This document shows, one piece after another, positions 1 through 64,000 of a stretch of 64,000 nucleotides of DNA. A model generated the notes under the pieces. It saw only the letters and a program-made list of their open reading frames with translations. It was not told where the DNA came from and searched no databases. The position numbers were made by a program, and so were the translations under genes. Source of the DNA: Candidatus Levyibacteriota bacterium (lineage in GTDB: Bacteria > Patescibacteriota > Microgenomatia > Levybacterales > UBA12049); assembly GCA_027459725.1 (NCBI GenBank), contig DAIDHK010000001.1, positions 67,411 through 131,410 on the forward strand, written 5' to 3'. How positions within the stretch are numbered: position 1 is the stretch's first letter; every line of letters starts with the position of its first letter.

Positions 1-1223
1 ATAATCATTCTACCCATGGCCACACCGGTATCATTTACCGTATGAGCATATTTTTTCTCGCCTTCTTTATTCTGATATTTAATGTTTAATCTTCTTGCCT
101 GAAAATCCGTAGCATTAGTATCACTCATCACTTCCATAAATGTCTGCTGAGAAGGCAGCCATGCCTCAACGTCATATTTTTTATGCGCAGCCGCATATCC
201 CGAGTCTCCACTGCACATTAATATCACGTGATAAGGTATTTGCAATTGCTGCAGGAGCCATTCATTCAGTGATAACAAATATTGCTGCATTTCAGAAGAC
301 TTATCTGTCGAAGTAATTGTATCCATCTCTAGTTTATCAAACTGATGAACTCTTTTTATACCTCTGACATCTTTACCCCAGGATCCAACTTCTGAGCGAA
401 AACAGGGTGTAAAAGCAAAAACTTTTTTAGGTAATTCCCTTTCAGGAATAGTTTTATCCATAAAATATGAAAACAAGGACGGTTCTGAAGAACCAACCAG
501 ATACAACTCTTCTCCCTCTTCAACATTATGAGAATCAACTTTATAGACCTGATCTACTTCTTCAGGAAAATGAGACGAACCAAAAAGGGCTTTACTTTTG
601 ACTAATAAGGGTACAACCATCGGGCTAAATCCCTCATCAATTAATTTATCCTTCAACAGTTCAAATAAAGCGTATTCGAGTAAGAAGCCCTCATTTTTCA
701 CGTAGGCAAAACGGGTACCTGAGACTTTGGCGCTTTGTTCAACATCAATGATGTCTAATTCTCTTCCCAGATCTATATGGTCTTTTGCAGCAAAGTCCAG
801 CCTGGGCATAAACGCTTTGCTGGTATCTTTTTTACCTAATTTATCCTCACTTAAATACCCATCTTTTGTCCATGCCTTGATTTCTACATTATCATCCTCA
901 CCTTTGCCTACAGGAACATCAGAAGCAAGCATATTAGGAACCCAGGATAATTTTTCAGTTAAATTTTGCTGAATATTTTTTAGCATATTCTCCTGACCGG
1001 AGATTTGGGTACTTAATCCTCTTAACCGTTGGATTTCTTCAGGAGTGGGTTTTTGTTTGGAACCGATGTTTAACTGCTGTCGCAAACCATCTACTTCTAG
1101 CTGTAAATTTTTTCTTTTTTCATCCAATTCCAGTATTCCGTCGATATCGGCAGATGCTTTACGGTTAAGGATATTTTGTCTAACTTCCCTTGTATGATCA
1201 CGAATAAATTTAATATCTAGCAT
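1..1223 (-). CDS. serS: seryl-tRNA synthetase, partial (C-terminus runs off the window start)
   Basis: Minus-strand ATG at 1221-1223. Translation 'MLDIKFIRDHTREVRQNILNRKASADIDGILELDEKRKNLQLEVDGLRQQLN...' shows the SerRS N-terminal coiled-coil arm, followed by class II core motifs. The frame stays open to position 1, which is why it is missing from the ORF track. Confidence 0.85.
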   Translation of the reverse strand, partial: MLDIKFIRDHTREVRQNILNRKASADIDGILELDEKRKNLQLEVDGLRQQLNIGSKQKPTPEEIQRLRGLSTQISGQENMLKNIQQNLTEKLSWVPNMLASDVPVGKGEDDNVEIKAWTKDGYLSEDKLGKKDTSKAFMPRLDFAAKDHIDLGRELDIIDVEQSAKVSGTRFAYVKNEGFLLEYALFELLKDKLIDEGFSPMVVPLLVKSKALFGSSHFPEEVDQVYKVDSHNVEEGEELYLVGSSEPSLFSYFMDKTIPERELPKKVFAFTPCFRSEVGSWGKDVRGIKRVHQFDKLEMDTITSTDKSSEMQQYLLSLNEWLLQQLQIPYHVILMCSGDSGYAAAHKKYDVEAWLPSQQTFMEVMSDTNATDFQARRLNIKYQNKEGEKKYAHTVNDTGVAMGRMI

Positions 1224-1318
1224 AGTTATATTATTTTATATTATCCAAATCAATAACATACTGTTGCGATTATATCTCGTTTAAGTTTTACAAGCAAACA
1301 AGCCCAGACTTTCCTGAT

Positions 1319-2835
1319 TTAATATAATAAACGCAATTTAGCCTGGGGTAAGGAACTTGATTCTTGTCCCTGTGTTTTTTCTTCATATATTCTACTTAAA
1401 ATGTCCATGACATCTTTAGCATAACTTTTAGTATCCATCGCCACTCCAATATGAGGCATACCCGCAATTTCAGCTTCGATTACGTAAGGGGAATTGGGTA
1501 AATATTGTGATTGCTGCCAAACTTTTTCAATATCGGCTGCGGGGTGAATACGACGATATTTATTCATTCTATCGATTACACCCTTCGTAGTTCTATCTAG
1601 TGCTTCTTTTGCTGGGACATATGCGTCTTTTTCTCCCCAGATAAATGCTGCTGGTACATGGTTCAAATCTCTCACCCATTGTGGTAATGATGTATTTATA
1701 CCTTTCTGCGGCAGCATTTTCCCGACCAGTGGCACAGATTCAAAACCCATGGATTTGAGACCAACTTCTACCCAGTCTCTCTGGGATAATGCATCCTGAG
1801 GTCGCCTTCTTGTCTCAACTGCTAAATTTATTTCCTGCATTATGCTATTCCCTGAAGAATTTTTTTTCAGAAAAAATATTTCTCTTTGTTTTAACAATTC
1901 TGCGCGTTTCTTTCCATCAGTCCAGTTTGCCTGAATATAATTATCAATCCTATCCAACTGCTATCTTAGCTCAGCTGTTAGGAATTGAGGATTTTGATGT
2001 TTGCTTCGCATCATCTCAATTTGTCTACGTTTTTGCAAAAGTGCCCCTACATCTTCTTTTTCACTCATTCCCTGTAACTGTTCTTCTGCCTGTGCAATAT
2101 CCCATTCTGAAGGAAAAACCTGGTACATTTCTCCCTTTAATGTACCCACTTCACCAGAGCGTGGAATCATACCTGTCAGACTTTGCTCGTATTGGCCAAC
2201 TGACTGCAAAAAAAGAGCTGCATCAATTTTTACCTCCATTTTATTCTGTTTGAACAGCTCCTCCAGCAGCGGCAGCATATATCCCAATTCCATACCTCCC
2301 ATGGAATGTCCTGCTAGTACTAATGATCTTAAAGGCCTGCCTTCTTTTTCACGTCTTTGGATTTCTTTAAATACCATGGCTGCTTCGTAAGCTGCCCGTT
2401 TTACCGGATCTGGGGAATATTTATCCTGCTTAGTATCTACACTGGCCGGGGACCTATACCCAGCCCCATGCCAATCTTGGATATTAAATTTCGTTGTCCC
2501 GCTGCTTTAATCCACTCCGCAACCATATGGGTAATACCCGGGCCACTTCCACCTGCTCCAGATAAAATTATTAGACCTGTCGACGCATTCTTATCTAAGC
2601 TTTCAATTAAGCCTGCATGTAAATTAGGCACTTTACCATCCACCAGCCCGGAGCGATATTCCGCAGGAAAGATACCCATAGCGTCATGCAGTTGCAACGT
2701 AATATTTGTATCAATACTACCCAATCCTATATTTTCAACTGTGAATCCCGGCAAACCCTGTAAGGATTCATACAGGATGTTCATATTTTCAATTCCTCGT
2801 GCACCTGGTTGGATACTATCTATCTCTAATCCCAT
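1319..2835 (-). pseudogene. alpha/beta-hydrolase (lipase/esterase-like, GHSMGG nucleophile elbow) disrupted by an in-frame TAG and an upstream frameshift
   Basis: Three consecutive ORF pieces. Piece 1961..2377 carries 'LVLAGHSMGGMELGY' (GxSxG). Piece 1319..1957 carries the Asp ('IWGEKDAYVP') and His ('AGMPHIG') regions. They are in the same frame, separated only by TAG at 1961-1963. The N-terminal piece 2437..2835 is in another frame; both frames are open across 2440-2506, which implies a frameshift there. Confidence 0.5.
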
Positions 2836-2878
2836 AACGTTTATTTACTGTTAACCATTAGTTCTATACACTTTAAAT

Positions 2879-3322
2879 TTAAATTACATTACTTATCTTT
2901 TGTAAAAACTCTTTCTGTTCCTCAATCATCTGCTCTGGCAATTGCTTAAAAAACTGCGGCTCTTTTACCTGTTCACTATCCGACAATATTCCTGAAACAA
3001 TATGACACTGAAAGACAATACCCACAGACCAGCCAAATCCTCTCGCTTTCTCTTCTGATATGTATTCTATATATCCTAAATTTTTGTCTATATCGATATC
3101 TATACACAACTCATCTTTAGCAACTCTCTTAGCTGCCTGATTTAATGTCTCTTTGTAATAGACAGTCCCCCCGGGTAAATACCATTGACCTTTCCAGGAT
3201 TCCAGCCCTCTTTTGGCCAGCAACAGTCCATCAGATGAGGTAATTACCAAATCTACACATAAGCGGGGAACTTGAGAATAAATGGATCTGAACTTTCCGT
3301 AAGTAAACGGCAATTTAGCCAT
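2879..3322 (-). CDS. NUDIX hydrolase
   Basis: Nudix box-like 'GGTVYYKETLNQAAKRVAKDELC' (G-x5-E-x7-R-x3-E pattern); about 147 aa, typical size. Confidence 0.55.
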   Translation of the reverse strand: MAKLPFTYGKFRSIYSQVPRLCVDLVITSSDGLLLAKRGLESWKGQWYLPGGTVYYKETLNQAAKRVAKDELCIDIDIDKNLGYIEYISEEKARGFGWSVGIVFQCHIVSGILSDSEQVKEPQFFKQLPEQMIEEQKEFLQKISNVI

Positions 3323-3325
3323 GAA

Positions 3326-3628
3326 TTATTTAGCAGTTTTTTTGGCTGGACTCTTTTTAGATGCTTCTGATTTTTTGATTTCTACTGGTTTTTCACCGGC
3401 AACTAATTTAGATAAACTGGACTTTAGTCTGGCGGCTTTATTGTTATGAATAAGATGATTTTTAGCAGCTTTATCCACTGAACTAAAAGCTTTACTTAGA
3501 TTTTCTTTAGTCGGTTTCTGTCTAGCTTTCTTTAAGAGTTCACGATACACAACCCGTACCCGCTTATTTCTAAGCGTACGTTTTTTGTCCTGTCGCATTT
3601 TCTTTTTAGCGTGTTTCAGTAGTGGCAT
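3326..3628 (-). CDS. rpsT: 30S ribosomal protein S20 with Lys-rich C-terminal tail
   Basis: 'MPLLKHAKKKMRQDKKRTLRNKRVR...LIHNNKAARLKSSLSKL' matches the S20 pattern (ANIKSAKKR...LIHKNKAARHKS). Confidence 0.85.
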   Translation of the reverse strand: MPLLKHAKKKMRQDKKRTLRNKRVRVVYRELLKKARQKPTKENLSKAFSSVDKAAKNHLIHNNKAARLKSSLSKLVAGEKPVEIKKSEASKKSPAKKTAK

Positions 3629-3755
3629 AGCTGCATTTTAGCATGATATACTTGAAATGACAAGCTTTTGTAGCTAGATTTCACATAAACATGTTATCCA
3701 GAACACTATATCCAGAAGAAAAGAGCAGAAGGACCTGGTATATAAAAGATTAAAT

Positions 3756-5411
3756 ATGACAGACCTATTTCGTAAAGGATTAGACTTAATTTTGAAGCGA
3801 CAAACTAATATTTTATCAGCCGCTTTTGTTATTATGTCCACGGTTGTTTTATCACAACTTTTGGGTATCGTAAAAAAAAGACTCCTGGTGTCAATATTTG
3901 GTCCCACCAATGCTGTGGGAGTCTATACTGCAGCCTCTGTTTTACCTGATTTTCTCTTCCAGGTTGTTATAGCAGTCGCACTATCCAGTGCCTTTATCCC
4001 CGTCTTTTCTAGCTACATGAGTAAACATGAGGAAAAAGAAGCCAATGAAATGGCCTCATCCTTACTGACTGTAGGAACCTCCTTATTTATAGTCTTAGGT
4101 ATTGTCCTGGCTATTTTTGCGCCTTTTGTACTACAAATACTGAATTTGGGTTCCGGATTCTCTGCCGAGCAAATGAGCCTGATGGTTAATTTGATGCGCT
4201 TACTACTCATCGGACAGTTAATGTTTCTCGTAGGTGTTTTTTTTACTGCACTTTTGCAGACTCACAATCACTTTTTCGTTCCCGGTTTTGCCGCAGCTTT
4301 ATATAACCTGGGTATAATTATCGGTATACTTGCCTTTAGACAATACGGTATGTACGGTCCGACAATCGGCAACATATTAGGCGCGGCTCTGTTTGTCTCA
4401 CTGCAAATACCTGTCATCCGCAAAGTCGGTTTTCATTTTAAAATAAATTTTGATTTTCACAATCCAGGCCTGCAAAAAGTGTTACATCTGATGTGGCCTC
4501 GCTCAATTGCCAATATTGTGTTCAACCTCTCATCTGTGTTTACCATCTCTTTAATCTCCTTCATGCCCTCTGCCGGTAGAAATTATGTACTATTAGATCT
4601 GGCACAGGCTTTGGCTTTTGCTCCTGTTACACTATTTGGTCAGTCTATCGCCCAGGCTGCTTTTCCGGTTCTAGCCAAAGAAAAAGATAATCCTGAAGAA
4701 TTTAAATCAACCTTCATTACCAGTTTTAATCAGATGCTGTATCTCGTCCTGCCTGTTTCAGTTTTACTTTTGGTTTTACGTATCCCTATCGTACGTCTGG
4801 TCTATGGTGCCTCAACTAATTTTGACTGGCCCGCGACAGTACTTACGGGTAGAACTCTGGCTTTTTTTAGTATCTGTATTTTCTCAGAAAGTCTCAAAGC
4901 CTTGTTGGCCCGTGGTTTTTATGCCCTGCATGATACAAAAACGCTTCTGGTCAGTAGCACTTTAAGCACACTGTCAATGCTGGGCTTATCTGCATATTTT
5001 ATCGTAGAATTAAAGCTGGGTATTATGAGTATCGCATTTTCTTATTCAGTTGCCAGTATTCTGGAAATGTGTATTCTGTTTCTGATATTGGAGCATCGAC
5101 TACATGGATTTGATCGCAAATTTCTCGTTCTTTCGTGGCTAAAAATCTTCTCTGCAACTTTTTTTACCGCTTTTGCTTTGTATATCCCCATTAAGCTACT
5201 TGACCAACTTGTTTTTGATACTACTAAAACAATCAATCTTTTACTACTGACTGGCATTTCAAGTTTAGCAGGTTTGTCAATATATCTGATTCTTACATGG
5301 CTGTTTAACGTTAAAGAAGCTTTTACCTACGTTGTAATGTTCAAAAAACTTGGTACCTGGAGAGATATTATGAAGAAACAATCTGAAATTATTGAAAATA
5401 CTAAATTCTAA
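3756..5411 (+). CDS. murJ: lipid II flippase MurJ/MviN
   Basis: 551 aa polytopic membrane protein. The N-terminus 'ILSAAFVIMSTVVLSQLLGIVKKRLLVSIFGPTNAVGVYTAASVLPDFLFQVV..AFIPVFS' is typical of MurJ. Confidence 0.85.
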   Translation: MTDLFRKGLDLILKRQTNILSAAFVIMSTVVLSQLLGIVKKRLLVSIFGPTNAVGVYTAASVLPDFLFQVVIAVALSSAFIPVFSSYMSKHEEKEANEMASSLLTVGTSLFIVLGIVLAIFAPFVLQILNLGSGFSAEQMSLMVNLMRLLLIGQLMFLVGVFFTALLQTHNHFFVPGFAAALYNLGIIIGILAFRQYGMYGPTIGNILGAALFVSLQIPVIRKVGFHFKINFDFHNPGLQKVLHLMWPRSIANIVFNLSSVFTISLISFMPSAGRNYVLLDLAQALAFAPVTLFGQSIAQAAFPVLAKEKDNPEEFKSTFITSFNQMLYLVLPVSVLLLVLRIPIVRLVYGASTNFDWPATVLTGRTLAFFSICIFSESLKALLARGFYALHDTKTLLVSSTLSTLSMLGLSAYFIVELKLGIMSIAFSYSVASILEMCILFLILEHRLHGFDRKFLVLSWLKIFSATFFTAFALYIPIKLLDQLVFDTTKTINLLLLTGISSLAGLSIYLILTWLFNVKEAFTYVVMFKKLGTWRDIMKKQSEIIENTKF

Positions 5412-5751
5412 ACCTCCAGTTTGTCTTTGCGGATCCAGGTATATATAATCTGCCAATGCTGGAAACACAAATCAGCAGTAAATATAGTTTCGACAATCCA
5501 GATCTATTATCTTTTCGCGCCAGACTGTCTGAGTCAGGGGTAAATTTCGTTTTTTCCGGCCGGAAACATAATCCTGGATTATCATTATAATTTTGTGATT
5601 ACCTCTCCCGGCGAAGCCCTTACTCCTTTTCCGCTTACCCAACTTCGCTTTCTTAAAAACATAAAATGTAATACTCTTCATATTTTATATAATATACGAG
5701 GCTCTCAGGAAGGATATCTGGGTGAGTGCATGAGTATAGAAACCGTATAAA

Positions 5752-6000
5752 CCATAGCTCTTCATAAGCCAGTCGTACTAGTGAAACAGACAGTCATATT
5801 TGGAGACAGCGTCGGATCAAGTATAAAAGATATTATTTATCCGCGCTTAACTCAAATACCCGTATTCTGACTCGATAAATTATATGGTGATGAATTTGCA
5901 GCTTTAAATGGGAGATATACGACTGATCCGGTTGATTTTGGCATCACCCAAAAACAAGCGAAACAGATATTCACCGCCGTGTATAACCTATCCAAATATT
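5752..6000 (+). pseudogene. gene remnant (hydrolase-like fragment with 'VIFGDSVGSS' motif) interrupted by an in-frame TGA, no start codon
   Basis: Plus-strand frame reads '...TIALHKPVVLVKQTVIFGDSVGSSIKDIIYPRLTQIPVF*LDKLYGDEFAALNGRYTTDPVDFGITQKQAKQIFTAVYNLSKY*'. It is protein-like but has no usable start and a TGA at 5869-5871. It lies in an unusually long (755 bp) intergenic gap. Confidence 0.25.
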
Positions 6001-6106
6001 AACATTTTGCCTAGAATTGGCTGCTATGTGAAGATTATCTGTGTTGTAAGTTTAAAATTAGATATTTATCCTGTAGCCCTCTAGTATCAAACTTACAGGC
6101 TAAATA

Positions 6107-6136
6107 TGAAAAATTCCGCCGGTGGCGGAATTTTGA
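6107..6136 (-). terminator. rho-independent terminator downstream of groEL (bidirectional hairpin)
   Basis: Perfect 9-bp stem 'aattccgcc'/'ggcggaatt' (6112-6132) with a 3-nt loop, flanked by an A-run on one side and a T-run on the other. On the minus strand it is followed by 'ttttt', 30 nt after the groEL stop. Confidence 0.6.
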
Positions 6137-6166
6137 TCATATTGGGTTTCTTATCGCCTACGATGT

Positions 6167-8117
<1,951 letters not shown>

Positions 8118-8165
8118 ATTAATCTAAATATTATATAATTCGCAGTTGATTATTCTTACTGCTAG

Positions 8166-8194
8166 TTTATACAAAAAAATTATGCCTTTGTCAA
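8166..8194 (-). promoter_or_regulatory. sigma70-like promoter for groES-groEL (-35 TTGACA / 17 nt / -10 TATAAA on the minus strand)
   Basis: Plus-strand 'tgtcaa' at 8189-8194 is TTGACA on minus; 17-nt spacer; plus 'tttata' at 8166-8171 is TATAAA on minus; about 45 nt upstream of the groES ATG. No canonical CIRCE (TTAGCACTC-N9-GAGTGCTAA) was seen. Confidence 0.4.
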
Positions 8195-8281
8195 TATCCT
8201 ATAGCTAACACATGTATACTTGACACCCTATTATTTCTTCTATACGATGATTATAAGTGCTAAAAGAGCACCTTTATTTAT

Positions 8282-9160
8282 ATGCACTCATCTAACTGGA
8301 AACGCCTGGTACTTATTGGATTCATAGTTATTTTATTAGTTGCTATTCCAGTTGCTATCTATCTGGTCAAAACAACCACCAACACACAATCTCATGCTAC
8401 CCCTGCGACTAACTTAACTTTTACACCTCCTTCAAGCAATCCAGCACCTATTACCGCAAATGTAGGAGATACGGTGCCATTAACTTTAAACATCGACCCT
8501 GGAACCAATCTGGTAACGTCAGTAAAGGTATATATTCAATATGATCCCACTAAACTTAGTGCCTCAAGCACAGCCTTCACTGTCAATGATTCAGCTTTTC
8601 CTGTAACCGTTCAGGGCCCTAGTTATTCTCCCGGTTCTATTTCCTTTTCAGTCTCTATTGGTGCAGACTATACCAAGGCTATCCAGTCTCCTACCAGTGT
8701 GGGTACACTGACCTTCACAGCTCTAGCTGCAACTGATCCCAACAATCCTACTCAGGTAAGTGTGACTACTCAATCGCAGGTCTTATCTGCCGGCCCCAAT
8801 GATCAATACCCTGAGAATGTTTTGTTATCACGACCTATTGCCTACATCGCCGTAAATGGACCCGCACAACCATCTACAACACCAACTCTAGTTCCTTCTG
8901 CTACTCTCACTCCTGTTCCCGGTGTTCCAACTGATACACCCGCACCAACGCTGGAGGCTTCACCTAGTGCAAGTCCTATTGCAATTGCTACTCCTACTAC
9001 TGCAGCTGTAGCAGTAATCGCTAATCCGACTGATACACCTGTTCCTCCACTGCCCACAGCGACTATTGCCGCTACAGGTTCTACTAATGTTACATTCGGT
9101 GCAGGTGCTGTATTAACTGTGTTATCTGTTATTGGCGGGGTAATTTTCTTCGTACTGTAG
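8282..9160 (+). CDS. membrane-anchored surface protein with cohesin-like beta domain, Pro/Thr-rich linker and C-terminal hydrophobic anchor
   Basis: N-terminal TM 'LVLIGFIVILLVAIPVAIYLV'. 'ITANVGDTVPLTLNIDPGTNLVTSVKVYIQYDPTKLSASS' resembles the cohesin-domain consensus. P/T-rich segment. C-terminal 'IAATGSTNVTFGAGAVLTVLSVIGGVIFFVL'. Confidence 0.55.
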   Translation: MHSSNWKRLVLIGFIVILLVAIPVAIYLVKTTTNTQSHATPATNLTFTPPSSNPAPITANVGDTVPLTLNIDPGTNLVTSVKVYIQYDPTKLSASSTAFTVNDSAFPVTVQGPSYSPGSISFSVSIGADYTKAIQSPTSVGTLTFTALAATDPNNPTQVSVTTQSQVLSAGPNDQYPENVLLSRPIAYIAVNGPAQPSTTPTLVPSATLTPVPGVPTDTPAPTLEASPSASPIAIATPTTAAVAVIANPTDTPVPPLPTATIAATGSTNVTFGAGAVLTVLSVIGGVIFFVL

Positions 9161-9215
9161 TAAAAAGAGATGGATTGCCAAATGTATTCTCCTATTTCAT
9201 ACCTTCGCAGATTTC

Positions 9216-9241
9216 GGCTTAATTAAGAATTAGTGTGGTAA
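9216..9241. repeat. IS left terminal inverted repeat (26 bp)
   Basis: GGCTTAATTAAGAATTAGTGTGGTAA; perfect reverse complement of 10306-10331. Confidence 0.85.
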
Positions 9242-9264
9242 ATTTAATCCTCTTTAGTATTTCT

Positions 9265-10251
9265 CTAGGATAACTTATCTTTGTTGTAGAAGTAAACGAA
9301 CCACTGCATAAATGTTTGCCATCGTTCAGTTTTTAATCCTCTGTGAGACAGCCATCTTTTCCCTAAGTGTCCAAATTGAGCTTCAATCTCATTGGTGGTT
9401 TTGGGCATAGTGGGAAAATCTAAGAATTTGAAACTGGTAAAGGGCAAATCTCTTAGAATACTCAAAGCTCGTCTTACTCCTTTATGGATAAACCACCAGT
9501 TGTAATCCAAATCATATTTCTTTTCTTTAAGATAGGTGTTGTGTGCTTTTATCCATGCAGTAACTTGCTCTACCCACCATCTCAGTGCCTCTTTTGATTC
9601 AATCAACCATACATGATCTGCCAGTAGCTTCAATTGTTTGACATGCTCACTTTTGGGATATTTGCCAATAGCATTGATAACGTCACGATGCAGATGCGCA
9701 AGACATATTTAGTGTGGTTTATGGGGAAACACCTCTCCTACAGCCTTCACAATGCCTGTGCCCCCATCTGAAACAACGCCAGTAAATCTGTAGCCTAGAA
9801 AGAGAAGATGTTTTAAATCTTTAGCAATTTTACTAGCAGCTTCTCTCCCCACAACTGAGATATGCAGAATTGTTAAGTTTTTAGATTGCCGATAGGCCAT
9901 TAAGATAAACCCTCGTTTTAGCCACAAGCCATCAAGGAGCAGAAAGATCTCAGTTTGATTTGATAGGTCAAGTAATGGAAGCTCGGGTGGTTTCTGAGAG
10001 AAGAATAGTTGAAACTTAGATTGTAGATATTGAGGAGTATATCCTGATTGATCTGCTAATTGTTCATAGGTATGTCCCCACAAAACATATTGGCGAAACA
10101 AAGAAAAGAAGTCTGTTTTTATACGTTGTCGTCGATAGACTCTTGTTATTCGACAGGTATTGCATCCGTATCTTTTCTTTCCATATGGAGTTTTTCCCCA
10201 GACAGTGAGTGGCTTCTTACAGGATATACACGTGGGTCGCTTATTACCCAT
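9265..10251 (-). pseudogene. IS transposase (N-terminal Zn-ribbon + DDE domain) interrupted by an in-frame TAA
   Basis: ORF 9709..10251 ('CISCKKPLTVWGKTPYGKKRYGCNTCRITRV' zinc ribbon; 'GVVSDGGTGI' DDE region) and ORF 9265..9633 ('TNEIEAQFGHLGKRW...FVYFYN', ISXO2/IS1595-like C-terminal motif) are in the same frame. They are separated by TAA at 9709-9711; the read-through junction is '...VFPHKPH*ICLAHLHRDVINAIGKYPK...'. Confidence 0.6.
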
Positions 10252-10305
10252 ATGTTATAACTTTAAAGCACTTTAGCTTGTCAAATCAAGAGAAACAGCG
10301 TATTA

Positions 10306-10331
10306 TTACCACACTAATTCTTAATTAAGCC
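10306..10331. repeat. IS right terminal inverted repeat (26 bp)
   Basis: TTACCACACTAATTCTTAATTAAGCC; reverse complement of the left TIR. Followed by the 8-bp direct repeat CAGATTTC (10332-10339), matching 9208-9215. Confidence 0.85.
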
Positions 10332-10341
10332 CAGATTTCTC

Positions 10342-12135
10342 TCATTTATTTTCCATCATCGAAAACAGTGCCTCCTGAGGCAAGTGAATTTTAGCTGAGG
10401 AAACCATACGTTTTTTACCTTTTTTCTGAGCTTCCAATAATTTATCTTTTCTTGTTCTGTCTCCACCTGACATTTTTGCCAATACATCTTTACGATAAGG
10501 AGGGATCTCCTCCCGGGCTACTATATTACCATTTACTACCGCCTGAATAATCTGGCGAAACTGCTGACGAGGCAATGACTCTTTTAATTTTTCTGCTTTT
10601 TGCCTGGCCACATACAATCCCTCATCACGATAAGCAAGTTCTGAAAGAACATCGATAGTGTTATCGTTAATTTTCACATCAACATTCACCAAATCCGCCT
10701 GTTTATATTCTGTTAGTTCGTAATCAATACTGGCATATCCTGAACTGACAGTTTTTAACTCAGCCGATAAACCGCGGATAAACATACTGTAGGGAAGTTC
10801 ATAACTCAAAGTCGCATAGGTATCATGATACTGCATATCTACTAAACTGCCTTTGCGCTTTTGACATACCGTCATCACATTACCCACATATTCATTAGGA
10901 ATATATACAGTGAGAAGCATATACGGCTCTTTCATTGTTCCATCTGAAAATTTTTCATATAAAACATTGGGCATGGTTAATAGTAACTCCAGTCCAAATT
11001 CCTGAGCCAGCCTTTCTTTGACTATTTCAGCATGCAGTAAACCAAGAAAACCCACACGAAAACCGCTGCCCAGATAAGCTGAGTATTCCTCAGTATATGT
11101 TAGTGAAGTATCATTAAGCATTAGTTTTCCCAATGATTCGCGTAAATGCACAAAATCAGATGCGTCTTTGGGATACATACCAAAAAACACCATGGGTTTG
11201 GGAGTAACATAACCTTGTAAAGGAAATACATTATTTCCTTTTTCGTCTTGTGCATATTCATTTTTCTGCCCAAAAGACAATTGTAATTTGAAATTTGAGT
11301 TTATAATCGTGTCTCCTACCCTTCCCTGACGAATGTCTTTAATACCAGTAATTACATAGCCAATCTCACCCGCCACCAGTCCTTTAGCTGGCTGTAGAAA
11401 AGGACTAAATGTCCCTACTTCTGTCACCGTTGTCGTTGTTCCTCCCTGAAATAATTTAATCTGGTCTCCTACTTTGATTGACCCGCCAAACATGCGAATA
11501 TATGTCACTACACCACGATATTCATCATATACGGCATCGAATACCAATGCCCTTAACGGTTTCTCTATTTCATTAACCGGAGGGGGCAACTTTGTGACAA
11601 TCCTTTCTAACAAAACCTGTACATTTTCTCCTGTTTTAGCGGATATAAAAATGATTTCTTCTTCTTTAAAGCCAAATACTGAAATCAGTTCTTTAACAAC
11701 TAATTCTGTTTGTGCATTGGGCAAATCTATTTTATTAATAACCGGTATCATGACCAGATTCTGTTTGCGGGCTTCGAAAAAATGCGCAACCGTTTGCGCC
11801 TGAATACCTTGAGTTGCATCGACTAATAACACAGCCCCTTCACAGGCAGCCAAGGTACGGGAAACTTCATATGAGAAATCTACATGTCCGGGGGTGTCAA
11901 TCAGATTTAAAATATATTCTTTACCATCAGATGCATGATAGACCATACGTACAGGAGCTAATTTAATCGTTATTCCCCGTTTTTTGCTTATCGCATTCAT
12001 ATCCAGAAACTGTTCTCCCAGCTTATCTTTGGCAATGGTTTTCGTAATTTCCAAAAAGCGATCAGACAGGGTAGATTTCCCATGGTCTACATGAGCAATA
12101 ATTGCAAAATTACGTACAAAGTCCGGTTCAATCAT
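10342..12135 (-). CDS. lepA: elongation factor 4 (LepA)
   Basis: 'NFAIIAHVDHGKSTLSDRFLE' G-domain plus the LepA-specific C-terminal domain; 597 aa. Confidence 0.95.
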   Translation of the reverse strand: MIEPDFVRNFAIIAHVDHGKSTLSDRFLEITKTIAKDKLGEQFLDMNAISKKRGITIKLAPVRMVYHASDGKEYILNLIDTPGHVDFSYEVSRTLAACEGAVLLVDATQGIQAQTVAHFFEARKQNLVMIPVINKIDLPNAQTELVVKELISVFGFKEEEIIFISAKTGENVQVLLERIVTKLPPPVNEIEKPLRALVFDAVYDEYRGVVTYIRMFGGSIKVGDQIKLFQGGTTTTVTEVGTFSPFLQPAKGLVAGEIGYVITGIKDIRQGRVGDTIINSNFKLQLSFGQKNEYAQDEKGNNVFPLQGYVTPKPMVFFGMYPKDASDFVHLRESLGKLMLNDTSLTYTEEYSAYLGSGFRVGFLGLLHAEIVKERLAQEFGLELLLTMPNVLYEKFSDGTMKEPYMLLTVYIPNEYVGNVMTVCQKRKGSLVDMQYHDTYATLSYELPYSMFIRGLSAELKTVSSGYASIDYELTEYKQADLVNVDVKINDNTIDVLSELAYRDEGLYVARQKAEKLKESLPRQQFRQIIQAVVNGNIVAREEIPPYRKDVLAKMSGGDRTRKDKLLEAQKKGKKRMVSSAKIHLPQEALFSMMENK

Positions 12136-12226
12136 GCCTCACATTATAGTTTATTGGCCATTTAAAGGCAAAAATTCCTTCATAAGTCTCTTTAATTATC
12201 CTTTTTCTCTTGCTACAATATCCATT

Positions 12227-12964
12227 ATGAAGAACGGCCAGGTTGTGATCGGTTCCATTATAGTTGTCGTCTTTACCAGTATTTTTCTCTTTCTCAATTT
12301 TAACAGTAATCAAAATAAATGGGGATCTTTATTACCTCCCACTCCTACAATAGATATGTCCTCTCCTTTTCAACTGATTTCTCCAGCTCAATCGCAAAAC
12401 CAGCAAAGCGTCCAGGGTGCACAAACTCAACAACAAGTACAACAACCACCACCTCCAACTGCTGTACCAACGTCTGCTGCAAGTACATTTGAAGGCCCAT
12501 TACCGGCCACGGTGTCTGCTACTATTCATACTGCCAAAGGTGATATCGTCTTAAGCTTATTTGCTGATAAAGCCCCAAAAACAGTGGGTAATTTTATCGC
12601 CAAAGCTCAGGCAGGCTTTTATAACAACTTAACATTTCATCGAGTTGAGAACTGGGTAATTCAGGGGGGAGATCCGAATGGAGACGGAACGGGCGGCGGA
12701 CAAATGCCGGCAGAACAAACTCCTGGAATAAATTTTGTACCCGGTTCTCTGGGTGTGGCCAGAGGTTCTGACCCTACGATTAATAACGCTGCTCAGTTCT
12801 TTATTACTAAACAACAGGCGGATTGGCTAAATGGACAATATACCAATTTTGGCATCGTCACCAGCGGTATGGATGTGGTAAATAAAATTGCTGTTGGAGA
12901 TAAAATTGAAAGTATTTCAATAGATTTAACCCAGACCGAAGGAGGGGGATATACCTCACCTTAA
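12227..12964 (+). CDS. cyclophilin-type peptidyl-prolyl cis-trans isomerase, membrane-anchored with Gln-rich linker
   Basis: 'GNFIAKAQAGFYNNLTFHRVENWVIQGGDPNGDGTGGG' cyclophilin signature. Probable start is the ATG at 12227 ('MKNGQVVIGSIIVVVF', TM anchor); the track start at 12134 overlaps the lepA start. Confidence 0.8.
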   Translation: MKNGQVVIGSIIVVVFTSIFLFLNFNSNQNKWGSLLPPTPTIDMSSPFQLISPAQSQNQQSVQGAQTQQQVQQPPPPTAVPTSAASTFEGPLPATVSATIHTAKGDIVLSLFADKAPKTVGNFIAKAQAGFYNNLTFHRVENWVIQGGDPNGDGTGGGQMPAEQTPGINFVPGSLGVARGSDPTINNAAQFFITKQQADWLNGQYTNFGIVTSGMDVVNKIAVGDKIESISIDLTQTEGGGYTSP

Positions 12965-13099
12965 AGTGAGACAATCATCCATCTATATTCACTAAATAGT
13001 ATTTAGTTGCACCCAAAGTAGTTTATCAAGACAGGGAAATTGATTTAAAAGAAAATTTATTTCATTAAAAACCCCAATCATATTTATATATCTGCGTAT

Positions 13100-13119
13100 A
13101 AAAAAACTCCCAATCGGGA
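13100..13119 (-). terminator. weak terminator-like hairpin downstream of rpsG
   Basis: 'tccc aatc ggga' 4-bp GC stem, followed on the minus strand by a 7-nt U-run (13100-13106). Weak stem, low confidence. Confidence 0.25.
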
Positions 13120-13161
13120 ATACAATTTGAGATTCATTCAAGAATAAGGGGGAAACTCACT

Positions 13162-13635
13162 TTACCATCTGAAGTGGGCAAATGCGCGATTTGCTTCAGC
13201 CTGACGATGCATTGTATCTCTTTTCTTAATTGCCTCACCTGCATTGTTTGATGCATCAATTAACTCCTGAGCCAGTTTTTGAGCAAAACTATGATATTCT
13301 GTATTTGGTCTTTTGCGAGCAGCCTCTAAAATCCAGCGAATGGACAATGAAACTTTGCGGTCAGCTCTAACTTCGACAGGTACCTGATAATTAGCTCCAC
13401 CGACTCTACGTGCTTTAACCTCTACTTTAGGAGAAATAGTAGTAAGAGCTTTTTCAAATATCTCAAGAGGCTCCATACCCTTTTCTTTTATTAAATCAAA
13501 AGCAGTATACATCTGTTTTTGTGCGACTGTTTTTTTACCGTTCACCATCAAACAATTGGTGAATTTAGCTACCATAAGATTGTTATAAAGCAAATCAGGT
13601 TTAATTTTTCTTTTATCAATTTTAGCGTGTCTCAT
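13162..13635 (-). CDS. rpsG: 30S ribosomal protein S7
   Basis: 'MRHAKIDKRKIKPDLLYNNLMVAKFTNCLMVNGKKTVAQ...' is the S7 N-terminus. The likely start is 13635 (ATG), not the upstream-extended track ORF. Confidence 0.9.
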   Translation of the reverse strand: MRHAKIDKRKIKPDLLYNNLMVAKFTNCLMVNGKKTVAQKQMYTAFDLIKEKGMEPLEIFEKALTTISPKVEVKARRVGGANYQVPVEVRADRKVSLSIRWILEAARKRPNTEYHSFAQKLAQELIDASNNAGEAIKKRDTMHRQAEANRAFAHFRW

Positions 13636-13642
13636 ATTTTTA

Positions 13643-14065
13643 TTATGCACTCTTTGCACTTGGCATCTTGGCACCATACTTACTTCTGGAAGTATGACGA
13701 CCCTCAACACCCTGTAAATCAAACTTACCGCGTACAATATGATACTTTACTCCTGGCAAATCCTTAACACGTCCACCACGAACTAAAACAATACCATGTT
13801 CGGACAAACTGTGACCAATACCCTGAATATATGCTGTAACTTCAACTTTGTTGGACAATTTAACACGAGCTACTTTACGCAGAGCTGAATTAGGCTTTTT
13901 AGGAGTCATAGTCTTAACCAAAGTAACCACTCCACGCTTTTGAGGAGAACTTAAATCTTTGTACTCACGGTCTTTAGCATTAAACATGCGGTGTAAACCG
14001 GTAGCTTTAACTTTTTTTGTCTTATGTTTTCGACCATGTCTGGCCAATTGCGATAATGTTGGCAT
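13643..14065 (-). CDS. rpsL: 30S ribosomal protein S12
   Basis: '[25 protein letters not shown]...[14 protein letters not shown]' canonical S12. Confidence 0.95.
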
Positions 14066-14121
14066 AACTTTAGAGTATTATATCATACTTCACGCTCAAG
14101 GAAAACTCTTACGATGGACAA

Positions 14122-17100
14122 TTAGGCAACTAACATTGGTTCCTCTACCGGCAGTTGTGCAGGCGCTGGAGCAGCCTCTTCTGAGAATACGCCATCAGTA
14201 TAAACTGAACCATCGACTGGAATCAATCGTCCAATGATAACATTCTCTTTCAAACCAATCAAACGATCCTCACGTCCTTCGAGAGCAGCTTCTGTCAAGA
14301 CTTTAGTTGTCTCCTGGAAGGAGGCAGCTGAGAGCCATGAATCAGAGAACAATGCTGCCTTGGTGATACCCAGGATCATTTGTTTACCAGTGACTGGATT
14401 ACCACCCTCAGATAGAATTTCAGAATTAATTTCTTCAAATTTAGCCTTGCTGACAAAATCACCCGGAATCAAAGCTGAATCACCCACACTGTCAATCATA
14501 ATCTTATCAGACATCTTGCGTAAAATAACCTCGAAATGCTTATCATTGATCATAATGCCCTGAGATTCATATACCTTCTGAGCTTCAGTAATGATATAGT
14601 GCTGAGATGCATTCAAACCTCCGACTTTTAGAACTTCTTTAGGATCAAGATATCCTTCAGCCAAAGGTGTACCGACTATAATCTCATCTCCATCTTCTAC
14701 GGCCAAAGTAGATGCTTGTGGAACAAAATATTCCTGTACCTCAATAGGCTTAATCTTCGTATTGCGAACCTGAATTAAATATCCTTCATCATTCTTCTCA
14801 ATTGCTACACGTCCGCTTATCTCACTGACAGGCGCCAAACTCTTAGGTGTACGCATTTCAAACAACTCTTCAACTCGAGGTAAACCCTGTGTCACGTCTG
14901 ACATCACGACTCCTCCGAAATGCTTAACACGCATGGTAAGCTGTGTTCCAGGTTCTCCGATACTTTGAGCCGCAATTACGCCAACTGGGACACCCAGATC
15001 AACTTTTTTCTTGGTTGAGAAATCCCAACCATAACATTTAGCACAGATTCCATAATGTAATTTGCATGTCATAGCGGAGCGAATAGTAACTTCAGTCACG
15101 TTATTATCGACCAAATTTCTGGCTGCTTCTTCATCGATCTCCTCGCCTGCCTTCATAACAATTTTGCGTGTCTTAGTAACTGCATCTGTAGCTAAAAATC
15201 TTCCTACTATACGGTCAGAAAATTCTACCGTTCTTTCTTTCTCATCAGCAACAATAGTTACACCCTCGGTAGTTCCGCAGTCATCGCTCATAACAATAAC
15301 ATCATGAGAGACGTCCACTAATCGACGGGTTAAGTATCCAGCGTTGGCGGTTTTCAAAGCACCGTCAGTCAAACCCTTACGAGAACCTCGAGTAGAAGCT
15401 ACATATTCAAATACTGACAATCCTTCACGGAAGTTAGATTTAATAGGTAGTTCTACGATCTTACCCATTGGGTCAACAATCAATCCGCGCATAGCAGAGA
15501 GCTGCTTTAACTGCTCAATACCTGCACGTGTACCTCCGGAAGCAATCATGGTACGTATAACGTTATTCGGCTGTAAATTCTTCCAGGTCAAATCAGCTAA
15601 GTTATCAGTGATTTCCAGCCATACATTGTTTGATAAGCGCTTCTTTTCTTCCAAAGTTATCAAACCTTGCTGATATTGTGTGTCAATTGTACCGATCTTC
15701 TTTTCAGCATCTTCTATCATTTTATTCTTGCCGTCAATTATTTCACTATCAAAGATTGATAATGAAACACCCGAAACCGTAGCCCCATAGAATCCAAAAT
15801 GTTTAACATTATCAATTAAGTTAGCTACTTCATCTGCTGAATGCTGTTTCATAGCTGATGTGACTAGTTTCTTGATACTTGAAGCATTGACTGCCTGATT
15901 GATAAATGGCATGTCGTTCAGCAAAACTTCATTGAAAAGGATACGTCCAACAGTTGTTTCTACCAATTCAGATTTGCCATTTGAATCTAATCTAACCTTA
16001 ATAGGTTCTTTTATACGGATACTGCCTAAATCATAAGCCATAATTGCATTATGAGTACTAGAATATTCCTGCATTTCTTCTTCTGATTTTCTCAAAGACT
16101 CATTCATTTCAGTTAAGAAGTAGACCCCAAAAGCCATCTCTTTATTCGGCAGTGTGATTGGACTCCCATCAGCTGGTTTTAAAAGATTGTGACTTGGCAG
16201 CATTAGTTTAATAGCTTCTTCCTGAGCTTTACTTGATAATGGAATATGTACAGCCATCTGGTCCCCGTCAAAATCTGCGTTATAACCTGAACACACACAA
16301 GGATGCAGACCAATTGCAGAACCTTCAATCAAAACCGGGAAGAAAGCCTGCATACCAAGCTTGTGCAAAGTAGGAGCACGGTTAAGTAAAATCGGATGAT
16401 TCTTAGTAATCTCTTCCAGAATGTCAAATACTTCCGGTGGACGCTTTTCTATATATCTTTTGGCTGACTTAATGTTGGTAGCCAAACCCCGCATGATAAC
16501 TTCACGCAAAACGAAAGGTTTGAACATTTCCAGAGCCATTTCTTTTGGCAAACCGCACTGAGTGAGCTTCAATTCAGGAGAAACAACAATAACTGAACGC
16601 CCAGAATAATCGACGCGCTTTCCTAGCAAATTTTGACGGAAACGACCCTGCTTACCTCTTAACATATCAGAGAGAGAGCGCAAGGGAGCAACCACAGTCT
16701 GGGATGAACGTTGTGTAACGTCAATTAATGCATCTACTGATTCCTGTAACATGCGCTTTTCATTACGCAAGATAATTTCCGGTGCACCGAGAGAAATAAG
16801 GTGCTTCAAACGATTGTTACGGTTGATGACACGACGATACAAATCATTTAAGTCTGAAGTGGCAAAACGTCCTCCTGCTAATTGCACCATCGGACGAAGA
16901 TCCGGAGGGATAATCGGTAAGATAGACATGATCATACTAGCAGGTTGTACGCCGGCTTTGCGCATCGATTCCACAAGACGTAGCCGCTTAATAACTTTCA
17001 AATATTTCTGACCGCTTGATTTTTCAGCTTCCTTGCGCATGGAAACAATAATTTCAGACAAGTCTAATTTCTCAATTAACTCGGCCAACGCTTCAGAACC

Positions 17101-17922
17101 TGTTTTGATAGTGAAGAAAACTGGAATATCATATTCAAGCAACTTGAAGTATTCATCTTCGGATAAGACACTGGAAACTTTGAGACCTTTAAGCAATTTA
17201 AGTAATGTATCGGCAATCTCATCCAACTTTTTAGATTCAGATTCATAAGATTCATTCAATTTAGCCAGTCTTTGGCGCTGGGAGAGTTCAATTTCCTGAT
17301 TAATCAATTGCTTTTGCTCACGTCGAACATGTAATTCCTTGGTATCACCTTTTTGTTCTTTCAAATCATCTTTGAGTTTGGCCTGCTCTTCATCAGCCCG
17401 GCCCTTCAGTTCTGCTCGACGCTCTTCAATTTTTTCTGTTAAAATCTCTATGGCTTGTTTTTTCTTTTCTTCATCAATACCTGTAACTAAGTAGGAAGCA
17501 TAGTAGATAACAGACTCGAGGTTTTTCTGCGGGATATCCAGTAAAGTAGATAAAGGAGAGGATGAACCTTTGAAGAACCAGACATGAGCACAAGGACTAG
17601 ATAATGTAATATGGCCAATCCTTTCGCGACGAACACGAGACAAGGTAACTTCAACTCCGCATTTATCACAAACGATACCACGATATCGAATTCTCTTGTA
17701 TTTTCCACAATAACACTCCCAATCCTTTGTTGGCCCAAAAATCCTCTCATCAAACAAGCCATCTTTTTCAGGCCTGAGAGTACGGTAATTGATAGTTTCC
17801 GGCTTGGTAACCTCACCATAAGACCAATTGATGATATCCTGCTTACTGGCTATCATGATCTTAAGCGACTTAAAATCTAGAATTGTAGCGTCTTTCATGA
17901 CTTTTTTACTATCGTTATTCAT
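14122..17922 (-). CDS. rpoC: DNA-directed RNA polymerase subunit beta' (contains a lineage-specific coiled-coil insertion)
   Basis: 1266 aa with the Zn-binding 'CYCGKYKRIRYRGIVCDKCGVEV', 'NADFDGDQMAVH' catalytic motif and trigger loop. Confidence 0.97.
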   Translation of the reverse strand: MNNDSKKVMKDATILDFKSLKIMIASKQDIINWSYGEVTKPETINYRTLRPEKDGLFDERIFGPTKDWECYCGKYKRIRYRGIVCDKCGVEVTLSRVRRERIGHITLSSPCAHVWFFKGSSSPLSTLLDIPQKNLESVIYYASYLVTGIDEEKKKQAIEILTEKIEERRAELKGRADEEQAKLKDDLKEQKGDTKELHVRREQKQLINQEIELSQRQRLAKLNESYESESKKLDEIADTLLKLLKGLKVSSVLSEDEYFKLLEYDIPVFFTIKTGSEALAELIEKLDLSEIIVSMRKEAEKSSGQKYLKVIKRLRLVESMRKAGVQPASMIMSILPIIPPDLRPMVQLAGGRFATSDLNDLYRRVINRNNRLKHLISLGAPEIILRNEKRMLQESVDALIDVTQRSSQTVVAPLRSLSDMLRGKQGRFRQNLLGKRVDYSGRSVIVVSPELKLTQCGLPKEMALEMFKPFVLREVIMRGLATNIKSAKRYIEKRPPEVFDILEEITKNHPILLNRAPTLHKLGMQAFFPVLIEGSAIGLHPCVCSGYNADFDGDQMAVHIPLSSKAQEEAIKLMLPSHNLLKPADGSPITLPNKEMAFGVYFLTEMNESLRKSEEEMQEYSSTHNAIMAYDLGSIRIKEPIKVRLDSNGKSELVETTVGRILFNEVLLNDMPFINQAVNASSIKKLVTSAMKQHSADEVANLIDNVKHFGFYGATVSGVSLSIFDSEIIDGKNKMIEDAEKKIGTIDTQYQQGLITLEEKKRLSNNVWLEITDNLADLTWKNLQPNNVIRTMIASGGTRAGIEQLKQLSAMRGLIVDPMGKIVELPIKSNFREGLSVFEYVASTRGSRKGLTDGALKTANAGYLTRRLVDVSHDVIVMSDDCGTTEGVTIVADEKERTVEFSDRIVGRFLATDAVTKTRKIVMKAGEEIDEEAARNLVDNNVTEVTIRSAMTCKLHYGICAKCYGWDFSTKKKVDLGVPVGVIAAQSIGEPGTQLTMRVKHFGGVVMSDVTQGLPRVEELFEMRTPKSLAPVSEISGRVAIEKNDEGYLIQVRNTKIKPIEVQEYFVPQASTLAVEDGDEIIVGTPLAEGYLDPKEVLKVGGLNASQHYIITEAQKVYESQGIMINDKHFEVILRKMSDKIMIDSVGDSALIPGDFVSKAKFEEINSEILSEGGNPVTGKQMILGITKAALFSDSWLSAASFQETTKVLTEAALEGREDRLIGLKENVIIGRLIPVDGSVYTDGVFSEEAAPAPAQLPVEEPMLVA

Positions 17923-20900
17923 TATCGTCTACTCCTTTCGCACTCAAGGCTGCCTCATCCGGGCCTTCTTCACTGGAAATTTCCATACCTTCGGCTGCTG
18001 CATTCTTCTCATCAACTACCTCTTCAGCATTTAATGAGTGTTCCAATTCACTTACTTCAGCCTTAAGTTTTTCTGACTCAATCTCTTCCTTAACTTCAGA
18101 AGTCTCATTATACAAGGTAGCTCCGACTGGCACAACATTCAAACCAAGTGACTGTAACTCTTTAATCAAAACTTTAAAAGATTCTGGTACTTTTGGTGTA
18201 GGTATATCAACGCCTTTAACAATAGCTTCGAAAGCTTTGGCACGGCCAACCACATCATCAGCTTTAATAGTCAACATCTCCTGTAAAATATGCCGGGCAC
18301 GATGTGCTTCCAGTGCCCAAACTTCCATTTCTCCGAGTCTCTGCCCACCCATCTGAGCTTTTCCTCCCAAAGGTTGCTGAGTGACTAAGGAATATGGGCC
18401 GGTTGAACGGGCATGAGTCTTATCTTCGACCATGTGAATTAATTTCATGACATATTCGATACCAACTACGACCGGATTTTCAAATTCCTGACCAGTTCGA
18501 CCGTCAAATAATTTCAATTTACCACTGACTGGTAACCCAGCCTGATGCAATAAGTCAACGAGCTTGTCTTCCGAAATCTTCTCAAAGACAGGTAATGCGA
18601 CTTTCATGCCCAATTTACGTGCAGCCAGACCAAGATGAGCCTCTAATACCTGACCGAGGTTCATACGAGCCAGAATACTCATTGGTGAGATAATAATATC
18701 AACAGGTGTGCCGTCTTCAAGGTGAGGCATATCTGCTTCCGGAAGAATTCGGGAAATAATACCTTTATTTCCATGACGTCCAGCCAATTTGTCACCCACC
18801 ACTACATGACGGTACTGAGCCACTTCAACGATAATTTTACGCAAAGTACCAGGTTCAAGCTCATCCCCGCTCTTACGGTCTAGAATTTGTACACTGATAA
18901 CTGTTCCTCGTTCACCATGAGGTACACGCAAACTTGTATCACGTACTTCACGAGCCTGCTCACCAAAGATTGCCCGCAGCAGTCTTTCTTCAGCAGTCAA
19001 TTCTGTCTCACCTTTAGGAGCAATTTTACCTACTAAGATATCACCAGGTCCGACATCACTACCAACGACGATAATGCCATCTTCATCCAATTTAGCCAAT
19101 TCGTCTTCAGCCACATTAGGAATATCCTGCGTAGTTTCTTCCGGTCCAAGTTTGGTTTCCACAACTGACGCTTCATATTTCTCAATATGAATTGATGAGA
19201 GTACGTCTTCACGTACTAAACGATCAGATATAACCAAAGCATCCTCATAACCAAGACCATCAAGAGAAGTATAAGCAATTAAAAGATTTTGTCCCAAGGC
19301 TAATTCTCCATCTTCAGAAGCGGGCCCATCAATTAATACATCACCCTTTTTTATTTTTTGACCAACAGACACTACAGCCCTTTGCGTATATGCGGTTGCA
19401 TTGGCAGTACGACGGAAAGATTCAATATCAAATTTCTTCTTTTCTTTCTTAGCATCTTCAATAATGACCTTTTCTGAATCGACAAAAGTTACTGTCCCGT
19501 CAAAAGGAGCCAGCACAACACGTCCCATGACTCTGGAGATTGTTGCTTCCATTCCCGTACCAACGATTGGACTCTCAGGCTTAACAAGTGGTACAGCCTG
19601 ACATTGCATGTGCGTACCCATCAAAGCACGAATACCATCATCATGAGCTAAATATGGAATAAGAGAAGCACTTGCACCAACTACCTGACGAGGTGTAACG
19701 TCAATGTAATTAACAACATTACCGTCAGCTTGAATAAACTCCCCACCATAGCGGGCTGGAACTCTTTCATCAGTAATAATACCATCTCCAGATACATTAA
19801 CACCTGCATGAGTAATATAATGTTCTACCTCATCATCAGCAGCCAGATATTCGATTTCATCAGTAACCTGAGAAACTGTTTTGTTACCTTTTTTGACCTG
19901 TGTAACTTTTCGATAAGGTGTTTCCAGGAAACCAAAATCATTGACTCTGGCATAAAGTGAAATATATGTAACAAGACCGATATTTGGACCTTCGGGACTT
20001 CGGATAGGACAAATTCTGCCATATTGAGAACTGTTAATATCACGAATAGAAAACGCAGCTCTTTCTCGTGAAATACCACCAGTACCCATAACTGTCAAAC
20101 GATTAAGATTGTCAATTTCAGAAAGCGGGTTTGTTTGATCTAAGATAGTGGAGAGCTGGGAGGTACGGAAGAATTCATTAATGGCTGCCATAATGGGACG
20201 GGCATTAATGAGATTGGAAACGGTGACCTGCTGACCATCAGTCTGCAATAAACTCATACGTTCTTTGATACTTCTTTCTACACGCAGAACTCCAACACGG
20301 AAAGCATTAGCAGCTACTAACTCTCCCACACTACGCACACGACGGTTAGCTAGACTATCAATATCATCTGTAAATCCTTTACCCTGTGTAAGCTGGATTA
20401 AGTAGGAGATAGTAGAGACTATATCATCTACAGTTAACACCTGTTCTTCAGTAGATGTAAAACCAGGAGTATTAGCCAACTTTTTGTTGACTTTATAGCG
20501 GCCGACCTGCCCCAAATCATAACGGCGATTATTAAAGAACAAATTATAAAAGCTCTCGCGTACCTTATCGATGACTAATGGTTCGCCAGGATGCATTTTG
20601 CGAAATATTTCGAGCAATGCTTCCGTCTCCGAACCTGTTTCGTCTTTGACTAAAGTATTTTCAATAAAGGATTCTTTAGCACCCTCTTCCAACGGAGCAA
20701 AACGTTCTTTAATGGTCTCATTACCAGAAATTCCAATAGCTCTTAAAAAAGTTGTGGCAAGGAATTTGCGTCGGCGATCAATCTTAACTGTAATAGTATT
20801 GTAACGGGTAGTGGAAAACTCCAACCAAGAACCATGAACCGGCCTAATTTCAGCAGTATACAATGTCTTACCAGTAGCTGGATCAGAAGAAGCGGTGAAG

Positions 20901-21340
20901 AAAACACCAGGGGAACGGACCAGTTGATTAACAACTGCTCGCTCAATACCATTTACAATAAATGTCCCACGTTCAGTCATCTGGGGAATATCTCCTAAAA
21001 ATACTTCTGCTTCCTGAACTTTGTCAGTCTTCAAATTCTTTAATGCAACTCTTACATATAATGGAGCATCAAACGTAAGTCCTTTGGATAAGGCAACCGC
21101 GGGGTCGTTGCTAGGTTCTCCGATTCTATAATTATGAAACGTCAGAGTCCAGTTTTTACCAGTAAAATCTTCAACAGGGGAAATTTCTTTGAGAATATCG
21201 CCAATTGCAACATCCTGAAACCATTTATAAGATTTTCTTTGTATAGCAAGCAAATCCATTTGTGGCAAAACATTATAGGTCTTACCCCAAACTTGACGAT
21301 TCATCTTTTTATGATCAAGAACATTTGAATTTTTAGGCAT
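17915..21340 (-). CDS. rpoB: DNA-directed RNA polymerase subunit beta (acidic C-terminal tail)
   Basis: 1141 aa; rifampicin-cluster region 'QLSQFMDQTNPLSE'-like and 'GEMEVWALEAHRA'. The stop overlaps the rpoC start by 8 nt. Confidence 0.97.
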   Translation of the reverse strand: MPKNSNVLDHKKMNRQVWGKTYNVLPQMDLLAIQRKSYKWFQDVAIGDILKEISPVEDFTGKNWTLTFHNYRIGEPSNDPAVALSKGLTFDAPLYVRVALKNLKTDKVQEAEVFLGDIPQMTERGTFIVNGIERAVVNQLVRSPGVFFTASSDPATGKTLYTAEIRPVHGSWLEFSTTRYNTITVKIDRRRKFLATTFLRAIGISGNETIKERFAPLEEGAKESFIENTLVKDETGSETEALLEIFRKMHPGEPLVIDKVRESFYNLFFNNRRYDLGQVGRYKVNKKLANTPGFTSTEEQVLTVDDIVSTISYLIQLTQGKGFTDDIDSLANRRVRSVGELVAANAFRVGVLRVERSIKERMSLLQTDGQQVTVSNLINARPIMAAINEFFRTSQLSTILDQTNPLSEIDNLNRLTVMGTGGISRERAAFSIRDINSSQYGRICPIRSPEGPNIGLVTYISLYARVNDFGFLETPYRKVTQVKKGNKTVSQVTDEIEYLAADDEVEHYITHAGVNVSGDGIITDERVPARYGGEFIQADGNVVNYIDVTPRQVVGASASLIPYLAHDDGIRALMGTHMQCQAVPLVKPESPIVGTGMEATISRVMGRVVLAPFDGTVTFVDSEKVIIEDAKKEKKKFDIESFRRTANATAYTQRAVVSVGQKIKKGDVLIDGPASEDGELALGQNLLIAYTSLDGLGYEDALVISDRLVREDVLSSIHIEKYEASVVETKLGPEETTQDIPNVAEDELAKLDEDGIIVVGSDVGPGDILVGKIAPKGETELTAEERLLRAIFGEQAREVRDTSLRVPHGERGTVISVQILDRKSGDELEPGTLRKIIVEVAQYRHVVVGDKLAGRHGNKGIISRILPEADMPHLEDGTPVDIIISPMSILARMNLGQVLEAHLGLAARKLGMKVALPVFEKISEDKLVDLLHQAGLPVSGKLKLFDGRTGQEFENPVVVGIEYVMKLIHMVEDKTHARSTGPYSLVTQQPLGGKAQMGGQRLGEMEVWALEAHRARHILQEMLTIKADDVVGRAKAFEAIVKGVDIPTPKVPESFKVLIKELQSLGLNVVPVGATLYNETSEVKEEIESEKLKAEVSELEHSLNAEEVVDEKNAAAEGMEISSEEGPDEAALSAKGVDDNE

Positions 21341-21377
21341 TGGCGAGATATATTATTGGCAGTAACTTCCTATACGC

Positions 21378-21406
21378 AAAAAAAGATACAGAGATACCTC
21401 TGTATC
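21378..21406 (-). terminator. intrinsic-terminator-like hairpin in the rpoB 5' leader (possible attenuator)
   Basis: Perfect 9-bp stem 'gatacagag'/'ctctgtatc' (21385-21406) with a 4-nt loop. On the minus strand it is followed directly by a 7-nt U-run (21378-21384), about 38 nt upstream of the rpoB ATG. Confidence 0.4.
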
Positions 21407-21432
21407 TGTATTGAGTGTAATAAAGTGTCTTA

Positions 21433-21461
21433 GTTATATCATAGCAATTCAAGCATGTCAA
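21433..21461 (-). promoter_or_regulatory. sigma70-like promoter for rpoBC (-35 TTGACA / 17 nt / -10 TATAAC on the minus strand)
   Basis: Plus 'tgtcaa' 21456-21461 and 'gttata' 21433-21438 with a 17-nt spacer. Lies upstream of the leader hairpin. Confidence 0.35.
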
Positions 21462-21634
21462 GAGGCCATTCTAGGTTTTCCCCTATATTACTTTATAAAT
21501 ATTATTTTTAAGCAAATAAATAAAAAATATCCCACAACTATTAAATTACAAACTATTTTTTAATAAATTTATGCTAGTTACCGGTTATTGAGGTATTCAC
21601 TTACCATCAATATTCTATATACTCCTTACCTGCA

Positions 21635-21643
21635 TGTTATAAT
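21635..21643 (+). promoter_or_regulatory. extended -10 promoter (TGtTATAAT) for alaS; near-leaderless transcript
   Basis: 'catgTGtTATAATacataagtatattATG': TATAAT at 21638-21643 with TG at -15/-14. The ATG at 21657 is only about 7 nt from the predicted TSS, and no SD is visible. Confidence 0.35.
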
Positions 21644-21656
21644 ACATAAGTATATT

Positions 21657-23501
21657 ATGACAGCTGCAGAATTACTCAACAAATATATTAAATTTTTTGA
21701 GGATAGAGGGCATAAAAGAATTGCCGGAGCACCTTTAATTCCGCAAAATGATCCCACCACTCTTTTCACTAGTTCGGGTATGCAGCCCCTCATACCATAT
21801 TTAATGGGTGAAATACATCCGGAAGGAACTAGACTAGTTGATGCACAAAACAGCTTCCGGGCAGTAGATATTGAGGAAATTGGCGACAATCGTCATACTA
21901 CTTTTTTCAGAATGCTGGGTAACTGGAGTCTGGGTGATTACTTTAAAAAAGAAGAAATCCCCTGGCTGTATGAATTCCTGACTAATCAACAAAGTGGTCT
22001 TGGCATTGATCCGACTAAACTGCATTTTACTGTTTTTAAAGGCTTTGAGGACATCCCACAGGATAACGAGGCGTATCAAATCTGGGAAGAAGTATTGCAA
22101 AAAGCTGGAGTAGAAAACTATAAAAATCGCTTACACTGGTATGGAGTAGAGAAAAACTGGTGGTCGCGTGCAGGAACACCCGACAAAATGCCAGCAGGTG
22201 AAATTGGTGGACCGGACACTGAGGTTTTTTATGATTTCGGCGATGAAACAGTTCATAAAAAAAGTCAGTGGGGTAAGCAACCCTGCCATGTGAATTGTGA
22301 CTGCGGTCGCTATTTAGAAATTGCCAATAGTGTTTTCATGCAATATAAAAAAACAGCCGATGGGAAATTCGAGAAGCTTCCCAAACAGAATGTCGACTTT
22401 GGCGGAGGACTAGAAAGACTTCTAGGAGCAGTCGAGGGGCAAATAGATATGTTTCAAACTTCCCTGTTTAAACCTACTATTGACATCATTGAGCGGCAAA
22501 CGGACAAAGACTATCAAACATATAAATCATCTTTCCGAATTATTGCTGATCACCTGGGTGCGAGCTGCTTAATTATCGTAAATGGTATTAAGCCTGCCAA
22601 TAAAGATCAAGGTTATATCCTGCGACGTTTACTAAGAAGAGCTTTTGATAATTTTAATTTATTGGGTGGAAAAGATATATTACCTGTTCTGGAAACGATT
22701 GTTGATCAATATGCAGAAACTGACCCTATTGTTAAAGTACAGTATGAAGAAATTAAAAATACTATTTTAGAAGAAATGCAAAAGTATGAACGAACTAGAC
22801 ACGAAGCAACGAGGTTCATTGAGAAGAAATACCAACAACCTTTACACGATGGAGATACCAGAGAAATTTCTGCTGATGATGCGTTTGTATTATATACCAC
22901 GCATGGTCTCTCACCCACCCAGATTAAAAGCCTGGGTTATTCTTTTGACAACAAAATTTTTGCACATAAAATGGAAGAGCACCAAAAACTCTCCCGTTCC
23001 GGAGCTGAGAAAAAATTCCGTGGAGGACTGGCTGATCATAGCGAAAAAACTATCATGGGTCACACGGCCACTCACTTAATGCACCAAGCCTTGCGCGATG
23101 TACTTGGTAATCAGGTTCATCAATCAGGTTCTAATATCACCAGTGAGAGAATCCGTTTTGATTTTAACTTTGATAGAAAACTCACAGAAGATGAAATTAA
23201 ACATGTCGAAGAGATAGTGAATGGTAAAATAACCGAGAATTTACCGGTACACTTTGAACTCATTCCTACCCAAGAAGCCTACAAAATGGGAGCAATTGGT
23301 CTGTTTATGGAAACATATAGTGAAAAATCCAAAATCTATTTCATTGGTGACATATCTAAAAACTATAAAGACGCTTACTCAATTGAATTTTGCGGAGGGC
23401 CACATGTTGATTTTACAGGAGTCTTAAAATCGTTTAAGATAATAAAGCAGGAGAACCTTGGTGCAAACCTTAAACGTCTCTATGCGATAGTAGGAAAATA
23501 A
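21657..23501 (+). CDS. alaS: alanyl-tRNA synthetase, short form (catalytic + editing domains, no C-Ala domain)
   Basis: 'FFEDRGHKRIAGAPLIPQNDPTTLFTSSGM...FRAVDIEEIGDNRHTTFFRMLGNWSLGDYFK' is the AlaRS catalytic core. The editing domain carries 'HTATHLMHQALRDVLG'. Start taken at the internal 'MTAAELLNKY' (21657). Confidence 0.9.
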   Translation: MTAAELLNKYIKFFEDRGHKRIAGAPLIPQNDPTTLFTSSGMQPLIPYLMGEIHPEGTRLVDAQNSFRAVDIEEIGDNRHTTFFRMLGNWSLGDYFKKEEIPWLYEFLTNQQSGLGIDPTKLHFTVFKGFEDIPQDNEAYQIWEEVLQKAGVENYKNRLHWYGVEKNWWSRAGTPDKMPAGEIGGPDTEVFYDFGDETVHKKSQWGKQPCHVNCDCGRYLEIANSVFMQYKKTADGKFEKLPKQNVDFGGGLERLLGAVEGQIDMFQTSLFKPTIDIIERQTDKDYQTYKSSFRIIADHLGASCLIIVNGIKPANKDQGYILRRLLRRAFDNFNLLGGKDILPVLETIVDQYAETDPIVKVQYEEIKNTILEEMQKYERTRHEATRFIEKKYQQPLHDGDTREISADDAFVLYTTHGLSPTQIKSLGYSFDNKIFAHKMEEHQKLSRSGAEKKFRGGLADHSEKTIMGHTATHLMHQALRDVLGNQVHQSGSNITSERIRFDFNFDRKLTEDEIKHVEEIVNGKITENLPVHFELIPTQEAYKMGAIGLFMETYSEKSKIYFIGDISKNYKDAYSIEFCGGPHVDFTGVLKSFKIIKQENLGANLKRLYAIVGK

Positions 23502-23555
23502 GAAGCAAGATACAGCCAAGTCTTTATCTATGACCTATTCCTATAATCTAATTTT

Positions 23556-25994
23556 ATGAACCTGCCATTTTTTTCAAAGGCAAATAAAAAAACGGAAATA
23601 AGTTATTTTTTAGCCCTTACGTTACGAGATGAACAGATAGGAGCATATGTCCTCAAAGAAGAAGCAGGGAAATTGCACTTAGTAGGCAAGGGTGAAGAAA
23701 TCCTTGACAAATCTATTGAGCAATTAGACTTGAAAAATCAAATTGATATTTTAGACCGCATTATTAGTCAGGCAGAGAGTTCTTTACCCAAAAATGTTAT
23801 GACCCGCAAAACAATGTTTGGGGTCAAAGAAAGTTGGGTCGAAGATAACAAAATAAAAGCTGATTATCTGCATAAGCTCAAACAGATTTGCGATGAACTG
23901 GGCTTACAACCAACTGGGTTTTTAGTAATATCAGAAGCTATTGCGCATCGTTTGCAACAGGAGGAAGGAGCTCCTCTTACTGCCATCCTGGTGGAGATCG
24001 GAAAGAGTCAAATGACCGTTTCACATATTAAAGCAGGTAAGATCCTGGAAACCAAACATACCATAATCATTGAGTCTGCTATTCTGACACTAGATGCTTT
24101 GCTTAAACATTTCATTACCACTACAGTATTACCTACCAGAATCATTTTATTTGACGGTAATAACACTGCTAATTTAACCCAGGAATTTATAGCACATCAA
24201 TGGAGCAAGAGTCTGCCTTTTTTACACATGCCCCAGATTACACCTCTACCTCATGGTTTTGATGCACGCTCGGTTATTCTAGGAGCAGCTGAACAGATGG
24301 GGCTGCAGGTGTCCAGTGATATTAATATGGCTGGATTACCTGAGAAATCAGTTGAATCTAATCCTCCATTCATGGAGAATTTACAACCCGTCACCCCAAT
24401 AATGGACGCTACACCAAATAATCCAGAAGAGCAAGGTGAAGCTGAACCACCAGCTGAAGAATCAACAGAAACAATGGCTCGTGAGTTCGAGAAAAGGTTA
24501 AATGCCAGACTCAGTCCAGACGAGGAAAAAGACCTATCTTCAGTCGATGAAAGTAATGTAACTACTGCCGAAGAGTTTGGTTTTGTCAAAGGAGTCGATA
24601 TTTCAACTTTGCCGCATAAAGAACCACCCATCATGACAGAACATCATAGGCATGAAGAGAATGACATTATTTCGACAGAAGCCATTACAGATTATAGTAG
24701 TGACTACACAAACCATAACTTTAACCAACAGGAAGAACATATAAAACCAAAGCAAAAATTTTCATTGACCAATATGTCTTTCTTATCCGGCAGCATAAAT
24801 AAACTTTTACAGAAATTATTTATGAGTAGCTCTGACTCTCAATCTGATTCTAAAATCCCCCGCTGGATGATTATTGTACCCATTGTCTTACTATTAATAG
24901 TAGCTGGAATTGTATGGTATATTTTTAATGTTAAAGCAACTGTGAATCTTACCTTAAAACCAAAAATAGTTGAAGAACAGGGGAATATTACTTTTGCTCT
25001 CGGCTCTGGCAATGACTTTTCCAATAATACACTTGCGGCTTCGGATGTATCAGTTGACTTAAACGGCACTGCCAGTACGACTGCTACCGGCAGTAAAGCA
25101 GTAGGTTCCCCAGCCAAAGGTACTGTCACCATATATAACAACTCAAATAGTCCGGAGACATTAGCAGCAGGAACAACGATAACTTCCACGAATAATCTTG
25201 TCTTTACATTCGATAATAATGTGACTGTTGCTTCGGCCTCAGGAGATCAGTTTACGGGAACAAAACCAGGTACCGCCGATGTTAACGTAACTGCCAAAGA
25301 TATCGGCCAGCAGTACAATCTTCCTTCCGGCACCGTATTTTCTATTAATGCCGGTAATTCAGTAGCTGCCAAGAATAATAGTGCATTCAGTGGAGGAAGC
25401 AAACAGACAGTCACTGTAGTATCCCAGGCTGATATCAATAAACTGCTTAGCTCTTTACCTCAAAGTCTGCAGAACAAGGCTAAAAGCCAGCTACAAAGTC
25501 AGATATCCAGTGGACAGACACTTCTGCCTGGTATAACCAGTGATAATTTTAAATCCAAATCTTTTAATCACAATATAGGTGACCAGGCCAATTCAGTTAC
25601 GCTAACTGGTACAGTTACTTTCCATGGAGCAGCATATAATAATCAGGATTTACAGAATCTGGCAAAAACCATGTTAAAAGATAAATTTACAGGTAACTCT
25701 TCTTTGTCAGATAAAGGAATTAGTGCTAATATCAGTAACTTGCAACCTTCATCTGACGGCAAAACTATTGGAGCCACAATCGACTTGCAAGCCGGGCTTC
25801 TACCAAACATTGATACATCAAGTCTAATCTCTCAGGTGAGGGGTAAGACTGCCGCTCAGGCTACTCAGGTGTTAGACGGTATACCTCAGATTGAATCAAG
25901 TTCTATCAATCTAAGTCCTAATATACCTCTGATCCCGAAAATTTTACCGCGTTTTTCCAACCACATCACAATCAAGATCAACAGTAATGGCTAA
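23556..25994 (+). CDS. bitopic membrane protein: N-terminal cytoplasmic FtsA/PilM-like actin-fold domain, acidic linker, single TM, large Ser/Thr/Asn-rich extracellular domain
   Basis: The N-terminal ~260 aa align by eye to FtsA ('ISYFLALTLRDEQIGAYVLKEEAGKLHLVGKGEE' vs 'VVGLEIGTAKVAALVGEV...'; 'LTAILVEIGKSQMTVSHIKAGKI' vs 'VCVVDIGGGTMDIAVYTGG'). TM 'WMIIVPIVLLLIVAGIVWYIF' near residue 430; the ~370 aa after it are low-complexity, beta-rich ectodomain. Confidence 0.5.
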   Translation: MNLPFFSKANKKTEISYFLALTLRDEQIGAYVLKEEAGKLHLVGKGEEILDKSIEQLDLKNQIDILDRIISQAESSLPKNVMTRKTMFGVKESWVEDNKIKADYLHKLKQICDELGLQPTGFLVISEAIAHRLQQEEGAPLTAILVEIGKSQMTVSHIKAGKILETKHTIIIESAILTLDALLKHFITTTVLPTRIILFDGNNTANLTQEFIAHQWSKSLPFLHMPQITPLPHGFDARSVILGAAEQMGLQVSSDINMAGLPEKSVESNPPFMENLQPVTPIMDATPNNPEEQGEAEPPAEESTETMAREFEKRLNARLSPDEEKDLSSVDESNVTTAEEFGFVKGVDISTLPHKEPPIMTEHHRHEENDIISTEAITDYSSDYTNHNFNQQEEHIKPKQKFSLTNMSFLSGSINKLLQKLFMSSSDSQSDSKIPRWMIIVPIVLLLIVAGIVWYIFNVKATVNLTLKPKIVEEQGNITFALGSGNDFSNNTLAASDVSVDLNGTASTTATGSKAVGSPAKGTVTIYNNSNSPETLAAGTTITSTNNLVFTFDNNVTVASASGDQFTGTKPGTADVNVTAKDIGQQYNLPSGTVFSINAGNSVAAKNNSAFSGGSKQTVTVVSQADINKLLSSLPQSLQNKAKSQLQSQISSGQTLLPGITSDNFKSKSFNHNIGDQANSVTLTGTVTFHGAAYNNQDLQNLAKTMLKDKFTGNSSLSDKGISANISNLQPSSDGKTIGATIDLQAGLLPNIDTSSLISQVRGKTAAQATQVLDGIPQIESSSINLSPNIPLIPKILPRFSNHITIKINSNG

Positions 25995-26739
25995 TAAATA
26001 TTACTACCATAAAAGAGATATTCAAAAGATCAGGGAAATTGTTCGTTATATCGGCTTAACGATATTTCTGATTGGAATTTTTGGTCTGTTGTATGTCTTT
26101 TTCCCTTTAGTTTCGTGGCAGGTCTACCTGGTTCCCCAGTTAGCTGCACAAGACGTTGTTTCACCTATTCCTGACCAATCAGTGTTATCCTCCTCTTCAG
26201 TAGGTTCTCTGATACAGGATTCTATCAAAGATATCGGAGTAAATTATTCCAATGCAAACAACTGGTTTCCCGGTTATACTCCTGAGTCATCTAATAAATC
26301 ATCCTCAATTCATATTTTCTATCTCTCAATTCCCACCCTCGGGATTTATCACGCTACTGTAAGCAACGCTGATAATGATTTAGATCACCACCTGGTAAAT
26401 TTCGCCGGCACTGCTTCTCCTCCTGAAAAAGGTAATACGGTTATTTTTGGACACTCTACTCTACCACAATGGTTTGATCCTCATAATTACAAAGCAATTT
26501 TTGCAACTGCCTTAAACTTAAAAGTGGGTGATAAAATTATTGCTACGGTTAACGGAGCAGATTATACTTACGTAATAGATAATATCAGCATTGTGAATGC
26601 CGATGACTATACCCCTCTGGAGCAGCAGTATAATGATAGCTATATGACGATTATTACCTGTACGCCTCCAGGTACAACCTGGAAACGTCTGGTGATACAT
26701 TCCCGTCTTGCAAAACTCACGGGTAGTTCTCTACAATAG
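25987..26739 (+). CDS. sortase (class A/E-like transpeptidase), N-terminal membrane anchor
   Basis: Catalytic triad context: His in 'TVIFGHSTL', Cys in the TLxTC-like 'MTIITCTPPG', and Arg in 'KRLVIHSRL'. N-terminal TM 'IGLTIFLIGIFGLLYVFF'. Start overlaps the upstream gene by 8 nt. Confidence 0.8.
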   Translation: MANKYYYHKRDIQKIREIVRYIGLTIFLIGIFGLLYVFFPLVSWQVYLVPQLAAQDVVSPIPDQSVLSSSSVGSLIQDSIKDIGVNYSNANNWFPGYTPESSNKSSSIHIFYLSIPTLGIYHATVSNADNDLDHHLVNFAGTASPPEKGNTVIFGHSTLPQWFDPHNYKAIFATALNLKVGDKIIATVNGADYTYVIDNISIVNADDYTPLEQQYNDSYMTIITCTPPGTTWKRLVIHSRLAKLTGSSLQ

Positions 26740-27009
26740 ACACATAAGTAGTAAGCTTTTGCAAAATAAATTATGAATCCCAATACGACAACCCGCTTTC
26801 AAGCTGTTATGAAACAGATCTGGCCAACTATTTATAGAATAATCAATAATACTTTATATTTTTTAATTGACATTATTCGGTCTGGTGTAAAAATTGCCAT
26901 CGAACAGATTAAAAACGGGGGTGCATAACCGTGATCCAGAAAGAAGTGTTAACTGTAAAGAAAAATAAAACTTTTTCTTCCCGCTTAACTCTTACTCTTT
27001 CCTTTTTAT

Positions 27010-28293
27010 TTGTATATGGATGAAAAAGAATTGGCTCTAGAGGCTATCAGAAAAAAGTTAGTCGGCAAAAAACTCACCTATAAAGAGATTTATGCGGTTA
27101 TGGATGAAATTTCACATAAACGCTTTAGTACTGTTCTGACTACTTACTTTACCGCATCGGGATATTCCAATGGATTTACCGATGAGGAAATTTTTTATCT
27201 GACTAAAGCTATGGTCGATACTGGTGAACAGTTGCACTTCAAAGGTATTGTTGCTGATAAACATTCCATTGGTGGTATTTCAGGTACCAGAACAACTATG
27301 ATTGTAGTACCTATTCTGGCCGCTGCAGGATTTACTATTCCTAAAAGCTCCAGCCGCGCTATAACAACTCCTGGAGGAACGGCTGATGACATGGAAGTTA
27401 TTGCACCGGTAATCTTTAATAAAGAACAAATCTATAAAATTGTGGAGAAAACCAATGGGTGTATAGTCTGGGGCGGCAGTGTTAATATTGCTCCAGCTGA
27501 TGACATTATTATCAAAGTAGAAGAACCATTAATGTTTGAAAGTTTCGATAAAATCCTGGTATCGATCATGGCGAAAAAAGTCGCGTTTGGTTCTAATCAT
27601 GTAGTGATAGACCTTCCTTACGGCAAACTGGTTAAGGTTCACTCATTGTCCGACGCAAACCTTCTGAAAAAAAAGTTTGAGACCCTTGCAGGCAAATTTA
27701 ACATTAAGATTAAAGTGATTGTGAGCGAGACTGACCAGCCGGCCGGCAGAGGTATCGGACCTTTACTTGAAGCCCGAGAGGCACTTAGAGTCCTCGAACA
27801 GCATAAAGACAGACCACTTGACTTGGAGGAAAGAGCTTTGATATTGGCTGGTAATTTACTCGATATATGTCTGGAAGACAGTAATCAGGAGCTCAGGGAA
27901 AAAGTAAAAGCTGAATTTGAAAATGGATATAACTGGGCTAAAAATTTATTATCCACACGTAAGGCGAGAAAAAAAATGGAGGAAATTATTAAAGCCCAGG
28001 GAGGAAATCAAGATTTGGTAAGTGAAGACTTAAAACCTGGGAAATATGTACACGAGATACTTTCACCTCATAAAGGTAAAATAGCTGAATTCCAAATTAT
28101 TAACAGTACTGTACTGGCCAAACTACTGGGAGCTCCCCACAGAAAAAGAGCAGGTATTTACCTACAGAAAAAGCTAGGTGAAAATGTTGATAAACATGAT
28201 ATATTATGTACACTATATAGTGATAGTCAAACAGATATGCATGAAGCAATAGAAACTTTAAATAACATGCCCTTGTACACGATAGATCATTAG
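27010..28293 (+). CDS. pyrimidine-nucleoside (thymidine/AMP) phosphorylase family protein
   Basis: 'DKHSIGGISGTRTTMIVVPILAAAGF...ITTPGGTADDME' matches the thymidine phosphorylase glycosyl-transferase family-3 core ('DKHSTGGVGD...GHTGGTLDKLE'). Confidence 0.8.
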   Translation: MYMDEKELALEAIRKKLVGKKLTYKEIYAVMDEISHKRFSTVLTTYFTASGYSNGFTDEEIFYLTKAMVDTGEQLHFKGIVADKHSIGGISGTRTTMIVVPILAAAGFTIPKSSSRAITTPGGTADDMEVIAPVIFNKEQIYKIVEKTNGCIVWGGSVNIAPADDIIIKVEEPLMFESFDKILVSIMAKKVAFGSNHVVIDLPYGKLVKVHSLSDANLLKKKFETLAGKFNIKIKVIVSETDQPAGRGIGPLLEAREALRVLEQHKDRPLDLEERALILAGNLLDICLEDSNQELREKVKAEFENGYNWAKNLLSTRKARKKMEEIIKAQGGNQDLVSEDLKPGKYVHEILSPHKGKIAEFQIINSTVLAKLLGAPHRKRAGIYLQKKLGENVDKHDILCTLYSDSQTDMHEAIETLNNMPLYTIDH

Positions 28294-28304
28294 ATTTTAC
28301 CAAC

Positions 28305-29288
28305 ATGCGTAGACAGAGATCTCAGTCATCTATGAATAAACTGGCAGTATTTTTGATTATTATTTTTTTAATTATTGGCGTGGCAGGATTTGTGTGGTGG
28401 GCACACGGTTCTTCAGCTCTTAATCCTAATGATAAGTCTTTCAAACTTTTTGTCGTTCAGTCAGGTGAGTCATTACGTGAAATTGCCAATTCACTACAGC
28501 AAAACAATTTAATTGTAGATACTAATGTCTTCAGTCTCATTGTTAAACAGAATAACTTAGAAAACAAGCTACAGGCTGGCGAGTTTAAACTATCTTCCAG
28601 TATGACTCCATTTGATATCGCACAAACTTTAACAAAGGGGAGTATTAATGTCTGGATTACTATTCCCGAAGGCAAAAGAGCTACGGAAATAGCCCAAGTT
28701 CTGAAGATGCATTTCCCCCAGTATACAGATCAGTGGCAGCAAAAATTGGTAGCGCAGGAAGGCTACTTATTCCCTGATACCTATCTTTTCCCCCAGGACG
28801 TCACTATAGATCAGATTATAAGCACTATGAAGGATAATTTTAATAAAAAATTTGATAGTGTACCTACAAATCCTGACAATCAATATACCGAAAAACAAAT
28901 CGTAACTGTTGCTTCTTTAGTGGAAAGAGAAGCCAAATATCCTGAAGATCGGCCACTAGTTGCATCTGTCATTTATAATCGCTTAAATTCAGGCATGCCT
29001 TTACAAATTGATGCCTCTATCCAATATGCTCTGGGTACCCAAGCAAACTGGTGGCCTGTTCTAACTGACAGCGGAGGCAATATTCTGCCAAATTCTCCAT
29101 ATAATACGTATACCCGGACTGGCCTCCCCCCAACTCCAATCTCCAACCCTGGGCTAAGCTCACTGGCTGCAGCTATCAAACCGGCCCAAACAAAATATTT
29201 TTATTATGTCTCAGACAAAAACGGGCATAATCACTACGAATCTACTCTTAAACAGCACAATGCAGATATAGTAAAATACGGGCTCTGA
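28305..29288 (+). CDS. mltG: endolytic murein transglycosylase MltG (YceG-like)
   Basis: N-terminal TM plus 'SPYNTYTRTGLPPTPISNPGLSSLAAAIKPAQTKYFYYV', the diagnostic YceG/MltG C-terminal motif. Confidence 0.85.
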   Translation: MRRQRSQSSMNKLAVFLIIIFLIIGVAGFVWWAHGSSALNPNDKSFKLFVVQSGESLREIANSLQQNNLIVDTNVFSLIVKQNNLENKLQAGEFKLSSSMTPFDIAQTLTKGSINVWITIPEGKRATEIAQVLKMHFPQYTDQWQQKLVAQEGYLFPDTYLFPQDVTIDQIISTMKDNFNKKFDSVPTNPDNQYTEKQIVTVASLVEREAKYPEDRPLVASVIYNRLNSGMPLQIDASIQYALGTQANWWPVLTDSGGNILPNSPYNTYTRTGLPPTPISNPGLSSLAAAIKPAQTKYFYYVSDKNGHNHYESTLKQHNADIVKYGL

Positions 29289-29969
29289 GGGGAAAGCTTA
29301 CCTCAGTTTAGTATAAGATGAATTTAGGTTACAGTTAGTTTAACTAAATCCGCACCTTATGAGGCAAAGAATGATTTTGAATAGACTGCACTGTTATTTC
29401 TACGGAAATCCGTTGCTTTATTCGATGTGGTTTTTGTATGATCCTGAATAGCCATCGCCACTGGTAAAGTATCGCCTCTTTATTCTCCCCTTTTTCCATA
29501 CTCATAAAGTCTCTAAACATTAATTGTGAAGCATTAGTAGTACCGTTTTGTTCATTTAATAAAAACATTCCATTTGCTCTAACTCTTTAATACTGTACGC
29601 GCAAACTAGAACTTCTAAAAATTTATTTATCTGTATAATGGAAGAAACATCTCTACCATCAATTCCCACAACTACCCATGGCGACTCGTTTTGTATAACG
29701 GATTAATAGCTAACATATTATTAGATCCAAAATTCTCAACACCATCAACTACTATACTATCAGCAGATGTTTCAAAATCAATAACTCTATCCATTAATCT
29801 ATTTTCTCCTCATTGAGTAATTTCGTAATACACCTGCTGCCACCGAAACTTTCTTATAAAACTCCTTAGTCCTAAATTGCGCTGCTCTGTGATCAGCATA
29901 CGAATTTACTTCTCTTCCCAGAGTGAGAAATTATATAGAAGTTAATAAAATAAAATAGTGTAATCTATT

Positions 29970-30356
29970 CTATTTTTTTGTGGCTTTTCTGAAGAACTTA
30001 TGACCTGAGGGCAAATGACGAACTGGATGGGTAACTTTCTCAACTGGAGTTTTTTCTTCAACAGCAGCCTTATCCGGCATTTCACTTTCCAACGGCTCGT
30101 CCATATCTTCTTCGGGATCTACTATTTCCCCATCTTCTTCCATGGCCCGAATAATATCCTCTACTTCATTAAATTTATTCATTCCTTCTTCTGTTAGAGT
30201 CTGCAAAATCTGCCTGCCTTTTTTGGTAGTAAACAAAAGTGTGATTAAAACTCCTACAACTAGACCAAGGACAAAACCGTTCAACGAAGAACCTGATCTG
30301 ATTTGTTGCACGGGAGGATATTCATTATTCTTCATGGTGTTTGTCTTTATGTTCAT
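29970..30356 (-). CDS. YtxH-like membrane-anchored protein
   Basis: 'LNGFVLGLVVGVLITLLFTTKKGRQILQTL' is the YtxH/DUF948-type motif, followed by an acidic tail. Possible true start at the internal Met. Confidence 0.4.
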   Translation of the reverse strand: MNIKTNTMKNNEYPPVQQIRSGSSLNGFVLGLVVGVLITLLFTTKKGRQILQTLTEEGMNKFNEVEDIIRAMEEDGEIVDPEEDMDEPLESEMPDKAAVEEKTPVEKVTHPVRHLPSGHKFFRKATKK

Positions 30357-30621
30357 CTCTTTTCAAAAAAGTCTTAATAATTTTTGCCACAGCCATAAAT
30401 GATCCTGAACTAACCAGCCCGCTTATACCGCCCAAAGAAGATAAGGGTTTAGAAACAGCATCTGCAATTGTATCGGCAGTGTCTAAGACTTTATTAGCTT
30501 TGAAAAGTGTATGTCTAACCTCTCGAAGAATAAAGAAGACCTGAACTCCTAATACAACGAGCAATAGAGTTAAAACTATAATTACAAACAGAAGAACAAG
30601 CTGGACAGAGTCTATGTTCAT
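30325..30621 (-). CDS. DUF948-like small membrane protein
   Basis: Single N-terminal TM plus a helical domain; commonly paired with YtxH-like proteins. Confidence 0.4.
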   Translation of the reverse strand: MNIDSVQLVLLFVIIVLTLLLVVLGVQVFFILREVRHTLFKANKVLDTADTIADAVSKPLSSLGGISGLVSSGSFMAVAKIIKTFLKRDEHKDKHHEE

Positions 30622-30702
30622 ATATCTAATTTACTAGGAATTGAGCTCAGTGTCAATATAACAAAACCCAACACTACTATAGTGCAAGAAGGATGCAGCC
30701 AT

Positions 30703-31329
30703 CTACCTGACTTCCACGGTACGATTGACGATAGTAGTTTTTCCATAATGATTCTGCGCAGTAATTTCAATCTGAGTAGCACCTGGCAGTAACGATAAAT
30801 CTTTGAAAAAATTTCCATTCTGATCCACTGTCACCATTTCCCCATTTACCATTACTAAATCGCTGGGATCTGTTGTCCCTTTAACTTCAATATTATCAGG
30901 AACGATCGCGTTGTTTGTCGGACTGCTCACCTGCAAAGGGGGACTAAGAAAAACAGACCTGTATTGAAATATTAAATAACTTAATAAAAATAATGAGATC
31001 ACTATTAAAACTATACTTGAGCGCTGGATGCGTAAAGTTTTATGTTTATACTTCTCTCCTGCAAAACTATCAGGGAGAACTTTAGTAGATTTTTTCGGAT
31101 CGAATTCACGATGAAACAAGGCTAATGCCTCACGTCGGGGAATACCCAGATAAGATGCATAATTGGTCACAAACCCCTGTGCGTAAGTGGCAGATGGTAA
31201 TTTTGCGTATTCATCCTGTTCAATAGCGGAAAGAAAAGCCGGACGGATTTTGGTGGCAGACGATACATCCTCCAGAGATAAACCTTTCCTTCTTCTCTCT
31301 TCTGATAATAATTGTCCTAAATGCACCAT
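30703..31329 (-). CDS. rodZ: RodZ-like cytoskeleton protein (XRE HTH + TM + C-terminal beta domain)
   Basis: 'LGQLLSEERRRKGLSLEDVSSATKIRPAFLSAIEQDEY' HTH; central TM 'IVLIVISLFLLSYLIF'; C-terminal DUF4115-like domain. Confidence 0.6.
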   Translation of the reverse strand: MVHLGQLLSEERRRKGLSLEDVSSATKIRPAFLSAIEQDEYAKLPSATYAQGFVTNYASYLGIPRREALALFHREFDPKKSTKVLPDSFAGEKYKHKTLRIQRSSIVLIVISLFLLSYLIFQYRSVFLSPPLQVSSPTNNAIVPDNIEVKGTTDPSDLVMVNGEMVTVDQNGNFFKDLSLLPGATQIEITAQNHYGKTTIVNRTVEVR

Positions 31330-31426
31330 AAATTATGGATATTGAATTATGTAATATGAGTTATGAATAATCAAGTAGAATATTAATTTTTACTTTTTTT
31401 CACACTACTTATTACATAATACTGCG

Positions 31427-33631
31427 CTACTGCGGCGTATTCAAACTACGCAAAAATTCTTCCGGATCATGTATCAAAACATCGCGGGGCTTAGATCCTT
31501 CTGGATGTCCAACCACACCTGCTTCTTCTAACATGTCAATTAAACGGGCAGCCTTGGCATAACCGATGGACATTTTTCGTTGTAGGAAAGAAGATGATGC
31601 CTGTTTAAACTGACAGACGATACGCACGGCCTGTTCAAAATCCGCATCGTGCCCATCGGCACCCATGCTGCCGCCTTTTTTACCAGTAGAAATTGGTTGA
31701 TTAATAATTTCTTCTGTGTACTCAACCGCCACATTCTTAGATTTGAGAAATTCTACTAATTTCTTTGTTTCCTTTTCTGATACGAACGCTCCCTGTATAC
31801 GCGTTGGCTTAGCCTGATCTGGCGGAACATACAACATATCACCGCGGCCCAGTAATTTTTCAGCGCCTGGCATATCCAGAATAACACGGGAATCAATCAT
31901 TGAAGAAACGTTAAAGGCTACACGACTGGGAATATTGGCTTTAATCAAACCGGTAATAACATTAACAGATGGACGCTGCGTAGCGATTACTAAATGTATA
32001 CCGACAGCACGAGCCATCTGCGCCAAACGAGTAATAGTATCCTCCACTTCCACTGGCGCAAACATCATTAAATCAGCTAATTCATCAATAATAATAATAA
32101 TATAAGGCATCGCCTGAAAACCTGATAGCTCATTATATGAGTCAATATTACGTACTCCTCTTTCTGCAAAAATCTTGTATCTTCTATCCATTTCTCCGGT
32201 AGCCCATTTTAGGGCTGAGAGAATTTTTTCTACATCCACAATGACAGGGGTCAGTAAATGAGGAATACCATTATAACTAGTCAACTCTACCCGTTTGGGA
32301 TCAATTAGAATCATTTTTACTTCTTGAGGAGATGCGCGAAACAATAATGAAGTAATAAAAGCATTCATCAAGACTGATTTTCCTGAACCAGTGGTACCTG
32401 CAATCAAGACATGCGGCATTTTGGAAATGTCCGCAATCAAAGGAGCTCCAGAGACATCAAGTCCTAAGGAAACGGCCAATTTTGATTTACTTTTTTGCAT
32501 CACAGTAGATGCTAACATAGTTTTCAGGGTAACGACTTCCAGAGAGCGGTTAGGAATTTCTATGCCAACTAAATTACGTCCGGGAATCGGAGCTTCTATA
32601 CGAATCTGTCCAGTAGGAGCTTCCGTAGCCAAAGCCAAATCATTAGCCAAAGAAGTAATTTTAGAAACCTTAGTTCCAAGGGCAATTTCCAATGCATATT
32701 GAGTGACGGCGGGACCCAAATTGACTTCAGCAACTCTGGCAGCTACACTAAAACTCGATAATGTTTTTTCAATAAGAGAAGCTATTTTGTTAATATCACC
32801 ACGGTCTGCCTTTTTACCCGGATCATCTGATAACAAAGAAAGAGGTGGATATTCCCAAATACCCGAACCGCTTAAAGCATTAGCTACTAATTTATCTGAT
32901 AGCAACTCAGCATTAGGTCTTTTATCGTTAGTTTGAACTTGTGATTCAACCGCTTTAGCCAGGGCAGGCTGCGCAGTCCTAATAGCTGGTCCCTCTGCCT
33001 TTTGCCCACCCTTAATCGTTAAAGGCTTATGTGAGAACCCTTCCTTATTTTTCTTAAACACTCTAAGTAATCCAAAAGGCATCAACCGTGAAGTGTTTTT
33101 AACAATTGAACTAAAGAGATAGGCTATCTCATCAACTGAAGTATCGAAAAAGACAATTATTCCTACAAATATCCCTGCAATATATACCACGTCAGCAAAT
33201 GCCTTATTGACAATGTCAGACACTATTTGAAACATACTGGCTCCAATAGATCCGCTGCGGGAAAGGGCCAGTAAGCTTACGAAAAACAGTAGATATCCAA
33301 TAGCAACATTTAATTTTGAAAGATAAAATTTTAAATGGAAAAAAAGTAAGGCAAAAAATACTAAAACCAGGGGGAACAGAAATGAGACACTGCCAAACTT
33401 ATCATTTAACATAGTATTTATCCCTAACAAAGCACTATTACTTTTACCAAAGGATAAATAGAGTAATACGGCAACTACCAAAAATCCAACTGCAAACAAA
33501 TTATATACAGTGTTTTTTTTTAGTTTTAATTTAAATTTTTTACGATGACCACGTCTAGCCATAGGCAAGTTAACAAGTTCATAATAGCACAATCCGAGCG
33601 CTCTGACAAAGTCAGATTTTGATAAATTCAA
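31427..33631 (-). CDS. ftsK: DNA translocase FtsK/SpoIIIE
   Basis: N-terminal TM helices; 'HVLIAGTTGSGKSVLMNAFITSLL' Walker A; '...IIIIDELADLM' Walker B; C-terminal gamma (winged-helix) domain. Confidence 0.9.
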   Translation of the reverse strand: MNLSKSDFVRALGLCYYELVNLPMARRGHRKKFKLKLKKNTVYNLFAVGFLVVAVLLYLSFGKSNSALLGINTMLNDKFGSVSFLFPLVLVFFALLFFHLKFYLSKLNVAIGYLLFFVSLLALSRSGSIGASMFQIVSDIVNKAFADVVYIAGIFVGIIVFFDTSVDEIAYLFSSIVKNTSRLMPFGLLRVFKKNKEGFSHKPLTIKGGQKAEGPAIRTAQPALAKAVESQVQTNDKRPNAELLSDKLVANALSGSGIWEYPPLSLLSDDPGKKADRGDINKIASLIEKTLSSFSVAARVAEVNLGPAVTQYALEIALGTKVSKITSLANDLALATEAPTGQIRIEAPIPGRNLVGIEIPNRSLEVVTLKTMLASTVMQKSKSKLAVSLGLDVSGAPLIADISKMPHVLIAGTTGSGKSVLMNAFITSLLFRASPQEVKMILIDPKRVELTSYNGIPHLLTPVIVDVEKILSALKWATGEMDRRYKIFAERGVRNIDSYNELSGFQAMPYIIIIIDELADLMMFAPVEVEDTITRLAQMARAVGIHLVIATQRPSVNVITGLIKANIPSRVAFNVSSMIDSRVILDMPGAEKLLGRGDMLYVPPDQAKPTRIQGAFVSEKETKKLVEFLKSKNVAVEYTEEIINQPISTGKKGGSMGADGHDADFEQAVRIVCQFKQASSSFLQRKMSIGYAKAARLIDMLEEAGVVGHPEGSKPRDVLIHDPEEFLRSLNTPQ

Positions 33632-33718
33632 CCTGTAATTCAGTATATCTTAAGTATTTTTCTGCAAAATTAGCAGTTTAGAGCATAGACTGAAATATTG
33701 TCTGGAATATGAGCAATT

Positions 33719-34426
33719 TTGGGTGTAAAATCATATAATATGATTGAGAAAGTTAAAACACTGTCAAATAGAATAACTCACAAAATCAGACGTATGCGTC
33801 TGCAAAAAATGCATATAGATTATATAGCTGGTCTATTAACAATCCCAGTTTTATTGACAGCTATTATGATCAATTTTGGTAATCTAAATAAAAACACCAA
33901 AACTACAACCACTACGGAAACTCCAAGTCCGCAAGTTATTATAGTCACGACAGCTCCTAATAATAACAACGCTGATGTCAGCCAAAATCAAACAGCTCTG
34001 CCAACACCCACGCCTGTCTGTCAAAAAAATATAGGTCCCATCAGTATTACCTCACCGACCGAAGGACAAACGGTCAGTGATAACCCTGTATGTATACAAA
34101 TCAATTATTCAGATAGTAATTACTGCTCTGTGGTATGGTCATACCGCATAAATGGAGGTTCATGGTCTGATTTTAATAATAACTCTCCCTGTCTGTATAA
34201 CCTATCTAACGGTAACATTCAATTCCAGTTGAGAGTTAATAGTACAGTATCAAGTGATAGTACAACTCTGACTAGAAATTTCGTTTATGACGGTGCTAAC
34301 AATCCCGTTATTACTCCAACACCAACTCCTTTACCGACGTCTACACCAACTCCTACAAACACACCAACACCGACTCCTTCACCAACTATAACAATTACAC
34401 CTACTGTCCCTGTTCCGACTAAGTAA
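33719..34426 (+). CDS. membrane-anchored surface protein with Cys-containing beta domain and Pro/Thr-rich C-terminus
   Basis: TM 'IAGLLTIPVLLTAIMINF'; four Cys; C-terminal '(TP)n' repeats 'TPTPTPLPTSTPTPTNTPTPTPSPT'. Confidence 0.45.
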   Translation: MGVKSYNMIEKVKTLSNRITHKIRRMRLQKMHIDYIAGLLTIPVLLTAIMINFGNLNKNTKTTTTTETPSPQVIIVTTAPNNNNADVSQNQTALPTPTPVCQKNIGPISITSPTEGQTVSDNPVCIQINYSDSNYCSVVWSYRINGGSWSDFNNNSPCLYNLSNGNIQFQLRVNSTVSSDSTTLTRNFVYDGANNPVITPTPTPLPTSTPTPTNTPTPTPSPTITITPTVPVPTK

Positions 34427-34487
34427 TTTATACCATACATCAATTACTCTCAGTTTCTTAAAACACATTAGTAAGATAATCTATAAT

Positions 34488-35132
34488 CTAATAATTATCC
34501 GGACATAAATCTCCCAATGGACACCCTGCACAAACATGTTTGCGTGCTGGACAGTAATCTCTTCCGAAATTAATCATCAAATGTGTAAAATCAATCCAGT
34601 CTTGGCGGGGAATAATTTTCATCAGATCCTGTTCTATTTTCTCAGGCGTTTTCTCTTTGGTTAAACCCAGGCGTTGTGTTAAACGCATGACATGGGTATC
34701 TACAGCAATACCTTCAGCTTTACCAAAGGCATTTCCCAACACCACATTAGCTGTCTTTCTCGCAACTCCGGGTAGACTATCCAAATCCTCCAACGTTTGC
34801 GGAACATTACCACTAAACTTTTCCACAATCATTTTACAAGCGGCCACAATATTTTTAGCTTTATTAAAATGAAAATTAATTTTTTTAATCTCTTTATCCA
34901 ACTGCTCCGGCTTTAAATTAGCAAAATCCTCAGCTTTTTTATACTTAGCAAACAAATCAGGTGTAACTGTATTTACAGTTTTATCCGTCGCCTGCGCTGA
35001 AAGAATCGTAGCGATTAATAACTGTAAAGGTGTCCGGTAATATAATGCTGTCTGAGGATGAGGATATACATTACGCAATCTCTTAATTATTTCTTTTGCT
35101 TTTTCTTCCCGTGTCATAAAACTAGATCTCAA
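34488..35132 (-). CDS. nth: endonuclease III (DNA glycosylase/AP lyase)
   Basis: HhH-GPD 'LPGVARKTANVVLGNAFG' and the [4Fe-4S] cluster loop 'CPARKHVCAGCPLGDLC'. Confidence 0.85.
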   Translation of the reverse strand: MRSSFMTREEKAKEIIKRLRNVYPHPQTALYYRTPLQLLIATILSAQATDKTVNTVTPDLFAKYKKAEDFANLKPEQLDKEIKKINFHFNKAKNIVAACKMIVEKFSGNVPQTLEDLDSLPGVARKTANVVLGNAFGKAEGIAVDTHVMRLTQRLGLTKEKTPEKIEQDLMKIIPRQDWIDFTHLMINFGRDYCPARKHVCAGCPLGDLCPDNY

Positions 35133-36855
35133 TTACAATTGGTAAAACTAACGGACGTCTACGGGTCAGACGAAATATAAGCTTAGCCGAAACGTCTGAA
35201 ACTAATTTTCTCATGTGTACCCAGCTGGTCACTTTTACTCTCTTACTGACCAGCACATTTCTTAACTCTCTATCCAATGATGATTTAATATCCTGCATGT
35301 CGCTTTGTAATAATCCTCTGGTAACCACTTCTGGTGGATTAACCAGTTGTCCTTCTTCAGCAGATACTTCTGCCATGACAATGACGATTCCTTCTTTAGC
35401 TAGCTGTTCACGATCCCGAAGTACAAAATTCTCTACCTCTTCCCCGGAATATTGATCGACATATACGTGCTCAATTTGAATTCGCTTACCCAGTTTCATA
35501 TTATCCTGATTAATAAGCACTTCCTGTCCGTCTTCAATCAATAGAATTTGTTTTCGCTGATAACCAAACTTTTCTGCCAGCCGTCTGTAGGCTACCATCT
35601 GTTTGTACGTTCCGCTAATAGGAATTAAAAACTTCGGTTTTGTAAGAGATAACAATAGCATCATATCACCTGAAGCCCCATGACCTGAAACATGAAACTT
35701 ATCGGAAATTTGGGTATATAAAACTTTGGCACCAGTTTTGGAGATTTCATCAACTAACTGGTCAACTAATACTTCATTTCCGGGAATTGGATCAGCAGAA
35801 AAAATTACTATATCATCCGGAGATAGCTTTACTTCTTTATGTTCACCATTGGCAATTCGACTCATACCTGAATTTTCCTGTCCCTGCGCACCGGCCACCA
35901 ACAGCAATAACTGTTTGTCGTTGTAATTCTTGATCTGATCAATTTCAATCTCGGTATTTTGAAGCATTTGCAAATAACCAAGACGTTGTCCAATGTCTTT
36001 ATTTTTGATTAAGGACCTACCAATAAAACAAACCTTGCGATTATATTTTTCTGCTGCTTTGATAGCTTGGTTCAAACGCGAAATATTGGAAGAATAAGTT
36101 GTGATAATACACTTTCCACGACAGTTAGCTACTTCGCGTTCAAAATCGGCCGAAATTGTTTCTTCTGAATGCGTAAATCCGGTCCGTTCAGCTCCCAGAC
36201 AATCTGATAATAAACATAAGATACCCTGATTAGCCGCATTGACGATACCGGCAAAATCAGTTTTTTTACCATCGGCTGGAGTAAAATCAAATTTATAATC
36301 TGCACCATGATAAAAATTACCCACTGGTGTTTTTATAAAAATATGAGAGCTATCAGGGATTGAATGGGTTATACGTATAAAAGAAACCGTGAAGGGACCT
36401 AAATTTATCTCACGGTTATCAAATGGCACCGTTTCCACTTTACCTGATATTTCAAATTCTTTTAATTTCTCATTGGCAAATGCTGCTGTCAATGGGCTTG
36501 CATACATCGGAAAATCATAACCGGCAGTCTGTAGCTGTGGTAAAACAAAAGGTAATGCCCCTATATGGTCTTCATGTCCATGTGAGAACACCATTCCCAT
36601 AATTTTTTTGTTTTTATTATTTTTGAGTAAATAACGGACATCGGGTAAAAGCAGATCGACACCCAACATGGTTTCATCGGCAAAACCCAGACCGCAATCA
36701 ACGATTAAAATCTGATCTTTATATTCATAGACGTACATATTACGTGTTACATCACCTGGTCCTCCCAACGGTAACAGAGATAATGTTTCGTTATTCTTTT
36801 TGAAAAACTTTTTCTGAGGTTGAAAAGGAGGCTTTGCATTTAAATTTTCTTCCAT
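35122..36855 (-). CDS. rnj: ribonuclease J (metallo-beta-lactamase/beta-CASP)
   Basis: 'VFSHGHEDHIGALPFV' HxHxDH motif; beta-CASP and C-terminal domains; 577 aa. Confidence 0.85.
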   Translation of the reverse strand: MEENLNAKPPFQPQKKFFKKNNETLSLLPLGGPGDVTRNMYVYEYKDQILIVDCGLGFADETMLGVDLLLPDVRYLLKNNKNKKIMGMVFSHGHEDHIGALPFVLPQLQTAGYDFPMYASPLTAAFANEKLKEFEISGKVETVPFDNREINLGPFTVSFIRITHSIPDSSHIFIKTPVGNFYHGADYKFDFTPADGKKTDFAGIVNAANQGILCLLSDCLGAERTGFTHSEETISADFEREVANCRGKCIITTYSSNISRLNQAIKAAEKYNRKVCFIGRSLIKNKDIGQRLGYLQMLQNTEIEIDQIKNYNDKQLLLLVAGAQGQENSGMSRIANGEHKEVKLSPDDIVIFSADPIPGNEVLVDQLVDEISKTGAKVLYTQISDKFHVSGHGASGDMMLLLSLTKPKFLIPISGTYKQMVAYRRLAEKFGYQRKQILLIEDGQEVLINQDNMKLGKRIQIEHVYVDQYSGEEVENFVLRDREQLAKEGIVIVMAEVSAEEGQLVNPPEVVTRGLLQSDMQDIKSSLDRELRNVLVSKRVKVTSWVHMRKLVSDVSAKLIFRLTRRRPLVLPIVIEI

Positions 36856-36904
36856 AATTTATCCAATTTCTAATCTATATTATACTCTTATATAGCTGCA
36901 TATT

Positions 36905-38167
36905 CTACCAGGAGGGTAAAAATTCTTTGATATTGCTGTCATTTACGACTACAGTTTGTACTTTTCCTTCAACAATCAATCTGGCCGATTTACGACACAT
37001 ATTGTCTATGGTCCTTTCTAGAGTACGAATACCTGAATCAAAACCCAAAGGGCGGATAACACCTGCCCAGGAATTATCGTCAATCGTCATTTGCTGTGGC
37101 AATAAACCGGCCTGTTGACGAATTTTTGGGAATAGGTAAGTCTTAGCAATCACTATCTTTTCTTCATCCGAGTAAGAGGGCATTTGAATAATTTCCAAAC
37201 GGTCCATCACCGCAGTTGAAATAGCCGTCGTATTGTTGGCTGTAGCCACAAAGAGAACATGTGATAAATCAAAGGGATAATCAATATAATGATCAATAAA
37301 AGCTGCATTCTGTTCCGGATCTAACAGCTCAACTAAAACTCCCATGATATCGGCACGGGAAGCTTCAGTCACACGATCCAGCTCATCTAGTAAAATAACT
37401 GGATTTTTAGTCTTGGCATGAACTAATTTCTTGATCACCGAGCCCGGTTCTGCATCAGGAAAAGCACGCGACTGGCCTCTGAGGGCTAGAGAATCAGCCA
37501 TACCTCCAAATGGTATGCGTTCAAACTGCTTGCCTAAAGCTTCAGAGATAGATTTTGCCAAAGTTGTCTTACCCGTACCGGCTAATCCTACTAAACATAA
37601 GATTGGTGCGTGCTGTATATTGTTAACTCCACCATTTTTTAAATTCAAAATAATAGTAGCCAGATAATCCAAAATTCTACTTTTAATTGGCTCAAGTCCA
37701 TAGTGATTTTTATCCAGAATTTCTTTTGCATTGACTAGATCCAGTGAATCTTTAGAAAGGGTGTTCCAGGGCAAACCAATCACCCAATTAATATAATTGG
37801 ATGTACTTTCATATTCTAAAATGTAATTTGCACTCATAAAACCAGCACTGGCTCTGATTAATGCCAAGCGTGCAATTCGCTCGACCAGTGACTGATGTAA
37901 ATCTGCAGGTAGCTTTATTGACTCAATTTTTTCTCCTAATTTCCTTATTTGATCATTTGAACTCGCTTTGGCTTTATCCTCTTCTGTCTCTTTTACGACA
38001 GTCTGACGATTATCAGGAGCAATAATCTGCGGTCCTGATGGAACGTATGTCGTCTGATCCATAGGCAAATCTTGATTAACTGGCTGAGATTGTACTGATG
38101 GTGCATTTAAACCGCTAGTCGGCGTACTTGAAGATGTAACATTTTCCGTTTGGGCAGTGGAATTCAT
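36905..38167 (-). CDS. Lon-like AAA+ ATPase module without LonN or S16 protease domains
   Basis: 'LDKNHYGLEPIKSRILDYLA...ILCLVGLAGTGKTTLAKSISEALGKQFERIPFGGMADSLALRGQSRAFPDAEPG...PVILLDELDRV...LDPEQNAAFIDHYIDYPFDLSHVLFVATANN' is collinear with Lon AAA+ ('DHYGLEKVKERILEYLAV...LCLVGPPGVGKTSLGKSIA...'). The ORF stops where the protease domain would begin, and RNase J starts 49 nt later. Confidence 0.75.
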   Translation of the reverse strand: MNSTAQTENVTSSSTPTSGLNAPSVQSQPVNQDLPMDQTTYVPSGPQIIAPDNRQTVVKETEEDKAKASSNDQIRKLGEKIESIKLPADLHQSLVERIARLALIRASAGFMSANYILEYESTSNYINWVIGLPWNTLSKDSLDLVNAKEILDKNHYGLEPIKSRILDYLATIILNLKNGGVNNIQHAPILCLVGLAGTGKTTLAKSISEALGKQFERIPFGGMADSLALRGQSRAFPDAEPGSVIKKLVHAKTKNPVILLDELDRVTEASRADIMGVLVELLDPEQNAAFIDHYIDYPFDLSHVLFVATANNTTAISTAVMDRLEIIQMPSYSDEEKIVIAKTYLFPKIRQQAGLLPQQMTIDDNSWAGVIRPLGFDSGIRTLERTIDNMCRKSARLIVEGKVQTVVVNDSNIKEFLPSW

Positions 38168-38292
38168 AACATAATGATAATATAGTCAGCTTGAAAACAC
38201 AAACAATATAATTAAAAACTATCGGAAAGAACAATTTAACCAGTAAACAATGGATAGATGTTAATTCTTTCTAGTTATTATCAGCTAGAAGA

Positions 38293-40566
38293 TTAGAAGT
38301 GTTTTTTGCGACGCATGCCTTTACCAAATTTTTCGTTACGGTTAAATCCACCACGTTCTCTCCTGAATTGTTGAGACAACGGGTGATCACTGTGTCTTTC
38401 TTCTCTATCATTTCTTTCGCTGTTTCTTTTTTGCTCCTGCTCCCTGGCTTCATCAGCTGACAGCATAGAAAGATTAATTCTGCCCTGATCGTCAATTTGT
38501 ATTACTCTTACCTTCACTACCTGGCCAATCTGCACCACATCTTCAGGTGATTTGACGAAATCTTTAGACATCTGGGAGACATGTACCATGCCTTCCTTAC
38601 CTGGCAAAATTTCTACAAAAGCTCCGAAAGACAAAATTCTTTTAACCGGACCTTCAAATTCTTCGCCAACTTGTACTTCTCGTACGATACCTTTGACCCA
38701 ATCATAGGCTTTTTGTACTGACTCATCACTCGTACCCGAAACCGTTACTTTACCGTCATCCTCAACATCAACGCTCGCGCCAGTTTGGGCGATTATGTGT
38801 TTTATGGTTTTCCCCCCAGGTCCAATAATCTCACCGATGCGATCAACAGGAATTTGCAAAACTTCAATCTTTGGTGCATAGGCTGATAATTGAGAGCGTG
38901 AAGATGGAATTACAGTCTGCATGACTTCCAGAATTTGCATTCTTGCATTGCGAGCCCGTTCAAAAATTTCGGCAATTTGTTCAACGGTTAACCCCAATAT
39001 TTTTACATCCAATTGTATAGCAGTTACACCTGTATCTGTCCCTGCCACTTTAAAGTCCATATCACCGGAAAAATCTTCCAGTCCAATGATATCAGTCAAT
39101 AAAACATATTTTTCTTCATTGGACATCATACCAATAGAAATTCCCGCCACTGGTTTGATGATAGGTACACCTGCATCCATTAAAGCCAAAGTAGAACCAC
39201 AAGCTGAGGCCATAGAAGTAGAGCCATTGGAGGACATTATCTCTGATACTACACGAATAGTGTAAGGGAAAACATCACGACTTGGTATAACCGCTTCTAA
39301 AGCTCTTTCTGCAAGTGCACCATGCCCGATCTCACGGCGTGAAGGAGTTCCCATTCTCCCAGCCTCACCTACGGAATAAGGTGGCATAGAGTAATGATGA
39401 ATATATCTTTTACTTTCCTCACCCTCAGCCGATTCGATCAACTGTTCCATACGAGGAGAACCAAGAGTTACTACAGTTAAGGCTTGAGTCATTCCACGCT
39501 GGAAAATAGCTGATCCATGAGTTCTGGGCAACAATCCAACTTCTACATGCAATGGACGAATCTCGTCCATTTTGCGACCATCAGCTCTTTTATTATTTTT
39601 CATCACATCACTGCGGATTTGCTTAAACATGACATATTCCATTGCCTTAGCAATGGTTTTTTTGTCTACTTCACTAGCACCATCACGCATTTTTTCTGTA
39701 TCATAAATCCTATTAAGCAGGACATCTGTTTCATCTCCACTGCCTTCTTTACTGACACGGGAAACTATTAAATCTTTGATATCAGACAGATATTCCTTTT
39801 CAATCAAAGTTGCTACTTCATGCAATTTTGTATTTGGCTCAACGACTTTTTTCTCCTGACCTGCTTTAGCCCGGAACTCCTCGATAAACTTGATAATCTC
39901 CCCAGTAGCATTATGTGCTTCTTTAGCTGCTTCAACTAATACATTTTCCGGTACTTGCTTAGCACCAGCTTCAATCATGTGAGTTTTTTCTTTGGTCTGA
40001 CTGAAGACAATATCCAACTCTGAATGTTCTGTTTCTGAGGTGGTGGGGTTAACAATAAGTTCACTGCCATCATCCGGACTTTGAACATAACCTACGCGTA
40101 CCGCCCCGATTGGTCCTTTCCAGGGAACACGTGACATATGCAGTGCAGCAGAAACAGCAATGATAGATAAAATATCGGGTTCATGTTCTCCATCCACCGA
40201 CAAAACCGTAACAACTACTTGGACTTCATTTTTGTACTCTTTAGGAAACAATGGGCGTATAGAGCGATCAATCAGACGACCAATCAAAATTGACTCATCG
40301 GTCGGACGACCTTCGCGTTTTACCCATCGGGAGCCTTTGATTCTTCCTCCGGCATATAAGCGTTCGACATATTCTACAGTAAGTGGGAAATAATCGATAT
40401 CTTCACGCAGCTTTCCTTCGACAACTGTAGCGTGGACCATAGTATCACCCATGCGGGCCAATACGGCGGCAGTAGCCTGTTCAGCTAACCGACCTGTTTC
40501 CAGTGTTACTTTCTCTCCTGCAACTTCGAATTCTAAGGAGACGATTTTATTTGTTTTTTTTGCCAT
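38293..40566 (-). CDS. pnp: polynucleotide phosphorylase
   Basis: Two RNase PH domains plus KH plus S1 ('GKIVRIVDFGAFV'-like 'GPVKRILSFGAFVEI'), with an Arg/Gly-rich C-terminal tail. Confidence 0.95.
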   Translation of the reverse strand: MAKKTNKIVSLEFEVAGEKVTLETGRLAEQATAAVLARMGDTMVHATVVEGKLREDIDYFPLTVEYVERLYAGGRIKGSRWVKREGRPTDESILIGRLIDRSIRPLFPKEYKNEVQVVVTVLSVDGEHEPDILSIIAVSAALHMSRVPWKGPIGAVRVGYVQSPDDGSELIVNPTTSETEHSELDIVFSQTKEKTHMIEAGAKQVPENVLVEAAKEAHNATGEIIKFIEEFRAKAGQEKKVVEPNTKLHEVATLIEKEYLSDIKDLIVSRVSKEGSGDETDVLLNRIYDTEKMRDGASEVDKKTIAKAMEYVMFKQIRSDVMKNNKRADGRKMDEIRPLHVEVGLLPRTHGSAIFQRGMTQALTVVTLGSPRMEQLIESAEGEESKRYIHHYSMPPYSVGEAGRMGTPSRREIGHGALAERALEAVIPSRDVFPYTIRVVSEIMSSNGSTSMASACGSTLALMDAGVPIIKPVAGISIGMMSNEEKYVLLTDIIGLEDFSGDMDFKVAGTDTGVTAIQLDVKILGLTVEQIAEIFERARNARMQILEVMQTVIPSSRSQLSAYAPKIEVLQIPVDRIGEIIGPGGKTIKHIIAQTGASVDVEDDGKVTVSGTSDESVQKAYDWVKGIVREVQVGEEFEGPVKRILSFGAFVEILPGKEGMVHVSQMSKDFVKSPEDVVQIGQVVKVRVIQIDDQGRINLSMLSADEAREQEQKRNSERNDREERHSDHPLSQQFRRERGGFNRNEKFGKGMRRKKHF

Positions 40567-40733
40567 AAATTTAATCTTTTTTAGTATAACACAGTAATTG
40601 TGTAAAGAAGAATAATAATTATTTTTCTTAACAACTCAACTATGTGGTCCGTAAGAAATATTTGTTATATCAAGTAGTACGTAGCAAGTATGAAGAGGAA
40701 ATCACTTCATATTCATTACATAATACTTGATAC

Positions 40734-41003
40734 TTAGTTCTTCAGACCAATTTTTTTCAATATATCACCTGATCTGCTTTTATCAACTTTCTCCAAAAAG
40801 TTAATAAGTCTGCGTCTTTTAGCAATCATTGATAATAATCCACGGCGGCTGTGAACATCATGAGCATGTGCTTTTAAATGCTCTGCTAAACGATCAATAC
40901 GGTGACTGAGAAGAGCAATTTGTACTTCAGGACTACCAGTATCACTGTTACCTGTCTGATATTGCTTGATAATTTCCTGCTTTTGTGTCGTACTTAACGG
41001 CAT
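40734..41003 (-). CDS. rpsO: 30S ribosomal protein S15
   Basis: 'MPLSTTQKQEIIKQYQTGNSDTGSPEVQIALLSHRIDRLAEHLKAHAHDVHSRRGLLSMIAKRRRL'; 89 aa from the ATG at 41003. Confidence 0.9.
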   Translation of the reverse strand: MPLSTTQKQEIIKQYQTGNSDTGSPEVQIALLSHRIDRLAEHLKAHAHDVHSRRGLLSMIAKRRRLINFLEKVDKSRSGDILKKIGLKN

Positions 41004-41093
41004 AGTAAAAGGTATTATACCAGTTTTGTCCGCCCTTCGCAACCAAACCAATAGCAATTATTTCTTTAACGGAGTTAAAACAATAAATATGCG

Positions 41094-42167
41094 TTAAACG
41101 TTAGTTGATCCCTTGTAGACTTTAGGAGTTAACCAGTCTGCCGGAGGATTTGACTCCTCCATGTCTTTATGATCCTGCTGCTGATTTTTTTTCTGGTTGG
41201 ATTGCTCCTGCTGCAGTTGCTGACGGATAACCTGTTGTCTGCGCTGCAATTGCTGCTGCTGATTATTCTGAGCTGGTCTGCGTTCCTGAACTGGAGCTTC
41301 CAAGATATCCTGGGTATTTTGCTCATTAGCTGGTTTCTGGTTAAAATTACGTTGTTGCTGCATTTGACGGTTAGTGTTTTGATTTACTGGATTTTGACGA
41401 CGCTGGTTATTATTTGGTCGGGTTTGCATTTGTTCCATTGGTCTTTTTGCACCTTTGCGTAGTAATATAGCAGCAATTTCAAAAGCTAAATAACTTGTAC
41501 CTTCCTGCTGGAAGTTATTGGTAGCAGCATGAATACCATATAATAGGTTTTGTGCTGTATCAATATCAAAATCATATCCTAAAGATAACAATAAATCAGC
41601 TACCTGCTCACTAACAGAGGAAAATCGGGGAGAAACTAAGACTACATTTCCATAGTTTTCATTTTCTTCTTTGTTATCTATATTTATTACAGTAACGTTC
41701 TTCAGACTTTCCGGATTGACCAGTTGTCCCAAATCTGACAAACGGGGAGTACCTACAGTAACAAATAATCCATTTAGCGACCCTCCATGGTTATAGCGGA
41801 CATCATCTTCGGTAAATGAAAAACCCTGTTCACCTGGCTTGACAATAATATTCAAAAATCCATTGTCAAGAGTATATGAGACTTTTTCAATTTCTCCTTC
41901 GTCCTTGTACGGGAAAGATACTATTAAATCTCCACCATTTCCCTGAATAGCAGTTTTAACTTTATCAATTCCCACCAGAGATGAATGCTCAACTAAAGGA
42001 GTTTCAGGTGCAATGATATTAACTTTTTTATTAGCTTGAGTAAAGGTAAGATAAATAGAGAGAGCTGCAGCCAACTCATCCAGACTAGGCTGTTGTCTAA
42101 CTGCAATAGTGACCTGATCATGCTGATCAATAATGTCTTTAATTTGCTGTAAAGCTTGACTATCCAT
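41094..42167 (-). CDS. DHH-family-like protein (NrnA position) with degenerate catalytic motifs and a Gln/Asn-rich C-terminal tail
   Basis: The N-terminus is collinear with NrnA ('DQHDQVTIAVRQQPSLDELAAALSI' vs '[22 protein letters not shown]'), but DHH is replaced by 'NIDNKEEN' and the Asp ligands are lost. The C-terminal ~110 aa are Q/N/R low complexity. Confidence 0.45.
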   Translation of the reverse strand: MDSQALQQIKDIIDQHDQVTIAVRQQPSLDELAAALSIYLTFTQANKKVNIIAPETPLVEHSSLVGIDKVKTAIQGNGGDLIVSFPYKDEGEIEKVSYTLDNGFLNIIVKPGEQGFSFTEDDVRYNHGGSLNGLFVTVGTPRLSDLGQLVNPESLKNVTVINIDNKEENENYGNVVLVSPRFSSVSEQVADLLLSLGYDFDIDTAQNLLYGIHAATNNFQQEGTSYLAFEIAAILLRKGAKRPMEQMQTRPNNNQRRQNPVNQNTNRQMQQQRNFNQKPANEQNTQDILEAPVQERRPAQNNQQQQLQRRQQVIRQQLQQEQSNQKKNQQQDHKDMEESNPPADWLTPKVYKGSTNV

Positions 42168-42200
42168 AAGTTTATAGCTAATTAAATATATCCTATATTA

Positions 42201-43661
42201 TTAGCTATGGCATACTAACATATCTCCCAGTTGAAAGTCAAGAGGGGTAGCTAAAACAAGTCCGGCTTCATGCCCTTTTTCGACCTTGGATTGGGTATCT
42301 TTACCAACCCGCAGAGATGCTATAGTAGTTTCACCAATCGTATCCTCACCCCGCATAATCCTGATCCTATCTCCTCTGGCAACACGTCCCTCCAATACTC
42401 TGATACCAAGCGCAAACGTCTTCTCAAAAGGAAATTTAGCCATAATCTTGGCCGTGCCAAATACCTGTTCAACAGCTGCCCGTTGCCTACCTTCCAATAC
42501 ATCGGTTATCTCATCAATCATTTCATAAATAATATTGTAATTTTTTGCCAATACACGCTCAGTCATGGCTAGTTTCTGTACTTCAGCCCTGATCTTACTA
42601 TTGAAGCTGACTACAATCGCACCTGTTGATTTAGCCAGTAAAATATCAGCTTCAGATACCTCCCCTGTTTTTTTAGCCATAATCTTTACGTCTTCCGGTA
42701 GTGCATAAGTGATAGCCTCCAGAGACCCCTCCGTATCGGCACATACCACTAAAGAGACCTTCCCGCGCTCATCCTCTTTAGCCACGTATTTAAGTTCACG
42801 CTGCATGGGTGTGGCCTCCTGCTGTTGGATCTGTACAGCGTTTTCCTGACTTGTGAGAATACTACCCACCGGCAGGGCTTCACTCATTCCCAGAACCTCT
42901 ACAGCCTCTCCCACACTGACTGTGGGGATCTGCTTACCAAGAGGCGATATTAGCGTACGCACTCGGAAGTTTTGTCCGTCACATACTACGTCATCACGCA
43001 TGTTCAGAGTCCCATTTTTTACTACAATTGTGGCCTTAGCGCCCACCTTAGGATCACGCTTAGATTCGATCACAATCCCCAGCAAAGGGGCATTCGCTTT
43101 GATAGCAGTATTTGTAGACTGCATATCAAAAGAGAGCAAAATGAGATCGAGTAACTCCTTGATATTGTGGTTTGTTTTAGCTGACACTTCCAGAAAAGGT
43201 ACATCGCCGCCCAAACCTTCCAATAACACATTTTCGCGCAGTAACTGTTGTTTTACTTTTTCAATCTGTGCTCCAGGTAAGTCAGATTTGGTTAAAGCAA
43301 CGATAAACGGCAGTTTCTCCTGATGCAGTAGGTGAATACTTTCTCTGGTTTGCGGCATTACACCATCAGCTAAAGAGACTACTAAAATACCGATATCAGC
43401 TGCCTGTGCTCCACGGCTGCGCATGGAGGTAAATGCCTCGTGGCCGGGAGTATCTATAAAAGTTATCTGTCTTTTCTGTCCTTCATAAACAATCTCTATT
43501 GAAGAAGCTCCAATTTTCTGCGTAATACCGCCAAATTCTCTTTGCGCGATTGAAGTTTTGCGGATTGCATCCAGCAATGTCGTCTTACCATGATCGACAT
43601 GGCCAAGAACTGTTACTACCGGAGGGAATTGATTGATATGTTTGATGTCCTGATTTGCCAT
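42201..43661 (-). CDS. infB: translation initiation factor IF-2, minimal form (no N-terminal extension)
   Basis: '[22 protein letters not shown]...[28 protein letters not shown]' G-domain plus domains II/C1/C2; 486 aa. Confidence 0.92.
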
Positions 43662-43755
43662 ATGTTTTATGTCCTTTCATATTACTAATTTTCATTTAAA
43701 CTTAAACCTCTTTAGTCTATTAAAATTGAAAATTGTAAAGTAAATACTTATGAAG

Positions 43756-44892
43756 TTACTCAGTTGCCTTGCTTTCTTCTACTGGAGTCACTTGCTCTCC
43801 TTTATGCTCTACGTCTTCCTGGGCTTCTTTGGCTTCAGATGGATCATTAACTGCTTGATGAATTTCCTGTGTTACTGCTGCCGCATTAGCTTCTTTTTCA
43901 CTTTGTTCTTCTGCTTTTTCTGCTACAACCTCCTCGGCTGGCTCCTCCTGTCCAGCAATCTCGATACGATAGCCAGTCAATTTAGAAGCTAAACGAACAT
44001 TTTGACCTTCTTTACCGATAGCCAAAGACAATTCATCCTTAGGAACTGAGACCTGGGCAACCTTGTCAGCTTCGTTAATTTGAGCAATGACATGTTTGGC
44101 GGGTGATAAAGCCTGAGCAACATACAAAGCTGGATCATCCTGCCATTGAATAATATCTATTTTTTCCACACCATTAAATTCCTGAATAATGGCCTGAATA
44201 CGAACACCCTTCTGACCAACACATGAACCTACTGGATCAATACCGGACTGATTGGAATATACAGCTACTTTGGAACGATTGCCCGGCTCGCGAACAATGG
44301 CTTTAATTTCAACACTGCCTTGCGCAACTTCAGGTACTTCGCGCTTGAATAGACCCTCAAGCAGACCATTGTCAGAGCGGGAAACAATAATTTCATCCCC
44401 ACGTGGACCCGGTTTAATTTCTTTCAGATAAACCGACAATCTCTGATTTAAATTATATTTCTCATTTTGAATTTGTTCGTGTGGCGGCATAACCCCTTCT
44501 GCTTTGCCGACATCGATAATCACATTGGGACCAGCAAAACGGAGAACCATTCCATTAACGACTGTACCCATACGAACTTTATAATCTGTTAAAATTGCTT
44601 CTTTTTCCCTTTCCCGAATTTTTTGTAAAATAATTTGTTTGGCGGTTTGTGCTGCAATGCGACCAAAACCCGGAGGAGTAACATCTTCTTTATCATGAAA
44701 AATTTTTGCTTCACCCGTATTAGGATCTAATTCGGCTGAATATTCTTCTGCCACAATATCCGGATGATCTTTGCGATATGCAGCCAGAATAGCAGCATTT
44801 ACAGTTTCTAAAACTACAGAAACATCCAAACCTCTCTCCGAGGCAACTTGATTTAAAGCTAACGCAAATTCAGATCTTTGTATTGCTGGCAT
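43756..44892 (-). CDS. nusA: transcription termination/antitermination factor NusA with acidic C-terminal extension
   Basis: N-terminal domain plus S1 plus two KH domains ('GPNVIIDVGKAEGVMPPHEQI', 'AIGKEGQNVRLASKLTG'). Confidence 0.92.
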   Translation of the reverse strand: MPAIQRSEFALALNQVASERGLDVSVVLETVNAAILAAYRKDHPDIVAEEYSAELDPNTGEAKIFHDKEDVTPPGFGRIAAQTAKQIILQKIREREKEAILTDYKVRMGTVVNGMVLRFAGPNVIIDVGKAEGVMPPHEQIQNEKYNLNQRLSVYLKEIKPGPRGDEIIVSRSDNGLLEGLFKREVPEVAQGSVEIKAIVREPGNRSKVAVYSNQSGIDPVGSCVGQKGVRIQAIIQEFNGVEKIDIIQWQDDPALYVAQALSPAKHVIAQINEADKVAQVSVPKDELSLAIGKEGQNVRLASKLTGYRIEIAGQEEPAEEVVAEKAEEQSEKEANAAAVTQEIHQAVNDPSEAKEAQEDVEHKGEQVTPVEESKATE

Positions 44893-44961
44893 ACGAAGTT
44901 AGTATATCAGATTGAGGCCACATGATCAACCAGTATATATAACTTGAAGCGAGATTAAAAA

Positions 44962-46323
44962 TTGATTAAACTAAGGAAAGTGAAATCTATTTTAATCCTG
45001 TTAATCGTGTTGATAGTAGCCGCAGCTGTTTCGTTAAGCGGAGGATTTAGTTCATTTTTACAAAGCGGCAATCAGGCCAGTCTTACCAGCGCAATTACCA
45101 TTACAGGAACTTCAACCGGATCAAACAGTTCGACAACTCTTAATGATACTTCCAAAAGCTTTACTCCAGGATCATTGGTAGGAGATACTATTACTATCAA
45201 TTCCGGTACCGGTGCTGGGCAGTCAGCAACTATTACTTCCAATACTAACAACCAAGTTACGATTGACAAACCCTGGACTACTACACCAGACACCTCTTCT
45301 AATTATACAATCACACCACCCGGAACAGGGGGATCAGCCAGCAGCGGCGGAATAGTTGTTGTTCCACCCCCCAATCAGAACGGCAAACAGTTACAGTTAA
45401 ATACCTTTGAGATGATTACTTTAACACCAACCTCAGCACCTACGCCAGCAACTGCTTGCGTATCTACAGATGGACCCAGAAACTCCAATTGTTCGTGTAC
45501 TACCCCGAGCGTCATCGCTGTTACCTGCAATGTTGGTAATACTAACCCTTCTGTTTTTAATGGGATTGGAGTTAATGAAACTTGCCCAGATGGAGGTGTT
45601 CCATGTGCGGATGTAAAACCAAAATATTATGCAGGTATAAGTTGCACTCCAACAAGCTGCGTATACCTTAAAAATACCTTAGTCATTCCTGGAGGTAGTA
45701 CGTTACCAGCAAGCCCAAGTTATTCAAAATATGAGAATTGTACAGGTGTGGCAAATGTTTGTTTTGATAAACCAGTCATTTACTTATATTCTGATCATGT
45801 CATAAATCATGTTTCTGTAAAACTAAATATTCCAGGAATTATTACTAAAAGTATTCCATCATACCCCGAAACTGGATGGAATAATATAACAGTTATACCT
45901 GGAGGTATAATAAATTATGATAATAAGATCTATAATGAATTATTCTATGAAACTAGCGTAAAAAAAACTCCTCAGTTAACCACAGGTTACGTATATTCTA
46001 CTAAAAATTTGCCAATCGAGTTAAATAATTTAACAACTAGACTAGGATTAAAACAATCAGAAAAGGAAGAATTTCTGAATTATTGGATGCCAAAGTTATA
46101 TGCATTAAATAAACCATATATATACGTTGGGATTCTTTTTGCAAAAGAAAAAGAACAAGTAGATAATGTTATTATCTCTCCAGAACCTGATACGACTATC
46201 TCTTTCTTGACCATATTTAAAGGATTAAGTACAGAAATCTTAGTCAAACAACCCACTCTTCCTAATATCCCCACAAGAAAAGGATTTGTCATGGTTGAAT
46301 GGGGAGGCGCAATAGAAAACTAA
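44962..46323 (+). CDS. secreted/membrane-anchored protein with Ser/Thr-rich region, Cys-rich central domain and conserved C-terminal domain
   Basis: Signal anchor 'ILILLIVLIVAAAVSL'; about 14 Cys between residues 165-260; no recognisable catalytic motif. Confidence 0.45.
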   Translation: MIKLRKVKSILILLIVLIVAAAVSLSGGFSSFLQSGNQASLTSAITITGTSTGSNSSTTLNDTSKSFTPGSLVGDTITINSGTGAGQSATITSNTNNQVTIDKPWTTTPDTSSNYTITPPGTGGSASSGGIVVVPPPNQNGKQLQLNTFEMITLTPTSAPTPATACVSTDGPRNSNCSCTTPSVIAVTCNVGNTNPSVFNGIGVNETCPDGGVPCADVKPKYYAGISCTPTSCVYLKNTLVIPGGSTLPASPSYSKYENCTGVANVCFDKPVIYLYSDHVINHVSVKLNIPGIITKSIPSYPETGWNNITVIPGGIINYDNKIYNELFYETSVKKTPQLTTGYVYSTKNLPIELNNLTTRLGLKQSEKEEFLNYWMPKLYALNKPYIYVGILFAKEKEQVDNVIISPEPDTTISFLTIFKGLSTEILVKQPTLPNIPTRKGFVMVEWGGAIEN

Positions 46324-46982
46324 ATTATTTTTAATGAAGATAAGATCTTATTTACTGTATTTTTATCATTTTGTCTAGTATTTTCAATAGAAAATGAGGT
46401 TTGAATAATAAATTGAATGTTATTACTTTCTAGGTAATAGACACTAGTTTGTAGCTTACCATAAGACTGACCATCAATAACTGGCCCGTTAATAATACTT
46501 GAAGAAAAGTCTGCTTGTTTACCACCAATATTTTTTTGCGTGTAGTCTATCTTAGTGTTTAGAGCAACTTCTTCTCTCTGTTTTAAACTTTCTGTGGAAT
46601 TCACGATTTCTATAATCTTGATAAAAGGTGAGATTGGGTCATAATTCCCATTTTGGACAGGAGACAGCTTTATAATTTTATATCCACTCAAAGATTCATC
46701 CTGAATAGTCCAATTTTGAGGATATTTTAGTGAATATATATCACCTGAGTATTGTTTCCAGTCATTAGTAGCACTAGAGGAAACAACTCCAGCTGAAATA
46801 GCCGGATTATTAGAAGTTACTGAATTATTGATTGTAGGATTGTTGGAGGGTGAGTTAGCGCTATTTTCAGATATACTTGAATTAGATTGCTTAGGAGAGG
46901 TCGAGTACCTTAATATGATAGAAAATAAAGCTACTAGAATTAATATAAATATACCTACAAAAACCAAAATTTTTTTATTCAT
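46320..46982 (-). CDS. membrane-anchored extracellular protein (last gene of the Clp/M4 operon)
   Basis: N-terminal TM 'ILVFVGIFILILVALFSIIL'; Ser/Asn-rich linker; C-terminal ~140 aa globular domain. Only 4 nt downstream of the TM-Clp gene. Confidence 0.45.
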   Translation of the reverse strand: MNKKILVFVGIFILILVALFSIILRYSTSPKQSNSSISENSANSPSNNPTINNSVTSNNPAISAGVVSSSATNDWKQYSGDIYSLKYPQNWTIQDESLSGYKIIKLSPVQNGNYDPISPFIKIIEIVNSTESLKQREEVALNTKIDYTQKNIGGKQADFSSSIINGPVIDGQSYGKLQTSVYYLESNNIQFIIQTSFSIENTRQNDKNTVNKILSSLKII

Positions 46983-46986
46983 AAAG

Positions 46987-49392
46987 TCACTTTGTTAAAA
47001 CAATCTGTCCACTGGCATCGACATTTAAAACGATCTTATCTCCCCTTTTAATCTGATCCTGAAGTTTTGCTTTTGCCAATAAGTCTTCTATATTATCCTG
47101 AATATACCTTCTCATCGGACGAGCTCCAAATTCAACGTCAGCACCTTCTTTAACAATTTTATCTATAACAACCTCGCTAAATGATAGACCAATATCCTGC
47201 TGTGCCATTTGACCAATAATGTCATTTAAAATTAACTGCACAATTTGCTTTAATTCCACAGGACCAAGTGGAGTAAAGGTAATAACATCATCAAAACGGT
47301 TTAGTAGTTCAGGACGGAAAATCTGATTTTGCTGCAGATATTCTAACAGCTTTTGCTGAAACACTTTATCTATTTTCTGTCCTGACACAACATTTTCACG
47401 AACAAATTCTGCTCCTGCATTTGAGGTGGCAATAATAATACTGTTCACAAAAGTAACCGTATGGCCTTTATTATCTGTCAAACGTCCATCTTCTAATACC
47501 TGCAAAAACAAATCAAGAATTTTAGGATGAGCTTTCTCAAATTCATCCAGCAAAACTAAAGAAAACGGATGATCATGAATTTTATCAGTCAGTTCGCCTC
47601 TTTCATTCCCCTCTCCGGGGGCTGAACCAAGTAGTCTTCTCTCTCCATCAATATCGGAGTACTCAGACATGTCCAGACGAATCATATTCTGTTCGCCGCC
47701 AAAATATACCGAAGCTAAGGCTTTAGCTGTTTCTGATTTGCCGACTCCAGTTGGCCCTAAGAAAAGGAAAGAAATGGGTCTATTCTGTGTAGTTAGGCCT
47801 GAGCGTAAACGCCTAAGTGCCTCAGCAATGGCCGAGATAGCCTGCGTCTGATCAATAACCTTTTCATGAATTTTATCTTCCAAATGCAATAATAATTCTT
47901 TTTCCTCTTTGGTAGGAGCACCTACATTAACCTGAGTTTTTAAACTGATTTGTGCCTCGATGTCACTGGCTAATACTACTTTTTGTCTTGACTTACCCAG
48001 ATAATGAGATTGTGAAGAAATTGCCACACTATTAGCCGCATCGTTGAGTAAGTTAACAGCACTACCTGGCAGCACCGCATCCTGCTCGTAACGGTCAGCC
48101 AGGTTAATAGCAGTCAGTACTGCATGATAAGTCATTATCACACCATTTTTATTTTCTATATCATCTGTTTTGGCAATTAGCATTTGCGTCGCAATATCTT
48201 TACTGGGTTCAAGAATATTGATTAAGGTAAACACTTCATGGAGTGGATTCTGCTGCATGTAAGTTTTGTAATTACCGGGTGACATACTGGCAATTACCGG
48301 CAGAAAGCCAGACTGTAAATAGGGCAACAGAGCGCCGGACAAATCTATAGCATAAGAACTTGCTCCCATCAAATTTTCAAAATCAGGAATATACAAAATT
48401 ACATTTCTGGCATGTGAGACTTCGGCTACGATCGATTCTAAACGAAGCTCTAAGTCACTACGGTCTTGCGCTCCGGCAATAAGCGGACCCACCATAAGCT
48501 GTAAAATCTTCTTATGATTAAGAAAGCCTGAAAGATGAGAGTAATAACTATCATTGGCCAACTCAGCCACCAGATTTTCTTTCCCTACACCATCTTCGCC
48601 CACCAGTAACACATTATTGTTTTCCCTTTTGCTCAGTGCTTCTAAAAGCGCTCTATATTGATCTTCTCTTCCTATTAAAAACGGTTCTATATCACGATAA
48701 CTAAAGTCCTGTGTATAATTTTTAGTCTCCGGGGTCCAACCATTTACAATCCCTTCGCCTATTCCTTCACCGGTAAAATTCATTCTAATTGGTCTGGGGA
48801 ACTCTTCGTTTTTAAATTTATAACGAGCCCATAATAATATTTGAAGTAGTTCCTCCTGTTTAATTTCATGATTGAAAAGTGTTTTGGTCTGATCTTCGCT
48901 CAAGAGCAAATAAGCAACCAGAGCGTCCATAGTAGTAATATAACTTCCGCCTATTTTCTCTACAATTTCTGCCGCTTTAGCAATAATTTGATCTGTGGGG
49001 ATATCTAGAACTTTAATATCCTCAACTGGTATCGCTGATTTTTCTAATACAAAAGACACGGTGGGAGTTTTTAATAATTTGTAAATAAATTTTTGCAATG
49101 TAATTGCAGAAAACAAAATTTGTAATAAATCTTTACTGCTAGACAGTGTCCATTTACCTTTATCATTTCTATTTACAGGTAGATAAGGATGAGATAAGTA
49201 GACATGAAAACGAAAAAATATTTCACAGATCAGAAACCATACAAAAACAAATAACGGCAAGCTAACTGGAAGTTTATGATTTAACTGGTTGAGAAAAAGT
49301 AAAATCACAAATACAAAGACTAATGTTCTGACAGACCGCAATAGCGCAGATGTATATATAATCTTTAATTTAACTAAACCTTCAATATTCAT
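46987..49392 (-). CDS. membrane-anchored Clp/Hsp100-family AAA+ ATPase with degenerate D1 and intact D2; no ClpP-docking loop
   Basis: Two N-terminal TM helices ('TLVFVFVILLFLNQL', 'LPLFVFVWFLICEIFF'), then a Clp_N-like repeat. D1 Walker A 'GEDGVGKEN' (canonical GEPGVGKT) and Walker B 'ILYIPDFEN' (canonical ILFIDELH) have lost catalytic residues. D2 is intact: 'FLGPTGVGKSETAKALA', '[29 protein letters not shown]', 'ATSN', 'GARPMRR'. No [ILV]G[FL] loop and no M-domain. Confidence 0.8.
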   Translation of the reverse strand: MNIEGLVKLKIIYTSALLRSVRTLVFVFVILLFLNQLNHKLPVSLPLFVFVWFLICEIFFRFHVYLSHPYLPVNRNDKGKWTLSSSKDLLQILFSAITLQKFIYKLLKTPTVSFVLEKSAIPVEDIKVLDIPTDQIIAKAAEIVEKIGGSYITTMDALVAYLLLSEDQTKTLFNHEIKQEELLQILLWARYKFKNEEFPRPIRMNFTGEGIGEGIVNGWTPETKNYTQDFSYRDIEPFLIGREDQYRALLEALSKRENNNVLLVGEDGVGKENLVAELANDSYYSHLSGFLNHKKILQLMVGPLIAGAQDRSDLELRLESIVAEVSHARNVILYIPDFENLMGASSYAIDLSGALLPYLQSGFLPVIASMSPGNYKTYMQQNPLHEVFTLINILEPSKDIATQMLIAKTDDIENKNGVIMTYHAVLTAINLADRYEQDAVLPGSAVNLLNDAANSVAISSQSHYLGKSRQKVVLASDIEAQISLKTQVNVGAPTKEEKELLLHLEDKIHEKVIDQTQAISAIAEALRRLRSGLTTQNRPISFLFLGPTGVGKSETAKALASVYFGGEQNMIRLDMSEYSDIDGERRLLGSAPGEGNERGELTDKIHDHPFSLVLLDEFEKAHPKILDLFLQVLEDGRLTDNKGHTVTFVNSIIIATSNAGAEFVRENVVSGQKIDKVFQQKLLEYLQQNQIFRPELLNRFDDVITFTPLGPVELKQIVQLILNDIIGQMAQQDIGLSFSEVVIDKIVKEGADVEFGARPMRRYIQDNIEDLLAKAKLQDQIKRGDKIVLNVDASGQIVLTK

Positions 49393-49721
49393 AGCTTAAT
49401 GAAAAATAAAAGAAATGAAAAAACTGGTAACAGGACAAAAACGCATATAAACATAAATTCAGCGCACAATAAAACCAACAACAGCAACAAGGAAATTAAA
49501 ATAAGAGCTGTCTTCACAAAAATCCCCATGCCGATAGAAAATCCTACCAGACCCTGCCTGTATTCATTTTTAATAGGTTGAAAAAAAGTTCTTAACAATA
49601 ACCCGACAGAAAACATACGTAAGAAGGAGGAATTAAGTGAAGAAAAATACGACAACAGTCCAAGCGGAGCATTTACATACCAGAATTTCAAAAACTCAAC
49701 CGGCAACAGTGAATATTGCAT
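49389..49721 (-). CDS. small polytopic membrane protein
   Basis: 110 aa, three predicted hydrophobic segments. Its stop overlaps the TM-Clp start (translational coupling). Fills the gap downstream of the M4 protease. Confidence 0.4.
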   Translation of the reverse strand: MQYSLLPVEFLKFWYVNAPLGLLSYFSSLNSSFLRMFSVGLLLRTFFQPIKNEYRQGLVGFSIGMGIFVKTALILISLLLLLVLLCAEFMFICVFVLLPVFSFLLFFIKL

Positions 49722-49781
49722 ACTAGTCTAGCATAGAAAGTTTAGTTCAAAAAAGCAAACCAGCTCAAGCCAAAGATACTT

Positions 49782-51863
49782 CTACTGACATGCAAAAGTA
49801 CACAACTGCAATCCCCCTGCTCCATGTGAACATTTACTGACGACCTTACATCCCGGCAAAGCCATGTTTGCCTGATTTAATAAACCAGACGGGACCTTCC
49901 ACTCAATCAAATAGTTGCCAGTTTGTGAGATAGTTGTTGAATAAGGTCCAATGGTTATGCCATCGGGTAATTGAGCTGTCAGCTGCAATTGTCCAAAACT
50001 AAAATCAGAAAAATCAACCGCTCCAGTGAGACTCGTAACACCTGTAAACTGCTGACCGCCAGAACTTAAAGTCAAGTTTACATTCGATATACCCTCATTA
50101 CCATCATAATATCCGTTGCCATTAAGATCGTTATAGACGATAACATGTAAAGATAAATCCGCTGAGGGAGTACCTGTAAGACTAACTGTACCATTTGGAC
50201 TCACAGTTGGAGATGGTGAGACTCCTTTTGTCGACAGAGGCTGACTGCTGCATGCAGGAGCAACTTCAGTTCTATTTAAACATACAGCTCCCTGCTGTGT
50301 ATTAACCGGTTGCTGATCCATCTCAGTAGCCTGTAAAGCTTTTTCAACATTAACACAAGTATTAGAGTACCCTCCATATAAATCATTACAGGCTAACAGC
50401 ATGTCAATATACATATCGGAAAAATTTGCTGAAGGAATTAAATAATGAGTTAGCGCCCGATATTGAATCTGATAACTGGCACTGCCTATACCATCAATCT
50501 GACAGCCGTTAAAACTTCCTCCCTCAGTCATCAAATAAAAAGCTTTATTCATCACACCCTCGTTGGAATGAACTCCTCCACTGTCTTGAGTATCACAGAT
50601 ATACAACGGAGAAAAAAGTTTATCCGGCTGACCAGTAAGTGTAGGATCATTCAGATATCTAAAAGGTGTTTTAACTCCCGCAATATGAACATCCGCTCCT
50701 ATTGACCAGTTATGATCAATGCCGGTAGCAAAAATATCTGAATTGCTTTCATTTAATGCTCCTGACTGATAGCTATAAATTAATCCTGCAGTGTAATGAG
50801 TTACCGCATGCGTTAATTCATGTGTGACGATGTCCAAAACATCCATACCGGCACATAATTCAATCCCACCGTCTACATAAGCTGAATTAGGACAGGGGAA
50901 TCCCGCAATATCAGCTCTGTTCACATAACCAAAAAGGGTTGCACCTTTATTATCTATACTGTCGCGGTTAAAATTGTTTAGATAAAACTGGTATACCTGC
51001 CCGAAAATATCATAAAGTTTATTGACGTCAGTGTTCATGGAGGGGGGCTGACCCTCTGTACGACTCACTACGCAATTATCAGAGTTGTTACAGTTGCTGA
51101 TGTTGCGGGCTAAAAGTGTTTCTACCTGATTTTCCTGGTAAACAATTTTTCCACTGGTTAAGTCAATAAAATAACGTGTAGCAAAATCCGGTGGTTTGTT
51201 CGATGTAGTTATTAAAACAGCTAAAACATGATAGGTAGTGCCATTATTGCTCAGGCCTAAAGCCTGCAGATTTAATAAGTACTCATTATCATTAGCAACC
51301 TTTAAATTTAAATGAGGATTATCCTTTCTTGCCTGGTTTAAGGCAATCATTTCAGCTTTCTCCCGGTTGATTTGGGTACTCAAAGTAGCAGGTTGCTTAG
51401 TAACCACTACCCCCGAAGCAGCATATATCTCGTCCACATGCTGAATGTGAACCGCGATAATCCCATCATAAACAGGTATATTATCTATGGTTTGCTGATA
51501 AAAATAATGTTCGGTGCCTGGTAGATAGTAGGTAGGACTTTGCTGGTCAACCAAGCTTCTCTGTAAAACAACCTTGGAATAACTATTTAAACCATTCCCA
51601 AAAATCCCGTTAGGATTTGCGCTAATAAAATCTAATGCTGCTGCCTCCCCCTGCTGATTTGATTTATATAAATAACCATTTTCAGTGTACAAGGAAAAAG
51701 CATTATCATTGCTATGTGTAACAGTATAAGAATCTTTGCCTAATATCTGAGGACTGATCCTAATCTGACTGACAAAATATGTTATTAAAGTAACTAATAT
51801 AAGTAATACGAAAGCTTCGACTAACCAGTATCTTCTCAAATACTTTAAAACCTTTTCTCTCAT
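49782..51863 (-). CDS. secreted M4 (thermolysin-like) zinc metalloprotease with N-terminal signal anchor/propeptide and C-terminal beta-rich extension
   Basis: '[33 protein letters not shown]' = HEXXH plus the downstream Glu ligand. '[17 protein letters not shown]' and '[16 protein letters not shown]' are collinear with thermolysin ('[34 protein letters not shown]...GGVHINSGIINKAAYLI'). Confidence 0.85.
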   Translation of the reverse strand: [693 protein letters not shown]

Positions 51864-51923
51864 ATTCTTATCATACAGGATTCTAGATTAGAGATAAAAT
51901 TAATGTCAAACCACCGTGATATT

Positions 51924-54900
51924 CTAGACAATACCGGAATTCGGGGAATCTTCATTGCTGATCAAGGCCGCTGCAGCTACAGCAGGAGGAGCAAATGTTG
52001 TACCCGTCACACCAGACGGCATCGAGACCGGAGAAATCGGCTGAGAGGGTAACTGATCAACAATAGCTGCAGGCGAGCCCGTTAGTAGTCCTGCATCGAC
52101 AGAATTCACGGGAGAACCAGAATTTAATCCTCCTACAGAAGGCATCTGAGAGGAGACTCCCGCAACAGCATTATTCATTGAGTTTGTATAACTTTGAGCG
52201 AGATCTCCCACTGTTTGCATTAAAGGCTGGGGATTATTCAAAGTGCCATCAGCAATACCAGGATCGGTCGCAATAACTGGCGACTGAGACAATGGCTGAC
52301 TACTCACGCTTAAACCTGAGGTAGGAATACTGGTACTCACAATGGGTTGAGATGCTATAGTTGAAGCTGATGCAGACAGAGTATCTGCTGATTGAAGTGT
52401 AGTAGGATTTGCAGACAACTTTGTATTTGTAGGCTGAAGTGCAGAGGGATTGTCCGTGGTATCTACAGCTTGAGGCTGGGGTAGTAATTTGATAAAGCTA
52501 AATTCAGATTTTTGCTGATCATAGTCAATTTTGATAATATCTCCTGCTATAAAAGTTTTGTTAATAATTTTCATGGCAATTGGATTTTCTATCGAGGATT
52601 GAATTAATCTGCGTAGCGGACGAGCACCGTACTGGGGATCATAACCTTCCTTAGCTAAAACTTCCAGAGCTCCATCAGTAATTTGTAAAGAAAACCCCTG
52701 TTCCTTGAGTAATTTATCAGTCTTATCAACTCCTAACTTGGCAATATACTTCATATCCTGCTGACGAAGCGGCTGAAACATAATTATTTCATCAAAACGA
52801 TTCAGCAATTCCGGACGGAAAAATTTATGCAAATCATCAGAAATTTTAGCTTGCATTTCCTTATACATTTTCTGATATTCCTCAGGAGTCTTAGTAGGTT
52901 TGGATAATTGATCCTGAATATCCTGACTGCCAATATTGGAAGTAGCGATAACAATAGTATTTTTAAATGAGATAGTATTACCTTTATTATCAGTCAAACG
53001 TCCGTCTTCTAATAACTGTAATAAAATATTAAACACATCCGGATGTGCTTTCTCTATTTCATCAAGCAGAACAATAGAATAAGGCTTGGCACGTACAGCC
53101 TCTGTTAATTGTCCTCCTTCTTCATAGCCCACATAACCGGGAGGCGCTCCAATTAATTTTGCCACCTCATGCTTTTCCATGTACTCTGACATATCCAAGC
53201 GCACCATTGCGTCATCCCGTCCAAATAGAATCTCCGCTAATGTTTTGGCTAACTCAGTCTTTCCTGTTCCTGTTGGACCAAGAAAAATAAAAGAAGCGAT
53301 CGGACGATTAGCCGCTGATAAACCAATCCTACCTCTACGCACTGCTTCTGCTACACCACTAACAGCCGGCTCCTGATCAATCAAACGCTGATGTATACGT
53401 TTTTCCAATTCCAGCAATTTCTGGCTTTCATCTTCAGTTAATTTGGTGATAGGAATACCGGTCCATGCGCTAACAACTTTTTCAATATCGGAACGCAACA
53501 CGCTATTATCTTTCCTTTTACCTGAGGACAACTGTAATTTAACTTCAGCCGCAGCTTCGTCTAACAGATCAACAGCTTTGTCAGGCAAATATCGCTCACC
53601 AATATACTTTTTAGAAAGTTTAACCGCCTGTTCTAACGCTTCATCCGGAATAGTGACATGATGATAATTCTCATACTTAGTTTTCAGAACCCTCAACATC
53701 TTTACAGCTGTTTGTTCATCCGGCTCTTCCGCCACAATTGGCTGGAAGCGGCGTGCAAATGCTTTATCTTTCTCAAAATATTTTCTGTATTCTGAAGTCG
53801 TTGTTGTTCCAATAATCTGCAATTGTCCGCGTGCTAAATTTGGCTTGATAATATTAGAGGCATCAAGCGACCCCTCATTATCACCTGTCCCAACCAGTGT
53901 ATGGATTTCGTCAAAAAACAAAATAATTTGTCCGCCGCTGGACATAGAGTCACGCATCACACTGCGAAGTCGCTCTTCAAATTCCCCCCTGTGGCTTGCT
54001 CCTGCAACTAGAGATGCAACATCTATCTGAATGATTTTTTTATTTTTTAATTCCTCAGGAACATTTCCTGTTACGATAGCTTGAGCTAAACCTTCTACAA
54101 TAGCTGTTTTCCCAACTCCTGCTTCACCGATAATAATAGGATTATTTTTGGTTCTGCGTAAAAGAATATGTACTAATCTGTCTACTTCTCTTTCCCTCCC
54201 TGCCACAGGATCCAATCCCCCCTCTTTTGCTTTTTCTGTCAGATCCACACCAAATTTATCCAGCACAGACTTCCTGCCTTCTATATAAGCTGAAGACTTT
54301 CCCAATTGAGCTACTACATCAGCTTTTTTTAAACCTTCTGCCTGTAACGTCGTCCCACTGGAAGAAGAAAAAACCGCCAATAAAATATCTTCCGGAGCAA
54401 TAAATGAGCTACTGCGCTCTTTAGCGGTGGTAAATGCACTTTCGAAGATTTGTTTGACTTGATCACTTAAAGTGGGCTGGCCTGCAAAAGTACCTACGAT
54501 TTCTTTAGCTTGTATTTCCCGGGATAGCTTCGCAACATCAACTTTAAATTGTTCTAGAAGCTTATAAATATCTGTGTCATATAACAGACCAAATAGCAAC
54601 TGTTCAGGCATTATAACTGCCTGCTGTATACGCATTGATTCCTGCTTAGCATGCATTAAAACCTGCATGGAACGGGAATCCAGATGAGATAGAGCTGATA
54701 AATCCTCACGACGTGAAGGGTCCATAACTGCATTGTTAGATGGAGTAGGAACAGATACCGGAATAGAAGATGGAGCTGTCGTTGTAGTAGTACTGGTCTG
54801 CTGAAAAGTAGGAACGGGTACAGCCACTGCTACCGGAGCTACTACCATTGGTCCGCTCGCACTAATTGTGGCTGTACTACTCTGAGTAGTCTGTGTAGTT

Positions 54901-54995
54901 TGTGTAACAGGAGAATTCACCTCCGATTGAGCAGAAGGATTAGAATCATTATTTTTTGCACTAAATAAATTTCCTAGCATATATCTATTGTTCAA
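51924..54995 (-). CDS. Clp/Hsp100-family AAA+ ATPase, ClpA-like architecture (Clp_N-D1-D2), without M-domain or ClpP-docking loop, with ~230-aa disordered Ser/Pro/Thr/Gln-rich C-terminal tail
   Basis: D1 '[18 protein letters not shown]' and '[12 protein letters not shown]'. D2 '[17 protein letters not shown]', '[29 protein letters not shown]', 'GARPLRR'. The D1-D2 linker is short. The sequence after sensor-1 ('[19 protein letters not shown]...') has no IGF/VGF tripeptide. Confidence 0.85.
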
Positions 54996-55024
54996 TTTTT
55001 CTTTGCATTAGTCAAGCTGACTAA

Positions 55025-57925
55025 TTATTCTGATTTATTTTTGAACTCTTCAACAGTTTTATCCTTTTTTTCATCAGCATATTCATTCACCGATACGTCC
55101 AAATGCCCCTCCAGTTTGTCCTGCTGAACTGAGGTTGTTCTTTGACTAAGAAGTGTATCCTCTTCCTCTTCCTGTTTGCCCAAGTTGGCCAGTACTTCTT
55201 TAGCAGCTTGTGCTTTAGCTTTTAAGTAAGCCACAATTTCAGATTGTGAGAAACCTCCAATCAGCAAAAACGGCAGAATTCCAGACACACGCTGCATGCC
55301 CTGACTTACTTGTAATTGATCCTGAGAGGAAAGTAAAGAAATTGTCTCTGCAATATCCTCAATATCTGAAATCAGCCATGACTTACGATCACTGATCCTT
55401 CCATCCAGCGTTTCTGGAACATCCATGTTAGTATAGTTATCAGCCCACATCTGTCTGACAGCTTCATAATCCTCAATGCTGACGGTCTGAATGCGGTTAG
55501 AAGAAGGCAGATTTGCTCCCGCATTGGAGATCTGAACACCATTTTGCGCTAAAAGTTCTAACACCTTTACGGCTAAGGGATCTCCCTTTTGTTTGGCATC
55601 CTGCAAAGTCTTTAATAAACGTTGAACTTGAGAAATAATATCGGGAGATTGTGCAGATGCCAATAATTCAGTAGCCAATTTATTACCCTTTCGACTTTCC
55701 TGTTTGAGTTGATCATGTAATTTGGTAACTGTTGGCAGATCAACTTTACCTTTTTGAGAAAATAGTTTAGTAGCAGCTAATACATTTACTGCGACAGGAT
55801 TACTACTAGCACTTTCCTGATGCAATGTCTGTACAATTGTATTAAGGGTTGAGGGCAGAGTAGACGTAGACTGAGTAGCAATTTTTTGAATCATTTGGGA
55901 AATACTTTCGATTTCCGTTTTATTAATAGTATTCATAGTTGAGACGACCAGCGAAGCGGTAGTATTACCTTTTTCACTTTGCTCAACTATGGTCTGACGT
56001 ATCTCATTAGCTTTAGTTCTCTCCATCTGACTAGCCGCAATTGTAGGATTTAAGATTGTATTCATGGTTTGTTGAACCGTATTTGCTGTCTGTTTGCTGA
56101 CACTGGTAGCCGTAGCCAGAGACGCCGCCTGTAAAATGTTCTTTGCTAAAACATTTCCCTTCTGACTCTCAACCATTAATCTTCCTCTTATCTGGCGGTA
56201 TGTATCCTGTTGAGCACCAATCGCACTGGTCGGGTTAGCAATTTTCGACAACGTTTGTTCATAACGTAGCGAGGTAGGAGAGGATTTATTAACTATCATA
56301 TTTTTCTCAAATTGCGCTATGTCACGCATAGTGGGAACATTAAGATTAGTCAGGCGCATAAGCTCAGAATTTATTTTTACAGGTATTTGAACCGGTTGAT
56401 TCCTTTTAATATCCACGTTTACTGGTACTTTAAAATTAGCCCCAAAAGGCAACGACTTAGCCAGACCTGTGGGTTTATACTTACTTGGAGGTTGAGGGGA
56501 AATCGGTGAAGGAGGGGGGGGATTAAACATAGCAGGACTTCTGGCTATCAGCTGCTGTACCCATGCGTTCTCATTAATTGAAAATGAATTAAGATAATCA
56601 AGAAAAATCTGCAAAAGAATAAACGGTAATAAGATAACTACCCATAACATCATTAATGCCACAATATATTCTGCAAAAGTTTCGACATAATTTATGCTAT
56701 TGTTAATACCGACCTGTTGTTTGGGTCCACCAAGCAAAATATTAATAGCTGTAGGAAACCTATCCAACAACTCCGGTGAGCCGGGTTTAAAGGTTGAAGG
56801 ATCCTGTCCGCCTAATACAGCGGAAGAATTATACGTATCTCCTGCCAAATCTGTATGTGTATAGTCTGTGAAGTTAAGAGGAATATAATTTACCCATACG
56901 CTTACCAAGCCGGCAAGTAATATTGAAAACAATGGTGCATACAATAACCAGCGGAAGAATTCACCTATCCAAATTTTGGCCGTATTACGAACCGGACTAA
57001 AAAATAGAAGTAAGGGGAAAACGGGAGAGAGGATAATAAAAAACCACATGATAATTTTACGCAGCAACAAAATACCAACCATAACGTAATACGTGATGGC
57101 TGTCAGCTTGACGAGTAACAGAGCAATAAAAGCAGATTCCGTAGCGGAAGGATCTGCCAAGCGCAAACCAACAAATGTGGCGTAATCCCATCCTACAAAC
57201 AAGAGATCTTTTTGTGAAATATTATTGGGAGCATATGTAGGACTTTTAAGAAAGAATAACTGGATGATATCTCCTAACTGGTAGAGAAATTGAATTATAC
57301 TCCAGGAAAAATATACTAAAATCACAATTACTATAAAGCGGATAATAAAACGCCTAACGCTTAAACTTCTACCCCGCGTTGCTATAATGACAATAGCGGC
57401 AACAATCAATACTACTGCCAGCATTGCATATACAATATAACTAATTTTTAACCAGAAAAGCTGTAAAGGATTTTGAGAGGGAGATCCTCCACTTCCCGGC
57501 ATAAGATATACCCAACCAAAATTTTTTGCGCTTAAAGTCCAGTCAAGCAAAAGTCCCGCGCGGGCAGCATTTTGCCCGACAAAAGTTACTTCACTATCAG
57601 GCACATAAGTTCCAGTCGGCACTGGAGTGGTACCCACACCAATTGCACCTGCTCCTCCACCAGGAGTAGGAGAAGGCGTTGGCGTGGCAGTAGGGGTGGG
57701 AGAAGGAGTTGGTGTAGGTGTATTTATGGGAGCAGAACAACCACATGATGGACCAGATAATCTACTACTAGGTGCTACACAAAAACAAGTTTGTCCAACA
57801 GGGCATGTACCATTGGTACTACCCCCACAAGTATAAGTTGCTGCATCTACAAGATAAGCAGAGTTAAAAAATAAACCAAAATAAACTAACAATGCAATGA
57901 AGATGCTGGGCAGTTTTTTCAACAT
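55025..57925 (-). CDS. large polytopic membrane protein: signal peptide, Cys-rich and Pro/Thr-rich ectodomain, ~7 TM helices, ~480-aa C-terminal domain with degenerate 'KGNxLAxxxLxxA' repeats (VirB6/TrbL-like topology?)
   Basis: Signal 'MLKKLPSIFIALLVYFGLFFNSAYLVDA'. Eight Cys in 'TYTCGGSTNGTCPVGQTCFCVAPSSRLSGPSCGCS'. (TP)n linker. Multiple hydrophobic helices between residues ~150-470. Repeats 'ESQKGNVLAKNILQAA', 'EQSEKGNTTASLVV', 'ESRKGNKLATELLASA', 'AKQKGDPLAVKVLELLA'. Confidence 0.6.
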   Translation of the reverse strand: MLKKLPSIFIALLVYFGLFFNSAYLVDAATYTCGGSTNGTCPVGQTCFCVAPSSRLSGPSCGCSAPINTPTPTPSPTPTATPTPSPTPGGGAGAIGVGTTPVPTGTYVPDSEVTFVGQNAARAGLLLDWTLSAKNFGWVYLMPGSGGSPSQNPLQLFWLKISYIVYAMLAVVLIVAAIVIIATRGRSLSVRRFIIRFIVIVILVYFSWSIIQFLYQLGDIIQLFFLKSPTYAPNNISQKDLLFVGWDYATFVGLRLADPSATESAFIALLLVKLTAITYYVMVGILLLRKIIMWFFIILSPVFPLLLFFSPVRNTAKIWIGEFFRWLLYAPLFSILLAGLVSVWVNYIPLNFTDYTHTDLAGDTYNSSAVLGGQDPSTFKPGSPELLDRFPTAINILLGGPKQQVGINNSINYVETFAEYIVALMMLWVVILLPFILLQIFLDYLNSFSINENAWVQQLIARSPAMFNPPPPSPISPQPPSKYKPTGLAKSLPFGANFKVPVNVDIKRNQPVQIPVKINSELMRLTNLNVPTMRDIAQFEKNMIVNKSSPTSLRYEQTLSKIANPTSAIGAQQDTYRQIRGRLMVESQKGNVLAKNILQAASLATATSVSKQTANTVQQTMNTILNPTIAASQMERTKANEIRQTIVEQSEKGNTTASLVVSTMNTINKTEIESISQMIQKIATQSTSTLPSTLNTIVQTLHQESASSNPVAVNVLAATKLFSQKGKVDLPTVTKLHDQLKQESRKGNKLATELLASAQSPDIISQVQRLLKTLQDAKQKGDPLAVKVLELLAQNGVQISNAGANLPSSNRIQTVSIEDYEAVRQMWADNYTNMDVPETLDGRISDRKSWLISDIEDIAETISLLSSQDQLQVSQGMQRVSGILPFLLIGGFSQSEIVAYLKAKAQAAKEVLANLGKQEEEEDTLLSQRTTSVQQDKLEGHLDVSVNEYADEKKDKTVEEFKNKSE

Positions 57926-57926
57926 A

Positions 57927-58343
57927 CTAATTTATTTTCTGATATTCATAATCTGCATTCTTCACGTATTGATTTGTTTTATACAACTGTATCCATTTTT
58001 CTTCCTGACCTGCCGGAACTGTAACCTCAAAGACAATATCAGTTCCTTTTTGATTATAAGAACCATTAGAACTGTACTGTACTAAACGGGCTGGCTCAGC
58101 GTTTTCCAGAAACAAACTTACAGCCTCATCATAATTAGTACTATCTACTGTAACCAATATTTTTCCTGCAACATAAGGAGATAATCCAAAGATTCTATAG
58201 AGACCTGTTTGATATATAAATGAGGGATTATTAAACACATACAGATATAGAATAAACATAAATAGAGTAAGAAATACTCCCAACAAAAAACCTGTAGCAA
58301 AAGAATATTTTCGCTTTGACGGTTGTGATATTTTTATCGGCAT
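57927..58343 (-). CDS. bitopic membrane protein (N-terminal TM + ~100-aa extracytoplasmic domain)
   Basis: TM 'FATGFLLGVFLTLFMFILYLYVF'; 1 nt from the neighbouring genes on both sides. Confidence 0.45.
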   Translation of the reverse strand: MPIKISQPSKRKYSFATGFLLGVFLTLFMFILYLYVFNNPSFIYQTGLYRIFGLSPYVAGKILVTVDSTNYDEAVSLFLENAEPARLVQYSSNGSYNQKGTDIVFEVTVPAGQEEKWIQLYKTNQYVKNADYEYQKIN

Positions 58344-58346
58344 ATA

Positions 58347-58655
58347 TTAAGCTCCAAATCCGGGTAATTTTAAGATGTCAACTAAAACTATCTGAATAAA
58401 CAGATAACCAAAAATAGCTAATAACAATCCGGCAATAGCATAATATAAATAACTTTTACCATTACGTAAGGCAGCAGGATCCCCCTGTGACGTAAGAAGA
58501 ATATATGCTCCATAGAGAATAAATATTAAAGAAAGTCCTCCGATAATACTTAAGCCAATACCATAAAACCTTTCAGCAAAGGCTACAGGATCAGTAGGTA
58601 AGCAACCAAAATCAGTTGTGATTCCGCTTCCTCCATTTGGTAAAGTACACTGCAT
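58347..58655 (-). CDS. small 2-TM hairpin membrane protein (VirB2/TrbC-pilin-like topology), first gene of the operon
   Basis: 102 aa. Two hydrophobic helices ('IGLSIIGGLSLIFILYGAYILL', 'LYYAIAGLLLAIFGYLFIQIVLV') separated by the polar loop 'TSQGDPAALRNGKS'. No N-terminal signal peptide. The resemblance is architectural only. Confidence 0.45.
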   Translation of the reverse strand: MQCTLPNGGSGITTDFGCLPTDPVAFAERFYGIGLSIIGGLSLIFILYGAYILLTSQGDPAALRNGKSYLYYAIAGLLLAIFGYLFIQIVLVDILKLPGFGA

Positions 58656-58736
58656 ACTATTACGTTAGCAGAGATAGCTCATAAAAACAATATTTATGAT
58701 GCCTAAAATTATTAAATTAATTTAATAATTTATAAC

Positions 58737-58776
58737 AAAAAAACACCCTCAGCTGGATAGACTGAGAGTGTTTTTT
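58737..58776. terminator. bidirectional terminator-like hairpin in the divergent leader region (possible attenuator of the minus-strand operon)
   Basis: 'aaaaaaa-CACCCTCAG-ctggataga-CTGAGAGTG-tttttt': 9-bp stem with one mismatch, A-run 5' and T-run 3'. About 90 nt upstream of the operon's first start codon (58655, minus strand). Confidence 0.4.
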
Positions 58777-59213
58777 ACCATGAAAATAGTATTATTAACA
58801 AATTTTTATTCTCATTAGAAATCAGCTTGGTCTGACTTTCTCAACATAATCAGGATCTATTCAGCAGTTAAATAGCTGTACAGTCTTTGTGATTTTATGT
58901 GAAATAATTTTCGTCCTAAATGTAATAGATCTCGTGTAGCCTTCTTGGTTGTTGTTGTAAAATCTATCAGATCTCCAACTAAATTAATTTCACCAATGTT
59001 GAGATTAATGAAAATACTTGTTGTCAAACAGGATATGTTATTTACAATTCACAACAAGTTCAATAATCCGTTATATTTTATTTCTTTTTCCCTGCACCTC
59101 CTTATAAATACAATATTAACAATAAATCCTGAAAAATCCCTTAACATTCATTAATCAAAATACCACAGCTTGTATTGTCCTAGAGTAATTGATATAATTT
59201 CTACTCTTTAAAT

Positions 59214-60797
59214 ATGCCGGTTGAACAATTGTCAAAACGTATCCTAACAAGTATTATGAATTTCACTGAAGGTACCGGTGGGGAAGGGCGCTTGCCAGTT
59301 CTCGAAATTGTACCTGAGGGTAATTTTGCCAGAACAGATAATGGAAATAATATCTTCCGTGAGGGTGCTAACTTATTTGGAATATTTACTAATAAATTTG
59401 CCCGCTCAACTCTTACTTTAAATCCAGCTCCGCATGTTCCAGGTAAGATACCAGCCGAAGTTGTAAGAAATGCTGCCCTCAGAAGATTTGGTTTTATACC
59501 TAATCTGGGAAATCTAAACGAAATTGGAACTCATTTAGTAGTCTGGTGGCAAAAACTTGATACACCGCCTGAAACTCCTATAGAAGAACAAACAGGTTCT
59601 CGTTGTGATATGCTCGGCCTTGCGCAACTGCCTGAAACAGATCGCAAGAATTATTTTTCAGCTATTAGTCAACAAATTGAAAATGGTGTTAATTTAATGG
59701 CTGAATGTTTAGGTTTATCTGAGGACGGACTTAGAAATTTAAGAGTTTATGGTTTATTTGGACATGCCACTTGGGAAGAGCGTAATAAATTTGGCCTAAG
59801 TAGAGGCTCACAAAGCGCACCTGACGGACATTTAAATATTGTCTACTTACCTGAAGATGTTAGTAAAAAGACGAATCCGGAAGCAGTTACGGCTAAAGAA
59901 ATGGTTAAACAGATTGGTCCATGGGATACAGTGGTTGATAACCTATTTGGCAGTGGAATACAAAGAATGATTCAGAATACTGCACTATCACGACTGAATC
60001 CGCGGGATGTAAAGGAAAATAATCCGATTTATGTCACCAGATTGTCAGATTATACCACCAGCAGTGACTTCTCTCATATGAATTTCTTTGAAGGCTATAA
60101 GTTGAATTTTGGCCAATCCATAAGCATAGAACGATCACTTGCAGTACTTACTGACATCCTTAAAAAAGGCTCAGACCTCTATTCAGCTGCTTTGTCCAAC
60201 TATGAGGCTTACTTTAAAAACAGTCATAATCCTGACAGGAAAAAAGCCATATTTGATAATTTAAAAACAAGTGCTAAATTATTTGGTTTTGGTGATCGTA
60301 TGGCAGGTGAATTTGCTAATTTCGTTTTCTCCATAAAACCGACCCATGGTCAGCTAAATAAATGGATTAATGAAATTGAAGCTGATATACACAGCCACAA
60401 TGCCGGTACTGATAACTCTGAAATATCTGCCGACAATTTAGCTTATTTAAAAAAAGTCAAACGCGTATATCAAAGAATCGCTGTAAAATTACACGCGACA
60501 GGCGGACGGGAAAGCTTGAGAAAACATCTTCAGCATGTTAACAATTTATCCCCTCTGGATGCTGATCTACTTCTATCAGTGATTGAAGACAGATTCAAAC
60601 TAATGGATGAAAAAGTGACAAACATTTCCTCTATTATGTCCCCCTTCCTCTCAGGCAGCTATATGCTTGATTACACAAGGGATAATCAGGGACATATTAT
60701 GGTTAAGGGCATATCCTTGAGCACACGTCTTGGCACTGACAAAGGAGTAGTAGAAGATTTAGGAGGATATGTTATTCATCGAGCCACGGGTATATAA
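59214..60797 (+). CDS. hypothetical cytoplasmic protein (527 aa), no recognised domain
   Basis: Long uninterrupted ORF with no TM or signal peptide and a mixed alpha/beta character. No motif I can assign from memory. Preceded by a 560-bp AT-rich intergenic region. Confidence 0.5.
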   Translation: MPVEQLSKRILTSIMNFTEGTGGEGRLPVLEIVPEGNFARTDNGNNIFREGANLFGIFTNKFARSTLTLNPAPHVPGKIPAEVVRNAALRRFGFIPNLGNLNEIGTHLVVWWQKLDTPPETPIEEQTGSRCDMLGLAQLPETDRKNYFSAISQQIENGVNLMAECLGLSEDGLRNLRVYGLFGHATWEERNKFGLSRGSQSAPDGHLNIVYLPEDVSKKTNPEAVTAKEMVKQIGPWDTVVDNLFGSGIQRMIQNTALSRLNPRDVKENNPIYVTRLSDYTTSSDFSHMNFFEGYKLNFGQSISIERSLAVLTDILKKGSDLYSAALSNYEAYFKNSHNPDRKKAIFDNLKTSAKLFGFGDRMAGEFANFVFSIKPTHGQLNKWINEIEADIHSHNAGTDNSEISADNLAYLKKVKRVYQRIAVKLHATGGRESLRKHLQHVNNLSPLDADLLLSVIEDRFKLMDEKVTNISSIMSPFLSGSYMLDYTRDNQGHIMVKGISLSTRLGTDKGVVEDLGGYVIHRATGI

Positions 60798-60851
60798 TAC
60801 TTTTAACAGAATTATTATATTCTTTTCATATTCATCCATTAGTATAAAATA

Positions 60852-61772
60852 ATGAGATACTTAATAACGGCGGTATTATTGGGTTTAATATTTATTCTCC
60901 TTTTAATTAATTTACTACATATAAGTCCAAATAATGTTCAAACAGATATAACTTCCTCCAATTACGCTACTGTTTCAACTCCACCAGCATCAGTACCTGA
61001 TTTCAACCATATTGTCATTATTATCATGGAAAATAAGCCTTTAAGTTCTCTGCAAAACAATCCGTCAGCCAGCTATATCAATCAACTTGCTAAACAGTAC
61101 GCGTACGCGGCTAACTACACTGCCGTCACGAATCCCAGCCTGCCTAACTATATAGCATTGATAGGAGGAAGTACATTTGGTATTAATTCTGACTGCACTA
61201 ATTGTTTTTTAAATCAGCCAAATCTAATTGATCGCTTACAAACTGCTGATATAAGCTGGAAGGCATATATGGAATCAATGCCTTCGGCCTGTTATCTAGG
61301 CAGTACTAACTTATACGCTCAGAAACATGACCCATTTATCTACTTTGATGACATAAGAAATAATTCTGCCCGATGTAAAAATATTGTTCCATATTCTAAT
61401 CTAACAAAAGATCTTGCCTCGGCTTCTCCTCCACGGTTTATCTGGATCACACCCAATCTGTGTAATGACATGCATAATTGCTCTATTCAAACCGGAGATA
61501 CCTGGTTATCACATAATGTTCCACTTATTCTAAAATCAAAAATTTTTACTACAAAAAATTCTTTGCTAGTGATTACCTGGGATGAGGGTAACATTTATGA
61601 TAATAAAATTGCCACCATTTTTGCCGGCCCTCAGGTTAAACATAACTTTGTCTCGTATAAAGCTTATTCGCATTATTCCTTATTGCACACTGTGGAATCT
61701 TCCTGGCATTTGCACCCACTGACTAGTAATGATTCTACAAGTCCGGTAATGGCTGATTTTTTTAACCAATAA
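60852..61772 (+). CDS. secreted phosphoesterase-family protein (PlcN/AcpA-like, PF04185-type)
   Basis: Signal anchor 'AVLLGLIFILLLINLL'; 'HIVIIIMENKPL...NPSLPNYIALIGGSTFGI' matches the phosphoesterase-family N-terminal metal-binding region; 'ITWDEGN' is a later conserved block. Confidence 0.65.
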   Translation: MRYLITAVLLGLIFILLLINLLHISPNNVQTDITSSNYATVSTPPASVPDFNHIVIIIMENKPLSSLQNNPSASYINQLAKQYAYAANYTAVTNPSLPNYIALIGGSTFGINSDCTNCFLNQPNLIDRLQTADISWKAYMESMPSACYLGSTNLYAQKHDPFIYFDDIRNNSARCKNIVPYSNLTKDLASASPPRFIWITPNLCNDMHNCSIQTGDTWLSHNVPLILKSKIFTTKNSLLVITWDEGNIYDNKIATIFAGPQVKHNFVSYKAYSHYSLLHTVESSWHLHPLTSNDSTSPVMADFFNQ

Positions 61773-61795
61773 TACAGTGAAGGGGCTTTAGCAGA

Positions 61796-62683
61796 TTAAA
61801 ACCATTTTTTACTCTCAATGGTCTGATCAAATTCTTCTAGCAATTCTTTTTGCCTTTTACTGACGTTTTTTGGTACCACCACTTTAATTCTGACATAATG
61901 ATCACCCCGTCCCGACGAACGAAGTCTAGGCATTCCTTTACTTGATAAACGGATTAATGTCCCAGGTTGCGTTCCTGAAGGAATTTTAATCTTGACCTTA
62001 TCATCAACAGTCTTTACTTCCAGTTGAGTTCCCAGTACTGCCTGAGGGAAGGAGATCTCCTCTTCAGTTACTATATCCGCCCCCTCACGCTGGAAATGCT
62101 TATCCGGAATTACATCCAGCACTACGTCATATGTATCGAACCTGATGCGTGAACCTGTATCCACACCAGCCGGAATTTTGATTTTCTGTTTTTTGTTCCC
62201 TATGGTTACTTCCCGTTCCATACCCTTTACGGCATCCGCAAAAGAAATAGTTAACGAATAAACTTGACGCCGAGCCTGACGAAATCCGCCCCCAAAGAAT
62301 TGCTCAAATATATCAAAAGGATCGGAAAAACCGCCGAAATCAAAATCCTGATTATTACCACCGGTAGTATATGTATAGCTAAACGGTCCATATTGTCCGC
62401 CTCCGGCAAATGGATTACCGCCAAAAGGCCCCTGACCACCAGCTCCGGCACCCGGCCCTTCAAAAGCTGCTGAGCCAAACTGATCATATGTTTGACGTTT
62501 TTGCGTATCACCTAAAACTTCATAAGCCTTATTAATTTCTTTAAACTTTTCTTCTGCTTCCTTAGTTTTATTTCGATCAGGATGGTATTGTAACGCTAAT
62601 CTACGATAAGCACGTTTAATCTCATCCGCCGATGCAGACTTGGTCACTCCTAAAATACCATAATAATCATTATTAATAGCCAT
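61796..62683 (-). CDS. dnaJ: DnaJ-class co-chaperone, type II (J-domain + G/F region + C-terminal domains, no Zn-finger)
   Basis: '[33 protein letters not shown]' J-domain with HPD, then a Gly/Phe-rich segment. The CxxCxGxG repeats are absent. Confidence 0.85.
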
Positions 62684-62794
62684 AATATAATAAAAAATCC
62701 TAATTCTAAACCCTAAATCCTAAATAAATCCAAATATTTCAATTGAATTTAAACTTTGCAATTATTTAGAAATTAGATATTAGAAATTAGGATT

Positions 62795-64000
62795 CTACTC
62801 TACCACTTCGCCTTCTTGGGCATCTTTAGCTTTGTCTTCGGTCTTACCATCTTTTTCGTTTTTTTCTATTTCTTCTTCTTTTTGCGTTTGCTGACCCTTC
62901 TGATATGCTGCTTGTCCAATTTTTTGAAGTGAATCAGACAATTCGCGGGTTTTGTTTTCAAGGTCTTCTTTTGAGCCGGAATCCAGAATATCTTTTAATG
63001 CTTTAATTTTCTCTTCAACTTCGGTTTTTACATCCGCTGCAAGTTTATCTCCTGCATCTTTCAAAGACTTTTCAGCAGTAAAAATAAGCGAATCAGCCTG
63101 ATTACGTGCTTCAACCTTATTTTTTTTCTCCTCGTCTTCTGCCGCATGAGCTTCTGCTTCTTTAGTCATCTTCTCAACTTCTTCTTTGGATAAACCGGTT
63201 GAACCGGTGATTTTAATCGACTGGACTTTGCCCGAAGCTTTATCCTGAGCTTTAACATGCAGGATACCACTGGCATCAATATCAAATGTTACCTCAATTT
63301 GGGGCATACCACGAGGCGCCGGAGGAATACCATCCAGAATAAAACGACCCAGTGATTTGTTATCAGCAGCCATTGGACGTTCGCCCTGCAAAATATTAAT
63401 CTCAACTTGTGTCTGATTATCAGCCGCAGTAGAATATACCTGGGATTTAGAACTCGGAATAGTTGTATTACGCGGAATTAAAGGAGAAGATACTCCTCCT
63501 AATGTCTCCAAACCAAGCGTCAAAGGAGTCACATCCAGTAATAATACATCTTTAACATCCCCCGATAGCACACCCCCCTGAACAGCTGCACCAACTGCTA
63601 CAACCTCATCAGGATTGACTGATTTATTAGGCTCTTTACCAAAATATGACTTAACAGTCTCAATAACTTTAGGCATGCGTGTCATACCTCCAACTAGTAC
63701 AACTTCATGCACGTCTGAGGCTTTAATACCTGCGTCTTTCAAAGCCAGGTCAACTGGTTTTAAAGTTTTCTGAATTAAATCATCGACTAATTGTTCTAAT
63801 TTTGCCCGAGTCAAAGTCATGGTTAGATGAAGCGGCCCATTGGAACCTTGTGTAATAAAAGGCTGATTGATCTGAGCTTCCTGGGATGATGACAATTCAA
63901 TTTTAGCTTTTTCAGCTGATTCACGAAGTCGCTGCAAAGCCTGAGGATCTTTGCGTAAATCAATATTATTTTCTTTCTTAAACTCATCGGCTAGATAATC
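62795..64000 (-). CDS. dnaK: chaperone DnaK (Hsp70), partial; N-terminus runs off the window end
   Basis: The frame stays open to position 64000 (reverse complement gives '[38 protein letters not shown]', the DnaK motif). Substrate-binding domain and lid follow, with an acidic C-terminal tail. Confidence 0.95.

Follow-up and report, generated by a model that had tools for sequence, protein, structure and literature searches.

The 801-amino acid ORF at 46987..49392 of the window (the whole stretch of 64,000 nucleotides analysed) encodes a two-ring Clp/Hsp100 homologue with a predicted N-terminal membrane anchor, a degenerate but conserved first ATPase ring (D1), a second ring (D2) with all its catalytic motifs, and no aromatic residue in the pore-1 loop of either ring. 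Together with a small membrane protein encoded immediately upstream, it may form a lineage-specific complex, bound to the membrane, in which D2 alone hydrolyses ATP and which serves proteostasis near the membrane by remodelling without threading, a reading that we favour tentatively. The architecture is well supported, whereas the function is an inference. To our knowledge, Clp/Hsp100 ATPases are all soluble, with a mechanism defined by tyrosine pore loops, and the combination of membrane integration, a D2-only motor and loss of the pore tyrosines from both rings is new. All features described lie on the minus strand.

The ATPase Gene and Its Family

The start of the ATPase ORF overlaps the stop of the small partner ORF (110 aa, 49389..49721): the partner ends with AAG CTA TGA and the ATPase begins with ATG AAT ATT. 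This ATGA overlap (49389..49392), read directly from the DNA, is a sign of translational coupling and, being shared with a conserved upstream gene, fixes the start codon of the ATPase. A 220-aa ORF (46320..46982) begins 4 nt past the ATPase stop; it gave no match in Pfam and PADLOC scans, and was ruled out as a component of the module because it is not kept 3′ of the ATPase at the other loci examined.

The Pfam scan of the ATPase showed AAA_2 (2e-43), ClpB_D2-small (1e-20) and AAA_lid_9, with nothing beyond weak level for AAA or Clp_N in the N-terminal half and no peptidase domain. In the phmmer comparison with Bacillus subtilis ClpC the score was 379 bits (4e-112). The AlphaFold2 (AF2) model had a pLDDT of 83.9, and its best Foldseek matches were ClpC, ClpB and ClpA, with target TM-scores of 0.82–0.86 over about 590 residues; ClpA and ClpC (PDB 3j3t, 7abr, 7uiv) share the protomer fold at 30–38% identity. 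None of the NCBIfam equivalogs ClpA, ClpB, ClpV, ClpK and ClpG was reached at its cutoff, the scores being 392.8 bits versus a cutoff of 993 for ClpA (TIGR02639), 432.5 versus 1232 for ClpB (TIGR03346) and 344 versus 885 for ClpV (TssH, TIGR03345). No T6SS genes were found in the neighbourhoods examined. The M-domain (ClpC residues 407–467) is without counterpart in the ATPase, where the D1 and D2 alignments to ClpC are separated by just 8 residues (461–468); the long coiled-coil M-domain that ClpB and Hsp104 carry between the D1-small domain and D2 is likewise missing.

Judged from its sequence, the protein is a Levyibacteriota/CPR-specific paralogue of the class-I Clp/Hsp100 ATPases with a ClpA/ClpC-type body. 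By homology it belongs to class I; of the features of a functional unfoldase it retains those of D2 and lacks those of pore-1 and D1. Of the traits that define ClpC it has neither the short M-domain for MecA binding nor the VGF loop, and in place of a double Clp_N repeat its N-domain is weakly Clp_N-like. It also lacks the fused M41 or Lon S16 peptidase of FtsH and LonB, and it does not have the Torsin arrangement of a single ring with an Arg finger supplied by an AAA-like membrane cofactor. The literature searched contained no account of a Clp/Hsp100 protein anchored in the membrane, nor of the present CPR family. Since, in addition, no NCBIfam equivalog was reached at cutoff, the original prediction that the protein is unusual for the ClpA/B/C/E/V/L families stands.

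A search for homologues returned more than 300 full-length proteins of about 50% identity, almost all from Candidatus Levyibacteriota and other CPR bacteria. Versus an 88% orthologue, dN was 0.02–0.17 and dS was saturated; the dN/dS ratio was for this reason left uncomputed, and dN was used together with column conservation. The degenerate D1 and the lack of pore-1 aromatics, M-domain and ClpP loop are conserved under purifying selection in the more than 300 homologues. This conservation, like the absence of the M-domain and of the ClpP loop, lay outside the original prediction.

The N-Terminal Hairpin and the N-Domain

AF2, hydropathy and the family alignment placed an amphipathic helix (residues 3–13) followed by a transmembrane hairpin at the N-terminus (49201..49392). 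The two membrane helices that had been noticed by eye correspond to AF2 helices of residues 16–38 (TM1, 49279..49347) and 44–64 (TM2, 49201..49263), both with a pLDDT of about 90. Their hydropathy is kept in the family, with a Kyte–Doolittle mean over 17 residues of at least 1.6 in 99% (TM1) and 85% (TM2) of 91 homologues. The flanks of the hairpin, arranged around a 9-residue loop, carry net charges of +4 and +3, and R22, E57 and P69 are invariant, E57 lying within TM2. From hydropathy, charge bias and the AF2 model, the helical hairpin is predicted to be N-in/C-in and to anchor the ATPase in the cytoplasmic membrane.

The hairpin is followed by an all-helical domain (residues 81–197, 48802..49152; pLDDT about 90) with the family motif Y[IV]TT.D...AYLLL.E..TK.LF., which is divergent and Clp_N-like. 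The description of this region as a Clp_N-like repeat gained moderate support from hhalign against canonical N-domains (73% probability, E = 3e-5, 83 columns) and from the NCBIfam ClpA model, in which query residue 130 was aligned to model position 79, but not from the Pfam scan of the ATPase, which gave no Clp_N match. The whole N-terminal module (residues 1–235) is restricted to this architecture of about 800 aa.

D1, a Conserved and Probable Pseudo-ATPase

The motifs of the D1 module (residues 236–465, 47998..48687) were compared by phmmer with B. subtilis ClpC and by aligning homologues, 120 of them close and 26 distant, and both comparisons agreed with the residue losses originally called by eye. 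The Walker A motif reads GEDGVGKEN (48574..48600) versus GEPGVGKTA in the canonical protein. The change of Thr to Glu (GKE) is found in 116 of the 120 close homologues, whereas the change of Pro to Asp, which the original prediction also listed, is of no consequence, the residue being a free ‘x’ in the motif. Gly265, Gly268 and Gly270 do not vary; the P-loop Lys is present in 111/120 sequences and replaced by Arg in the remaining 9. The Walker B motif is ILYIPDFENL (48370..48399) versus ILFIDELHTL; as predicted, the DE dyad has become PD, with Asp replaced by Pro (IP[DE]) in 117/120 close homologues, and the dyad is absent from all 26 distant representatives. The position of the catalytic Glu remains acidic (D or E in 114/120). 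At the Arg-finger position (LHEVFTLI, 48220..48243) both fingers are lost, RR being E[AV] in the family alignment, which shows T or S retained at sensor-1. In the pore-1 loop (AGAQDRSDLE, 48448..48477) the canonical Tyr is lost, KYR having become QDR. The original prediction was silent on the Arg fingers of D1 and on the pore-1 aromatics of both rings.

In D1 47 of 160 columns are at least 90% conserved, and dN is 0.06 with dS saturated, which indicates purifying selection. A degenerate module that is conserved in this way points to a scaffold and not to decay, and D1, taken in the original prediction as a pseudo-ATPase scaffold, is best regarded as a conserved pseudo-ATPase that would act as a rigid support. 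It may still bind nucleotide, because the Gly and Lys residues of the P-loop are kept. The acidic catalytic-Glu position, the T/S at sensor-1 and the new Glu beside the P-loop Lys even make a non-canonical nucleotide chemistry in D1 conceivable, which was counted against the main reading.

The catalytic residues lost from D1 and the poor Pfam signal of the N-terminal half could also be expected of a decaying duplicate or pseudogene relic, or of an annotation artefact such as a wrong start or a cleavable signal peptide. This has next to no probability: the degenerate motifs are themselves conserved in full-length homologues, dN is low, the start codon is pinned by the ATGA overlap, and the N-terminus holds two conserved hydrophobic helices, flanked on either side by basic residues, ahead of a body whose need for ATP confines it to the cytoplasm. 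The pseudogene, wrong-start and signal-peptide readings are therefore refuted by conservation.

D2 Retains the ATPase Motifs and Has Lost the Pore-1 Aromatics

The D2 ATPase module with its D2-small domain (residues 536–801, 46990..47787) was delimited by Pfam, phmmer and the family alignments. Walker A (47731..47757), Walker B (47527..47559), the sensor-1 Asn (47413..47436), the Arg finger (LNRFD, 47287..47319) and sensor-2 (47101..47130) show no variation among 120 homologues, and the distant representatives have them too. The claim of a canonical D2 was thus borne out, and D2, catalytically intact by motif content, is a predicted ATPase.

The pore-1 loop of D2, LLGSAPGEGNERGELTDKI (47578..47634), is without an aromatic residue. 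The canonical GYVGY is replaced by G[EQ]--G, with a deletion of two residues, in 120/120 close homologues, and reads PGE--GNERG here. The pore-1 loops of D1 and D2 are free of aromatic residues in all 120 close homologues, and their canonical versions (KYR for D1, GYVG for D2) are absent from all 26 distant ones. The region matching the ClpP loop (47353..47412) does not contain the [ILV]G[FL] docking tripeptide; it reads NVVSGQKIDK, with a family consensus of EEV.KG...DK.F. The pore-2 loops and the remaining channel are conserved, DGRLTDNKG being invariant, so that a special substrate might conceivably be gripped without aromatic residues, perhaps through charges.

With pore-1 aromatics, M-domain and ClpP loop all missing, the protein is a homologue of Hsp100, as its original designation implied, yet probably not a functional threading machine of the Hsp100 type. 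In ClpA the pore-1 tyrosines are critical, and their change to Ala eliminates or hinders degradation by ClpAP (PMC8666677). This bears on the possibility of a true threading extractor, a membrane-seated ring comparable to FtsH, Msp1 or Pex1/Pex6–Pex15 whose channel would serve to extract membrane proteins or secretory ones from the bilayer. Here the acidic, non-aromatic D2 loop (PG[EQ]G[DNE]ERGE) would grip special substrates, for example basic segments, and the partner would serve as adaptor or entry gate. Such an extractor would fit with an N-terminal anchor that sets the D1 entrance at the membrane, an intact D2 motor with its conserved pore-2 region, and proteostasis genes as neighbours, and threading by Pex1/Pex6 tolerates a D1 that is inactive and has no aromatic loops (PMC9265785). 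Unlike in Pex1/Pex6, however, the active ring too has lost the pore-1 aromatic, with the loop shortened throughout the close homologues and GYVG missing from the distant ones, and extracted chains would have no obvious destination, because there is neither a ClpP-docking loop nor a fused protease. We regard the extractor as unlikely, though a serious candidate.

The Small Partner Protein

The partner was modelled by AF2 (pLDDT 93) as a helical hairpin of residues 3–36 and 58–107, joined by an invariant loop, T-FF-xP-KNEYR-G (residues 45–57, 49551..49589). E88, inside the long hydrophobic helix, is invariant as well. Pfam, NCBIfam and PADLOC scans of the partner gave no match, and in the fold search against the PDB the best match was uninformative (E = 4.8). 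Its homologues form 1,363 clusters, every one annotated as ‘hypothetical’ and none with a Pfam domain.

The partner, conserved in sequence at all loci examined, is the gene directly before the ATPase in 78/78 related loci with room downstream, and the gap of −4 (ATGA) is the modal value, found in 19 of the 65 loci scored. The translational coupling to a 110-aa membrane protein, first noticed in this window, thus extends to the family. At locus L025 both proteins occur as an in-frame natural fusion, in which the last helix of the partner replaces TM1 of the ATPase. Gene order and overlap argue that the partner is an obligate, translationally coupled companion of the ATPase, and the two, with their strict linkage and the fusion as indirect evidence, would be expected to form a stoichiometric complex. 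An orphan family of about 1,360 clusters, formerly unannotated, gains in this way a concrete functional context.

Proposed Mode of Action and Comparison with Known Systems

By analogy with other Clp ATPases, a ring of six protomers would be expected. The N-terminal position of the anchor would set its N-domain/D1 face against the membrane, ringed by 12 transmembrane helices of its own and by those of the partner. D1, devoid of the Walker B Asp and of Arg fingers, may bind nucleotide and would serve as a rigid scaffold, ATP being hydrolysed by the D2 ring alone. Hydrolysis in D2 would most likely be turned into movements of the assembly of D1, N-domains, membrane helices and partner. Clients within or close to the membrane could thereby be remodelled, held or set free in the manner of NSF or Torsins, and not by processive unfolding, since neither ring has the aromatic pore-1 residue needed to grip and thread. 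Movements of N-domains and threading by pore loops are alternative modes of AAA+ machines (PMC9265785).

The ATPase resembles ClpA and ClpC in its Clp_N-like N-domain and in a D2 of the HCLR clade with AAA_2, ClpB_D2-small and all ATPase motifs, and it shares with ClpA the lack of a long M-domain. Unlike them it has an N-terminal hairpin and an obligate small membrane partner, and it lacks the D1 Walker B, Arg fingers and Walker A Thr, the pore-1 tyrosines (its D2 loop being two residues shorter) and the IGF/VGF loop. In Pex1/Pex6 the D1 ring is likewise hydrolysis-dead, without Walker B, Arg finger or aromatic loops, and serves assembly with its Walker A Lys retained, while D2 is the motor (PMC9265785). 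Pex1/Pex6 also acts at a membrane with a small membrane protein (Pex15/PEX26). It belongs, however, to the classic AAA+ clade whereas the ATPase belongs to HCLR, so that the likeness is an analogy, with no homology beyond the AAA+ fold; moreover, Pex1/Pex6 is soluble and recruited by its anchor whereas the ATPase is predicted to be anchored itself, and its D2 keeps the aromatic loops and threads substrate, whereas D2 here has lost them.

Torsins, which act with LAP1/LULL1, are kin of the Clp/Hsp100 D2, have no aromatic pore loops, associate with the membrane through an N-terminal hydrophobic segment and require membrane-protein cofactors for function (PMC5425593). They are single-ring, lumenal proteins that receive the Arg finger from an AAA-like cofactor, whereas the ATPase has an invariant Arg finger in D2 and a D1 ring besides, and its partner is a 110-aa helical hairpin in place of an AAA-like fold. 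In NSF, another two-ring AAA+ protein with one inactive, structural ring, movements of N-domains and adaptors do most of the work (PMC9265785), but there it is D2 that is inactive, and D1, the working ring, still has a YVG pore loop (PMC8666677). NSF is, furthermore, soluble and eukaryotic. Among membrane-held proteins, FtsH and Msp1/ATAD1 have an N-terminal transmembrane anchor and archaeal LonB has an inserted one, by which the hexameric AAA+ ring is kept at the membrane; all serve membrane protein quality control. FtsH, LonB and Msp1 differ from the ATPase in being single-ring with aromatic pore loops, FtsH and LonB also in their fused protease domain.

In an alternative that we hold to be very unlikely, the module would be no proteostasis factor but a new ATP-driven membrane machine that gates or remodels a component of the envelope. 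The dead D1 and the N-domains would rigidly connect the D2 ring with at least 18–24 transmembrane helices bearing the invariant intramembrane glutamates E57 (TM2 of the ATPase) and E88 (partner), the Clp scaffold being repurposed as in the eukaryotic Torsins; candidate targets in these episymbiotic bacteria with minimal genomes would be a channel, a step of lipid or cell-surface assembly, or a structure for host contact.

CPR bacteria have minimal proteostasis networks and an episymbiotic life style that depends on the envelope, which makes a lineage-wide and tightly conserved module a candidate for lineage-specific envelope biology. A D2-driven, non-threading remodeller, as preferred here, would offer a natural experiment on the capabilities of a Clp scaffold that does not thread, and a prokaryotic counterpart to the situations of Torsin and Pex1/Pex6 in eukaryotes.

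The Gene Neighbourhood

Upstream of the module, on the same strand, the window contains a canonical two-ring Clp ATPase paralogue of 1023 aa (51924..54995) and, between it and the module, a secreted M4 (thermolysin-like) peptidase (49782..51863). According to the counts drawn from loci of homologues, 39 of 73 have a same-strand canonical Clp upstream of the module, and in 18 of these it immediately precedes the module. M4 or S8 peptidases recur between it and the module at other loci, and DnaJ lies near the module in 17 loci and DnaK in 10. The canonical Clp, dnaK–dnaJ and the secreted peptidases point, as gene context, to a possible role in membrane or envelope protein quality control; at about half of the loci, the genes upstream are unrelated ones.

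The adjacent Clp raises the possibility that the ATPase is its membrane tether or regulator, by which the soluble unfoldase would be localised or modulated at the membrane through mixed hexamers (via the conserved D2 interface), stacking or docking. Inter-subunit contacts of the canonical type would be possible, since D2 has an intact Arg finger, sensor-2 and small domain. We consider this quite unlikely, because adjacency to a canonical Clp is not universal, the strict linkage is to the small membrane protein and not to the Clp, and the two paralogues, at about 360 bits mutually, are no closer than the ATPase and B. subtilis ClpC.

An ATPase next to a small membrane protein is also a common layout of defence systems, and the PADLOC models PDC-M37B and DolB match the ATPase, as they would if the two genes were an anti-phage defence or conflict system with the partner as effector. 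With 100–120 bits, as opposed to 380–430 for the Clp models, these matches cover only the generic D2 AAA_2 region, and PADLOC gave nothing for the partner. The ATPase is, moreover, a conserved, lineage-wide core gene, and no variable island surrounds it. The defence reading, highly improbable, was rejected by the generic nature of the matches and by the conserved housekeeping synteny (Clp/DnaKJ ... NusA–IF2–S15–PNPase) in which the module is embedded across many genomes.

Domain Architecture and Membrane Anchor

The membrane Clp-like protein encoded by ORF 46987..49392 (minus strand, 801 aa; hereafter the ATPase) gave strong Pfam matches in its second AAA+ module, D2 (AAA_2, 2e-43; ClpB_D2-small, 1e-20), and in its first module, D1, the lid was assigned to AAA_lid_9, with weak generic P-loop matches for the rest. 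Its NCBIfam scores were far under every cutoff of the ClpB, ClpA, ClpK, ClpG and ClpV models (393 bits vs a cutoff of 993 for ClpA, 432 vs 1232 for ClpB). Residue-level alignment with B. subtilis ClpC confirmed the original prediction that both D1 Walker motifs are altered, GEPGVGKT being replaced by GEDGVGKE (Walker A) and ILFIDE by ILYIPD (Walker B), and that Walker A/B, sensor-1 and the Arg finger are intact in D2, where sensor-2 was intact as well. Beyond the motifs named in that prediction, the D1 pore-1 loop is changed from KYRG in ClpC to QDRS, and the D1 Arg fingers from ERRF to HEVF. The D2 pore-1 loop, GSPPGYVGYDEGG in ClpC, reads GSAPGE-G-NERG. No equivalent of the ClpC M-domain (residues about 407-467) was found in the alignment, and VSGQKI of the ATPase aligned to the VGF ClpP-docking loop.

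The AF2 model (91-sequence alignment, mean pLDDT 83.9) contained an amphipathic helix (residues 3-13), two helices (residues 16-38 and 44-64, pLDDT about 90), an all-helical N-domain (residues 81-197), D1 and D2. The two N-terminal transmembrane helices read from the sequence were upheld across the family, the Kyte-Doolittle threshold of 1.6 being reached by 99% of homologues for the first helix (TM1) and 85% for the second (TM2). The Clp_N-like character proposed for the N-domain was detectable by hhalign (73% probability, E = 3e-5), though the likeness is weak; the NCBIfam ClpA model aligned to this domain from position 79. The hairpin has a 9-residue loop and net charges of +4 on its N-flank and +3 on its C-flank, and hydropathy and flank charge fit a predicted N-in/C-in topology, as needed for an ATP-using body. 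R22, E57 (within TM2) and P69 were invariant. In Foldseek, the body matched protomers of the ClpC, ClpB and ClpA hexamers at target TM-scores of 0.82-0.86.

Conservation of the Degenerate D1

Hydrolysis by AAA+ proteins needs the Walker-B acidic residues and Arg fingers acting in trans. A word-indexed search with the ATPase gave 327 homologues at E <= 1e-20, the best 120 of which were about 800 aa long and 50-88% identical to it with full-length coverage; the named ones among them came from Levybacteria, Roizmanbacteria, Saccharimonadales or 'Patescibacteria group' and were labelled 'ATP-dependent Clp protease ATP-binding subunit'. In these 120 the D1 P-loop Gly-x-x-Gly-x-Gly was invariant and its Lys was K in 111 and R in 9, followed by Glu (canonically Thr) in 116. 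The Walker-B Asp position was occupied by Pro in 117, the catalytic-Glu position by D (60), E (54) or Q (6), and the Arg-finger pair by E[AV]; the D1 pore-1 aromatic was absent. The D2 ATPase motifs were invariant, and D2 pore-1 was G[EQ]--G, with two residues deleted, in all 120.

With 50% clustering, only 72 representatives were recovered by an exhaustive search with the family-specific N-terminal 235 residues, and every full-length one was 780-830 aa long. In 25 of 26 distant members the DE dyad of D1 Walker B was gone (the remaining one, P0186, has DD); the D1 Arg fingers and pore-loop Tyr were missing in all 26, and none had the canonical D2 GYVG loop, while the D2 catalytic motifs were retained. 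Wide variation was seen among them at the catalytic-Glu position and directly after the P-loop Lys, which argues that D1 catalysis is not the conserved property. As 47 of 160 columns of D1-large were at least 90% conserved, with a dN of 0.06 against the 88% orthologue (dS saturated), D1 is, judged by its sequence, a pseudo-ATPase domain under selection. Conservation of the family, degenerate D1 states included, ruled out a decayed copy.

The Partner Protein

Translational coupling to the upstream 110-aa gene (ORF 49389..49721, minus strand; the partner) was borne out by the overlap of the partner's TGA with the ATPase ATG. No clear Shine-Dalgarno sequence precedes this ATG within the overlap, and none is obvious in the 60-nt spacer upstream of the partner (49722..49781, minus strand), which contains TTGAAC...TAGACT immediately 5' of the partner's ATG. 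The arrangement is consistent with reinitiation coupling at the ATPase start, and the transcript is possibly leaderless or short-leader.

Partner homologues lay directly upstream in every neighbourhood inspected, including loci where gene callers had overlooked them. With the partner as probe and one genome per species, 105 loci were found, mostly in Candidatus Levyibacteriota, and 80 were retrieved; in all 78 with downstream sequence the next same-strand gene was the membrane Clp-like gene, at a modal spacing of -4. The titles of many module-bearing species-representative records (L010, L011, L014 and about 40 more loci) read 'uncultured Gammaproteobacteria bacterium', and those of a few others name Methylomirabilota, Sulfotelmatobacter or Lysobacterales; such labels are probably placeholders or the result of mis-binning rather than signs of real occurrences outside CPR.

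The partner profile found 1,363 clusters, all 'hypothetical', nearly all of 108-110 aa and none with a Pfam domain. In the AF2 model (pLDDT 93) an invariant T-FF-xP-KNEYR-G loop connects two long helices (residues 3-36 and 58-107), a fold unmatched in the PDB; as the loop region is basic (+3), it is probably cytoplasmic. At one locus (L025, 5983..8601, plus strand) an 872-aa in-frame fusion carries the full partner followed by the ATPase, with the partner's C-terminal helix in place of TM1 and the ATPase's N-terminal helix. Since the sequence comes from a Candidatus Levybacteria MAG, a real fusion and an assembly artefact are not distinguishable; the fusion weakly suggests that the partner's long helix crosses the membrane in TM1's direction.

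Relation to Known Systems and Proposed Mechanism

The ATPase is homologous to class-I Clp/Hsp100 proteins by fold and D2 signature, but their defining functional features, pore tyrosines and an active D1, are absent, and it fell outside on every subfamily criterion tested (M-domain, ClpP loop, NCBIfam cutoffs for ClpA, ClpB and ClpV). No published description was found in the literature, and public records give a generic name only. The architecture is solid and would surprise an AAA+ specialist; the function is inferred, for an uncultured host lineage.

Substrate is gripped by the pore-1 aromatic, and degradation by ClpA is abolished or impaired in the Y259A or Y540A mutants (PMC8666677). From the lack of an aromatic pore-1 in both rings, of a ClpP loop and of an M-domain, we infer that the ATPase is neither a ClpP partner nor a ClpB-type DnaK-coupled disaggregase, and that processive unfolding is probably not its mode of action. 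The main rival explanation, a threading extractor working through an unusual acidic pore, would draw on the same intact D2 and is unlikely.

AAA+ machines act in two modes, N-domain movements or pore-loop threading, and the inactive D1 of Pex1/Pex6, which retains the Walker-A Lys, serves assembly (PMC9265785). The Clp-related torsins, located at membranes, have no aromatic pore loops and require membrane cofactors (PMC5425593). The closest functional analogues, each with important differences, are Pex1/Pex6-Pex15, which combines a dead D1 and an active D2 with a membrane partner, and Torsin-LAP1, in which a Clp-related ATPase lacking aromatic loops has a membrane cofactor. In the tentatively preferred reading, the ATPase and partner would form a D2-driven, non-threading remodeller of membrane-proximal clients: D1 would serve as a scaffold, perhaps with nucleotide bound, D2 would be the only motor, and the N-terminal anchors would set the N-domain/D1 face against the membrane.

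Gene Neighbourhood

A canonical Clp paralogue (51924..54995, minus strand, 1023 aa) lies upstream of the module on the same strand, separated from it by a secreted M4 thermolysin-like peptidase (49782..51863, minus strand) with an FTP propeptide motif and an SdrD_B domain. M4/S8 peptidases occupy this position in other Levyibacteriota (L006, L021, L041, L070, L074, L076, L082, L086). Canonical Clp was upstream in 39 of 73 related loci, directly so in 18, and the ATPase might accordingly be a tether or regulator of canonical Clp; this second rival is considered quite improbable beside the non-threading remodeller. DnaJ was present in 17 related loci and DnaK in 10, GrpE in 10 and HrcA in 8 (the last two identified by eye), with NusA and IF-2 downstream of the module. 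The site is a proteostasis neighbourhood at a conserved chromosomal position. A mobile or defence island was rejected on this position and these neighbours, the PADLOC matches being to the generic D2.

In the canonical paralogue, His replaces the D1 pore-1 Tyr, as in 31 of 33 such paralogues of related genomes, while GYVGY is kept in D2; it has neither a long M-domain nor an evident [ILV]G[FL] ClpP loop, and carries long S/T/P/Q-rich low-complexity extensions at both termini.

Housekeeping genes in the window encode NusA, IF-2, PNPase, RNase J, FtsK, AlaRS and LepA; no tRNA gene was found there. A 220-aa ORF (46320..46982, minus strand) begins 4 nt past the ATPase stop and has an N-terminal TM/signal segment and an S/N-rich linker; it had no Pfam or PADLOC match, and no conserved counterpart followed the module at the other loci examined. 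A 453-aa ORF (44962..46323, plus strand) with an N-terminal TM, a T/S/G-rich and a Cys-rich region had no Pfam match, and relatives occur in five related loci (e.g., L031, 448..1878). Large ORFs lacking a Pfam family are typical CPR 'dark matter'; those at 55025..57925 (minus strand, 966 aa), 23556..25994 (plus, 812 aa), 59214..60797 (plus, 527 aa) and 41094..42167 (minus, 357 aa) had none at E <= 1e-5. The last sits between the IF-2 and PNPase genes, a place at which L001 and L005 likewise have unannotated genes, 338-371 aa long.

Follow-up and report, generated by a model that had tools for sequence, protein, structure and literature searches.

A patescibacterial Hsp100/Clp ATPase with two disordered arms, without M-domain or ClpP-docking loop, encoded beside VirB2-like and VirB6-like membrane proteins

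The window, that is, the whole 64,000-nucleotide stretch of DNA analysed here, carries on its minus strand an unbroken open reading frame (51924-54995) that codes for 1023 amino acids when counted from its TTG codon. The true start is most likely the ATG at 54980 rather than this TTG at 54995, giving a product of 1018 residues, because M[LF]GNLF is a conserved N-terminus among the homologues (MFGNL opens 60 and MLGNL 50 of them, 110 in all, and GNLF is present in the N-terminal region of 106/120) and because the database version of the protein, P0001, which is 100% identical and starts five codons further in than the TTG, is 1018 residues long. The gene is real and intact, and it lies among the following genes and features:

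51924..54980, minus strand: Hsp100/Clp gene, 1018 codons plus stop (open reading frame, identity to P0001, conserved N-terminus)
54963..54980, minus strand: N-terminal motif MLGNLF (GNLF conserved as above)
55025..57925, minus strand: TrbL/VirB6-like polytopic membrane protein, 966 aa, directly upstream, ending 44 nt before the Clp start
55556-56257, minus strand: ~60-aa helical repeats of the VirB6-like protein, residues 557-790 (repeat HMM)
58347..58655, minus strand: VirB2/T4SS_pilin-like protein, 102 aa, two TM helices (Pfam T4SS_pilin E = 4e-4, below cut-off)
49782..51863, minus strand: signal-anchored M4 (thermolysin-type) peptidase, directly downstream of Clp (Pfam Peptidase_M4 and M4_C)
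49389-49721: 110-aa membrane protein, overlapping the next gene by 4 nt
46987..49392, minus strand: membrane-anchored Clp paralogue, 801 aa; it opens with a TM hairpin, its D1 is dead and its D2 lacks GYVG (Pfam, motif columns, TM scan)

The product belongs to the class-I Hsp100/Clp proteins with two AAA+ rings, as seen both in its Pfam domains, which follow one another in the order Clp_N, AAA (D1), AAA_lid_9, AAA_2 (D2) and ClpB_D2-small, and in its motif columns. In both rings the Walker A and B motifs, sensor-1, the arginine fingers and sensor-2 agree column by column with E. coli ClpA, E. coli ClpB and ClpC, which bears out an earlier proposal, made from the sequence alone (hereafter the sequence-only reading), that D1 and D2 are catalytically intact. 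That reading had overlooked a change in the D1 pore loop, where the usual KY has become SH in 116/120 homologues, the tyrosine being replaced by histidine. The domains and motifs map as follows:

54276..54722, minus strand: Clp_N domain, approximately residues 87-235, with a conserved 16-residue opening (Pfam Clp_N; AlphaFold2 pLDDT 87-96 at residues 101-230)
53538..54263, minus strand: D1 AAA+ module (motif columns match ClpA, ClpB and ClpC)
54105-54128, minus strand: D1 Walker A (motif columns)
53970-54005, minus strand: D1 pore loop, 12 residues, His in place of Tyr
53901-53924, minus strand: D1 Walker B (motif columns)
53490..53537, minus strand: D1-D2 junction, 16 residues, without M-domain (gap-free alignment to the E. 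coli ClpA junction)
52761..53492, minus strand: D2 AAA+ module (Pfam AAA_2 E = 1e-71; motif columns)
53256-53279, minus strand: D2 Walker A (motif columns)
53112-53150, minus strand: D2 GYVG pore loop (motif columns)
53052-53075, minus strand: D2 Walker B (motif columns)
52485..52760, minus strand: D2-small domain (Pfam ClpB_D2-small E = 1e-22; last AlphaFold2 strand at residues 826-832)

In the tree the protein falls, with at least 120 homologues whose named sources are all Patescibacteria/Levybacteria, into a clade of its own that lies beside ClpB and ClpC and outside ClpA; over conserved columns it is 46-48% identical to ClpB and ClpC and 38% identical to E. coli ClpA. Profile alignment is consistent with this placement, as none of the NCBIfam Hsp100 models scored reached its equivalog cut-off: the ClpB model TIGR03346, with the top NCBIfam score, gave 893.9 against 1232.1 and the ClpV model TIGR03345 699.5 against 884.95, both in two stretches; the ClpA model TIGR02639, the only Hsp100 model matching in one stretch, gave 716.8 against 993.15; PRK11034 gave 552 against 1350; and the ClpG/ClpK models, which include an extra N1 domain and an M-domain, gave 679 and 703 against 1900. 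The tree, the identities and these cut-offs led us to reject the assignment of the protein to ClpA proper, and the description as ClpA-like in the sequence-only reading accordingly holds for the architecture and fails for the sequence. Some database records label the homologues ClpB, and no description of the clade was found in the literature searched.

Hsp100 motors are usually sorted by their coupling, either to ClpP via a docking loop or to Hsp70 via the M-domain, the element inserted in the D1 small domain that offers the Hsp70 docking site and couples ClpB to DnaK. Aligned by MAFFT with real sequences of ClpA, ClpB and ClpC, our protein has a D1-D2 junction of 13 residues, the same as in ClpA, as against about 60 in ClpC and about 120 in ClpB. 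The spacing from one Walker A to the other could be measured in 109 homologues, and 104 of these have a value of 282-283 residues. The linker is thus too short for a ClpB- or ClpC-type M-domain, as had been suspected. The site at which a ClpP-docking loop would be sought is:

52821..52928, minus strand: segment after sensor-1, the ClpP-docking loop site of ClpA and ClpC, without [ILV]G[FL] (HMMER against S. aureus ClpC; MAFFT)

The MAFFT comparison of this loop comprised ClpA and seven Clp/ClpC reference sequences; the docking-loop column reads IGL in ClpA and [VLF]GF in the ClpC references (six of the seven), and our protein has a different 10-residue stretch there. The same six references possess both the short M-domain and the ClpP loop, the exception being a Saccharibacteria Clp (L040) with the short M-domain, without the GF loop and with KH at the D1 pore. 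S. aureus ClpC (PDB 6em8) is the best PDB hit of our protein (711 bits). Across the 107 homologues with an extractable loop, this segment is variable and the [VLFI]G[FL] tripeptide is absent from it. The sole [ILVMF]G[FL] tripeptides of the query are FGL130, situated in a helix of the N-domain, and IGL552, which aligns with the AGL that precedes the D2 Walker A of ClpA, ClpB and ClpC. With all candidate tripeptides enumerated and aligned against real ClpA and ClpC, a hidden ClpP loop was ruled out, in agreement with the claim that no such tripeptide follows sensor-1.

The folded core is flanked by two extensions:

51927..52469, minus strand: disordered C-terminal tail, residues 838-1018, 181 aa (AlphaFold2 pLDDT ~30; coding evidence)
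52170-52229, minus strand: conserved tail island, 20 residues (conservation within the tail)
51954-51998, minus strand: conserved tail island, 15 residues (conservation within the tail)
54723..54980, minus strand: disordered N-terminal extension, residues 1-86, rich in T/S/V/P/A (AlphaFold2 pLDDT ~30)

The C-terminal tail, which had been put at about 230 residues and proves to have 181, is indeed predicted to be disordered, with AlphaFold2 giving pLDDT <50 and no secondary structure over essentially all of residues 838-1018. Its composition is 17% S, 12% A, 11% P, 10% T and 8% V, with only 1 K+R. Comparison with an 80%-identical orthologue indicates that the tail is genuinely coding: the frame is kept, indels comprise whole codons only, dN/dS is ~0.28, and the other five frames across the tail are crowded with stops. 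Residues past the canonical Hsp100 end occur in 120/120 homologues, many of them with conserved terminal motifs that differ from sub-clade to sub-clade, and the tail evolves fast, with 46% identity as against 93% in the core. The N-terminal extension of 86 residues, which the sequence-only reading had overlooked, is between 16 and 215 aa long in different members of the family and has a dN/dS of 0.11 against the L001 orthologue. Both arms are under purifying selection and contain conserved islands. Elsewhere in the window, S/T/P-rich low-complexity stretches are almost confined to signal-anchored proteins, and such arms are therefore unusual on a cytosolic ATPase.

We then considered the gene neighborhood. 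The order VirB2-like, VirB6-like, Clp on one strand is preserved in 11/11 loci with a gap of 5-182 nt between the VirB6-like and Clp genes, while the VirB6-like proteins are only 33-43% identical between loci and inserted or shuffled genes occur elsewhere in the cluster; as all these loci come from one bacterial class, common descent, as opposed to selection, may account for part of the synteny. In 9/11 loci the membrane-anchored Clp paralogue, full-length or in fragments, lies near Clp. A separate contig scan using the Clp core was swamped by generic ClpC genes and yielded no patescibacterial synteny, the DMSEYMEK pattern being universal and the scan hence unspecific; its only yield was reference ClpC sequences and the Saccharibacteria Clp L040. 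Scans for Rfam families, tRNAs and tandem repeats returned nothing relevant.

The affinity of the upstream neighbor to VirB6/TrbL is suggested by weak Pfam matches to its homologues, so that we term it VirB6-like: TrbL (PF04610) matches 9/30 of them, with two scores (27.8 and 27.1) exceeding the cut-off of 25.9, and the matches span profile positions 4-178 of 215 on the TM core. The window's own VirB6-like protein gives no match to PF04610, a Foldseek search with it against the PDB found nothing, and its core has no tblastn match among plasmids. The weak T4SS_pilin match of the VirB2-like protein recurs in five related loci, and homologues of this protein with 50-96% identity are present in 7/7 loci tested by tblastn. 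VirB2-like (PF18895) and VirB6/TrbL-like genes are documented in Patescibacteria, VirB6 being described as "scarce" in Microgenomatia, probably through divergence (PMC12102498). The same survey defines the patescibacterial T4SS by VirB4, locates it near dnaA in this class and leaves Clp/AAA proteins unmentioned in its main text (PMC12102498); the unit described here differs in lying between dnaK and nusA, with no VirB4 within 10 kb and no VirD4 nearby.

A further link between the two adjoining proteins comes from the ~60-aa repeat. A model built from the VirB6-like proteins detects it in 120/120 of these proteins, and about five Clp orthologues carry it in their tails as well (L086/P0040, L092, L093, L094 and P0244; E = 2e-35 to 5e-59 for the three orthologues scored with the model), whereas it is absent from every other ORF in the 11 loci and from the window's own Clp tail. 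When the repeat region was taken as query for a word-indexed homologue search, a single protein came back; an exhaustive phmmer run over 1.84 billion representatives was used instead, and its classified hits are VirB6-like proteins, Clp proteins or short fragments made up of the repeat only. The suggestion in the sequence-only reading that the tail could be a tether or recognition element directing the unfoldase to a co-encoded membrane complex thus gains genuine though indirect support from the invariant gene order and from the repeat in those orthologous tails, and loses from the lack of the repeat in the tail at hand.

As the gene always adjoins genes for secretion-type membrane proteins, we propose that its product probably functions at a membrane complex. 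The specific form that we favor, tentatively and at slightly less than even chances, is an unfoldase that does not depend on ClpP and has been recruited to the VirB6-like membrane module. The protein would be a double-ring Hsp100/Clp unfoldase of a Patescibacteria-specific clade (Microgenomatia/Levybacteria type); judging from its motifs, it would bind and hydrolyze ATP in both rings and thread substrate via the D2 GYVG pore. Its architecture would preclude ClpP docking, given the missing docking tripeptide, and canonical coupling to and switching by Hsp70 would be impossible because there is no coiled-coil M-domain, so that it presumably acts independently of Hsp70. Each subunit has an 86-aa N-terminal arm tipped by MLGNLF and a 181-aa C-terminal arm that leaves the D2 (exit) face and whose islands include QPLMQT..AQSYTNS and a second 11-residue stretch. 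We posit that by means of these arms the hexamer is brought to a cytoplasmic repeat domain in the VirB6-like protein, together with the VirB2-like protein, and that the ATPase there pulls on or unfolds proteins, perhaps feeding polypeptide into the membrane module or extracting subunits from it, by analogy with ClpV serving the type VI apparatus.

This proposal is supported by the family-wide nature of the relevant features, namely intact motifs and no M-domain or ClpP loop in the 120 homologues, and by the second, membrane-anchored Clp paralogue of the same cluster. Other observations count against it: the VirB6 call is based on weak Pfam matches with no VirB4/VirD4 nearby; the tail is fast-evolving; the repeat occurs in the tails of only about five orthologues and is absent here, which weakens the tether; and a simple hydropathy count of six TM helices after the signal peptide would place the C-terminus of the VirB6-like protein outside the cell. 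A bolder version, which we regard as unlikely, is that a re-purposed Hsp100, having lost the ClpP loop and the M-domain and acquired flexible arms by which it docks on the VirB6-like channel protein, would form, with the VirB2-like protein and the pseudo-ATPase Clp paralogue, an undescribed AAA+-driven envelope machine. It is similarly doubtful that this unfoldase feeds unfolded polypeptide into, or pulls subunits from, a T4SS-derived membrane module and so serves a type IV-like system as its own unfoldase.

Because the cluster adjoins hrcA-grpE-dnaK-dnaJ, a general chaperone role would fit its position equally well. We accordingly consider it possible, with a somewhat lower probability than recruitment to the VirB6-like module, that the protein is a general cytosolic disaggregase/unfoldase of reduced genomes, substituting for ClpB at the heat-shock locus, with arms that bind aggregates or act as entropic spacers and an inherited adjacency to VirB6. 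The hrcA-grpE-dnaK-(dnaJ) genes lie upstream in those loci whose flanks reach that far, and only 29-86 nt separate the end of dnaJ from the VirB2-like gene in 6 loci, a distance short enough to make read-through from a CIRCE-controlled operon possible; the conserved Clp_N and D2 pore loop are typical of disaggregases, and the ClpB label on some database records points the same way. However, the M-domain is missing, the D1 pore-loop tyrosine is lost, and no CIRCE element was found in the window, while the CIRCE-like elements of related loci all precede hrcA, with none in front of the Clp unit. In the window, moreover, the unit is parted from dnaJ by two opposite-strand genes. A general disaggregase would also leave unexplained why Clp tails carry a repeat otherwise exclusive to VirB6-like proteins, and why the three-gene unit stays together while the link to dnaJ breaks.

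It is improbable that the protein is instead the ATPase partner of a peptidase, either a ClpP encoded elsewhere or some other protease, docking by a non-canonical element such as a C-terminal hydrophobic island. Its closest solved relative, ClpC, is a ClpP partner, its junction is of the ClpA type found in a protease partner, the near-C-terminal islands leave the D2 face at which ClpP normally docks, and the saccharibacterium TM7x, another patescibacterium, has an annotated clpP; yet there is no docking tripeptide at the loop in any homologue examined, ClpP is encoded neither within the 64 kb analysed here, out of a contig of roughly 280 kb, nor in flanks of 20 kb at 10 loci, and the terminal motifs vary by sub-clade. 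The M4 or S8 peptidases that follow Clp, directly or one small ORF later, in 6/11 loci carry signal anchors and hence are extracytoplasmic. Finally, that the tail is an artefact, be it a frameshift or read-through fusion to the downstream gene or meaningless low complexity, is next to impossible: its composition is low-complexity and a related nanopore contig (L094) has a Clp tail falsely split by a 1-nt indel, but the whole-codon indels, the dN/dS, the stops in the other frames and the universal extension beyond the Hsp100 end all speak against it.

The clade thus dispenses with both couplings by which Hsp100 motors are usually sorted and combines two disordered arms with VirB2-like and VirB6-like membrane proteins as constant genomic partners. 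If this partnership is physical, the protein would join ClpV of the T6SS as only the second Hsp100 devoted to an envelope machine, and would be a candidate for the unfolding step needed by type IV-like secretion, in organisms that rely on surface machinery to live on hosts. If it is not, the clade would show a minimal genome running a stand-alone Hsp100 without canonical regulators. The analysis also locates putative homologues of VirB6, which had been surveyed as scarce in Microgenomatia.

Set against the known Hsp100s, the protein resembles ClpA in its Clp_N domain followed by two directly joined AAA+ rings without an M-domain, the junction corresponding residue for residue, with a 22-residue stretch of the query aligned against LMPVSKRKKTVNVADIESVV; it differs from ClpA in lacking the IGL loop, in the D1 pore histidine in place of tyrosine, in its long disordered arms, and in that no clpS or clpP adjoins the gene. 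To ClpC of the Firmicutes/Actinobacteria type it has the highest sequence similarity, shared N-domain and D2 features included, whereas it lacks both the short M-domain, to which MecA/McsB dock, and the [VLF]GF loop. With ClpB/Hsp104 it shares the absence of a ClpP loop and a location near dnaK-dnaJ, but not the coiled-coil M-domain, about 120 residues of E. coli ClpB being left unmatched. The C-terminal extension of yeast Hsp104 ends in a short partner-binding motif; the tail described here is approximately five times longer and uncharged. ClpV is a ClpP-independent Hsp100 that serves a co-encoded envelope machine, which it recognises via a terminal element. The likeness to ClpV/TssH is one of concept only, namely dedication to a co-encoded envelope machine, for ClpV keeps the M-domain and sits in T6SS clusters, whereas no T6SS genes occur in the 64-kb window and our protein, if recruited as we propose, would serve a VirB6-like module.

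The tailed Clp gene lies on an ordinary chromosome (groEL, lepA, rpsG, alaS, ftsK, rnj, pnp, infB, nusA, dnaJ and dnaK occur in the window), within a run of genes on one strand:

58347-58655, minus: pilin-like two-TM protein, 102 aa, with a weak T4SS_pilin (VirB2-like) match
between the pilin-like and 966-aa membrane protein genes, minus: 138-aa protein
55025-57925, minus: large polytopic membrane protein, 966 aa, directly ahead of the tailed Clp
51924-54995, minus: tailed Clp ORF with a TTG start, a single unbroken frame of 1023 aa
49782-51863, minus: signal-anchored M4 peptidase, next after the tailed Clp
49389-49721, minus: 110-aa membrane protein after the M4 peptidase, with a 4-nt overlap with the Clp paralogue
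46987-49392, minus: Clp paralogue, 801 aa, with an N-terminal TM hairpin (residues 16-59)

We compared this arrangement with ten further loci found via Clp homologues, membrane-protein homologues or a repeat-bearing fragment. In all ten, the pilin-like gene comes first, then the large membrane protein gene, then Clp, all on one strand; the gap ahead of Clp is 5-182 nt across the loci, and tblastn recovered homology in each of the seven loci tested (37-82% identity for the membrane protein). The 102-aa pilin-like protein is unusually well conserved at 50-96% identity and is always encoded just upstream of the VirB6-like membrane protein, and no VirB4 was found near its gene. Across these loci the tailed Clp has VirB2-like and VirB6-like membrane proteins as fixed genomic partners. 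A signal-anchored secreted peptidase follows Clp, directly or past one small ORF, in 6 of the 11 loci; it is of the M4 (thermolysin-type) or S8 (subtilisin-type) family depending on the locus (window, L085, L086, L087 and L088), a non-homologous replacement at one position. Between the VirB6-like and Clp genes of the window we also observed a perfect 7-bp inverted repeat, TTAGTCA-GCT-TGACTAA (55008-55024), which begins directly past the VirB6-like stop codon, ends 27 nt ahead of the Clp start and could be a small hairpin or operator.

In 9 of 11 loci, one of them (L094) with the gene in fragments, a TM-anchored Clp paralogue accompanies the tailed Clp, usually together with a partner of about 109 aa; the window's 110-aa membrane protein is likewise conserved. 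The D1 ring of the window's paralogue is dead (Walker A GKE, Walker B IPDFEN, Arg fingers lost), and its D2 is intact with the GYVG pore-loop tyrosine missing; it might anchor the tailed Clp to the membrane or act as its regulatory partner. Elsewhere in the window, 36905-38167 (minus) encodes a 420-aa protein with AAA and Lon lid domains and no Lon protease domain, a stand-alone Lon-type ATPase module. At 23556-26739 (plus), an 812-aa ORF that Pfam does not recognize, of low complexity over 186 aa of its middle, overlaps by 8 nt the sortase gene that comes after it; the two are likely a surface-protein and sortase pair.

The database protein identical to the query (P0001, 100% match) has 1018 aa and begins at the ATG at 54980. 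Based on this record and on the conserved opening of the family, with MFGNL or MLGNL starting 110 of the best 120 homologues and GNLF in the N-terminal region of 106, we took ATG 54980 as the start and counted residues from it. Pfam recognizes Clp_N, AAA (D1), AAA_lid_9, AAA_2 (D2, E = 1e-71) and ClpB_D2-small. When aligned with E. coli ClpA and ClpB (from NC_000913.3) and ClpC-type sequences from a contig scan, both rings display canonical Walker A, Walker B, sensor-1, Arg-finger and sensor-2 columns, bearing out the proposal of the sequence-only reading that D1 and D2 are catalytically intact. Across the family the D2 GYVG pore loop is invariant, and the D1 pore loop is SH, not KY, in 116 of 120 homologues; we predict a competent two-ring ATPase with its D2 translocation loop intact.

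The same reading had held that the protein lacks both an M-domain and a ClpP-docking loop, and both claims stand on the alignment and on a listing of candidate tripeptides. The link from the D1 lid to D2 is 13 residues, identical in length to that of ClpA and too short for an M-domain; at this point ClpC sequences are longer by about 60 residues and ClpB by about 120. Past D2 sensor-1, six of seven ClpC-type references have [VLF]GF and ClpA has IGL, whereas the tailed Clp has no [ILV]G[FL] at the position aligned to the ClpA/ClpC loop; just two [ILVMF]G[FL] tripeptides occur in the whole protein, FGL130 in an N-domain helix and IGL552, which aligns with the AGL ahead of the D2 Walker A in ClpA, ClpB and ClpC. 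By sequence, then, the tailed Clp lacks the structural means both for docking ClpP through the canonical loop and for Hsp70 gating through an M-domain. The architecture is family-wide: the spacing between the Walker A motifs is 282-283 residues in 104 of 109 measurable homologues, and no [VLFI]G[FL] occurs at the ClpP-loop position, where loop length varies, in the 107 homologues with an extractable loop. A few members carry inserts at these sites, namely K/E/D/P-rich low-complexity stretches of 40-95 aa exactly at the M-domain site in homologues P0028 and P0034, and inserts of up to about 100 aa at the ClpP-loop position in P0092, P0117 and P0085; the surface sites left by the lost elements tolerate disordered inserts.

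All the evidence on this clade is computational. The best 120 homologues are 59-82% identical to the query and 827-1215 aa long; the organism-named records are all Patescibacteria or Levybacteria, mostly the latter, so that the sample covers a narrow lineage. In a neighbour-joining tree computed on 723 conserved columns the family forms its own clade beside ClpB plus ClpC, with 46-48% identity to these and 38% to E. coli ClpA. In light of this placement, the description "ClpA-like" is apt for the architecture and not for the sequence. A Saccharibacteria Clp (L040:10001-12277; 45% identity) retains a short ClpC-type M-domain; its GF loop is already gone and its D1 pore reads KH. No VirB6-like or pilin-like gene was seen in the 10 kb upstream of this Clp; it may be an intermediate state, suggesting stepwise loss of these elements.

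In an AlphaFold2 model built with a 70-sequence alignment, residues 87-837 are folded (pLDDT mostly 75-96), while in residues 1-86 and essentially all of 838-1018 pLDDT falls to about 30, with no secondary structure predicted confidently. The C-terminal tail is thus disordered as had been claimed, with a length of 181 aa and not about 230. Its composition is dominated by S, A, P, T and V (17, 12, 11, 10 and 8%), with 1 basic and 10 acidic residues. An artefactual tail is excluded: against the L001 orthologue, which is 80% identical overall, the tail has 46% identity with every indel in whole codons and dN/dS of about 0.28 (pN 0.37 in the tail, 0.04 in the core), and the remaining five frames have 7-15 stops apiece, all of which point to a truly coding tail. 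Within it, QPLMQT.GD.AQSYTNS is common to the query and its closest orthologue, and F[AS]PPAV..A.L, about 20 residues from the C-terminus, persists in four orthologues, the most distant of them 61% identical; in the query's sub-clade FAPPAV stands in place of a DGTQMQ[PK]-like motif found 2-7 residues from the C-terminus in 45 of 120 homologues. The N-terminal extension, unnoticed earlier, comprises MLGNLF, a variable T/S/P/Q-rich linker and a 16-residue stretch opening Clp_N. Among homologues it spans 16-215 aa, and the stretch after the GARP motif plus 50 residues, which includes about 3 residues of folded domain, spans 43-337 aa (median 96). A hexamer is modelled as bearing twelve disordered arms with short conserved motifs. 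Eight other window ORFs have similar low-complexity stretches, seven with an N-terminal signal or anchor; none was found in the window's cytosolic housekeeping enzymes (RpoB/C, GroEL, DnaK, IF-2, PNPase, FtsK and RNase J).

The 966-aa membrane protein itself has no significant Pfam match; 9 of 30 homologues match TrbL/VirB6 (PF04610), two above the gathering score; the matches cover profile positions 4-178 of 215 and fall on the TM core. A Foldseek search of the PDB with its AlphaFold model (pLDDT 65) returned nothing significant, and tblastn on plasmids gave no match; from sequence, we label it a putative divergent TrbL/VirB6-like protein. A T4SS survey of Patescibacteria reported VirB6 to be scarce in Microgenomatia and virB4 to lie near dnaA, with no mention of Clp/AAA proteins in its main text (PMC12102498); the 55025-57925 product may be that scarce VirB6. 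C-terminal to the TM core is a hitherto undescribed helical repeat of about 60 aa, in 2 full and 3 partial copies, with the signature IANP...ER...ESQKGNxLAxxIL and covered by no Pfam family:

55556-56257, minus: VirB6-like repeats (residues 557-790), consensus KEVLEQIANPASVTNTVEREKFTKLREKLVKESQKGNQLATSILSAANK

An HMM built from 300 repeats of VirB6-like homologues (780-2800 aa) found 3-10 strong copies in 120 of 120 such proteins. Run on every ORF of 60 aa or more from the window and ten loci, it matched beyond these only the C-terminal tails of three Clp orthologues, and found no copy in the window's own Clp tail:

L093: Clp of 1427 aa, E = 5e-59
L092: Clp of 1253 aa, E = 9e-45
L086 (P0040): Clp of 1125 aa, E = 2e-35

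In a fourth case, L094, a 1-nt indel in a nanopore contig splits the gene into a 942-aa Clp and a 445-aa ORF behind it. Exhaustive phmmer with this 445-aa tail against 1.84 billion representative proteins gave only 89 matches: 75 were classified as 56 VirB6-like proteins, 2 Clps (one full-length: P0244, 1444 aa) and 17 short repeat-only fragments, and the remaining 14 were already within the VirB6-like set. On both searches, the repeat is confined to the products of two adjacent genes. By Rosetta-stone-type reasoning, the C-terminus of Clp and the C-terminal region of the VirB6-like protein may cooperate or bind the same partner. As Clp is cytosolic, this argues for a cytoplasmic VirB6-like repeat domain; a crude hydropathy count, with six TM helices past the signal peptide, would place it outside the cell.

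We tentatively propose, at somewhat short of even confidence, that the arms recruit the ring to the cytoplasmic domain of the VirB6-like module, where the motor would pull or unfold proteins. The C-terminal arms would exit the D2 face, the site of ClpP docking in ClpA and ClpC, and in one consistent picture the membrane module would take the place of ClpP at this port. Extraction from the membrane via the N-terminal side, which reverses the orientation, would be equally possible. The main rival, which we rate as somewhat less likely still, is a general disaggregase that belongs to the dnaK locus, works alone and uses its arms for something else. This rival explains the heat-shock neighbourhood: hrcA-grpE-dnaK-(dnaJ) lies upstream of the unit wherever the flank extends far enough, dnaJ ending 29-86 nt ahead of the pilin-like gene in six loci. 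Yet it accounts neither for the shared repeat nor for a three-gene unit that is more tightly conserved than its dnaJ link, which is broken in the window by two opposite-strand genes (the same two in L001) and likewise in L003, L087 and L094. A CIRCE-like inverted repeat, TTrGCAsTC-N9-nnnTGCTAA with 2-4 mismatches to consensus, occurs once per locus and only upstream of hrcA, by 25-140 nt (L085:2896, L087:3814, L093:5486, L088:3128, L003:599, L086:75); none was found in the window, nor a second copy before the pilin-like/VirB6-like/Clp unit in the loci. Recruitment to the VirB6-like module and disaggregation are not mutually exclusive. On the window and the locus flanks examined, a non-canonical protease partnership of the tailed Clp appears improbable.

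Databases label the homologues "ATP-dependent Clp protease ATP-binding subunit" or "ClpB", and our literature search found no paper on the clade, its arms or a link to VirB6-like genes. The tailed Clp is a class-I Hsp100; compared with ClpA, ClpB, ClpC, ClpV, ClpG and ClpK, it falls short in each case of a defining feature or a cut-off. Of the NCBIfam Hsp100 models, the one for ClpA alone gives an unsplit match, and no cut-off is reached (ClpB 894 against 1232, ClpA 717 against 993, ClpV 700 against 885, and ClpK and ClpG about 700 against 1900). ClpA resembles it in domain order, and ClpC and ClpB are closest in sequence; the nearest concept may be ClpV, a ring that works without ClpP for an envelope machine encoded alongside it.
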